A DNA stretch of 37,915 nucleotides from a virus. Taxonomy: Duplodnaviria; Caudoviricetes. Each line of letters starts with the position of its first letter. Position 1 is the first letter of the stretch. Made by a program: the position numbers and the translations under genes. The stretch is from positions 1 through 37,915 of IMG/VR virus record IMGVR_UViG_3300016476_000680; one strand, given 5' to 3'. Positions 1 through 37,915 of the stretch are shown here, piece by piece. Below the pieces are notes generated by a model, which had not been told where the DNA came from, made no database searches, and saw only the letters and a list, made by a program, of their open reading frames with translations.

Positions 1-170
1 CTTACCCTAGTGTAACGGGTACTGGCTTGGCTGTATGCTCAAAACAACAATCACGCACATATTCTGGTGAGCAACAACTGCTCGGTATTGCTACGCTGCA
101 CAAGTCTAACATGGTGCCAGTGTTTGCCAAACAGGATGCAGTAGACATTGCTAAGATGCGAAGAAACTAA
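1..170 (+). CDS. 3' end of a conserved T4-like phage hypothetical protein (partial)
   Basis: Open frame from base 3: YPSVTGTG...YSGEQQLLGIATLHKSNMVPVFAKQDAVDIAKMRRN*. The GIATxHKSNxVPVF motif is recalled from T4-like phages. Confidence 0.7.
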   Translation, partial: YPSVTGTGLAVCSKQQSRTYSGEQQLLGIATLHKSNMVPVFAKQDAVDIAKMRRN

Positions 171-202
171 ATCACTTTTTCAAACTTCAAAGGAAAGTTG
201 TA

Positions 203-490
203 ATGAATAAAATTGCTGCAATTCTGTTCGTGATCGGTTCGTCAATAATCGCTGCCACAAAGATGCAATATCTATCAGTCCACGATAACTACACGATTGT
301 TATTACTGGAATAATGTTAGTGTTGTTCAGTATAATCATAGTACTTGGCAACTTCGTTAGATGGTCTGAAGAAGAAATGCAGAAAGAATACAAACAAAAG
401 TGCGGTGATTTTTATGACAAGCATCTGTGTCCCGAGTGTTCATCTTTTATGAAACGGAATGAATTGGTAATAAAGAATCGAAAAAACTGA
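203..490 (+). CDS. hypothetical membrane protein with a C-terminal CxxC
   Basis: Two hydrophobic segments, CPEC motif, AAGGA upstream. Confidence 0.6.
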   Translation: MNKIAAILFVIGSSIIAATKMQYLSVHDNYTIVITGIMLVLFSIIIVLGNFVRWSEEEMQKEYKQKCGDFYDKHLCPECSSFMKRNELVIKNRKN

Positions 491-491
491 T

Positions 492-695
492 ATGGCACGT
501 ATAAAAGTAATAGACAAAGCAATCGTAGACGAAAAGTTGTGGTATACGATCTTCTGTGATGTGGAAGTATTGTCTTGGCTTCGTGATTTAAATAACGAGG
601 ATAAGTGTTATCACATAGTAGGCGGCACATCTACCGGGACGTTAGTAGATATCAGAGAAGATGTATACATGTTTGCCTTAATCAGATGGAGTTAA
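492..695 (+). CDS. hypothetical protein
   Basis: Tightly packed 67 aa ORF in the operon. Confidence 0.6.
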   Translation: MARIKVIDKAIVDEKLWYTIFCDVEVLSWLRDLNNEDKCYHIVGGTSTGTLVDIREDVYMFALIRWS

Positions 696-696
696 T

Positions 697-1059
697 GTGC
701 AGTACATTCGAGAATCAGAAAACAAAGTAAGTCAGATGTTCATAGACTCCTTATCTGGAGGGGCTGGACCGTTTATTTATTGTCGCTGTGGTAAACATCA
801 CGTAGCTGAGGGATATGAAGAATTTGCGAAAGAATCATTCCTTGGATTTGATAGTTGGAATGGTCCAACGATTGAATACATACACTTCTATGGTGGGGCG
901 TATGTCGTGGACTGTGAAGGATGTATGACTGAACTAGTAAAGTATGAACGGTTCATTTGGGATTATCGTAATGATATAAGATGTTACTTAAAGACTCGCG
1001 TTGATCAAGAGCTTGCATGGGCTGAGCAAGAAAAACTAAGAAATATATTAATCGAGTAA
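697..1059 (+). CDS. hypothetical protein (CxCxxxH / CxxC, possible Zn binding)
   Basis: GTG start after GGAG; motifs CRCGKHH and CEGC. Confidence 0.6.
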   Translation: MQYIRESENKVSQMFIDSLSGGAGPFIYCRCGKHHVAEGYEEFAKESFLGFDSWNGPTIEYIHFYGGAYVVDCEGCMTELVKYERFIWDYRNDIRCYLKTRVDQELAWAEQEKLRNILIE

Positions 1060-1064
1060 CCAGA

Positions 1065-1901
1065 ATGAAAATAGCCTTGGCCAGTGACGTACATCTTGAG
1101 TTTGGTGACTTAGAGTTTACCAATGAAGGTGCTGATGTTTTAGTGTTAGCAGGTGATATCATGATCGCCCAGTACCTGTATGACCATACTCCCGACTCAA
1201 TTCAAAAATCACTTGATAAAGGTAATAAGTTAGGTGATCGTCAACTAGAAGCTATTAAGTACAGAAAATTTCTTGAGCGGGTAAGTGTCCAATTCAAGCA
1301 TGTAATCATGATTGCAGGTAATCATGAGTTTTACCACGGTCGTTGGTACCAGGCACTTGATACACTGCGCCACGAATGCAACCAGTTTTCCAATGTTTAT
1401 TTCTTAGAAGATCAAGTAAAAGAAATAGACAATGTAATGTTTGTTGGTTCAACACTTTGGACTGACATGAACAAAAACGATTGGTATACTAAGTACCAGG
1501 TTAAGCAGGGCATGAGTGACTTTAGGATTATCAAAAATGATAAGAACAATTATCACAGCCTTCATCCAGATGATGTTATTGTTCGCCATGCTAAAAGCCT
1601 AGAGTTTATCAAAACAACCGTGGCCAATACTAGCAAGAAGGTAGTAGTCGTTACCCATCATGCTCCTAGTGATCTTTCTGTAGCTGATTGCTATAAAGGT
1701 CAGCAATTAATGAACGGTGCGTACAGAACCAACTTGGAAGATTTTGTCATGGATAGTAATATCAATCTTTGGTGTCACGGTCATACCCATCATTCATTTG
1801 ATTATATGCTAGGTAATACTCGCATAGTATGTAATCCTCGTGGTTACATAGGTCATGAACCTCTTGCTGATGGGTACATGTTCAAATATTTGGACATATA
1901 A
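1065..1901 (+). CDS. calcineurin-like metallophosphoesterase
   Basis: Motifs SDVHLE, LAGD, GNHE, THHAP, HGHTH, NPRGY. Confidence 0.92.
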   Translation: MKIALASDVHLEFGDLEFTNEGADVLVLAGDIMIAQYLYDHTPDSIQKSLDKGNKLGDRQLEAIKYRKFLERVSVQFKHVIMIAGNHEFYHGRWYQALDTLRHECNQFSNVYFLEDQVKEIDNVMFVGSTLWTDMNKNDWYTKYQVKQGMSDFRIIKNDKNNYHSLHPDDVIVRHAKSLEFIKTTVANTSKKVVVVTHHAPSDLSVADCYKGQQLMNGAYRTNLEDFVMDSNINLWCHGHTHHSFDYMLGNTRIVCNPRGYIGHEPLADGYMFKYLDI

Positions 1902-2006
1902 GTTAACAGATATTACCTTTTCTATTGTAATCAGACAGTTACTATTATATTATGATATCACGCTGTAAGTTAACATGAATTGCAGCGGAACAATAGGAAA
2001 TCAAAA

Positions 2007-2279
2007 ATGATGACAGAAACTAAAATCCAGCGTCTTGCAGAGGCGCTCAAGAACGGTGAACGATTGACTGCTAAGCAGATTAGTGCAAGATTTGGTCTTG
2101 CTAACCCAACTGCTACTATCAGCGATCTTCGCCTTCGTCATGGTTATGCAGTTTATGCTAACCAAAATACTGACACTAAAGGTCGTGTAACAACCAAGTA
2201 CTCTATCGGTACACCAAGCCGTCGAGTAGTTGCAGCAGGATATCGTTATCTTGCTACTTTCGGTGACGTTGCCGTTTAA
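2007..2279 (+). CDS. winged-helix DNA-binding protein
   Basis: LTAKQISARFGLANPTATISDLR helix-turn-helix pattern; AGGA upstream of ATG 2007. Confidence 0.65.
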   Translation: MMTETKIQRLAEALKNGERLTAKQISARFGLANPTATISDLRLRHGYAVYANQNTDTKGRVTTKYSIGTPSRRVVAAGYRYLATFGDVAV

Positions 2280-2297
2280 TCAGTACTAAAGGTTTCT

Positions 2298-2330
2298 AGC
2301 GGGTCCTTTCTAAAACCCGCTTCTTTTTTT
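2298..2330 (+). terminator. intrinsic terminator
   Basis: AGCGGGT/ACCCGCT stem followed by a T-run. Confidence 0.75.
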
Positions 2331-2340
2331 AAGGCTTATC

Positions 2341-2784
2341 ATGAATATCTTTCACAAATTAATGACCAAGTTAGGTAGATACCGTCTTATCTTAGATCGT
2401 CAGTCGCATGAGCAATACATGCATCGTTATTACTTGCTGTTCAAAGATCGTGTAAGTTTTCCGTTCAATTTACTCTTACATAAAATCGTTCGTTCTGATG
2501 ATCCCGTATATCACGACCACCCATGGGATTACACCACTGTTGTACTCAAAGGCGGTTACTGGGAACATACACCTGAATTTGATAAAGGCAAAGTTGTAGC
2601 TGATCGCATTGTATGGCGAGGTCCAGGTAGCGTTATTAGCCGCAAAGCACATGAATTTCATTGGCTTGAGTTGGATGACAACCAACCAGCTGTAACACTT
2701 TTTATACCCAAGAAGCGCAAAAGAGAATGGGGCTTTTTGGTCAACAATGAATGGATTCTTCACACTCAATACTTGGTAAAATAA
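2341..2784 (+). CDS. cupin-fold protein
   Basis: HDHPWD...GGYWE...FHWLEL...WGF pattern typical of phage cupins. Confidence 0.75.
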   Translation: MNIFHKLMTKLGRYRLILDRQSHEQYMHRYYLLFKDRVSFPFNLLLHKIVRSDDPVYHDHPWDYTTVVLKGGYWEHTPEFDKGKVVADRIVWRGPGSVISRKAHEFHWLELDDNQPAVTLFIPKKRKREWGFLVNNEWILHTQYLVK

Positions 2785-2786
2785 TT

Positions 2787-3134
2787 ATGGACCCTATAAT
2801 TACTTTCGTTATATCTTTTGTTATACTCTACTTTGTTATTAATACTGGGTTTAAGATTTACACAAAATATCAAAGACAAAAGCTTGAAGCGTTAGTAAAA
2901 GAAGCATTCATTAACATAATACCTGTATTGTATACAGAAGTAGAAAATAATACGATATACTTGTATGAAAAGAAAACCAACAAGTTTCAGTGTCAAGCTA
3001 CTACTATTGAAGACCTTGCAAAAGAATTTGGCAACGGAAACTTCATAGCAAAAGTTTTGCACGACAACAAAGAATTGTGGTTTGTCGAAGGCGAAGTACT
3101 AGACGAAGTTATAATAACCACTGAGGCAAAGTGA
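2787..3134 (+). CDS. hypothetical protein with an N-terminal TM anchor
   Basis: Hydrophobic N-terminus; start placed at ATG 2787, just after the previous stop. Confidence 0.6.
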   Translation: MDPIITFVISFVILYFVINTGFKIYTKYQRQKLEALVKEAFINIIPVLYTEVENNTIYLYEKKTNKFQCQATTIEDLAKEFGNGNFIAKVLHDNKELWFVEGEVLDEVIITTEAK

Positions 3135-3142
3135 GGTTAGAA

Positions 3143-3502
3143 ATGTATGAACTTATAGTTGAATCAGCAATTGCTCTTGGAACGGGAGTAGCAGCAATAT
3201 ATGCTACATTGTCAATGATCTACTGGACCTATAGATACGCGAAGGGTGACGATTATCCTAATCCTAAAATTACTGACTTGGACATATGCCGCAAAGATAT
3301 CATAAAACTAATCGATCCTTTTTACTATAAACATCCCATGAATATCTTTATCATTGCACTGAGTTTGTTTTTTGTCCCCACAGGTTTGGCAATAGTTTGG
3401 CCTATTATAATCCCTGCAGGTATTTTTTACTTCGCAGTCAAGAAAATCAGAGCGAAGAATTTACACAAAAAGAAAATGTGGGAAACATTAAAAGGGAGTT
3501 AA
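3143..3502 (+). CDS. hypothetical membrane protein (KMWxxLK C-terminus)
   Basis: Two or three hydrophobic segments, GAGG before ATG 3143; resembles 19334..19681. Confidence 0.6.
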   Translation: MYELIVESAIALGTGVAAIYATLSMIYWTYRYAKGDDYPNPKITDLDICRKDIIKLIDPFYYKHPMNIFIIALSLFFVPTGLAIVWPIIIPAGIFYFAVKKIRAKNLHKKKMWETLKGS

Positions 3503-3510
3503 ATAATACT

Positions 3511-4047
3511 ATGAAACCCAAGTTCATTGATTACTTTATGGATATAGCTGAACGAACAGCACAGTTAAGCTATGCCAAAAGACTACAAGTTGGTGCAGTG
3601 ATTGTAAAAGGCAATCAGATACTTGCTTCAGGGTATAACGGCATGCCCTCTGGTTGGGAAAATAATTGCGAAACAAAAGAATGGATGGCATTAGAAAACC
3701 CAGACTTTTACACAGAAGAAGAAATAGAACAAAACTGGCCTTACGTTGCACATTCAGATGATCCTGTTGGATCAAACGATAGTGGATACATAGGTAGATA
3801 CCGTCTCAAATCCAAACCAGAAGTACTTCATGCTGAAATGAACGCATTAATGCGTTTGGCGGCGAGTACTGAATCTAGTATAGGATCCACCTTGTTTATA
3901 ACACATAGTCCATGTTTGGAGTGCGCTAAAGCCATTTACCAATCAGGAATAGGCACTGTGTATTACAAACATGATTATCGGTCCGTTGAAGGTGTGGAAT
4001 TCTTAAAGAAAACTGGAGTACATGTCCACAAGTATTCTCAAATTTGA
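3511..4047 (+). CDS. dCMP deaminase
   Basis: Motifs RLQVGAVIVK, GYNG, HAEMNA, SPCLECAK. Confidence 0.93.
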   Translation: MKPKFIDYFMDIAERTAQLSYAKRLQVGAVIVKGNQILASGYNGMPSGWENNCETKEWMALENPDFYTEEEIEQNWPYVAHSDDPVGSNDSGYIGRYRLKSKPEVLHAEMNALMRLAASTESSIGSTLFITHSPCLECAKAIYQSGIGTVYYKHDYRSVEGVEFLKKTGVHVHKYSQI

Positions 4048-4276
4048 TTATCAATGTAAAGTCGCTATTAAGTTCGGTGACCTGCAGTCAGTTTTAGACT
4101 GGTGCTTCAAAAACTGTGAGAAAAATTGGAACTACACAGACTACAGTGATATCAATAGCAAAAAATGGCTAGCCGACCAGTACATTACTGACATATTCAG
4201 TGATCTTACTATAGATTACATTTTCTCTTTTGAGTCTGAAAAAGATCACCTTGCCTTTATATTAGTACACAAATAA
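4022..4276 (+). CDS. hypothetical protein
   Basis: ORF overlapping the end of the dCMP deaminase gene; WC...W...FESEKD pattern of small jumbo-phage proteins. Confidence 0.6.
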   Translation: MSTSILKFDYQCKVAIKFGDLQSVLDWCFKNCEKNWNYTDYSDINSKKWLADQYITDIFSDLTIDYIFSFESEKDHLAFILVHK

Positions 4277-4284
4277 ATACAACT

Positions 4285-4854
4285 ATGAGAATTAACGAAT
4301 TGATGAATAAAAAACCGCATGTGTTTCTTGACATGGATGGTGTACAGTGTGATTTTGCTGGTGCTGTAGAAACAGCTATTGGTATGTCACATGAAGAAGC
4401 AAAACTAAAAACACAAGAAGAAATAGAAAAACTAGCACACAGTTCTCCAAGAGCAGTTTTTGAATTTTTTGCTAACTTAAAACAACTGCCAGGTGGTAAA
4501 AAAATCACAGATTGGCTAAATAGTAATAATATCTCTTATACTATTTTAAGTGCGCCTCTTAGAGGACCGTACGCTAACTCAAGTATAGTAGGTAAAAAAG
4601 CTTGGTTACAAAAGCACACCCCTGATAAGGTTAACAGTGCTTTATTCAGGCACGATAAACACGAATATGCTATGGATGGTGGTAGACCAAATATCTTGAT
4701 TGATGACTACTACAAAAAGATCATGGCATGGGAACAAGCTGGTGGTATAGCGATACAACACGAAGATGAATATAAAGTTCCAGATGCTGCTGAAAGAACT
4801 ATAAAAAGATTGGAAGAGATCTTTTTCAACAAGGATAACAATAATGAGCAATGA
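4285..4854 (+). CDS. HAD-family 5'(3')-deoxyribonucleotidase-like protein
   Basis: Motifs FLDMDGV, ILSAP, K..W, ILIDD, W..AGG. Confidence 0.88.
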   Translation: MRINELMNKKPHVFLDMDGVQCDFAGAVETAIGMSHEEAKLKTQEEIEKLAHSSPRAVFEFFANLKQLPGGKKITDWLNSNNISYTILSAPLRGPYANSSIVGKKAWLQKHTPDKVNSALFRHDKHEYAMDGGRPNILIDDYYKKIMAWEQAGGIAIQHEDEYKVPDAAERTIKRLEEIFFNKDNNNEQ

Positions 4855-5311
4855 TATTAGAGACATATTTAAAAAGATCAACGAACTAAGCGTTGATAAC
4901 GATGACACTATGAACGTGGGTGATAGCTTTGATATTGAGCTTTCAGAGAATTTTAATATTGAAACCGGAATAGTTGGATTTACTGATGATGGTGTAATCG
5001 TTGAAGCTGATGAAAGTATGTTAGAGTTTCTAGACCTTAACGGAGTTCTGTTAGAGTCTGAGGAACTAGACGAAGCCGAGTATCAAGGAAGAAAAGTTCC
5101 GCTAGGCAAGCCTATGCAAGGTGATGTGAAAAAGTCTAAGGTTTATGTTCGTAAGCCAAACGGTAAAGTAGTAAAAGTAAACTTTGGTGACAAGAACATG
5201 AAGATCAAAAAGTCTAATCCAAAGCGTAGAAAATCATTTAGAGCTAGACACAATTGCGATAATCCCGGTCCACGTTGGAAAGCACGATACTGGTCATGTA
5301 GAGCCTGGTAA
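4844..5311 (+). CDS. conserved phage protein, acidic N-terminus and basic C-terminal domain (probable virion protein)
   Basis: LDEAEYQGRKV...RRKSFRARHNC...ARYWSCRAW domain; LxE-type cleavage-like motifs precede it. Confidence 0.7.
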   Translation: MSNDIRDIFKKINELSVDNDDTMNVGDSFDIELSENFNIETGIVGFTDDGVIVEADESMLEFLDLNGVLLESEELDEAEYQGRKVPLGKPMQGDVKKSKVYVRKPNGKVVKVNFGDKNMKIKKSNPKRRKSFRARHNCDNPGPRWKARYWSCRAW

Positions 5312-5360
5312 TGATGCCTTTTATTATTGACTCTTTGTTCTAAAGTAAATACAATACACT

Positions 5361-5549
5361 ATGGCCAATCAACCCGGACAAGACAATTTACGCTACGAAG
5401 TTATCACGCACACTGATCCTGAAACAGGAGATTTGATTCTTCCTATTCCTCCTCATGTACTAAAACAATTAGGATGGAAAGAAGGTGATGACATTGACAT
5501 AGGCGTGGGAGAAGATGGCCGAATTTTCTTAAAAAAGGTATTTAAATGA
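5361..5549 (+). CDS. AbrB/MazE/SpoVT-like DNA-binding protein
   Basis: LPIPxxVLKQLGWKEGDxI pattern. Confidence 0.75.
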   Translation: MANQPGQDNLRYEVITHTDPETGDLILPIPPHVLKQLGWKEGDDIDIGVGEDGRIFLKKVFK

Positions 5550-6004
5550 GTCAATATAATGTCAATCTTTCTTCCACTGATTATAATTTAGACGATACAA
5601 TGTTCGGTGCAGGTTCTGGCCTAGGCATCGGAGCCGGAGGTGGCGGTATTTTGGGAGGGACTGGTGGAGGTTATACTATCACTACTAGTCCGGGAACAAT
5701 ATACACTACAAACACAGGCGGCGCGGGACAAACTTTAACTTGGAACGGTGTAAACCCTGCATGGACTACACCTAGTTCTACACTAAAAATAGACGGTGAT
5801 GCTGAAATAGAGGGTGATCTAAAAGTAAAAGGCAAAAGCTTATCTGAAGCAATTGAAAATATAGAAAAGCGATTGGCTATCTTACATCCTAACTCTGAGT
5901 TAGAAGAAAGGTGGGAAGAGCTAAAAGCACTAGGCGAAAGATATCGTGAATTAGAAAAAGATATCTTAGAGAAAGAAAAAATGTGGGATATACTTAAAAA
6001 ATAA
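5546..6004 (+). CDS. hypothetical protein (Gly/Thr-rich N-terminus, coiled-coil C-terminus)
   Basis: Composition; ends EKEKMWDILKK. Confidence 0.65.
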   Translation: MSQYNVNLSSTDYNLDDTMFGAGSGLGIGAGGGGILGGTGGGYTITTSPGTIYTTNTGGAGQTLTWNGVNPAWTTPSSTLKIDGDAEIEGDLKVKGKSLSEAIENIEKRLAILHPNSELEERWEELKALGERYRELEKDILEKEKMWDILKK

Positions 6005-6025
6005 GGAGTAATAAAAACCCAATAT

Positions 6026-6241
6026 ATGGCAAAAGAAGATACAATTAAGCTAGATGGAGACATAGTAGATGTTATGCCAAACGCTATGTTTAAAGTAAAA
6101 ACAGAAACAGGTCATACCATTCTCGCGTACATATCAGGCAAGATGCGAAAAAACGAAATCAGAATTTTAATGGGTGATAAAGTAGAAATGGAACTTTCAC
6201 CCTATGATCTAAATCGTGGTAGAATAACCCGCCGAAAGTAA
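6026..6241 (+). CDS. infA: translation initiation factor IF-1
   Basis: MAKED...PNAMFKV...ISGKMR..IRIL.GDKV..ELSPYDL.RGRI.R; AAGGAG upstream. Confidence 0.97.
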
Positions 6242-6273
6242 AGTAATTAACGCATAATCATAAATAATAGATT

Positions 6274-6828
6274 ATGCGTGAAATTATAACTCTCCTCGAA
6301 CAAAAAGCTAAACCTCAAGACATTGAGATAATCAATCTTAACTTTACTCCCAGTGAAGTTAATCCTGTCATGAGCAAAGATACTATAGACTTACACTATG
6401 GTAAACTTGCCCATGCCTACGCTAAACGATACAATGCCGGAGAAGGAGATCCAACCTTCAATTACGCGGGAGTCTTTCTTCACAACTTGTTGTTTACTCA
6501 GTATCGTGAAGTCAGAAACAATAACAAGCCCAATGGTCCTATGGAAGGCTTTATCAAAAAACACTTTAAAAGTTATGAGAACTTTAAAGACGAGTTCTTA
6601 AAAGAAGCTATGACTATTCAGGGATCAGGCTGGGCTTACTTGGCATATGACGGCAAGATCAAGCTAATAAAGAATCACGAAGTTAGAGATGATATCTTAC
6701 TGATCATTGACTGGTGGGAGCATGCCTTCATTTTAGATTATGGCACTGACAAAGAAAAGTATTTGAATGAACAGTGGAAGATCATAAACTGGAATGTGAT
6801 TAATACTAGGTGGGGCCAGAGTCTATGA
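6274..6828 (+). CDS. Fe/Mn superoxide dismutase-like protein
   Basis: LHYGK, LHN, GSGW, DWWEHA (all four metal ligands present), WKIINW. Confidence 0.9.
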   Translation: MREIITLLEQKAKPQDIEIINLNFTPSEVNPVMSKDTIDLHYGKLAHAYAKRYNAGEGDPTFNYAGVFLHNLLFTQYREVRNNNKPNGPMEGFIKKHFKSYENFKDEFLKEAMTIQGSGWAYLAYDGKIKLIKNHEVRDDILLIIDWWEHAFILDYGTDKEKYLNEQWKIINWNVINTRWGQSL

Positions 6829-7292
6829 GAGCTAAAGAGTTCATACAGGAGTCATTTAATCAACCATATTCGTTAAAATGGGAAAAAGGCGAGCATGGCG
6901 ATTTAGACGCATTTACTAATTTAGACGACGGCAGTAAATTAAGCATTATGTTTAACAAACCTTTTAATAAAAACGAACCATGGATGGTTGAATTTTACAG
7001 AAACGACAGCCAAGATGTTACAGGTGAAGGCGATGCGTATAGAATTTTTGCTACTGTGTTAAATGCCATAGAACAGTTTATTAAAAAAGTTAAGCCAGTG
7101 GGTATATTCTTTTCATCAGTAGAAGAAGCTGATACTACGGGTAGTAGAGCAAAATTATACGACAGAATGGTTCAAAAATATACATCACAATTAGGATACA
7201 CTTTTAATAAAATTGACTATCACGGAGAAGCAGGATACAGTTTAACAAAAACATCTAATAAAAAAGGTGTGGCGGAAGGCAAGAGTTTATGA
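6825..7292 (+). CDS. hypothetical protein (MRAKEFIQE N-terminus)
   Basis: ATGA overlap with the SOD stop; shared N-terminal motif. Confidence 0.7.
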   Translation: MRAKEFIQESFNQPYSLKWEKGEHGDLDAFTNLDDGSKLSIMFNKPFNKNEPWMVEFYRNDSQDVTGEGDAYRIFATVLNAIEQFIKKVKPVGIFFSSVEEADTTGSRAKLYDRMVQKYTSQLGYTFNKIDYHGEAGYSLTKTSNKKGVAEGKSL

Positions 7293-7753
7293 GAGCTAAA
7301 GAAACCGTAGATGATCTAAACTTAGACATATCAATTGATGGTGCTCAAGTTATCGTTCATGTATATAAAGATAACAGTCAAATTGGATATGTAGTTTTTG
7401 ATCGTGATGGGAAAACTTTGCATCCACAAGATTTATCCATTGACGAAAAATATCATCGCCGCGGGTTCGCATCAAAGATATATGATTTGATCAAAAGCAA
7501 AGGATTTACTATTCACAGAAGCAGTGATCAAACACAGGCTGGTAAAAACTTTTGGGATAAACATCGCCCTGCTCAAGAGGTATGGGAACAAGAATTAGCA
7601 GAGTGGAAAAGAATCGCTGGTATAATAGAAACGACCGAGACGACTACAGTTGCTCAACAACAATATAAAATTGGAACGCCTGAATGGTTTAACAGACCGG
7701 TAAATGATGGTCAGTTCCCTGCAGGATTTAGAGGAAGAGTGAAAAAGAGATGA
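7289..7753 (+). CDS. GNAT-like acetyltransferase-fold protein (MRAKE N-terminus)
   Basis: IDEKYHRRGFASKIY acetyl-CoA-binding motif A; QTQAGKNFW. Confidence 0.65.
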   Translation: MRAKETVDDLNLDISIDGAQVIVHVYKDNSQIGYVVFDRDGKTLHPQDLSIDEKYHRRGFASKIYDLIKSKGFTIHRSSDQTQAGKNFWDKHRPAQEVWEQELAEWKRIAGIIETTETTTVAQQQYKIGTPEWFNRPVNDGQFPAGFRGRVKKR

Positions 7754-8586
7754 GAGCAAAAGACTTTATAACAGAAGTACCCTTACAAAGCTATACACCA
7801 ATGGGAGACTTTGATAAGCCGGGACCTTTCAGAGGTCCAGATAAACGATTAGTACCGCACCCTACTAATATTTTAAAAACACAAAGATTCTTAGAACAAA
7901 CTCCATATGACTTTAGACTGTTCTTTAGTAACATTCCCGGTACTGGTAAGTATAGCGAATATGGTCCAATGGATTCTAATCAGTTAAAAGAAATCTTTGG
8001 CGATCAAGCTGATCAAATTATCAATGGCAGTGAAGATGCCATCACAGTAGTATTTGTAGGCAACAAAGGTGATGCTAAAGTTCCAATGACGCCGTGGATT
8101 ATGGCTCATAGATTTGGACATGCTATACAAGCTGGTGTTCGTAAGAATAGGGGATGGAGTGCATGGGGTGAAGCAGAAAAGCACTTTTTCACACAAGTTA
8201 ATCAGATGTTAGAAGAGTATTACGGGAAAGCATCTCGTGAGAGTTCAAGATTCAAGTTTGATCTAACACCAGAATATAACGCACTGTTCAATGCTATTGG
8301 TACTCAGCGCAGCAGCAGATCAAACGAAATCAAACGACCTTACGAATTCTTGTATGAACTATTTGCTCAATATCTAGGTACTGGTAAAATTACATTAAAT
8401 CCACTACCAACTAATCTAGGTTATGGTAGAAAGGCTTGGGGTACACCTAGCAAGTATTTGAATATCAAACCTAAATTTCGTGATGAAAACGATAGAGCAG
8501 AAGCTACCGATATGTTAGCAAATGACATGGGGTATATGTTTGATGATGTTTTGTCTAGTTCTGTAGGTAAAATATTTGTGATGTAG
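7750..8586 (+). CDS. hypothetical protein, possibly degenerate zincin (MRAKDFITE N-terminus)
   Basis: AHRFGHA (HRxxH in place of HExxH) and a downstream YELFAQY. Confidence 0.6.
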   Translation: MRAKDFITEVPLQSYTPMGDFDKPGPFRGPDKRLVPHPTNILKTQRFLEQTPYDFRLFFSNIPGTGKYSEYGPMDSNQLKEIFGDQADQIINGSEDAITVVFVGNKGDAKVPMTPWIMAHRFGHAIQAGVRKNRGWSAWGEAEKHFFTQVNQMLEEYYGKASRESSRFKFDLTPEYNALFNAIGTQRSSRSNEIKRPYEFLYELFAQYLGTGKITLNPLPTNLGYGRKAWGTPSKYLNIKPKFRDENDRAEATDMLANDMGYMFDDVLSSSVGKIFVM

Positions 8587-8640
8587 GCAAGTGTCCTATT
8601 CCTGTTCTTTGTGATAAATATATGATAAAGGATTAAGAAT

Positions 8641-10617
8641 ATGGCTATATCGGGTTTACAAGAAATTAATGTAGGTTTACCTAACGAATCTGCTAACAGT
8701 GATTCGTTATATACCGCCTTCACTAAAACACAAGACAACTTTACAAATTTATTTGCTAATGCTGGTCCTGTGCCTATTGCAGGAAACGGCATAACAGTAA
8801 GCAATATATCAAATGTAATTACTGTTTCAGCTAACTTAATTGCAGGTAATAATATTGTTCTTACTAATAGTAGTGGAGCAATTATTATTGATGCTGTTAC
8901 TGGAGGACCTAGTGGGAGTATTACTGGGGTTTTACCAGGCACTGGACTAACTGGCGGCGGTTATAACGGAAATGTAACTTTAGGCTTAGCCACATCAGGT
9001 GTGACACCTGCTTCTTATACTAATCCTACTATCACTGTCGATGCTACTGGTAGAATAACTAGTGCATCTAACAACACTGTAGCAGGTACAGTAACCAGCG
9101 TAGGCTTGGTAGGTGGTAGTGGTATAACGATAAGCGGTGGACCAGTTACCAGTAGCGGACTTATTACTGTTACTAATGCAGGTGTTACGCGATTGACTGC
9201 TGGAACAGGAATATCATTGTCTAGTAGTAATGGAAATGTAACTGTTTCAGCAAACACAACAAGCGGTACTGTAACTAGTGTAGGTGTTAGTAGCTCTCAG
9301 TTAGTTATAACTGGAAGTCCAGTAGTAACCTCGGGAACTATAGGAATAAACTTACCTGCTAATGCTACATTTGCTGGTAATGTAACAGCAGGAAATGTAT
9401 TCGCTAATTCAGGAAATATAAAAGCAAATATAATACTTGCCAACGGCGGAAACATAAACGGTAATTTAGTAGTTACTGGAAATATCTCTCCTGCTACTGA
9501 AACTAAAGTAGGTGGTATTAAGGCAGGACCAGGGGCTAATGTTAGTTTAGATGGCACACTTACTATAGATACTGCTAACATACCTCTTTCTTTTGGCAAC
9601 TTTACTGCAAGCAATAACGTCTTACAAATTGACAGTATAGATCAAGACATGGTCTTGCGTACACAAGGTGATGCTGAGATTCAACTAGTGGGCAACATAG
9701 GTTTCTACAAGCCCGACGGTTTACCACCCAATATTGCTAATAGATACTTTCATGCCACTGATGATGGTCAGATAACGATATTAGTCCCTGATGCTGATCC
9801 TACATCTAGTGCGGTAAAGATAATAGGTAGTAGTTCTGGAAACTTTTCACCTCCTATAAACACAGGCGTTATGTTACACATAACCGGACAACAAACTATT
9901 CCAAGTAGACTTTACAACGACGGCATAGGTAGCTTTGCTGCATTTGTGGGCAGAAGAATAAACGGGACTGTTGACACACCAACAGCAGTACAATCAGGAG
10001 ATGAGTTAATTAGAATATCCAGTACTGGATATAACGGTACATCTGTATCTGGTAACGGTAGTGCTAGAATTGTGTTTCAAGCGATGGAAAACTTTACTGA
10101 AGCTAATACAGGAAGTAATCTAAGCTTTTGGACTGCTGCAATAGGAAGTAATACACTAACCAAGATAGTTACTGTAGACAGTGCGAATGGTTTGATTGCT
10201 ACTAAAGTAGAATCTGCTGGAAACATAACTGCAGGAAACATATTCAGTAGCGGAGCGATAACTAGTAATTCTGCAACAGCAGGGGTAGGATATGCCACAG
10301 GATCAGGTGGAACAGCCACACAGAACAATAGCAAAAGTGATCCAGTAACTCTAAACAAAATTACTGGTGAAATTACTATGAACAGTGCTCAGTTGAGCGG
10401 TGATTCTACCGTTTCGTTCACATTAAACAATTCTACCATCACTAATAAAGACGTTATGATTATCAATCAAGTTAGTACTGCCAACGCAGGAGTGTATAGC
10501 TTTAATGCTATATGTAATTCAGGCAATGCCGTTATAGCAGTACATAACATGACTAACACCAACCGCAGTGACGCAATCGTATTACGATTCGTAGTGATTA
10601 AAGGGGCCACAAGTTAA
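8641..10617 (+). CDS. virion structural protein (baseplate- or tail-fibre-like)
   Basis: N-terminal INVG..N....DSLY.AF.K...NF motif typical of T4-like baseplate/fibre proteins; G/T/S/N-rich repeats (GTVTSV); TAAATA upstream. Confidence 0.75.
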   Translation: MAISGLQEINVGLPNESANSDSLYTAFTKTQDNFTNLFANAGPVPIAGNGITVSNISNVITVSANLIAGNNIVLTNSSGAIIIDAVTGGPSGSITGVLPGTGLTGGGYNGNVTLGLATSGVTPASYTNPTITVDATGRITSASNNTVAGTVTSVGLVGGSGITISGGPVTSSGLITVTNAGVTRLTAGTGISLSSSNGNVTVSANTTSGTVTSVGVSSSQLVITGSPVVTSGTIGINLPANATFAGNVTAGNVFANSGNIKANIILANGGNINGNLVVTGNISPATETKVGGIKAGPGANVSLDGTLTIDTANIPLSFGNFTASNNVLQIDSIDQDMVLRTQGDAEIQLVGNIGFYKPDGLPPNIANRYFHATDDGQITILVPDADPTSSAVKIIGSSSGNFSPPINTGVMLHITGQQTIPSRLYNDGIGSFAAFVGRRINGTVDTPTAVQSGDELIRISSTGYNGTSVSGNGSARIVFQAMENFTEANTGSNLSFWTAAIGSNTLTKIVTVDSANGLIATKVESAGNITAGNIFSSGAITSNSATAGVGYATGSGGTATQNNSKSDPVTLNKITGEITMNSAQLSGDSTVSFTLNNSTITNKDVMIINQVSTANAGVYSFNAICNSGNAVIAVHNMTNTNRSDAIVLRFVVIKGATS

Positions 10618-10628
10618 AGGAAAATAAA

Positions 10629-12452
10629 ATGACCGGAACTATAAAAATAACAGGATTGAATAATATCGGTAATGATATTTCTCCAAGCACATTAGTGCCA
10701 GTAGTTGATGTGAGTGGTACGCCTACTACTGAAAAAGCTAATTTACAAATTGTAGGAAACTTGATATTAAACGGAGCAGGTGGTGCTAACTTTGTTGCAG
10801 CAGCTCAAGCAATTAATGCTCAGACAGTAAGTAATGCAGCACAACCTGCTATCACTTCAGTAGGTACATTGACTAGCTTAATAGTAAGCGGTACTACTGA
10901 TTTAGGCAGTGTTGCTAATGTTACATTAACTGGCGGCGTTTCTGGATATGTGTTATCGACTGACGGTTTTGGCGGCCTATCATGGGTTGCTGGTGGCGGC
11001 GGTGGATTCTCGGGATTTAGTGGGATAAGCGGTTATTCAGGTATTAGCGGTGAATCGGGATTCAGTGGCATAAGTGGTTACTCTGGTACAAGCGGCTTTT
11101 CAGGTCCCCAAGGAGAAACAGGAGCAACTGGTGCCGGCACGTCAGGTTTCTCTGGTATATCTGGTTATTCAGGCGAAGCTGGCACTCAAGGCGTATCAGG
11201 CTTTAGTGGCATAAGTGGTTACTCGGGTGCAATTGGTGTAAGTGGATATTCAGGTCAGACTGGACCACAAGGTACTTCAGGATTCAGTGGTGCAGGTGTA
11301 AGCGGGTTTAGTGGTATCAGTGGGTTCTCGGGAATAAGTGGATTTAGTGGTTCGGGAGGCGGCGCGTTCTCTTACTGTAATACAAACAACATTACATCAT
11401 GTGCGTTGACTGATCACACTGCAATAGTAACAGCGAGTAATAACTTCTTCGCTGGGTGTGATACTGGTAAAGCTATTGCATACGGATCCAATAATAATTT
11501 CATAGGATTGCAAGCTGGTAGATGTAATACTGATGGTTGTTACAATAACTTTTTTGGTTTTGGAGCAGGTTACTATAACACAACAGGTTCACATAACACA
11601 TTTATTGGAATGAGGGCAGGATTTTGTTCTACTACCGGTTCATATAACTTCTTTGTAGGAAGATATGCCGGACGAAATAATACTACCGGAGCATATAACA
11701 CGTTTATCGGTGGTTATGCTGGCGCAAAAAATACTGGTGGTTATCATAACAATTTCTTCGGGTTCAATGCAGGATGCTACAATAGCACTGGTTCTCATAA
11801 CAATTTCTTTGGATTCGGTACAGGACAATACAGCTCGACTAGTAGTAATAACAATTTCTTCGGTCAAGATGCTGGAAATAAAAACACTACCGGATCTCAT
11901 AACAATTTCTTCGGTCAAGATGCTGGCCGCGAAAACACTACAGGTTCATATAATACTTTTATTGGACATCAAGCTGGTTGCTGTAATACCACTGGTTCAA
12001 ATAACTTGTTCTTTGGTCGTGATTCTGGTGTTGGAACAAACGGCTTAGCAAACATTACTACTGAATCTGATCGCATTATCATGGGTAACTCAAGTCATAC
12101 TTGTGCTCAAATACAAATAGGTTGGACAACTGTGTCTGACATGCGTGATAAGTGTATATTTGGTCAGGTACCACATGGTAGAGGCTTCTTACAGAATCTT
12201 AATCCAATCTCCTTCTCGTTTAAAGATAGAGCATCCAATGAAATCAAGGACGTTAAAAAGCGTTATGGTTTCTCAGCACAAGAAATACTAGAAGCAGAAG
12301 GCAATGATCCAGTTATCGTAAGTACTGAAAATCCTGACAAGCTGTCAATTACTAGTGATTACTTGATACCTATTTTAGTTAATGCGATTAAAGAACTGTC
12401 AAGCGAACTAGAAGCATTAAAACTAAGAATAGAACACTTAGAAAACAAGTAA
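10629..12452 (+). CDS. tail fibre protein with G-x-S triplet region, 14-aa NNFFG repeats and a C-terminal S74 intramolecular chaperone
   Basis: SGFSGISGYSG repeats; NNFFGxxAGxxNTT repeats; SDMRDK...GFSAQE...LVNAIKEL plus coiled coil. Confidence 0.85.
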   Translation: MTGTIKITGLNNIGNDISPSTLVPVVDVSGTPTTEKANLQIVGNLILNGAGGANFVAAAQAINAQTVSNAAQPAITSVGTLTSLIVSGTTDLGSVANVTLTGGVSGYVLSTDGFGGLSWVAGGGGGFSGFSGISGYSGISGESGFSGISGYSGTSGFSGPQGETGATGAGTSGFSGISGYSGEAGTQGVSGFSGISGYSGAIGVSGYSGQTGPQGTSGFSGAGVSGFSGISGFSGISGFSGSGGGAFSYCNTNNITSCALTDHTAIVTASNNFFAGCDTGKAIAYGSNNNFIGLQAGRCNTDGCYNNFFGFGAGYYNTTGSHNTFIGMRAGFCSTTGSYNFFVGRYAGRNNTTGAYNTFIGGYAGAKNTGGYHNNFFGFNAGCYNSTGSHNNFFGFGTGQYSSTSSNNNFFGQDAGNKNTTGSHNNFFGQDAGRENTTGSYNTFIGHQAGCCNTTGSNNLFFGRDSGVGTNGLANITTESDRIIMGNSSHTCAQIQIGWTTVSDMRDKCIFGQVPHGRGFLQNLNPISFSFKDRASNEIKDVKKRYGFSAQEILEAEGNDPVIVSTENPDKLSITSDYLIPILVNAIKELSSELEALKLRIEHLENK

Positions 12453-12466
12453 TATTTCTCTAACTG

Positions 12467-12511
12467 ATCCCTGCTATAAATATTTTTAATTAAATAGCAG
12501 GGATTTTTTTT
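12467..12511 (+). terminator. terminator-like hairpin enclosing a TATAAATA late promoter
   Basis: ATCCCTGCTA/TAGCAGGGAT stem plus T-run; TATAAATA at 12475-12482. Confidence 0.6.
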
Positions 12512-13639
12512 ATGTCACAAAAATTTAGATTTCATATCCTAGGTTTACCTCACACTGTAACGAACAAAGACTACACGGCGTGTGCGTATACACAAAAAGT
12601 TTTAAAGTTTGGTAAAATGATGAAAGCACGTGGTCACACGGTTATTCATTATGGTCACGAGGACTCTAATCTTGAATGTACTGAGCATGTAACAGTTATC
12701 ACCAATCGTGACTTAGAAATAGCATACGGTAATTATGACTGGAGAAGCAACTTTTTTAAGTTCAATGTAACAGATCATGCCTACCAAACTTTTTATAGAA
12801 ATGCGATTGCCGAAGTAGGCAAGCGTAAACAGCCTCTTGATTTTATATTGCCTTTTTGGGGAGCTGGAGTAAGACCGGTATGTGACGCACATCCTGACTT
12901 GATCACAGTAGAACCTGGTATAGGTTACGCGCACGGACATTGGGCTAAGTGGAAAATATTTGAAAGCTATGCGATATATCATGCGTATTGCGGATTAGAT
13001 AATGTAGGCACTTGTAAACAAAGTTGGTATGATTGCGTGATCCCCAACTACTTTGATCCAGACGATTTTACTTTTCAAGAAAAGAAAGAAGATTACTTTT
13101 TATTTTTAGGTAGAGTGTATTCAGGTAAAGGCATAGATATAGCAATACAAGCCACTGAAGCGGCAGGAGAAAAATTAATAATTGCTGGACAAAACCCTGA
13201 GAACAGAAATTTTCCTAGTCATGTAGAATTTGTTGGTTATGCCGATGTTGAGAAAAGAAAAAAACTTATGGCAGGAGCCAAGGGTGCTTTCGTACCATCA
13301 ATGTATGTAGAACCTTTTGGTGGTGTACAAATAGAAATGCTTTTCTCTGGCACACCCACAATCACAACAGACTGGGGAGCGTTTGCTGAAAACAACATTC
13401 ACGGTGTCACTGGATATCGTTGTAGAACGTTTGACCATTTTGTCCATGCTACTCAGAACATCAACAAGATTGACCCCAAGAATTGCAGACAGTGGGCAGA
13501 GAACTTCACGCTAGATAAGATAGCGCCCATGTATGAAGAGTATTTCAGAAATGTTTACGATGTGCATACCAATAAAGGCTGGTATGAAAGACATGAAAGA
13601 GATAACTTGGATTGGTTTAAACGAGACATTCCCAGATAA
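12512..13639 (+). CDS. GT-B (family 4-like) glycosyltransferase
   Basis: IPNYFD, FLGR...[11 protein letters not shown] (Ex7E), [10 protein letters not shown]. Confidence 0.9.
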
Positions 13640-13667
13640 AGAAAAGCCCCAGTTAAGGGGCTTTTCT
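13640..13667. terminator. bidirectional terminator between convergent genes
   Basis: AGAAAAGCCCC-agttaa-GGGGCTTTTCT. Confidence 0.8.
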
Positions 13668-13682
13668 CTTGCCCTTAACGGT

Positions 13683-14039
13683 TTACTCAGTTACCGCAGC
13701 GAGTACATCCTCAGCAGTAGTAGTTGCCTTCTTGCGACTACGTGCCTTGATAGCATCAAGCGATGGCTTAGCTTTTACTACCTTTGGTTCTTTGACACGA
13801 TCATGCAGAGCTTCATTGATAGTTGCTTGATCCGCCGGAGATGCAAACTCGGGGCGAGTGAGCATATAATTGAGTGCGTCAACCTTGTTCATTTCGTTCG
13901 GCAACTCAATAAAGTCGCAGCGAGTAGCTCCGCCCTTAGAGAACTGTTTTACACGACGGATTAGATCGTGTGTGAAACGAACCTTGGAGTCGTTATTGTG
14001 AGTTGTGATACCTACTACAGTAAAAGTCTTGCTTGTCAT
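13683..14039 (-). CDS. conserved hypothetical phage protein
   Basis: FTVVG...KVRF...R.K...K.G...IELP..M.K pattern; has its own promoter. Confidence 0.7.
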   Translation of the reverse strand: MTSKTFTVVGITTHNNDSKVRFTHDLIRRVKQFSKGGATRCDFIELPNEMNKVDALNYMLTRPEFASPADQATINEALHDRVKEPKVVKAKPSLDAIKARSRKKATTTAEDVLAAVTE

Positions 14040-14094
14040 ACAAAATTACCTATGTAATTTAAAGTTAAAGTTAGTGTGCAACATGCACAATTAT

Positions 14095-14132
14095 ATGTTA
14101 ACACGAGTACTGATATAAGTCAATACTCGTGT
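14095..14132 (-). promoter_or_regulatory. sigma70 promoter overlapped by an inverted repeat
   Basis: TTGACT-17-TAACAT; ACACGAGTA...TACTCGTGT flanks the -35. Confidence 0.55.
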
Positions 14133-14143
14133 TGCCCAATTTG

Positions 14144-14293
14144 TTATCGAGGCTTATGTGCAGCCTCAGACAGCAATCGATTGCCGTACTGTGCTTTAAG
14201 CATTTGTGTAGCGGCGTATTGATTTGGTGCCTGAATTTCTACGCGGATAATACCGTTACCTGAAGTACTTACCAGTGCAAAAAAAGTGTGCAT
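14144..14293 (-). CDS. small hypothetical protein (49 aa, not in the ORF track)
   Basis: AGGAG RBS; MHTFFALVSTSGNGIIRVEIQAPNQYAATQMLKAQYG... Confidence 0.7.
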   Translation of the reverse strand: MHTFFALVSTSGNGIIRVEIQAPNQYAATQMLKAQYGNRLLSEAAHKPR

Positions 14294-14318
14294 ATCGTTC
14301 TCCTAAAGTTAGTTAAAG

Positions 14319-14534
14319 TTAATCCAGCAAAGTCATGTATTCATTGGGGAAGTTGTCGATGAACCAATCAAGGCCTTGACGGACCGTGGTCCAATCACCG
14401 ATCATTTCAGCACCCTTAATCACATCGTATACCGCTACCGCTTCGGGAGTCAGCATACAAGATTCACCAGAAAACGGATTGGTAACCTCAACCGGTGCAT
14501 CATCAAGGATAAGACATTCAAACGGAAGTTTCAT
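14319..14534 (-). CDS. hypothetical protein
   Basis: AGGAG RBS; NPFSGE...AVYDVIKG...YMTLLD conserved-looking pattern. Confidence 0.75.
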   Translation of the reverse strand: MKLPFECLILDDAPVEVTNPFSGESCMLTPEAVAVYDVIKGAEMIGDWTTVRQGLDWFIDNFPNEYMTLLD

Positions 14535-14546
14535 ACTAATCTCCTA

Positions 14547-14780
14547 TTATCCGAGAACAATCACACGGTCAAACTTGTCGTCAAGCAGACCCTTACCCTG
14601 AAGAGGGGTTTTGAACGTTGCAGAACACAGATCGTATTCTTTGTTTTCACTAACTGCCTTAATCACACTAGCGGTAATGTAAACATCGGTTACGTTAATC
14701 ACTTTCCCGATTATATAGCAATCAGTCATGCCGGGAAAGTCATAAGCTTTAATAATGCTACCGATCTGTACTTTAGTCAT
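14547..14780 (-). CDS. hypothetical protein (SH3-like beta pattern)
   Basis: GGAG RBS; directly downstream of a promoter. Confidence 0.7.
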   Translation of the reverse strand: MTKVQIGSIIKAYDFPGMTDCYIIGKVINVTDVYITASVIKAVSENKEYDLCSATFKTPLQGKGLLDDKFDRVIVLG

Positions 14781-14811
14781 TTTCTGCTCCGTTTCTCAAC
14801 TCTATGTAACT

Positions 14812-14839
14812 ATTATAGCAGGTTTGGAACTAGAGTCAA
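14812..14839 (-). promoter_or_regulatory. early sigma70 promoter
   Basis: TTGACT-16-TATAAT with extended TG. Confidence 0.8.
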
Positions 14840-14870
14840 TCCTTTTTAATAAAAATAATTTCTCTAATAA

Positions 14871-14940
14871 AATCAAAAACTTACCACTGAGCTAAGTGAT
14901 TGATCTATAATGAGTTTTTTCACGATAAATCAATCACTTA
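14871..14940. promoter_or_regulatory. cluster of IHF-consensus sites
   Basis: WATCAANNNNTTR at 14871 and 14928; near-match on the reverse strand at 14893. Confidence 0.65.
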
Positions 14941-14948
14941 CAGCAAAC

Positions 14949-15902
14949 CTATACATTTAGACCAAATTCATGAGCATAGACGCGCAACAGCCATTTATCC
15001 CAGAATTCAGTGTCTACATGCTCAGGTAAGTTACTGTTTTCACTCAGTTTTTCAATTTCAGCTACCAAGCGTTCTAGCTCGGAACCAACTTGAGCGAAAT
15101 CTAGCTTACCCTGCTTAACTTGCTTTAGGAACTCAGTTTCCTTCAGCGGGTAGCTAAAGTCACCGTCACGATAGATATCACGAGCCTGATAACCAGCCCT
15201 CAGAGCATGCGACATAGCTTTCCAGTCTACTCCCTCGTTCTGTTCAGCCAGTTTAGCCCTGTGACCGTAACCGTCATACATCTGCTGCAAACGTTCAATC
15301 GTGTACAGAACCGTGTTAGTGCTCTGGTACATCTTGGCGTTTACCATGTAAAACTCGTTATCGTGACCTACGCTGGGGTTTGGTTTAACTTTCCACTCAG
15401 CGTATTCGCCAAAGTACACCTGATCTTTGACTTCACCAAGTGTCAGATTTTGGTCCAGTTTAGCCAGCGAGTCAATTGCTTGCTTGATATCAGCCAGCCT
15501 AGAACCCTTGACTCCATACTTTGCAGCCTGCTGTTTTACGTAACCCACAAAAGCTTTCAGGTTCTTGCTGTAAAACTTTGTGCGGTTAGCAACCAACTCG
15601 TCCCAGACAGGAGTTGCAACCTCTGGGCGAGCGCAATGCAGCATGTCGATAGCGTAAGTTTCGCCTTGTACGGCGTGCTTGATAAACTGCGGCAAGCTTA
15701 CCACTTCAGTATCAACATCACCGGCACTATTCTTGGCGTGCTCGGGACCAGTACTTGTTACGATAGTCTTGGGAAAACTGTTCAGCAACAGTTCTTCAAG
15801 AGTGGGCATAAAGATACCCTTGTAATCAACATCACTAGTGGGTGTGTTCAGACCATACAAGTGACTACCAAATTTCATGTTTACAACAGTAGGTTTTCTC
15901 AT
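14949..15902 (-). CDS. nrdC.11: nucleotidyltransferase, T4 NrdC.11-like (Pol-beta superfamily)
   Basis: FGSHLYG.NTP.SDVDYKGIF, GET.AIDMLH, QAAKYGVKGSRL, DWKAMSHA.R. Confidence 0.88.
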   Translation of the reverse strand: MRKPTVVNMKFGSHLYGLNTPTSDVDYKGIFMPTLEELLLNSFPKTIVTSTGPEHAKNSAGDVDTEVVSLPQFIKHAVQGETYAIDMLHCARPEVATPVWDELVANRTKFYSKNLKAFVGYVKQQAAKYGVKGSRLADIKQAIDSLAKLDQNLTLGEVKDQVYFGEYAEWKVKPNPSVGHDNEFYMVNAKMYQSTNTVLYTIERLQQMYDGYGHRAKLAEQNEGVDWKAMSHALRAGYQARDIYRDGDFSYPLKETEFLKQVKQGKLDFAQVGSELERLVAEIEKLSENSNLPEHVDTEFWDKWLLRVYAHEFGLNV

Positions 15903-16243
15903 TTTTCCATATACTCTTTAGCTTTTCTTACTTGATGATAATGCCGCCAATTAGTTACTCTATGCAGTGTCACACCAAATACAACTGCTGAAAACATTAG
16001 TGCGTATATTGTATCCTCAGCAAACAGCGCCAGTCCCGCATACACTGCTAGAAACATAACAAGCTTGGCGTACATTCGGTCGATTGTAAAGATAGCAAGT
16101 ACTGCTATAGTTTGGGTAACTGCAAGATCAGAAAAGGGTAGATCAGTTGCCCACACAAGTACTCGGTTGACAATCGCCGCACCAAAGATAAACACTAACA
16201 CCCAAATCCAATCACTTGCGCTCAGGGGTCGATAGTCACTCAT
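15899..16243 (-). CDS. hypothetical membrane protein
   Basis: About four hydrophobic segments. Confidence 0.65.
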   Translation of the reverse strand: MSDYRPLSASDWIWVLVFIFGAAIVNRVLVWATDLPFSDLAVTQTIAVLAIFTIDRMYAKLVMFLAVYAGLALFAEDTIYALMFSAVVFGVTLHRVTNWRHYHQVRKAKEYMEK

Positions 16244-16247
16244 TTAA

Positions 16248-16667
16248 TTAAGCCTCAGTTACGATGTAGGGTTTGTTCCACTTACCAACATTCACGTCCA
16301 CGTAGTATGCGGTGTCGAAGTAATCAACCATCGCATCACTACGATCATACCAGTCTGCACCTTTCAGAGCAGCGAGAGCTTCAGTCAAAAACTCCTTAGC
16401 TTCGCCGTCAAAGTGATCCTGATACCAGTAAGGGTTCACGTCAATGTAACCAGTAGTGTTCGGCCGAAAACCGCGAGACACCTGATAATGATCGTTACCG
16501 CAAACACGATTCAGATTACCGATAAAGTCGATTTTACCAGACTTCAGGGTCAATACGATAGTGCTATGGTTGCGAACACTCAGCGAGCCCTTAACGCTGT
16601 ACTTAGCAAGAATGGGCTTGATCTTAGATGCGATCACTGCTTTCTTTTCACTGTTCATGTACGCCAT
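16248..16667 (-). CDS. conserved hypothetical phage protein
   Basis: MAYMN.E.K...DRSDAMVDYFDTAYY...GKW.KPY; AGGAG RBS. Confidence 0.75.
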   Translation of the reverse strand: MAYMNSEKKAVIASKIKPILAKYSVKGSLSVRNHSTIVLTLKSGKIDFIGNLNRVCGNDHYQVSRGFRPNTTGYIDVNPYWYQDHFDGEAKEFLTEALAALKGADWYDRSDAMVDYFDTAYYVDVNVGKWNKPYIVTEA

Positions 16668-16699
16668 TCTTCGTGCTCCTGTTCGTTGACTATATAGCT

Positions 16700-16727
16700 A
16701 TTATAGCAGATTGGGCAGGAATGTCAA
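16700..16727 (-). promoter_or_regulatory. early sigma70 promoter
   Basis: TTGACA-16-TATAAT with extended TG. Confidence 0.85.
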
Positions 16728-16770
16728 GCCTTTGGATGAAAATAAAATATGAACAAAATCAATGAGATAC

Positions 16771-16797
16771 AAAAAAGCCCCAATTAAGGGGCCTTCT
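16771..16797 (-). terminator. intrinsic terminator
   Basis: GCCCC/GGGGC stem plus T-run on the minus strand. Confidence 0.7.
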
Positions 16798-16816
16798 CGT
16801 CTAGCGGTTAGAAGTA

Positions 16817-18181
16817 TTATCTAGCAGCAAGTTCGCTGGCTGCTTTTGCGCGTCTTTCAGCAACAATACGATCATATTCTGCTTTGCCTTCATCACCTTC
16901 AAAGTGAGTAACAGCTATCCACGCATGTGTCATTTCATCTGCGGTGCGACTACCTTCTACAACCCAGAAATCAGGATCAGGGTTATTTGGGTTATTAGCA
17001 GTATTGTCATACCATTGCTTGATCACTAGCACTGCTCCTGCAGGAACAAGAGGAGCAACATCTTCTTCATACAAGTGACTGTGGTGCCATGTTGCGCTCC
17101 AGTTAGAAATTTGACTGATTTGTTCAGTACGACCAGTTTCTGGGTAGTAAATCTCTAGTGATGCGGCTCTCATTCTCAAGTGTCCGTGTGGCTGGAAGCT
17201 ATCAATACGCACAGGATAATCAAATGAATGGAAACCTTGTGTCATTGCAGTTCCGTTTGGAGGAACAATCAGTTCACCTTGATTCAAACGGTACAGAGCC
17301 AAGTCTTGCTTTAGCTTAACTTCGTTCTGATAACCTTCAGGGTGTAGCCAAATACCAATCTGAACCACATTGTTTTCGATTACTGTGCCAGGAGCAGTTG
17401 CACCTACACCACCAGGAAACAAGTGAATGTCCCAACGAATACGAGCATTAGCTGGTAGTGTACGGCATACGCCATCAGGTGCTACTTCGCCCCACTTACC
17501 CATCGCGTATTCAGTTAGCATACCAACATCTTCGTATTCACCATCAGCATTCATGATTTCTACATTAGAGTTAGCATGGTGAACAACAGCTTTCGCATTA
17601 CCTGCAGGCTTTACTTGAATTGCTTTAATGCAACGATCAGTAGTCAAACCAGTCATTACATATGGACGATGCCACATGTCGTTGCCGATTGCAGGAACAT
17701 CAATAGGTGCTGAATCAAGAACTACAGTTGGCTGTCCAAACATTGGAGCAAAGTTCCATTCATCAGCAGATGGCAAATCAGCTACCGGATGAGTGCGATC
17801 ACCCCAATCACCTTCAGGAGCACCTTGTGCTACCCACTGAGTAATAGTGTTGATTTCTTCATCTGACAAACGCCAGTCACCTTGCAACTCTTGAATACCA
17901 ATATGGTCATCGTAAGAGTACGGAGGCATTTCTTTGTTGGCAACTCGCAATCCAACAAGCGGCGCCCATGGACGAACTTGTTCATAGCTAGTTAATTGCA
18001 TTGGACCGATACCACCTTCGCGGTGACATACTACGCAGTTATCAGTGATAATCTGAGCAACATGATCAGCGTAAGTGATTTGGTTTTCAGTTACAGACAA
18101 ACCAGTTTGTGCTTGTGCTGCTGAACCAAGCAATGCCGCAAATACTACTGCGGTAAATACCTTAGTTAAAACGTTTTTCAT
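16817..18181 (-). CDS. secreted c-type cytochrome / copper type II (PHM/DBH-like) monooxygenase-like protein
   Basis: Signal peptide (AQA), CVVCH...MPP heme-c motif, VVHHA, PHGHLR, DEM. Confidence 0.75.
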   Translation of the reverse strand: MKNVLTKVFTAVVFAALLGSAAQAQTGLSVTENQITYADHVAQIITDNCVVCHREGGIGPMQLTSYEQVRPWAPLVGLRVANKEMPPYSYDDHIGIQELQGDWRLSDEEINTITQWVAQGAPEGDWGDRTHPVADLPSADEWNFAPMFGQPTVVLDSAPIDVPAIGNDMWHRPYVMTGLTTDRCIKAIQVKPAGNAKAVVHHANSNVEIMNADGEYEDVGMLTEYAMGKWGEVAPDGVCRTLPANARIRWDIHLFPGGVGATAPGTVIENNVVQIGIWLHPEGYQNEVKLKQDLALYRLNQGELIVPPNGTAMTQGFHSFDYPVRIDSFQPHGHLRMRAASLEIYYPETGRTEQISQISNWSATWHHSHLYEEDVAPLVPAGAVLVIKQWYDNTANNPNNPDPDFWVVEGSRTADEMTHAWIAVTHFEGDEGKAEYDRIVAERRAKAASELAAR

Positions 18182-18291
18182 TTTTTACTTCTCCTTTATG
18201 AGATTTTAATACTTCACATGAAGTATACTTATATTTATACTATTTTATTATAAATAACAAGTTTCGCTTTACCCAAAACAAAAGCCCTCTA

Positions 18292-18927
18292 TTAGAGGGC
18301 TGATGAATAGAATATATGAGTTCCAATTTGAGCTACTACTGCTCTAGGATCGCGCCAATCTGGTTTAGCATAATCAGCGTGATAGAACATAGCAGACTGT
18401 AAGGCTGGAATTCTATAACCTTCTTTAATTACTTGCCTAGCAATTCGCTTTGCTGTTTCCCACTTTACACCACTTGGATGTGACCATCTGCGATCTTTGT
18501 TATGCGTCCAACTAAACTGGCTTGGCTGCATTACTACTTCACAAATACTGTCTGGGTAATTTGCATTACGCACTCGATTAATAGTCACTTGAGCTACTGC
18601 GAACATACCCAGTTCATCTTCGACTCCAGCCTCGTGATAAACGTTTTTCGCTAAACAAAAAACATCCAAGTCTTCGTGACTTACGGTTCTGTTGGTTCGC
18701 TCGACTCTGATAGCAGATTCACCATTTGTTGGAATAGTTGCGCCTGCCATCAACTCAAACAAGTAATTTTGTTTTTCTCTTAGTTCCAAATTAACTTGTT
18801 CAAGTACAGTAATTCTTTCTTCCAAGTTAAATTTCTGTGTATAAGACTTGAATCCTTCTACTGACAAACCCGCAATCAGTAAAATCAACAAGCCAACTAT
18901 AACCGCATTGCTACTGGTTAGTTTCAT
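18292..18927 (-). CDS. cell wall hydrolase, SleB/Hydrolase_2 family, N-terminal TM
   Basis: CLAKNVYHEA, VAQVTINRV, P.SICEVV.Q..QFSW, FYHADY..P.W, IG.HIFY. Confidence 0.92.
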   Translation of the reverse strand: MKLTSSNAVIVGLLILLIAGLSVEGFKSYTQKFNLEERITVLEQVNLELREKQNYLFELMAGATIPTNGESAIRVERTNRTVSHEDLDVFCLAKNVYHEAGVEDELGMFAVAQVTINRVRNANYPDSICEVVMQPSQFSWTHNKDRRWSHPSGVKWETAKRIARQVIKEGYRIPALQSAMFYHADYAKPDWRDPRAVVAQIGTHIFYSSAL

Positions 18928-18935
18928 AATAACCT

Positions 18936-19337
18936 CTACCAACTTGCTCTATAAGTTACCCAACGGTATTCATTTTTGCTCTTATGATCATACCATTTGA
19001 GTGCGTTTTCTAACAACCTAATATCTTCATCAACTTGTTCTTGATAGCCTTCTTCTCCGGGGTTACTAGAACTTCCAAAGAAAAATCCAGTTGTCGCTGG
19101 TAAAGAACCAGACTTTACCATACCGATCAATGTGTGAATATCACCTTGATTAAGTTCGATTGGTTCACAGTCGTCCACACCCTCAGCAAAAGTCTGAACA
19201 ATAGCACCATGAAGATTGGGATGCTTTCGCCAATATCCTAGTTCTACTGTAATCTCCTTAACAGGAAAGTTGTCAATTGTTTCTGTACGGTTGGAATAAT
19301 ACTGGTGACCCTGCAAATACATATCAAGACCCATCAT
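18936..19337 (-). CDS. conserved hypothetical phage protein
   Basis: MGLDMYL, YWRKHPNLHG, GFFFG, Y.ASW. Confidence 0.8.
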   Translation of the reverse strand: MMGLDMYLQGHQYYSNRTETIDNFPVKEITVELGYWRKHPNLHGAIVQTFAEGVDDCEPIELNQGDIHTLIGMVKSGSLPATTGFFFGSSSNPGEEGYQEQVDEDIRLLENALKWYDHKSKNEYRWVTYRASW

Positions 19338-19681
19338 TGTTCTCCTTTAAGTGTGTTCCACATTTTTTGTTTTGACAAGTTTATATTTCTAAAGTAACGA
19401 AGCGTTAGAAAAATAATAATTCCAGGTATAGATATAAACCAACTAAAAGAGACTATTATACTACAGATAAAAATTATGATTGGAAAGAATATGAACCATG
19501 ATACTTCAGTATTCTTAAGTGGATTAAAATGTCTGACTGATTGATCATCCCATTTGAGCTCCTCTCCTTTAACATATCTCACACATAATGGGATTAGATA
19601 TACTAGACACAATATTATTGTTACGATAAATCCTACACCAAGGGTATATTTTACCCCAAGATCATATATACTCATATCCAT
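19334..19681 (-). CDS. hypothetical membrane protein (KMWxxLK C-terminus)
   Basis: Hydrophobic segments; resembles 3143..3502. Confidence 0.65.
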   Translation of the reverse strand: MDMSIYDLGVKYTLGVGFIVTIILCLVYLIPLCVRYVKGEELKWDDQSVRHFNPLKNTEVSWFIFFPIIIFICSIIVSFSWFISIPGIIIFLTLRYFRNINLSKQKMWNTLKGEQ

Positions 19682-19698
19682 AATGAATTTCCTCGAAT

Positions 19699-19920
19699 TT
19701 AGCTTGAAAATTCTTGGTTGATATAAAACTCTACTAGTTGACGCTGAATAACTCCAGCAATATCCAAACTAGTATCGCTTACTATAAAGCGTACTGGACA
19801 ATTTCTCCAACTTCGATTTTTAATAAAATCGCCAGCCCATTTTCTGTGATCAGTGTTCTCGGGATCAAACACTACCTGCGGTCTTACAACTGTTGCCAAA
19901 TTTGTCATTTTAAGATCCAA
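19699..19920 (-). CDS. hypothetical protein
   Basis: RP.V.FDP.N.DHR...SW..CP.RF pattern. Confidence 0.7.
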   Translation of the reverse strand: MDLKMTNLATVVRPQVVFDPENTDHRKWAGDFIKNRSWRNCPVRFIVSDTSLDIAGVIQRQLVEFYINQEFSS

Positions 19921-20200
19921 TAAGACGAATTAAACCAATTATATCAATAGTAACCAACAAAGCATAATTAGCAAGCATCCCAAAACTACGCCTACTATAG
20001 GCCGCCCACGCATACATCGCACAACCTGTAATCCATGTTGGATAAAGTACGTGCAGAGGAGGATTAGGAACAGTAAGAGCCATAGTAAGAGAACAACCGA
20101 TACTAAGCATCCACGCCAGAATCTCAATGATAAATCTTGCACGATTACTTAGCCAGTCTTCCTTGATCCACGCAAATACTCCCCAAAGACCGTCATTCAT
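19910..20200 (-). CDS. hypothetical membrane protein
   Basis: Three TM-like segments. Confidence 0.7.
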   Translation of the reverse strand: MNDGLWGVFAWIKEDWLSNRARFIIEILAWMLSIGCSLTMALTVPNPPLHVLYPTWITGCAMYAWAAYSRRSFGMLANYALLVTIDIIGLIRLIGS

Positions 20201-20385
20201 TCAGCAGTGCCAGCAACCATCTGTTGATACACTTTATCCACTGCTCCCTCGTAACCATCTTCTTTGATTTCTTTGTCGGATGGGAGGTTGTATTCCGAAA
20301 AAGCACATGATTCACGAGCAATAGCAACTTCGGCACGAAAGCGTTCAAATGCGTCTTGGAAAACAAGTTGTTGAAGTTTAGTCAT
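20197..20385 (-). CDS. hypothetical protein
   Basis: AGGAG RBS; promoter TTGCGT-16-TATAAT at 20407-20434. Confidence 0.65.
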   Translation of the reverse strand: MTKLQQLVFQDAFERFRAEVAIARESCAFSEYNLPSDKEIKEDGYEGAVDKVYQQMVAGTAE

Positions 20386-20439
20386 TTTTATCTCCTATGA
20401 GTTTGTATTATACACGGTAATTCTTAAAACGCAAGCCTT

Positions 20440-20778
20440 TTACTTTCCTTTCTTGAAAGTATTCAGTCGGGGTTGAAGTTCGTCAATCAGTGCTACTTCC
20501 ATAGCGTGGGCAGATTTCTTGCCGCGCACTATATCATGTACCCAATACTCGTGATTCTCGGGATCGTACTTGCGAAACGATTCACACAATGCCCACATTT
20601 TGTTCTCAGCAAAAGCCCGCTGTACATGCTTTTGTACACGGCGATCTACAGTACGCTGGGCGTTACCGCGAAACGACAACACAGTGATACCAACATAAAG
20701 TTCCTGAGTAATCGTGTTTTTAATCATGTAAATCACATGGTTACGATCACTGCGGCGCTTGCGTTTAACTGTAATCAT
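20440..20778 (-). CDS. GIY-YIG-like domain protein
   Basis: VIYMI...YVGIT...R...H...E..LI....P.LN. Confidence 0.7.
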   Translation of the reverse strand: MITVKRKRRSDRNHVIYMIKNTITQELYVGITVLSFRGNAQRTVDRRVQKHVQRAFAENKMWALCESFRKYDPENHEYWVHDIVRGKKSAHAMEVALIDELQPRLNTFKKGK

Positions 20779-20809
20779 TTCTCGTCCCGTTTCTCAACTC
20801 TATATAGCT

Positions 20810-20837
20810 ATTATAAAGGATTTGGGCAAAATGTCAA
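20810..20837 (-). promoter_or_regulatory. early sigma70 promoter
   Basis: TTGACA-16-TATAAT; IHF-consensus box at 20867-20879 upstream. Confidence 0.8.
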
Positions 20838-20868
20838 TAGTTTGGATAAAAATAAATCATCAACGAAA

Positions 20869-21186
20869 TCAAGCACTTACTGCTTGCTTAGCTTTAGCTG
20901 CATCCAGTAGTTGACCAGCGTACTTACAGATGCGCCAAACACCCTTACGATTGGGCTTTTTCCAGTATGCCAATTGCTTTTCTGTCAAATACCCGCGCCG
21001 GGCGTAAAACTCAGCCATTGAAGTACCCATCTTTGCGTCAGCGGGGGTGAACCCTACACCATTGTTATACTTGGTGTCTTCGGTAGCACGTTCATCGCGG
21101 GTTTGACGCTCATTCAGCACAATCAGAGCGCGGATAATTGCTTTGTCGTTGGTTTGAAGTAGTTGGGTGATATACTGTTTGTTCAC
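20869..21186 (-). CDS. conserved hypothetical phage protein
   Basis: AAGGAG RBS with GTG start; RQT.DE....T...NGVGF...DA...KYAGQL. Confidence 0.75.
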   Translation of the reverse strand: MNKQYITQLLQTNDKAIIRALIVLNERQTRDERATEDTKYNNGVGFTPADAKMGTSMAEFYARRGYLTEKQLAYWKKPNRKGVWRICKYAGQLLDAAKAKQAVSA

Positions 21187-21220
21187 TGCTAACTCCTTAG
21201 TTTTGCTCGACTATGTGATT

Positions 21221-21248
21221 ATTATAGCAGAATTGGGTAAGAAGTCAA
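21221..21248 (-). promoter_or_regulatory. early sigma70 promoter
   Basis: TTGACT-16-TATAAT with extended TG. Confidence 0.8.
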
Positions 21249-21277
21249 GCCTTCTGCTAAAAATAAAATATCAATAA

Positions 21278-21490
21278 AATCAACAACTTACAAATAAAAA
21301 AGCACTTACCACTGAGATAAGTGCTTGATTTATAACAGCTTTTTTAACAGAGAATCAATGGCTTACGTTGCCTGCGTGAAATCTAGACAACCGGTGTGAG
21401 TGTTGACGCTGCTCTATAAAAGGAAAAAGTGGATTTCTTTATAAAATCAACAACTTAGCCAAACCATGCGAAAACAATAAGTTATTGATT
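21278..21490. promoter_or_regulatory. five IHF-consensus sites
   Basis: AATCAANNNNTTA at 21278, 21353 and 21445 (+) and at 21318 and 21478 (-). Confidence 0.7.
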
Positions 21491-21901
21491 TTCAAGAAGT
21501 TTTTTACCTAGGATCATTTGCTGCTCGTGTGCATCTTGTTCCCACGGTAGTTGCTGATATTCTTTGTATGACATTTTTAAGGGATCAACTGGGTAAGTTT
21601 TGTTTTCCCAAACAAATACACCAGTTCTTGATATAGCTAGTTTGCCGGTATAGATTTGGCTAACATGCACTAGTTCATGTATGGTTGGATAGAATAGTTC
21701 TTTAGCGGTTAGTTGTGAATTTAAAATTATAGAATTTTTTCTCATAGGAGATAAGATAGTTTCACCATATGAAGATGGTCCTAAATCTTCTAGTGTTACA
21801 TAAATTGATTCAGGCAACTGGATCAACTTAGATAGATGTTGACAAATGTTGGTTATAACTTTTGCTTTATCATTGTGAGTATTTGAGAAGTGTAATTTCA
21901 T
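21482..21901 (-). CDS. zincin-like metallopeptidase domain protein
   Basis: TIHELVHVSQ...LPWEQDA; TAAATA 5 nt upstream of the ATG. Confidence 0.8.
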   Translation of the reverse strand: MKLHFSNTHNDKAKVITNICQHLSKLIQLPESIYVTLEDLGPSSYGETILSPMRKNSIILNSQLTAKELFYPTIHELVHVSQIYTGKLAISRTGVFVWENKTYPVDPLKMSYKEYQQLPWEQDAHEQQMILGKKLLENQ

Positions 21902-21952
21902 GTAAGTATTTATAAATGATAAATAGTCATTATAAGTAAACAGGACCACAAC

Positions 21953-23581
21953 ATGAAATATGTACTAGATTTTTACAATCACCTTGATCAATTAGTTATT
22001 GACCAGTATCTTGCTGATAACAACATTACTAAAATAAAACAACTAGAAAGTTTTGGTAAGGTATACTTGGTTGAATCAGAAAATGAAATCATAATGAATG
22101 AACTGATAGAAAGTTTGTCAGCCGATGCAGACCATCCAGTTACTCTATTATCATCTACAGTTGATTTAGTAGACAACTATATAGAAGCTACAATTGATAT
22201 AGAAGATGAAAAGAATTGGTGGAAAGTTGCTACTATTAATAAAATTAATTTCGATCAACCAACACATACTCACAAAATAAGAGGATTGGACAGTACTGTT
22301 TATATTATTGACAGCGGAATCATGTCTGAACATCCAGAATTTGCTAATGCTAATATAGAATTGCTACATTCATTCAATGGTAATTTTACGGATAATAACG
22401 GGCACGGCACAGGGTTATCTAGTTTGATTGTTGGTTCTACTTGCGGAATAGCTAATCCATGTTTGAAGGTTGTAAAACTATTCGATAATACTCAGCCAAC
22501 ATATCAAAGTGATATGTTAATTGCGTTGGACGCGGTGTTAAATGATTTTATTAGTGGTGGTAAAAAGTCGTCTGTTGTAAACATGAGCTGGGCAATTCCT
22601 AGAAACGAATATATTAATGCGAAAATTCAATATATGATTGATCAAGGAATATATGTAGTGGTTGCTGCAGGTAACAATGGTATGCCAATAGGTGATGTAA
22701 CTCCTGCTAGTATTCCAGCTGTGTTAACTATTGGGTCATTTAATCAGAATCTCGAACCAAGTTCGTTTTCTAACTACACCGGCGGTTCTGTTATTTCATA
22801 TATAGCCAATGATGTAAATTACGGCGCACTAGATGGCTGGGCCCCTGGTGAGTTAATCTGGGCTGCAAATAAAAATGGCGGATACGGATATATTGCAGGT
22901 ACTTCTGCGGCTGCTGCCATAACGAGTGCTGCACTTGCATATAATATGAATGCAGTATTAGATAACAGTAATAAAGTAAATGAAAAAATTAATATAGTTG
23001 ATACTTATCAGTTTTACAGTAATTTGGTACTGTCTAGAAATGGCTTGTTAAATTTAAGTGCTGCCCAATACGCAGGCTCAGTAAATAAAATTGCTAGCAT
23101 CTACAATGGTGAACAGACATTACCAGAGTTTTATAGTATCTTTGTAGTGGCAGATTCTGGAATACCACGACATATTATGGTTACTAATCCAATATACGCA
23201 AGTAGTATCTCATGCGATGATTTACCAGCATGGGCAACAATGGATGATAAAGGATACATCACTGTAAACTATACGCTACCATCTGGTACGCAATATCAAT
23301 TGTTACCAGAAATAATGTTCACTATCATTAATCGTGACGGTACTACTAGATATCTTAAATTAGATGTTGCTGTGACCTCTACTGATCTTAAGGAATTATA
23401 CAATACTACCCCGTCGGCAATAACAGACGATATTATTGTTCGATATGTGCTGAATGATGACTCATTTTGTACATGGGACGGTGTTGGATGTCAAGATGTT
23501 AATGGATGCTCTACTCAGTTTCCAGTTGAAAATCCTTTCTGCCAAGGCACCAAAACTGAAAATTGTTTTTGTGGTTTTTAA
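21953..23581 (+). CDS. subtilisin-family (S8) serine protease with a Cys-rich C-terminal tail
   Basis: YIIDSG, NGHGT, AAGN, GTSAA; Ig-like segment; six-Cys C-terminus. Confidence 0.9.
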   Translation: MKYVLDFYNHLDQLVIDQYLADNNITKIKQLESFGKVYLVESENEIIMNELIESLSADADHPVTLLSSTVDLVDNYIEATIDIEDEKNWWKVATINKINFDQPTHTHKIRGLDSTVYIIDSGIMSEHPEFANANIELLHSFNGNFTDNNGHGTGLSSLIVGSTCGIANPCLKVVKLFDNTQPTYQSDMLIALDAVLNDFISGGKKSSVVNMSWAIPRNEYINAKIQYMIDQGIYVVVAAGNNGMPIGDVTPASIPAVLTIGSFNQNLEPSSFSNYTGGSVISYIANDVNYGALDGWAPGELIWAANKNGGYGYIAGTSAAAAITSAALAYNMNAVLDNSNKVNEKINIVDTYQFYSNLVLSRNGLLNLSAAQYAGSVNKIASIYNGEQTLPEFYSIFVVADSGIPRHIMVTNPIYASSISCDDLPAWATMDDKGYITVNYTLPSGTQYQLLPEIMFTIINRDGTTRYLKLDVAVTSTDLKELYNTTPSAITDDIIVRYVLNDDSFCTWDGVGCQDVNGCSTQFPVENPFCQGTKTENCFCGF

Positions 23582-23596
23582 AGGTAACTATACACA

Positions 23597-23824
23597 ATGT
23601 CATTTAGTGAAAAACTTAAATCTAGAATTATTACAGTCAAGGAAGAGTTATCAAAAAATATAGAGTTAGTAAAAGTTGATGAAGAAGTTAGGAACTCTCG
23701 TTTATCGATATGTACAAACTGTGAACATTTATTTAAGCCAACTAATAACTGTAAGAAATGTGGCTGCTTTATGAATGCTAAAACATGGTTAAAAAGTGCA
23801 ACCTGTCCCATTAACAAATGGTAA
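23597..23824 (+). CDS. small Cys-rich (metal-binding) protein
   Basis: RLSICTNC...CKKCGCFM..K......CP..KW. Confidence 0.8.
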   Translation: MSFSEKLKSRIITVKEELSKNIELVKVDEEVRNSRLSICTNCEHLFKPTNNCKKCGCFMNAKTWLKSATCPINKW

Positions 23825-23827
23825 ATA

Positions 23828-24715
23828 ATGGATTGGATTAAATTTGGTTGGGGGCCTAAGTTTGATGCTGAGTTTAACTCTACTATTCCCCATTATGTAG
23901 ACATGTCCAATGCTGTTAAGTCAACAAAATCATTACTAGAAATATCCAATCGAGTAATCGGTAATATAACACAAAATTATCCAGGGCCGTATACCTTAAT
24001 GGTAAGCGGCGGAATGGATAGTCAAATGATGTTATGGTGTTGGTTAAATTCAGGAAAAAGTTTCAATGCAGTATCAATAAAATATGTCAGTGATGTTCAA
24101 TTATTAGTACTAAACCAACATGATTTAGTAGAATTGGATATGTTCGCTAATAAGAATAATATACCTATAAACTATCGACATTTTAACGTAACACAGTTTC
24201 TAGAAAATGATTTACTAAATTGTGCAACTGAATATCAATGTACTAGTCCTCAAATCTGCACATATATGGCAATGAGTGAGTTGATACACGATGGGACTAT
24301 AATATTTAGTGGTAATTTTGCATACGGATTGAATTATAGCTATACAATCTGGGGAATGAAACGCTATGCTGAAAAGTCAGGTAAAAACATCATTCCATTC
24401 TTTCTATTACATGATTCTGAATTAGCAAATTTACCAGTGAATCTACCATCCAACAGTCAGTACAGTTTAACTAAATTTAATTCATACACTGATTTAGGGG
24501 TACCGGTAATTCCGCAACCAAAAAAACAAACAGGGTTTGAGGTGATAAAAGATTATTATGACACTAGAAAAGACTTAGTGGTTCCACCAAAGATAAGATT
24601 AAAATATGCTAATATGCCTAGTAAGCGAAAGTTTGATTTATTGTTTAGATACTCGCTGATGGAAAAAATAAAATATGTAGACAATGTAGTTTATATCAGA
24701 CCCAAACAACAATAA
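23828..24715 (+). CDS. PP-loop (adenine nucleotide alpha-hydrolase / asparagine synthetase C-domain-like) protein
   Basis: LMVSGGMDS motif; K.TGFE..KDYY. Confidence 0.65.
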   Translation: MDWIKFGWGPKFDAEFNSTIPHYVDMSNAVKSTKSLLEISNRVIGNITQNYPGPYTLMVSGGMDSQMMLWCWLNSGKSFNAVSIKYVSDVQLLVLNQHDLVELDMFANKNNIPINYRHFNVTQFLENDLLNCATEYQCTSPQICTYMAMSELIHDGTIIFSGNFAYGLNYSYTIWGMKRYAEKSGKNIIPFFLLHDSELANLPVNLPSNSQYSLTKFNSYTDLGVPVIPQPKKQTGFEVIKDYYDTRKDLVVPPKIRLKYANMPSKRKFDLLFRYSLMEKIKYVDNVVYIRPKQQ

Positions 24716-25176
24716 ATATTAGGTCCAAACTCTACACCATCTACCACTACATTTCCTACTGTTTTAAATCCTACTCGCTCATATGCAGGTAATGCGCTTA
24801 CTCTAGGAATAGACCATATCATATGAGCACCCACTTCTTTGGCTTGCTGGACGGTTGCGAGTAGTATTTGTTGAGCTAATTTTTGTCTGCGATATTGTGG
24901 ATCAACCCAAAGACCTCTACTTCTAAATTCATGTTCAGAAGTTAAATGACCAGAATTTACTGCTATTAAATTTTCTTGATCGTAGATTCCAAAAAAATAA
25001 GCAGGATACTTGAATATGGTCATGCTATAGGGTTGATTGGGACGGGATAGTGGCCAAGTCATTGCGCTATGTGTTTCGATAGGCGATAGGCGATTGGGCC
25101 AAAGTTTGTCTCGCCAGACGGGTAAAATTTGTTCAAAAGTGATTTGTTGTACTGCTGATAAAGTATCTTTGTTCAC
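24691..25176 (-). CDS. GNAT acetyltransferase
   Basis: RSRGLWVDPQYRRQKLA, PR.SAL..Y..VGF. Confidence 0.85.
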   Translation of the reverse strand: MNKDTLSAVQQITFEQILPVWRDKLWPNRLSPIETHSAMTWPLSRPNQPYSMTIFKYPAYFFGIYDQENLIAVNSGHLTSEHEFRSRGLWVDPQYRRQKLAQQILLATVQQAKEVGAHMIWSIPRVSALPAYERVGFKTVGNVVVDGVEFGPNIYCCLGLI

Positions 25177-25212
25177 AAAGATATTTATACTAAGGAGGGA
25201 GTTTGTTGCGAA

Positions 25213-25473
25213 TTAGACTTCAATTACGTCAAGTAGAATGAAGTCTCCGTGAGGATTGATACCGTTGATCGTAAACTTATTAGTTACTGAGTTTTGACAA
25301 ACTCTACCAGTAAGTTCCTTGAACTCTGTTTCACCAACGTACCTAATTGTTACAGTACAGTATGATTCAGGTTCCATCACAAAGTCTCTAACGATTACCT
25401 CGTCAAATACTTTCTTCTGTGTAGGAATACGTCTTTTGTACCAATCACAGTGTCTTACTGTGAATTCATACAT
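25213..25473 (-). CDS. hypothetical protein
   Basis: GAGG RBS; 86 aa. Confidence 0.65.
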   Translation of the reverse strand: MYEFTVRHCDWYKRRIPTQKKVFDEVIVRDFVMEPESYCTVTIRYVGETEFKELTGRVCQNSVTNKFTINGINPHGDFILLDVIEV

Positions 25474-25500
25474 CTTTTTGTTACCTCTTTGTTGTTAATA

Positions 25501-25655
25501 ATGTTATGAAAGTTGTAGTAGGAGTAAGACGCAACATCAACCTCCCACGGTGTACAGGTTCTTTACCCTATTGTACCCCCCGACTTTCCCTTCCAGTAGT
25601 TGCGCTTCTGTTCGGGCCATCTCGGATAACCGCTTGAATACAACTTTCATAACAT
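25501..25655 (-). ncRNA. putative structured RNA enclosed by a 17-bp terminal stem
   Basis: Perfect inverted repeat ATGTTATGAAAGTTGTA/TACAACTTTCATAACAT. Confidence 0.5.
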
Positions 25656-25667
25656 CACTAAAATTAT

Positions 25668-26520
25668 AAGGGCTGAGATTACACCCTTTACAACAGTGCT
25701 TCTAGCATTATCATAGACCTTGCGAGTCTAATTTCTCTAGATATCCACTAAAACCCTTGCGGTATCTTAGTACACCGTCAGCATCGCCGTTTAAAGTCAG
25801 GCTGTAGACTTAACACAACACACTACTCTATGCCTTATTACCCGTTGACCTTGCGAGCCATTCACAGTCGCTAAACCGTTACGAATCTTCTAGCATAAAC
25901 TGATTTCACCTTGCGAGTTACGTCAGGCTTGATTCTCTTGCGAGTCAAGCATTAGATGCTTTTCGCGTGTTGCTGGAGCAGACTTTGCATTTTAATGATG
26001 GGACTTGAACCCATAGCATTCTGTGTTAGAAGACAGATGATCTACCATTGATCTACATTGCAACCTACTGATTCGTGCTGCTCCAGTTGCTACATAAGCT
26101 TTTGGCTTACATAATACAACACGACTCGTACCTTTTGCCCCTGCAGGCTACTCAGTAGTTTTTCGCGACCAGTGTCATTTAAGCCACCAACCACTCAAAC
26201 TGCATAACAACCCTTAGACGCGACTCTTTGGATCATTACACTACCCTTTCTCATACCTATTAACAAGTTGGTTTTGTGTTGAGGTCAGCACCACCTGTTA
26301 CTCTCTGTCCGCCTGCCTTACCCTTTCGGGAGCATAAGCAGACATTCTTTCCAACACACTTGCTTCACAGTTACATCCACCGGTCTTATCAGTGAACGCT
26401 GGGTCACCCCAGTGAGCAGGCTTGCATATACGGACTCTTTCGAGCGCGGGCGTGTAGGACGCTTCCGCTTTGGGCACATCACTGTGCTTACCCTTTACAA
26501 ACATCCGAAGATGTTTGCTG
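25668..26520 (-). ncRNA. probable GOLLD RNA (giant structured ncRNA) with an embedded tRNA-like element
   Basis: About 850 nt without a credible ORF; many GCAA/GAAA-capped hairpins on the minus strand; 3' hairpin AAGGGUGUAAUCUCAGCCCUU; promoter at 26590-26617; adjacent to a tRNA array. Family assignment is from recall and ends are approximate. Confidence 0.7.
25991..26062 (-). tRNA. degenerate tRNA-Arg(TCT)-like element inside the large RNA
   Basis: D arm GATC/GATC, anticodon arm TCTGT-CTTCTAAC-ACAGA (8-nt loop), T arm ATGGG-TTCAAGT-CCCAT; only 4 contiguous acceptor pairs and no CCA. Confidence 0.6.
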
Positions 26521-26589
26521 GAGAATATGCTCCCCTTTAATTTTTAAACTTTTTAAAGAACGTTGTTGATTTCTCAACTTTATATAGCT

Positions 26590-26617
26590 ATTGTACACTA
26601 GTTTATCTTAATGTCAA
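26590..26617 (-). promoter_or_regulatory. sigma70 promoter of the large ncRNA
   Basis: TTGACA-16-TACAAT. Confidence 0.75.
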
Positions 26618-26633
26618 CACCTATCTTACCCAT

Positions 26634-27002
26634 TTAGCTAAAAGTTTTCAAAGCTTTGATATCGTCACCGATCAAGTCTTCGGGTATAGGACCAATTCCT
26701 AAACATGTAGTAGTTGGTTCATCAAATACTGTAAAACCTTTGTCAGTTACTAATCGTGTAGCACACTTATTTTCGTATGCTTTCTGCAACTCTTTTAGCT
26801 GTTCAACCGTGTCTACGACCAAGACGATTTTAAACGCATGATCGCTGATCATATACGCTGTAAGATGTTCTGGAAATTCTTTAGCTGCTAACCAGCTACA
26901 ATGCACGAACGCATGTCCAGCCTGAGCGCACATTTTGCCTCTGATACCTTTCATTTTATCGATGGCTTCTTTAGCAAATATACAGTACATTTTAACTTTC
27001 AT
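26634..27002 (-). CDS. pth2: peptidyl-tRNA hydrolase, Pth2 family
   Basis: GKMCAQAGHA, KIVL, DKGFT, TCLGIGP. Confidence 0.9.
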   Translation of the reverse strand: MKVKMYCIFAKEAIDKMKGIRGKMCAQAGHAFVHCSWLAAKEFPEHLTAYMISDHAFKIVLVVDTVEQLKELQKAYENKCATRLVTDKGFTVFDEPTTTCLGIGPIPEDLIGDDIKALKTFS

Positions 27003-27032
27003 ATATTACCTTGTTTGGGTTACTATACAGTT

Positions 27033-27060
27033 ATTATAGCAGGCTTAGACAAGAAGTCAA
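27033..27060 (-). promoter_or_regulatory. sigma70 promoter
   Basis: TTGACT-16-TATAAT with extended TG. Confidence 0.75.
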
Positions 27061-27111
27061 GACTTTTGATAAAAATAAATACGTTTAAGTACCAATAACT
27101 TACTAGAAGTG

Positions 27112-27212
27112 ATAAATAAAAGTGTAGTTCGCGGTACTGGAAATACCCAACTACGTCTATGAAGATAGAAACTTCACGCCTGAATCCGCATTTGAAGATA
27201 TTAAACGAATAA
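27112..27212 (+). pseudogene. orphan endonuclease-leader element followed by a 17-codon remnant ORF
   Basis: Same ATAAATA + GTAGTTCGCGG..CCCAACTAC element as at 33259. Confidence 0.5.
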
Positions 27213-27213
27213 T

Positions 27214-27284
27214 TGGTAGTTAGTGTGAGTACCGCCCTCACCTGTGCTTCGTTATGAGCAAAGCCTGGTCCTTGACCACTAACC
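27214..27284 (-). tRNA. atypical tRNA-like gene, anticodon CAT, miniature D arm
   Basis: GGTTAGT/ACTAACT-ACCA, CT-CAT-AA loop, T loop GGCGGTA. Confidence 0.55.
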
Positions 27285-27292
27285 ATTGAATT

Positions 27293-27366
27293 TGGTTGCT
27301 CCACCTGGTTACGATCCAGGGTCTTGCGGTTATCAGCCGCATGTACTACCATTGTACTATGGAGCA
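27293..27366 (-). tRNA. trnI: tRNA-Ile(GAT)
   Basis: Cloverleaf, CT-GAT-AA, CCA; T loop ATCGTAA. Confidence 0.9.
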
Positions 27367-27370
27367 ATTA

Positions 27371-27685
27371 TTAATTTGTTAATTCACCCATAGTAACTAC
27401 TACGGGTCGAACTTGTACTAGTTTACTAAACTCTTCAAACTTCTCAAAGATGTGGTCAACTTCTGATTGAGAGAATCTTTTCGGCCATTGAGCAGGTTCG
27501 ATATCTCTGTGCCACAACATATACAGTATGTAATCTCTACTATCATCAAGATAGTACCTTTGCAGCAAACTATCAATCACTGCTGACCTAGAGTTAGCTG
27601 CGCCACGCACAGACTTAAACGGTCCTCTCAACCACTCTTTAGTCTCTACGTTGAAAATACCGTACATCTGTTGAGTAAAGTCCAT
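27371..27685 (-). CDS. hypothetical protein within the tRNA array
   Basis: 104 aa ORF filling the gap between two tRNAs. Confidence 0.65.
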   Translation of the reverse strand: MDFTQQMYGIFNVETKEWLRGPFKSVRGAANSRSAVIDSLLQRYYLDDSRDYILYMLWHRDIEPAQWPKRFSQSEVDHIFEKFEEFSKLVQVRPVVVTMGELTN

Positions 27686-27714
27686 AAACTATATCTCTGT
27701 TGTTACTGTTAAAT

Positions 27715-27789
27715 TGGAGCCCGGTGTTGGATTTTAACCAACCTAAACTAGCTTTGCAGGCAAGCGCATAGTCACTCTGCCAACCGGGC
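27715..27789 (-). tRNA. trnC: tRNA-Cys(GCA)
   Basis: CT-GCA-AA, U73, CCA. Confidence 0.88.
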
Positions 27790-27824
27790 GTAAAACTGTG
27801 TTGCTTTTCGCAACTTATAAACAT

Positions 27825-27852
27825 ATTATAGCAGATAAAAAGCTTGTGTCAA
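27825..27852 (-). promoter_or_regulatory. sigma70 promoter
   Basis: TTGACA-16-TATAAT with extended TG. Confidence 0.8.
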
Positions 27853-27871
27853 GCCTTTTTTAAAAATATTG

Positions 27872-27963
27872 TAGAGCACCTTGTAGATGATTCCCCGTTC
27901 AGACCCTTTACTAGTATGGTCACGCGATGCTTTCCTAGCACGTTTTGAGAACAAGGTGCTCTA
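27872..27963 (-). ncRNA. putative RNA cassette enclosed by a 13-bp or longer stem
   Basis: TAGAGCACCTTGT/ACAAGGTGCTCTA. Confidence 0.45.
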
Positions 27964-27973
27964 AAATACTCTC

Positions 27974-28033
27974 AGGGCAGCAGCTACTCTGCCCTTTCCC
28001 TTACCCGTCTTAGTAGCTGACAACGGCGTAAGG
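27974..28033 (-). ncRNA. putative kissing-hairpin RNA
   Basis: Two adjacent hairpins whose loops CAGCTACT and AGTAGCTG are complementary. Confidence 0.5.
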
Positions 28034-28039
28034 AGTACC

Positions 28040-28117
28040 TGGCAGACGTAGTAGGAGTTGAACCTACAACCTCGAGTTTCAGAGACTCGCGCTCTAGACC
28101 AATTGAGCTATACGCCT
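28040..28117 (-). tRNA. trnQ: tRNA-Gln(CTG)
   Basis: CGAGT-CTCTGAA-ACTCG, GCCA end. Confidence 0.88.
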
Positions 28118-28122
28118 ATAAT

Positions 28123-28611
28123 TTAGTATCTAGCGCCTTCTTGGCGATAGCGTTTGATAAAAGTCAGATAACTGCTACAAATACCAAAGCAGCTTAATTG
28201 TACTGTACTGAACAAGCTTTTGTCATCTATTTCGGGCAAGTAAACAACACTTGTATTGTTGACAGCTACAGTACCCGGAGTGATTATCTTGTTGCTTGAA
28301 GTAGTCACATTGGTTGATTCAGTATCGTTAGGGAACTGAAAGTAATTTGGATACAGTGTAAGAGATTGTGTTTGTAGCCATGCATACGCATCAGCGTTTT
28401 GCACATTTAGCCAATATCTGTTTCCTTGCAGAAACTTATCAGTTACAGGTATAGGGTTAAACTCAGTGCCAACACACAATGCGCCATCAATTCTCCAAAC
28501 ATTTACCATGCATGAAAAACCGTTTTGAAGCGCGGAACGAATTTGTGAAGGTGTGTTAGCACTTTCAAAGTTTTGTCCGTCATATACACCAAGATAAGAA
28601 ATGTAAATCAT
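28123..28611 (-). CDS. GDPD/PLC-like phosphodiesterase-fold protein, probably degenerate
   Basis: Resembles the I.HRG..ENT...GF.VE.DVW family but reads YLG and MVNVW; TAAATA upstream. Confidence 0.5.
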   Translation of the reverse strand: MIYISYLGVYDGQNFESANTPSQIRSALQNGFSCMVNVWRIDGALCVGTEFNPIPVTDKFLQGNRYWLNVQNADAYAWLQTQSLTLYPNYFQFPNDTESTNVTTSSNKIITPGTVAVNNTSVVYLPEIDDKSLFSTVQLSCFGICSSYLTFIKRYRQEGARY

Positions 28612-28624
28612 AGTGTATTTATCT

Positions 28625-28713
28625 TGGCAGTGAGGAAGGGATTTGAACCCTTGTACCTTTTACAGCGCACTGATTTCCAATCAGGCCGATTAGACCAACT
28701 CTCGCACCTCACT
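28625..28713 (-). tRNA. trnS: tRNA-Ser(GGA)
   Basis: TT-GGA-AA, long variable arm, GCCA. Confidence 0.9.
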
Positions 28714-28719
28714 ATATTA

Positions 28720-28825
28720 AACGGGATGATGTGTCTTTAGTCGGGACTCGAACCCAGTGACACGCCCCCAGCGGGCCGACTCGCAAAGTTTGGCTGCGAA
28801 AAGTTTGTTTTGCTGTATTCATCCC
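28720..28825 (-). ncRNA. Y-RNA-like sRNA with a T loop
   Basis: GGGATGA-ATACAGCAAAAC...TCATCCC-GTT; internal GGG-TTCGAGT-CCC. Confidence 0.6.
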
Positions 28826-28836
28826 AAAGTCTTTAT

Positions 28837-28910
28837 TGGTGCCCTGACCCAGAATCAAACTGGAGACTTTGCGTTACGAGGGCAATGTTATATCACTTAA
28901 CTATCAAGGC
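28837..28910 (-). tRNA. trnT: tRNA-Thr(CGT)
   Basis: CT-CGT-AA, ACCA; C-C mismatch at the base of the anticodon stem. Confidence 0.82.
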
Positions 28911-29087
28911 TTGAACCATTAAACCGATACATGTAGGGATCAGAATAACGTAGAGTGGGAGATATACTCTCTTCCACATCTTTCTATCATACTCATTTAA
29001 TTTTTCAATAGCGAGATGATAAGCTTCTTCACCTTCTTCTCGTTTAATTTTTTCTAACAATGCATGTAATGAGCTATTTGGTGTCAT
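28893..29087 (-). CDS. small membrane protein whose stop lies inside tRNA-Thr
   Basis: GAGG RBS; C-terminal TM segment. Confidence 0.55.
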   Translation of the reverse strand: MTPNSSLHALLEKIKREEGEEAYHLAIEKLNEYDRKMWKRVYLPLYVILIPTCIGLMVQALIVK

Positions 29088-29113
29088 AACAACCTCGAGT
29101 TTAATTGAATGTT

Positions 29114-29190
29114 TGGTGGATCACGGTGGGGTTTGAACCCACGACCCCAACACTGCCAGTGTTGTGCTCTCCCAACTGAGCTACGGACCC
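29114..29190 (-). tRNA. trnA: tRNA-Ala(GGC)
   Basis: CT-GGC-AG, G3:U70; one extra T bulged in the acceptor stem. Confidence 0.85.
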
Positions 29191-29196
29191 ATTGTT

Positions 29197-29282
29197 TGGC
29201 GGAGAGAGTGGGAGTCGAACCCACTGACCTGTTACAGTCTACACCTTAGCAGGGTGCCGCATTACCGTCCTGCCCCCTCTCC
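29197..29282 (-). tRNA. trnS: tRNA-Ser(GCT)
   Basis: CT-GCT-AA, long variable arm. Confidence 0.92.
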
Positions 29283-29297
29283 ATATTCTTTTTAATT

Positions 29298-29415
29298 TGG
29301 TAGTGACTCCGGGAATCGAACACCGGGACTTGTCCTTGATATGGAAGTGTGTATTGCAGTATAGATTCTGAACAGAATCGTTTTCTTACACGTTATGCCA
29401 CTTAACTAAGTCACT
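29298..29415 (-). ncRNA. CCA-ended tRNA-like RNA with a Y-RNA-like module replacing the anticodon loop
   Basis: AGTGACT/AGTCACT-ACCA, D arm and T arm; GTGTA/TACAC stem encloses GATTCT-GTTC-AGAATC-TATACTGCAA. Confidence 0.65.
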
Positions 29416-29423
29416 ATTAATTT

Positions 29424-29499
29424 TGGTATCCCTAAACGGATTCGAACCGTTGTTACCTGGCTGAGAACCAAGCGTCCTAGGCCGCTAGACGATAGGGAC
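29424..29499 (-). tRNA. trnE: tRNA-Glu(CTC)
   Basis: TT-CTC-AG, CCA. Confidence 0.9.
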
Positions 29500-29507
29500 A
29501 TCATGTT

Positions 29508-29593
29508 TGGTGCGCTAGACTGGACTTGAACCAGCACGATCTTTCAATCACTACCACCTCAAGGTAGCGTGTCTACCATTCCACCACCAGCGC
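29508..29593 (-). tRNA. trnL: tRNA-Leu(GAG)
   Basis: TT-GAG-GT, long variable arm. Confidence 0.92.
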
Positions 29594-29603
29594 GTATTAA
29601 ATT

Positions 29604-29694
29604 TGGTACCCCTAGTAGGACTCGAACCTACACACACCAATTATCTATTGCTACGGGATATAAATCCGCTGTTCTACCATTGAACTATAGGGGC
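29604..29694 (-). tRNA. trnI: tRNA with TAT anticodon (Ile) and a long variable arm
   Basis: GCGGA-TTTATAT-CCCGT, about 19-nt variable region, ACCA. Confidence 0.75.
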
Positions 29695-29701
29695 GCTAAT
29701 T

Positions 29702-29786
29702 TGGTACCTAGAGTCGGACTCGAACCGACATGCTTTATGGGCGCGGACTTTTGAGGACCGTGTGTCTACCATTCCACCATCTAGGC
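29702..29786 (-). tRNA. trnL: tRNA-Leu(CAA)
   Basis: CT-CAA-AA, long variable arm. Confidence 0.88.
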
Positions 29787-29790
29787 ATTA

Positions 29791-29943
29791 TTACTTTTTC
29801 TTTTCTTGATTCTTCTTTTCAAATTCTTTTTGAAAATCAGATTTCTTACTCCAGTCGATAGCATCCATTCCTTTTGCAAACTTATCTCTATCGCCTTTAG
29901 TGTTAGTGATTGCATCACCTGTAATATCATTTCTTGCTGTCAT
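29791..29943 (-). CDS. small hypothetical protein (50 aa, not in the ORF track)
   Basis: MTARNDITGDAITNTKG...; AGGA upstream. Confidence 0.65.
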   Translation of the reverse strand: MTARNDITGDAITNTKGDRDKFAKGMDAIDWSKKSDFQKEFEKKNQEKKK

Positions 29944-29947
29944 TAAT

Positions 29948-30112
29948 TTAATCCTGTTCTAGAATTTGGAATCTTTTTTTCTTTTGTTTTTGTTGCCTGA
30001 TGTTACAAACATCACATCTTCCATGTTGTCCAACTAAGTTGGCATCACAACAGTTGCACCAAAAAAGTTTCTTTTTCGCAGATTTTGATTTTATTCTATT
30101 CATCTTTTTCAT
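29948..30112 (-). CDS. small basic Zn-ribbon-like protein (54 aa, not in the ORF track)
   Basis: MKKMNRIK...FWCNCCD...CDVC... Confidence 0.6.
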   Translation of the reverse strand: MKKMNRIKSKSAKKKLFWCNCCDANLVGQHGRCDVCNIRQQKQKKKRFQILEQD

Positions 30113-30119
30113 ATTTGTT

Positions 30120-30197
30120 TGGTGTCCCCACCAGGACTTGAACCTGGGACCTACCCGTTATGAGCGGGGTGCTGCTGACCAACTGAGCTATAGGGAC
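30120..30197 (-). tRNA. tRNA-Met/Ile2(CAT)
   Basis: CT-CAT-AA, paired 1:72. Confidence 0.88.
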
Positions 30198-30237
30198 GTA
30201 TTAATCTTTAGATGATCATCTTATACTAAATACACAC

Positions 30238-30516
30238 ATGAGTCAACAATTATATTTTTACATCTTACTTGATCCACATAAGCCAGACTTCTGTAAAGTC
30301 GGAATAACAAAGGATCTAAAAACTCGTATAAAAGCCTATCGAACTGCTAATCCAGATTGCTCATTTTATACAACATATCCTATCGATGATAAACAACACG
30401 AGCGTAAGTTGCTAAAAGTCTTACGTGAAGCTTTCACTGTAAAGAGCGAATACGTTCACTGTAATCCACATATAGTCAACAATATTGTTTCATCATACTT
30501 CGATGATATTAACTAA
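30238..30516 (+). CDS. GIY-YIG (T5orf172/MUG113-like) nuclease-domain protein
   Basis: YFYIL...KVGIT.D...RI..Y.T.NP...E...EY; TAAATA upstream. Confidence 0.8.
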   Translation: MSQQLYFYILLDPHKPDFCKVGITKDLKTRIKAYRTANPDCSFYTTYPIDDKQHERKLLKVLREAFTVKSEYVHCNPHIVNNIVSSYFDDIN

Positions 30517-30517
30517 A

Positions 30518-30594
30518 TGGCGCACCTAGTAGGATTTGAACCTACACTATGCCGGGTTCGAAGCCCAGTTGACTATCCAGTTGCCGATAGATGC
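30518..30594 (-). tRNA. trnR: tRNA-Arg(TCG)
   Basis: CT-TCG-AA, GCCA. Confidence 0.88.
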
Positions 30595-30604
30595 ATTTTA
30601 AAAA

Positions 30605-30678
30605 TTTGTCCGGTGGGGCCATGAACCTTCCAGTCCACCGCCGGGAATTGAACCCTGTTGCCTTCCACTTCGGACAAA
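30605..30678 (-). ncRNA. small closed-stem RNA with a T loop
   Basis: TTTGTCCG/CGGACAAA closure; GGG-TTCAATT-CCC. Confidence 0.45.
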
Positions 30679-30680
30679 AT

Positions 30681-30756
30681 TGGCAGGGGATGAGGGCCTC
30701 GAACCCACGACCTCAGGAGTCAAAGTCCTGCGCTCTACCAACTGAGCTAATCCCCA
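30681..30756 (-). tRNA. trnQ: tRNA-Gln(TTG)
   Basis: CT-TTG-AC, U1, GCCA. Confidence 0.9.
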
Positions 30757-30767
30757 ATTAAATCTTA

Positions 30768-30896
30768 AACAGGATTGTTTTGGTTTCTATAACGTGCTAC
30801 CATTACACTAAATCAGTTTTACAACTGACTGCGGAATCGAACCGCTCTTCCACTTTCACAGAGTAGTAAGAAATTTTGTTTTGCTGAACCAATCCT
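30768..30896 (-). ncRNA. YrlA-type Y RNA (permuted tRNA mimic)
   Basis: Terminal stem AGGATTG/CAATCCT, CAGCAA, then T arm (GCGG-TTCGATT-CCGC), closed acceptor-like hairpin and D arm (TA-GTGT-AATGGTA-GCAC) in T-AS-D order. Confidence 0.75.
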
Positions 30897-30902
30897 AAAA
30901 TT

Positions 30903-30963
30903 AACAGGATGCACACTTTTTTTCACCAATTGAAAGTAAAGTTTTGTTTGCTGTAGGCATCCT
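30903..30963 (-). ncRNA. minimal Y-RNA-like sRNA
   Basis: AGGATGC-CTACAGCAAAC...GCATCCT-GTT. Confidence 0.6.
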
Positions 30964-30978
30964 AATTCTTTATGTATA

Positions 30979-31215
30979 TTACTCTTTATATACATGTAAA
31001 CGCAATAGATAATGGGTAGCGTCATAACGTGTTGCGAACCCATCTACTTTCACAAACCCCAATTCAGTTGGATATCTGTATACAGCAGTGTATCTATTTC
31101 TAATCTTAAAAAGCTGACCTATATACTCGTTACCTAAATAAACCACTGTGTCTTGTTCACGAATCTTATAGCGAACATCAACGACTTTTCCATCTGTACA
31201 AACTGAGTAGGGCAT
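30979..31215 (-). CDS. hypothetical protein
   Basis: 78 aa ORF with AGGT upstream. Confidence 0.6.
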   Translation of the reverse strand: MPYSVCTDGKVVDVRYKIREQDTVVYLGNEYIGQLFKIRNRYTAVYRYPTELGFVKVDGFATRYDATHYLLRLHVYKE

Positions 31216-31321
31216 TTCAAATACCTATAGTGCGTTTATTTAAGTTAGCCTTATCCTGCTACCCATATGCTCTCGTTAGAAAGCACATGATTTTTGGTGG
31301 GCATCCAAGTAAGGCTAAATT

Positions 31322-31395
31322 TGGAGCGGGCACCGAGAATTGAACTCGGGATTAAACCTTGGCAAGGTCTCGTTTTACCTCTAAACTATGCCCGC
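31322..31395 (-). tRNA. trnG: tRNA-Gly(GCC)
   Basis: TT-GCC-AA, TCCA. Confidence 0.92.
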
Positions 31396-31402
31396 ATTAA
31401 TT

Positions 31403-31478
31403 TGGCGACTCGTAGGGGTTTCGATCCCCTTACCTCAGCAGTGACAGTGCTGTGCTCTCCCAATTGAGCTAACGAGCC
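31403..31478 (-). tRNA. trnD: tRNA-Asp(GTC)
   Basis: CT-GTC-AC, GCCA; T loop ATCGAAA. Confidence 0.9.
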
Positions 31479-31550
31479 ATATAATTTGGTGGAGGACTTT
31501 CCATCCCCCTAGTCCTTCTCCAGATGCACCCAGAGCGACTTCTACATGTT

Positions 31551-31630
31551 TGGTGGAGAATGAGGGATTTGAACCCTCCTGAATATCCTCGGTGCAAGCG
31601 AGGCGACCACCCCAAGCAGTCCCATTCCCC
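31551..31630 (-). tRNA. trnA: tRNA-Ala(TGC)
   Basis: TT-TGC-type loop CTTGCAC, G3:U70, ACCA. Confidence 0.88.
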
Positions 31631-31636
31631 AATATT

Positions 31637-32317
31637 TCAAGTATGTTGTTTGATTATGTAATATGCTTTTCTTTGCCCGATTCCATAATCATTGTGTATT
31701 TTTGATACCGATTCACCGTTTAGGTATCGTTTAACTAACTCACTAATTTGATCATCTGTTAGGATGAGTGCATTGTTCGGTGTATTACCCTTCATTCTGT
31801 TACTTTGTATATTTGTTCTACACCGCTTAGAACAATATTTGTTCCGTGATGTTTTAGCACAATCGAAAGTATCTCCGCAGCAGTTACAATTTCTTGTCAC
31901 GAGAATCGATCTTCCTTTTATCCATCCTTCAGGAATTTCAGTAGGCAAAAACTTTTTTCGCTCTTCCGTAATAGGGTCATGATACCAGTTCTTTCCAAAT
32001 TGGCTATTGCTACAACCTGCTTGCGATTCTGACATTGCAGCGGCATGTCGTCTTCGTAACCACCCATATACTTTATTTGATGGTCTATTAACCGTCATCA
32101 TCATCGCCGCCATTGCTAATGCTCCATTTTTCGGATACATTTTTGTGAGCAATTGGTGAGCAATATAATGTTCTTCGGGAGTTAGCTCCACTAGATTATC
32201 AGTGTCATCGCTTCCGCCCATGCATCTAGGGACAATATGATGCGTTTCCGTATATGCTTCTAAGACCCTATATCTGCTTCTAGATATTAATTGATTGTAA
32301 TGTTTAGAGTAATCCAT
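31637..32317 (-). CDS. HNH homing endonuclease
   Basis: ETHHIVPRCMGG.D...NLV.LT.EEH..AH; C-terminal Zn-ribbon/HTH; TAAATA upstream. Confidence 0.9.
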   Translation of the reverse strand: MDYSKHYNQLISRSRYRVLEAYTETHHIVPRCMGGSDDTDNLVELTPEEHYIAHQLLTKMYPKNGALAMAAMMMTVNRPSNKVYGWLRRRHAAAMSESQAGCSNSQFGKNWYHDPITEERKKFLPTEIPEGWIKGRSILVTRNCNCCGDTFDCAKTSRNKYCSKRCRTNIQSNRMKGNTPNNALILTDDQISELVKRYLNGESVSKIHNDYGIGQRKAYYIIKQHT

Positions 32318-32346
32318 AACATTATTTATCTTTTGCAAGCAAAAAC

Positions 32347-32391
32347 CTATGCCGTGCAAGGGCATTGTGCTCCCGTTATCACTATCAGCCC
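32347..32391 (-). pseudogene. 5' fragment of a tRNA-Ala(TGC)
   Basis: GGGCTGA, D arm and ATGCC-CTTGCAC-GGCAT, then truncated just before the HNH promoter. Confidence 0.7.
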
Positions 32392-32463
32392 GGAAACTTT
32401 CTAACTTGAAACTACTATATCAAAAGCTACGATTATTGTGTAGTCTTTTGGGTAAAACAAATT

Positions 32464-32550
32464 TGGTGCTGACCACAGGATTCGAACCTGCAACGGGATT
32501 TCTCCTCCGGATTACAAAACCGGTGCTTTCAGCCATTCAGCCAAGTCAGC
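32464..32550 (-). tRNA. trnT: tRNA-Thr(TGT) with a long variable arm
   Basis: GCTGACT acceptor, TT-TGT-AA loop, about 14-nt variable arm. Confidence 0.78.
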
Positions 32551-32557
32551 ATAAAAT

Positions 32558-32655
32558 TGGTCCTGCCGTTGGGTCCCTCACCCAAGATATATCTGCGCGA
32601 TCCTGCAGACCTTCTTTATCGACTACAGGGAGGCGTCCCCGTGTTGACGACAGCA
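32558..32655 (-). ncRNA. CCA-ended non-canonical tRNA-like RNA
   Basis: CTGTCG/CGGCAG-GACCA, T-like arm TTGGG-TGAGGGA-CCCAA, two non-standard arms. Confidence 0.45.
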
Positions 32656-32661
32656 TAAAAT

Positions 32662-32738
32662 TGGTCGGAATAGTAGGACTCGAACCTACGACCCTCTGCT
32701 CCCAAAGCAGATGCGCTACCAGACTGCGCTATATTCCG
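32662..32738 (-). tRNA. trnP: tRNA-Pro(TGG)
   Basis: TT-TGG-GA, canonical. Confidence 0.93.
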
Positions 32739-32746
32739 TTTAAAAT

Positions 32747-32824
32747 TGGTAGCAGGGGAGGGACTCGAACCCCCGTAGTTTGGCTTATGAGACCAAGCTG
32801 GAACCACCTCCAGTCTACCCTGCG
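32747..32824 (-). tRNA. tRNA-fMet-like (CAT)
   Basis: CGCAGGG start with C1 unpaired; CT-CAT-AA. Confidence 0.82.
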
Positions 32825-32871
32825 TCAAAAACTTATTTAGCTGTTGAACAGTTACAACAACTTTTTTAAAT

Positions 32872-32947
32872 TGGTCCGTGCATTTATCAGGCCTACCGAG
32901 TTGTGTAGGTCACTTGCTGACTTCCCAATCAGCGAAGAGGGTCACGG
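32872..32947 (-). ncRNA. CCA-ended structured RNA
   Basis: CCGTG/CACGG-ACCA enclosing hairpins GCTGAT/GTCAGC and CCTAC/GTAGG. Confidence 0.4.
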
Positions 32948-33074
32948 CACCCTAGGAACTTATTGCACTGTATACAGACGGCCCATATATCTTTACGATT
33001 CCGTTCTCGGGGATAAGTAAAGGCTCGCAGACCCCGCTAAACACACTCTTATCTACTAGCCAAGCAAATTCTGT

Positions 33075-33159
33075 ACCATATTAAAGTACACTGTCTGGAC
33101 CACGCATAGTAGGTATCGGTCATCCCCCTACAGCTATTCACAGTGTACTTTAATATGGT
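33075..33159 (-). ncRNA. RNA cassette enclosed by a 20-bp stem that includes the tRNA-Lys ACCA
   Basis: Perfect inverted repeat ACCATATTAAAGTACACTGT/ACAGTGTACTTTAATATGGT. Confidence 0.5.
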
Positions 33160-33231
33160 GTGTCCGGTGGGCTTTGCTCCCACAACCTTCCGCTTAAGAG
33201 GCGGGTACTCTACTAATTGAGTTACGAACAC
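33156..33231 (-). tRNA. trnK: tRNA-Lys(CTT)
   Basis: CT-CTT-AA; T loop AGCAAAG. Confidence 0.8.
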
Positions 33232-33258
33232 ATGAATTTTAAATTGTAAAATAAAAAG

Positions 33259-33304
33259 ATAAATAAAAGTGTAGTTCGCGGATCGGCAAATCCCAACTAC
33301 TCTA
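33259..33304 (+). promoter_or_regulatory. late promoter plus conserved leader hairpin of the endonuclease
   Basis: ATAAATA, then GTAGTT-CGC-GGAT-CGGCAA-ATCC-C-AACTAC. Confidence 0.6.
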
Positions 33305-33325
33305 AAGCTTATGAGGAGCATCAGC

Positions 33326-34171
33326 ATGAATATTTATCAATCGCCACTTTGTTCTTGTATTATTTGTAAAGAAGTAAAATCTGCTAAGGGCATTTATACA
33401 CATTGTTTAATGCACGACCCTGTATATTATACCAAACACAGAGAAAAAGCGTTATCTGCGTCTAAGATCGCTGTTACAGCGGTCAAGGAGAGAAAAGATT
33501 CTAAAATCTCTTCAGAAATAGAGGCATATTCGCTCAATCCGTCTATATGCACACATTGCAACTCTATATTACCTTTCAGAAAGCGCAAAAACAAATTTTG
33601 TAATAACTCTTGTGCAGCATCATACAATAACAAATCAATGACAAATGAAACTAAAGAAAAAATATCAAACAAATTATCTGGAAGATCATATCCAGAAAGG
33701 AAACCATATTCAAAAATATCTTTCTGTGTAGTATGTAGTCAGTGCATTCCAAATAAAAATATAAAAACATGTTCACCTGAGTGTAGAAGTATAATTTGGT
33801 CTACACAAGCAACAGAACGAATAAAACAAAACCGAAGAAGTAATTATCGCCGAGACAAAAAATCATATCTTGAAGACTCGTTTGAAAAATGGCTTAATCA
33901 GGTAGCACCGCACATAAACTATGAACCAGAATATACTATAAGAAATCACTTAACCAAAAAATGGTACTTTGTTGACTTCTATTTTCCTGATCTAAATCTT
34001 ATCGTTGAGTTAGACGGAAAGCAACACGACAAACCCAAACACAAAGAGAGTGATATGATCAGAGACTCATATATAGTTAAACACCTTAATATACAAGTGT
34101 TTAGAATATCTCATACCGAATATCAATCAGGAACAAAATTAGAAGAAGTTAAACAGCTTCTATCTATATGA
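33326..34171 (+). CDS. putative homing endonuclease: Zn-ribbon repeats plus a C-terminal Vsr/DUF559-like nuclease
   Basis: CxxC...FC..SC repeats; E...VDFY......ELDG.QH...RD; GAGGAG RBS. Confidence 0.82.
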   Translation: MNIYQSPLCSCIICKEVKSAKGIYTHCLMHDPVYYTKHREKALSASKIAVTAVKERKDSKISSEIEAYSLNPSICTHCNSILPFRKRKNKFCNNSCAASYNNKSMTNETKEKISNKLSGRSYPERKPYSKISFCVVCSQCIPNKNIKTCSPECRSIIWSTQATERIKQNRRSNYRRDKKSYLEDSFEKWLNQVAPHINYEPEYTIRNHLTKKWYFVDFYFPDLNLIVELDGKQHDKPKHKESDMIRDSYIVKHLNIQVFRISHTEYQSGTKLEEVKQLLSI

Positions 34172-34173
34172 AT

Positions 34174-34249
34174 TGGTGGATCCGCCCGGGTACGATCCGG
34201 GAACCTCGGAGTTAAAAGCTCCTTGCTCTACCAATTGAGCTACGAATCC
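34174..34249 (-). tRNA. trnK: tRNA-Lys(TTT)
   Basis: CT-TTT-AA; T loop ATCGTAC. Confidence 0.9.
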
Positions 34250-34310
34250 GTTATTAGTTTAGTGCGATTTAACGTGCCACACTAAATCCAACAACGGACT
34301 TAATGCGACA

Positions 34311-34343
34311 CTATGATTTACCTCGTTTACTACGTTTCATCAT
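34311..34343 (-). CDS. putative 10-aa basic leader peptide MMKRSKRGKS
   Basis: AAGGAG RBS; the stop overlaps a long hairpin. Confidence 0.4.
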   Translation of the reverse strand: MMKRSKRGKS

Positions 34344-34371
34344 GTGTCTCCTTTAGACTTAAATTAAAATT

Positions 34372-34444
34372 ATAGTGTTTTGCACCATGCACGAGCTGGA
34401 GTTGAACCAGGTCGTTTGCAGACTCGAACTGCTCCGCACACTAT
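34372..34444 (-). ncRNA. closed-stem RNA with two T loops
   Basis: ATAGTGT/ACACTAT; GCAG-TTCGAGT-CTGC and CTGG-TTCAACT-CCAG. Confidence 0.55.
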
Positions 34445-34584
34445 CGGCTACTATCCGTTCACCGTCAAGTATTACTTGAAGCTATAACAGCAGGAGTTCT
34501 CTCCTCTGACACAATGAACCCTGCTTAACGCCGCAGTCTCAAAAACTTTTGTCCGCTAAGTTTCGATTGTGTTCTGCTGTAATT

Positions 34585-34662
34585 CGGCGCTCTGGACCGG
34601 ACTCGAACCGGCAATCTCCACTGTGAAGTGTGGCGCCTTAGTCCATTTTCGGCAACCAGAGC
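34585..34662 (-). pseudogene. degenerate tRNA (Glu-like, shortened anticodon loop, no CCA)
   Basis: Good acceptor, D and T arms; CCAC-ACTTCACA-GTGG; ends GCCG. Confidence 0.6.
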
Positions 34663-34681
34663 ATTAAAGTTTCTTACAGTT

Positions 34682-34759
34682 TGGTACTCCCAGGGGGATT
34701 TGAACCCACCGCTCTTCTCCGTGAAAGGGAGACGACTTAAACCTCTTGTCCATGGGAGC
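34682..34759 (-). tRNA. trnE: tRNA-Glu(TTC)
   Basis: CT-TTC-AC. Confidence 0.9.
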
Positions 34760-34776
34760 ATTAAAACTTTTACAAT

Positions 34777-34851
34777 TGGTACTCTGTAGGGGTTATGCTC
34801 CCCTCTCCTTAGGTTGAAAGCCTAATGTCCACACTAGCTGACTCACAGAGC
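34777..34851 (-). tRNA. trnE: tRNA-Glu(TTC), atypical
   Basis: CT-TTC-AA; T loop AGCATAA. Confidence 0.75.
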
Positions 34852-34923
34852 ATTAAAACTTAACTAGCCGCGAGAACTACGGCGACTAGTCTCTAAATTA
34901 GATAACTGTTTTATTACGTAGAC

Positions 34924-34995
34924 AGTTGTTGGGAGGAATCGAACCTCTAGCTCGGCGCCTAAAAGGTGAGCCCCGCCCCGGATTCCAAACTAACT
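34924..34995 (-). ncRNA. T-arm-containing RNA (GGCTC/GAGCT family)
   Basis: GGCTC..GAGCT hairpin followed by GAGG-TTCGATT-CCTC. Confidence 0.45.
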
Positions 34996-35186
34996 ACTAA
35001 GAGTGGTTGTTTAGTTCAGCTAACTCTCTGTCTGAACAAGTGAGGCTTTTTACAAGGCTCTACACTCATAACCTTGAACGTTAAGTACCAGCATCGCACA
35101 AGCTAGCAGTCTAAAGTGCTATGTTGCTATATCACTGGAGGTTAATATGTTCAGCAACATCTTTAGTCTTATCATTTAATACAGTT

Positions 35187-35215
35187 ATTGTACTATGCTT
35201 GATTTTAAAAAGCAA
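35187..35215 (-). promoter_or_regulatory. sigma70 promoter
   Basis: TTGCTT-17-TACAAT. Confidence 0.55.
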
Positions 35216-35226
35216 GCCTTTTGTTA

Positions 35227-35287
35227 AACAGGATGCACATTTTGGTTTCATTAAAAGTGAAATTGTTTTGTTTGCAGTAGGCATCCT
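35227..35287 (-). ncRNA. minimal Y-RNA-like sRNA (paralogue of 30903)
   Basis: AGGATGC-CTACTGCAAAC...GCATCCT-GTT. Confidence 0.6.
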
Positions 35288-35364
35288 AAAATCATACAGT
35301 GACGGGCCGTTCAACTCCGCTGTCTACATTCCGTTAGTATCAAAACTAACTGCTCACTGTAATT

Positions 35365-35442
35365 TGGCTGTCCCTCTTGGAATCGAACCAAGCTCTATAC
35401 TGATTAACAGTCAGTCGCGTACACCATGCTCGCTCAGGGACA
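35365..35442 (-). tRNA. trnN: tRNA-Asn(GTT)
   Basis: CT-GTT-AA, GCCA. Confidence 0.9.
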
Positions 35443-35477
35443 ATAATTCATAAGGAGTGTTTTTATAGTAGAGTCTC

Positions 35478-35550
35478 CGACGACATGACTGGAATCGAAC
35501 CAGTGACCTGCGGCGGCCTGCCGGTGCTCTACCCACTGAGCTACACGCCT
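35478..35550 (-). pseudogene. tRNA-like gene with a collapsed anticodon loop
   Basis: Canonical D and T arms; CGGC-AGGCC-GCCG; no CCA. Confidence 0.6.
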
Positions 35551-35651
35551 AACTACTACTGTGCGATATTTTAGATGCCCTAAACAGCGTTTGCATCTGC
35601 AACTTTTTAGACATGGTTGCACTAACATGTATTGCAATTCTGCAATAAATT

Positions 35652-35727
35652 TGGCGACTCGTAGGGGTTTCGATCCCCTTACCTCATGCGTGACAGGCAT
35701 GTGCTCTCCCGATTGAGCTAACGAGCC
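35652..35727 (-). tRNA. trnD: tRNA-Asp(GTC), paralogue of 31403
   Basis: CT-GTC-AC; nearly identical body with a different anticodon stem. Confidence 0.9.
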
Positions 35728-35908
35728 ATTAAAATTAAAAATCGTGATCATCTAAACTATTTCTCAAGTAGTTACAGTTTTAACCTTGCGCGGGTTACAG
35801 CATAGATCGACGCTGGACCACGACCTGAAATCGTGGATTTTTTGGGTGAGCAGGACACCCCGGCCTATATGCCTTGTTTAACGTCTATAGCACATAAAAG
35901 ACGGAGAT

Positions 35909-35994
35909 TGGAGCGGGTAAAGGGACTCGAACCCTTGTGCGACTCGCGTCTGCTTGCTTGGAAGGCAAGTGCCTGACCTCTAGGCTACACCCGC
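35909..35994 (-). tRNA. trnG: tRNA-Gly(TCC) with a long variable arm
   Basis: GCGGGTG acceptor, U73, CT-TCC-AA, variable arm GAC-GCGA-GTC. Confidence 0.85.
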
Positions 35995-36001
35995 ATTTAA
36001 T

Positions 36002-36078
36002 TGGCGCGCCTGGCAGGACTCTAACCTGCGACCCTGTGCTTAGAAGGCACATGCTCTATACAACTGAGCTACAAGCGC
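36002..36078 (-). tRNA. trnR: tRNA-Arg(TCT)
   Basis: CT-TCT-AA, GCCA. Confidence 0.9.
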
Positions 36079-36115
36079 ATAAAACTATATTTGTTAAAGA
36101 ACGATTTAGAAAGCT

Positions 36116-36144
36116 ATAATAGCTGATCACGTTCCTGTTGTCAA
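36116..36144 (-). promoter_or_regulatory. sigma70 promoter
   Basis: TTGACA-17-TATTAT. Confidence 0.6.
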
Positions 36145-36218
36145 CAAGTATTTAAAATAAGTTTGCTGGGTAGGTGCTCCAGCGCAGATCGTTTTGATGT
36201 TATCTCACTGCCCTTGTT

Positions 36219-36314
36219 TGGTGGAGTCCCTAGGAGTCTAACCTAGACGGCTATACTAAGAAGTATATTATGAAGCCTTTACAGGTCTTACCGTAACACA
36301 TTTTAACGAACCCC
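36219..36314 (-). tRNA. atypical tRNA-like gene: GTA anticodon loop with a G3:U70 acceptor
   Basis: GGGGTTC/GGACTCC-ACCA, AAGAC-CTGTAAA-GGCTT, variable hairpin TATACT/AGTATA, T arm CTAGG-TTAGACT-CCTAG; irregular D arm. Confidence 0.55.
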
Positions 36315-36320
36315 ATGTTT

Positions 36321-36414
36321 TGGCGGAAGAGGAGAGACTCGAACTCTCACGTCCTTATTCAGAACCCTCGGTTTTCAAGACCGCTGCCGCTAGGCCAACT
36401 CGGCTAACTCTTCC
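36321..36414 (-). tRNA. trnS: tRNA-Ser(TGA)
   Basis: CT-TGA-AA, long variable arm. Confidence 0.9.
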
Positions 36415-36428
36415 ATATTCTTCATGAC

Positions 36429-36506
36429 TGGTGAGAGTGGTGGGGAATGATCCCACGTACTCCAGTTTATAAGACTGGCGCTTGTCACCAACTCAGCTAC
36501 ACTCTC
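36429..36506 (-). tRNA. trnI: tRNA-Ile(TAT)
   Basis: CCAGT-CTTATAA-ACTGG; T loop ATCATTC. Confidence 0.82.
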
Positions 36507-36570
36507 AGTGCAGTCGCATTAAAACCTTGTCCCTCATGATTACCCAGGTGGGGACTAACCTGAATTTAAT

Positions 36571-36649
36571 TTCAGTCTAGTGGACTTGAACCACCAAGCT
36601 CGCCAGAGCCTGCGACCGTGCATCCGCTTGTACTTCGCGTTTGACTGAA
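36571..36649 (-). ncRNA. T-arm-containing RNA (GGCTC/GAGCT family)
   Basis: TTCAGTC/GACTGAA closure, GGCTC-TGGC-GAGCT, GTGG-TTCAAGT-CCAC. Confidence 0.45.
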
Positions 36650-36653
36650 AATT

Positions 36654-36729
36654 TGGCGCGCATAACGGGAATCGAACCCGCCGCAGATAGATCGACAGTC
36701 TAGTATCACCCCCAGGTGGACTTATGCGC
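36654..36729 (-). tRNA. trnD: tRNA-Asp(GTC), divergent
   Basis: CT-GTC-GA, GCCA; unusual D region. Confidence 0.72.
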
Positions 36730-36737
36730 ATTGTATT

Positions 36738-36827
36738 TGGTGGGCTATCGTGGACTCAAACCACGCAACATCTCTATGTACGGTGCACCATTTCAAAGAG
36801 ATAGGATCTCCAATCACTCTAAAGCCT
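36738..36827 (-). ncRNA. tRNA-like RNA with an enlarged anticodon loop
   Basis: ACCA end, T arm CGTGG-TTTGAGT-CCACG, ATCTCT/AGAGAT stem with a 21-nt loop. Confidence 0.5.
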
Positions 36828-36834
36828 ACAATTT

Positions 36835-36917
36835 TAGTGGACTCGATTAGGAGTTAAACCTAATAAGCGCGATCCTCCCTTTCGGGTGCCGCCGTTTTCT
36901 CGTTAAACTACGAGCCC
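36835..36917 (-). ncRNA. tRNA-like RNA with G3:U70 and a GAAA-capped arm in place of the anticodon
   Basis: GGGCTCG/CGAGTCC-ACTA, D and T arms, CCC-GAAA-GGG. Confidence 0.55.
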
Positions 36918-36923
36918 ATAATT

Positions 36924-37009
36924 TAGTGTGACATACTGGATTCGAACCAGTGCAAGGCAACCTATTTTTCAAGGGTATTGCAACCGCACGTTATTACGCC
37001 CTATGCCAC
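36924..37009 (-). ncRNA. tRNA-like RNA with an elongated anticodon arm
   Basis: GTGGCAT/ATGTCAC-ACTA, ACTGG-TTCGAAT-CCAGT, extended stem with TTGAAAA in the loop. Confidence 0.5.
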
Positions 37010-37015
37010 GTTTTT

Positions 37016-37142
37016 TGGTGGAGAGTGAAACCACTCTCCTAAAAGTACGCATCATGGGGGCTAACGGCGTATATTCATCGAAGAAACCTAATATCTTAAC
37101 GCCGTATCTTTTGCTGCACTATTAGGTCTAAGCTGCGTCCAT
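37016..37142 (-). ncRNA. structured RNA ending in a hairpin plus ACCA
   Basis: ACGGCGT/ACGCCGT, ACCTAATA/TATTAGGT, GGAGAGTG/CACTCTCC-ACCA. Confidence 0.45.
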
Positions 37143-37157
37143 GTGTTACTTTTATTT

Positions 37158-37246
37158 TGGTGGGAGTTGATGGTAACGCTCCACGTGTCTACTTCCGATC
37201 TGTTTTATGACGACGGATTTACAGTCCGCTGACCGGGGCAACTCCC
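37158..37246 (-). tRNA. trnY: tRNA-Tyr(GTA), D-arm-less with an enlarged variable region
   Basis: GGGAGTT/AACTCCC-ACCA, GCGGA-CTGTAAA-TCCGT; about 10 nt between the acceptor and anticodon stems. Confidence 0.7.
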
Positions 37247-37256
37247 TTATTTTGTT

Positions 37257-37330
37257 TGGCGTCCCGAGAGAGATTTGAACTCCCACCGACTGTTTTGGAG
37301 ACAGTAATGCTGCCGTTACACTATCAGGAC
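37257..37330 (-). tRNA. trnW: tRNA-Trp(CCA)
   Basis: CT-CCA-AA, GCCA. Confidence 0.9.
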
Positions 37331-37339
37331 AAATTAAGA

Positions 37340-37448
37340 TATTATTTTAAAACACCCTGTGAGAATCACGCTTCCCTATATCTCAAATAGGTTACAAGAA
37401 GTTACACCAGGATTGTCTGACCGTGAAGCAGGATGTTTTAAAATAATA
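37340..37448 (-). ncRNA. RNA cassette enclosed by a 20-bp stem
   Basis: 19/20 inverted repeat; the single mismatch is a U-G wobble on the minus strand. Confidence 0.5.
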
Positions 37449-37479
37449 GCTGAAGACTAAACACTAGCCTTCAGCAATT

Positions 37480-37680
37480 TTAACTACGCTTCTTACTAAT
37501 CAGTCACAAGAGACCTTTCATTAACGTAGACGCCCGTTCGTTTTTTAAAGTGGTTGTCGCAGCCTCGTTCCGCTAGATTCCACTTTGCGTAGTTTACTGC
37601 TTAACAGTAACTCTACGACTTTTGCGATCTGGGCAGTTTAACAACACTGCTAGTACTACTCAAATTCGCAGATCGCTTTC
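37480..37680 (-). ncRNA. putative multi-hairpin ncRNA
   Basis: Successive stems GCGATCTG/CAGATCGC, CGTAG/CTACG and AAAGTGG/CCACTTT downstream of a promoter. Confidence 0.45.
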
Positions 37681-37696
37681 TTTTCTAAGAGTGTGT

Positions 37697-37725
37697 ATAT
37701 TAACTTCCTACACACTCTTTGTCAA
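37697..37725 (-). promoter_or_regulatory. sigma70 promoter
   Basis: TTGACA-17-TAATAT. Confidence 0.6.
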
Positions 37726-37915
37726 GCCTTTTCTTAAATCTTTTTTATTCAATTATTACTTTATCAAATTCATTAAAGTGAGAGTTTCGTAACTATCGAC
37801 AACGAGTAGGTGTCACTCTATGTTATCTGACAATTACCACTAGTTCTAAGTATTACACCGCTTTCCCAGTTATCCACTCACAGTTTTCTGGGTTTTTTAC
37901 ATTAACATAATCTAT

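What the first reader, a model, noticed from the sequence alone, without database searches (positions are those of the whole stretch)
25668..26520. Probable GOLLD giant RNA with a degenerate tRNA-Arg-like cargo
Seen: about 850 nt of non-coding, hairpin-dense sequence (repeated CGCAAG and CGAAAG loops on the minus strand) with its own promoter. An internal tRNA-like element (25991-26062) has an 8-nt anticodon loop, a broken acceptor stem and no CCA, and is bracketed by a CTGGAGCAG/CTGCTCCAG-type stem. Established: GOLLD RNAs occur beside phage tRNA clusters, often carry a tRNA in a variable region, and assemble into RNA-only multimeric cages of unknown function. Inference: the embedded element is kept for its elbow shape rather than for decoding.
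Basis: partly seen in the sequence, partly recalled or inferred. Interest (0 to 1): 0.72.

Follow-up and report, generated by a model that had tools for sequence, protein, structure and literature searches.

The report
Phage GOLLD RNA with tethered pseudo-tRNA
A phage carries a member of the known giant GOLLD RNA family whose central linker holds a tRNA look-alike without a chargeable end; related phages keep its tRNA fold but change its anticodon, so it likely stays tied inside a predicted RNA cage as a shape mimic rather than reading codons.

Summary
Confirmed: a GOLLD RNA on the minus strand (Rfam RF02032, 219.8 bits against a cut-off of 150), conserved over about 26537-25670, behind a sigma-70-like promoter and downstream of 33 phage tRNA genes. 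The embedded element (26062-25990) is not a decaying tRNA-Arg but a clade-wide design. In 127 parsed homologous linkers, acceptor pairs 4-7 are kept, pairs 1-3 pair at chance level, and 2 have CCA. A blind covariation scan recovers the tRNA tertiary contacts 15:48 and 13/46. The anticodon loop changes often, even between near-identical alleles, so 'Arg' is nominal. The 'bracketing stem' is a core GOLLD helix, also present without a tRNA. RNA-library contigs of close relatives span the element. Most likely it is a tethered tRNA-shape mimic in the cage interior; its partner is unknown. tRNAs and pseudo-tRNAs inside GOLLD are published, and this scan found the same module before on other DNA (e1-5643811). 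New here are the comparative statistics and a natural allele series. New member of a known kind; interest 0.38.

The parts
26590..26617 (-). Sigma-70-like promoter (TTGACA-16-TACAAT); predicted start near 26583, leaving an A/U-rich leader of about 45 nt
   Evidence: 11 of 12 consensus; TTGACA boxes lie shortly upstream of the first hairpin in several homologs by eye (L124, L137, L150, L165, L185); not shown to fire
26128..26537 (-). GOLLD 5' domain (outside the Rfam model); first hairpin 26535-26520
   Evidence: homology profile; 83 of 122 consensus pairs have a two-sided change in 20 aligned sequences
26454..26458 (-). CCUAC hairpin loop of the 5' domain, predicted to pair with GUAGG just 5' of the tRNA-like element
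   Evidence: compensatory homologs L070, L181, L188, wobble in L312; hairpin not located in L001
25670..26127 (-). GOLLD conserved 3' region, including the variable linker
   Evidence: Rfam RF02032 219.8 bits; stems recovered by blind covariation
26078..26086 (-). CUGGAGCAG, 5' strand of the core helix that closes the linker
   Evidence: 98.1% of cells paired, 5 of 9 pairs with two-sided change in 71 sequences
26064..26068 (-). GUAGG, 5' anchor of the linker (partner of CCUAC)
   Evidence: part of my search motif, so its own conservation is partly by construction
25990..26062 (-). tRNA-like domain, positions 1-73: 4-bp acceptor (26059-26056 with 25997-25994), D arm, anticodon arm, 5-nt variable loop, T arm; no CCA
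26025..26032 (-). 8-nt anticodon loop CUUCUAAC; a 7-nt allele CUCAAAC occurs in near-identical phages
25987..25988 (-). GC at the 3' end of the linker, at tRNA positions 75-76; predicted partner of loop L20 (CGCAAG 25915-25910), matching intermolecular bridge B7 of env-38
   Evidence: by-eye match to supplement table 2 of PMC12286853; one compensatory homolog among 53
25973..25981 (-). CUGCUCCAG, 3' strand of the core helix
25850..25875 (-). Two GC-bearing loops (UUUAGCGA 25875-25868, CGCAAG 25855-25850) matching the self-kissing bridges B8 and B9 of env-38
   Evidence: by-eye match; GC in the first loop in 52 of 53 homologs

Best explanation
This is a phage GOLLD RNA whose linker holds a tRNA-shaped domain with only four acceptor pairs and no CCA, which likely stays covalently tied inside the predicted RNA cage and would serve there as a shape mimic that host tRNA-binding factors grip, not as a decoding tRNA. 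Steps: (1) SHOWN: GOLLD membership; cloverleaf; acceptor cut to pairs 4-7; anticodon not fixed; tertiary core contacts covary. (2) INFERRED from env-38 (PMC12286853): the RNA forms a homo-oligomeric cage with the linker inside; 3'-domain bridge motifs B6-B10 have counterparts here. (3) INFERRED: both ends of the element are pinned to different places of the scaffold (GUAGG to the CCUAC loop; the GC at positions 75-76 to loop L20), so the outer acceptor is open. This leaves a 9-bp rather than 12-bp acceptor/T stack without RCCA, which should make it a poor substrate for RNase P and useless to synthetases, so the chain is not cut twice and the domain is not released. (4) INFERRED, untested: selection keeps the L-shaped body so that each cage carries one tRNA-like surface per chain, able to hold shape-reading partners (ribosome sites, tRNA-modifying or tRNA-cutting enzymes) late in infection. 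The module is optional and is exchanged between phages as a cassette.
For: Acceptor pairs 4-7 pair in 117, 121, 124, 125 of 127 (above all 2000 shuffles); pairs 1-3 in 59, 46, 65 of 127 (shuffle means 59, 55, 59). CCA in 2 of 127 and, by eye, in none of the 20 linker elements among 53 GOLLD-like loci anchored only on the 3' end, against 31 of 33 free tRNAs here. In 71 representatives 97.4% of cells pair; 22 of 27 pairs have two-sided changes; 0 of 500 shuffles reach the covariation score; slid controls 32-44% paired. Blind MI/APC on 53 sequences makes 26048/26015 (15:48 Levitt pair; 0.85, 90% paired) and 26050/26017 (13/46 triple; 0.91) each other's best partners; 15:48 can pair in 122 of 127 despite at least 15 changes on a tree with 48 parsed tips. 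The elements are their own lineage: median 70% identity to the nearest free tRNA, 95% to the nearest embedded one; U15:A48 in 19 of 127 vs 2 of 183 free tRNAs. Anticodon: 19 triplets among 112 7-nt loops, 15 of 127 loops of 8-9 nt; at least 26 triplet changes on the tree, 0 losses of the D-loop GG. Among 27 near-identical pairs, 3 swapped the whole cassette; in the other 24 the loop differs at 6 of 170 sites, the rest of the cassette at 5 of 1438, D and T loops at 0 of 338, the body at 71 of 11256. Contigs in 4 of 4 RNA runs (3 studies) cross the element with both flanks. Three GOLLDs carry a circularly permuted tRNA in the same slot, another form that cannot be released whole (L275, L312, L408). 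No separate RNA was detected for the Mycobacterium GOLLD pseudo-tRNA by Northern blot (PMC6582537, passages).
Against: No binding partner is shown; step 4 has no direct test. The module is dispensable: 9 of 150 linkers in this clade are short or reduced, 33 of 53 in the 3'-anchored set have no tRNA call, and env-38 forms its cage without one. 11 linkers changed both elbow loops, so the elbow is not always needed; my parser required a T-loop-like pattern, so T-loop conservation among the 127 is partly by construction. The anticodon loop is not free either: U33 119 of 127, purine 37 117 of 127, GUU and UUU 69 of 112, which a pure elbow role does not explain. 16 of 127 can form 7 acceptor pairs (many via G-U), and a distal helix across a bulge is slightly above shuffled partners (3.87 vs 3.67 bp); in the window UUGCA could pair with UGCAA, which might restore an RNase P site. 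RNA contigs cannot show strand, ends or level and may come from DNA, so they do not exclude partial cutting. The loop-rate excess rests on 3 events. The 5'-cap bridges B1-B5 were not mapped. Sequences are related, so counts overstate independent events.
Confidence: 0.5

Rival explanations
1. Folding scaffold only: a captured tRNA was tamed into a compact, nuclease-resistant plug that keeps the linker from misfolding; nothing outside needs to recognise it.
For: Short or reduced linkers replace it in 9 of 150; cages form without it (PMC12286853); tertiary contacts add stability anyway; a sub-lineage changed the elbow loops.
Against: Any hairpin would do, yet 139 of 150 keep a direct cloverleaf and 2 a permuted one; U33 and purine 37 are kept; D and T loops unchanged at 338 of 338 sites in close pairs.
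Confidence: 0.2
2. Decoy for host anticodon nucleases: the cage carries many copies of a bait anticodon arm that soaks up tRNA-cutting defence enzymes and spares the phage's tRNAs; the loop changes as hosts change.
For: The loop is the fastest-changing part and cassettes are swapped; its tRNA-like U33 and purine 37 are kept; commonest triplets are GUU, UUU, UCU, CUU and UGA. PrrC cuts tRNA-Lys(UUU), and phage tRNAs are proposed to evolve against such nucleases (PMC10264068, results section).
Against: 3.5% per site from 3 events may be just the neutral rate; the common triplets may reflect ancestry and uneven sampling; the linker faces the cage interior; 8-9 nt loops would be poor bait; the same pattern could mean escape from cutting rather than bait.
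Confidence: 0.15
3. Processing signal: RNase P reads the elbow and nicks the RNA 5' of the element (like a t-element or mascRNA; both recalled), giving a two-piece GOLLD held by the core helix.
For: Elbow kept; RNase P measures from the elbow along the acceptor/T stack (PMC4919913, passages); a bulged distal helix can be drawn in the window; permuted relatives keep a 7-bp acceptor plus ACCA.
Against: Only 9 stacked pairs are conserved and RCCA is absent; the anticodon arm is not needed for this yet is kept; RNA contigs cross both junctions in 4 of 4 runs.
Confidence: 0.12
4. Stored precursor of a working tRNA (for example a four-base or frameshift-reading tRNA-Arg) that is released and given CCA later ('inhibited storage', suggested in PMC12990946).
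For: Passes the Rfam tRNA cut-off (51.4 vs 29); 2 of 127 relatives have CCA, one of them with 7 pairs; tRNAs in GOLLD are proposed as cargo (PMC12286853, PMC12990946).
Against: Acceptor pairs 1-3 at chance; the loop differs between 99% identical alleles; a complete tRNA-Arg(UCU) is encoded separately.
Confidence: 0.03

Closest known systems
GOLLD RNA, Rfam RF02032; env-38 14-mer cage (Kretsch et al. 2025, PMC12286853: GOLLD section, passages and supplement 1 part 2 read)
   Same: Full-length match to the 3'-region model; about 870 nt; next to a phage tRNA array; same helix closing the linker; counterparts of bridges B6-B10 by eye.
   Different: env-38 has a disordered tRNA-less linker (497-538); here the slot holds a structured tRNA-like domain. 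The 5' domain was not mapped onto env-38; oligomer size unknown.
Mycobacterium GOLLD with a pseudo-tRNA or tRNA-Phe in J13/15 (PMC6582537, passages read; Morgado 2020 seen only as cited in PMC12990946 and PMC12286853)
   Same: tRNA-like element in the same linker, called a pseudo-tRNA; no separate expression detected.
   Different: Whether those elements share the 4-bp acceptor or vary their anticodon was not tested; they are not in my sets.
GOLLD with a circularly permuted tRNA in the linker (L275, L312, L408 here; earlier scan notes such as e1-5744966, e1-6466544)
   Same: Same slot and flanks; tRNA body that cannot be released whole; anticodon loop differs among the three.
   Different: The permuted form keeps a 7-bp acceptor and ACCA and could be nicked; the window's form is in normal order and has neither.
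tRNA-like processing or mimic domains (t-elements, mascRNA, YrlA; recalled, not tested)
   Same: tRNA shape used for something other than decoding.
   Different: As recalled, these mostly keep the acceptor/T half and alter the anticodon arm; this element keeps the anticodon arm and cuts back the acceptor.

Membership tests
GOLLD RNA (RF02032) | Score above the Rfam gathering threshold over the conserved 3' region | tested here: met
   219.8 vs 150 bits, model 1-416
GOLLD RNA (RF02032) | Large (often over 800 nt), with a structured, less conserved 5' region | tested here: met
   homology 26537-25670; 83 of 122 pairs with two-sided change
GOLLD RNA (RF02032) | Phage or prophage context beside tRNA genes | tested here: met
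   33 free tRNA genes at 27293-37330 on the same strand; tail, virion and endolysin PHROG hits
GOLLD RNA (RF02032) | Variable linker closed by a conserved helix | tested here: met
GOLLD RNA (RF02032) | Expressed as an RNA | tested here: inconclusive
   Near-identical contigs in 4 RNA runs lie almost only on GOLLD while DNA runs also cover the upstream flank; contigs cannot show strand, ends or level, and the runs were found through this stretch
GOLLD RNA (RF02032) | 3'-domain bridge motifs of the cage (B6-B10) | tested here: met
   by-eye match to supplement table 2 of PMC12286853, residues counted by hand; homolog counts
GOLLD RNA (RF02032) | 5'-cap bridge motifs (B1-B5) | not tested
   5' domain not mapped onto env-38
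GOLLD RNA (RF02032) | Assembles into an RNA-only cage | not testable with these tools
   needs mass photometry or cryo-EM
Functional tRNA | 7-bp acceptor stem | tested here: not met
   4 contiguous pairs; pairs 1-3 at chance in 127 homologs
Functional tRNA | Encoded or addable 3' CCA | tested here: not met
   positions 74-76 read UGC; CCA in 2 of 127 homologs vs 31 of 33 free tRNAs; later addition not testable
Functional tRNA | 7-nt loop with a stable anticodon | tested here: not met
   8 nt here; differs between alleles
Functional tRNA | D, anticodon and T stems with tertiary core (U8, A14, 15:48, G18G19, 13-22-46, T-loop) | tested here: met
ROOL / OLE RNA | Match to their Rfam models | tested here: not met
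   no match at gathering or at E<=10

The most novel reading that the evidence does not exclude
GOLLD cages of this phage clade are multivalent carriers of an uncleavable, unchargeable tRNA bait: each chain displays a swappable anticodon arm that traps host tRNA-cutting defence nucleases, and the fast-changing loop and cassette swaps record an arms race. That would give GOLLD its first function, as an RNA-only anti-defence particle.
Probability: 0.15. Interest if true: 0.8.

Novelty: new member of a known kind. Interest (0 to 1): 0.38.

Why it matters
GOLLD function is an open question, and the literature I could read treats the linker tRNA as possible cargo or as a pseudo-tRNA. The comparative data narrow this for one large phage clade: the tRNA fold is under selection, charging and release are not, and the anticodon is exchangeable. 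They also give a natural test series in one scaffold: 8-nt and 7-nt loop alleles, swapped cassettes, elbow-altered, tRNA-less and permuted linkers. The locus itself is an ordinary member of a known family with a known feature.

Tried and rejected
Assembly error in the 8-nt loop: rejected (L356, X16, X2, X8). Four-base or amber decoding: rejected, no acceptor end and the loop is not kept; no free tRNA with a CUA anticodon in the window. The 68-aa ORF 26504-26298 inside the 5' domain has no Pfam match and homologs have indels there: treated as spurious. Recent copying from free tRNA genes: not supported (6 of 127 were closer to a 'free' tRNA, and that control set of 281 included the 2 embedded CCA-bearing elements L258 and L337). 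blastn against 50,697 cultured phage records: no match, so no cultured host or phage is at hand. The genome scan gave 9 loci; of 6 checked with Rfam, 2 were GOLLD (L366, L367). The scan for more permuted linkers gave 17 loci, 2 GOLLD, 1 permuted; a pattern over the 415 loci held gave 0. Two viral scans for the downstream 163-nt element gave 0 loci and 25 loci, none reported by nhmmer. Uncovered flanks in RNA runs are not taken as proof of silence. Papers: Morgado 2020 (PMC7549688) and the original GOLLD description (Weinberg 2009) were not held, so anything they or their supplements say about acceptor truncation is unseen. Searches 'GOLLD+tRNA', 'GOLLD RNA' (22), 'GOLLD+phage+tRNA-like' (46, 0 papers), 'GOLLD+nanocage+linker' from 2025 (82) and 'GOLLD+permuted' (91) listed no paper whose title or abstract start describes a truncated-acceptor design; subscription papers are not covered. 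The GOLLD alignment file and covariation sheet in the PMC12286853 supplements were not read.

Full report
1. Observation. Rfam matches GOLLD (RF02032) at 26127-25670 on the minus strand over the whole model, 219.8 bits against a cut-off of 150, and a tRNA model at 26062-25990, 51.4 bits. No ROOL or OLE match appears. The model covers only the 3' region; homology to 126 long loci runs from about 26540 to 25670, and 83 of 122 consensus pairs of the 5' part show two-sided changes in 20 aligned sequences. A promoter-like site lies at 26617-26590 and no terminator-like site was found. The window is a phage fragment (tail, virion and endolysin hits) with 33 free tRNA genes upstream on the same strand. 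The run that may be its source is a freshwater metagenome.

2. The embedded element. Positions 1-73 run 26062-25990. Acceptor pairs 4-7 form, the loop is CUUCUAAC (8 nt), and positions 74-76 read UGC. Of the 33 free tRNAs, 31 end in CCA, 28 have 7 acceptor pairs and 32 have a 7-nt loop. The 8-nt loop recurs in L356 and in runs X16, X2 and X8.

3. Homologs. Three pattern scans gave 359 loci; with the window, 251 of 360 carried the linker's upstream motif, giving 151 distinct linkers with both anchors. My parser read 127 as cloverleaves; of the 24 others, by eye 12 are tRNA-like with an altered T-loop (11 of them also lack the D-loop GG), 9 are short or reduced, 2 are circularly permuted tRNAs and 1 is not GOLLD. 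This set is biased to the window's clade. Rfam confirmed GOLLD in 10 of 10 loci checked and 5 of 10. In a set anchored only on the GOLLD 3' end, 20 of 53 distinct loci had a tRNA call in the linker (profile seeded with the window, so not a family-wide frequency).

4. What is kept. Acceptor pairs 4-7 pair in 117-125 of 127, above all 2000 shuffles; pairs 1-3 pair in 59, 46 and 65 of 127 against shuffle means of 59, 55 and 59; CCA occurs in 2 of 127. In 71 representatives (of 125, clustered at 90%), 97.4% of cells pair, 22 of 27 pairs have two-sided changes, and slid controls pair at 32-44%. A blind mutual-information scan of 53 sequences pairs position 15 with 48 and position 13 with 46, the Levitt pair and a core triple of the tRNA L shape (naming of these contacts is from my knowledge). 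15:48 can pair in 122 of 127, with at least 15 changes on a tree of 57 GOLLD bodies, 48 with a parsed element. The elements are far from free tRNAs (median 70% vs 95% to each other; U15:A48 in 19 of 127 vs 2 of 183), so the covariation was probably not just inherited from fresh tRNA copies.

5. What is not kept. The 112 seven-base loops show 19 triplets, and 15 of 127 loops are 8-9 nt; the triplet changes at least 26 times on the tree while the D-loop GG is never lost among parsed tips. Among 27 near-identical pairs, 3 have swapped cassettes; in the other 24 the loop differs at 6 of 170 sites (3 events), the rest of the cassette at 5 of 1438, D and T loops at 0 of 338 and the body at 71 of 11256. 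The window's own close relatives show the same: X5, X15, X18 and X20 read CUCAAAC, and X7 has a different cassette, its listed differences clustered at 25995-26046. The loop is still tRNA-like: U33 in 119 and purine 37 in 117 of 127, GUU and UUU in 69 of 112. These data cannot tell relaxed from diversifying selection.

6. How it sits in GOLLD. The bracket CUGGAGCAG/CUGCUCCAG covaries and also closes tRNA-less linkers (L005, L224) and that of env-38, so it is core GOLLD. In env-38 the linker is disordered and lies inside a 14-mer cage (PMC12286853). Counting residues by hand in supplement table 2, bridges B6-B10 have counterparts here: CAAAA 26104-26100; GC 25988-25987 with loop CGCAAG 25915-25910 (env-38 GA with UC; one compensatory homolog among 53); GC loops at 25875-25868 and 25855-25850; and 25761-25756. 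GUAGG just 5' of the element likely pairs with the CCUAC loop at 26458-26454: L070, L181 and L188 change both sides, L312 has a wobble, and the hairpin was not located in L001. Both ends of the element thus seem pinned to the scaffold, which would explain the open outer acceptor (inference).

7. Expression. Four RNA runs from 3 studies each hold a contig that crosses the element with both flanks (384-551 nt; 4-15 other letters). Cover is confined to GOLLD except one low-depth contig at 26820-27007 in X15, while DNA runs cover the upstream flank. This fits an uncut transcript but does not prove it: contigs show no strand, ends or level and may stem from DNA.

8. Mechanism. Best reading (0.5): a tethered tRNA-shape mimic. 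RNase P measures from the elbow along the acceptor/T stack and pairs with the 3' end (PMC4919913, passages); a 9-bp stack without RCCA should resist it and cannot be charged, so the domain would stay in the cage and present an L-shaped surface to shape-reading factors. The partner is unknown; a ribosome pull-down with GOLLD is mentioned in PMC12286853. Rivals: inert folding plug (0.2), decoy for anticodon nucleases (0.15; background PMC10264068), RNase P nicking signal (0.12), stored working tRNA (0.03). Against the best reading: the module is optional, 11 linkers altered the elbow, and a bulged distal helix can be drawn in the window.

9. Novelty. tRNAs in the GOLLD linker are published (PMC12286853, PMC12990946; passages and GOLLD section read), as is a pseudo-tRNA without separate expression (PMC6582537, passages). 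This scan noted the same module (e1-5643811) and the permuted form (8 notes) on other DNA. I found no paper describing the 4-bp acceptor, tertiary covariation or allele-level anticodon change in searches, but two key papers were not held. Verdict: new member of a known kind, interest 0.38.

Noticed in passing
window 25496-25658 (minus strand), about 10 nt after the GOLLD 3' end: Optional 163-nt structured RNA-like element with a long terminal stem (z -6.4), absent in runs X2, X5, X8 and present in X7. One homolog, L245 274-405, lies upstream of a GOLLD in the same orientation; 11 of 42 consensus pairs change on both sides. No Rfam match. Uncatalogued as far as tested.
   Followed up: partly
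L312 930-1032, L275 930-1036, L408 about 1519-1620: Circularly permuted tRNA-Leu-like body in the GOLLD linker with a 7-bp acceptor, ACCA and compensatory acceptor changes; anticodon loop differs among the three. Already noted by this scan on other DNA.
   Followed up: partly
window 26634-27002 (minus): Peptidyl-tRNA hydrolase PTH2 gene (Pfam PF01981, E 8.5e-18) directly upstream of the GOLLD promoter, with its own promoter-like site at 27060-27033. It is partly replaced or interrupted in some related contigs.
   Followed up: no
L125, L142, L160, L210, L211, L219, L251, L281, L289, L316, L317 (linkers): Linkers in which the D-loop GG and the canonical T-loop are both altered while all arms remain: a natural elbow-altered control.
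   Followed up: partly
L258 822-893 (-), L337 337-409 (+), L367 1236-1308 (-): Linker elements that keep CCA (L258, L337) or ACCU (L367) after a longer acceptor; L258 has a UUA (ochre-type) triplet. Possibly recent insertions or releasable forms.
   Followed up: no
window 34586-34662 and 35479-35550 (minus): Two free-standing tRNA genes without encoded CCA; the first has a 6-nt anticodon loop.
   Followed up: no
window 14949-15902 (minus): RlaP-family nucleotidyltransferase (PF10127, RNA repair pathway) in the same tRNA-rich phage.
   Followed up: no
window 31637-32365 (-) and 33311-34171 (+): Two HNH or homing endonuclease genes inside the tRNA array; possible drivers of the exchange seen in this region (untested).
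   Followed up: no
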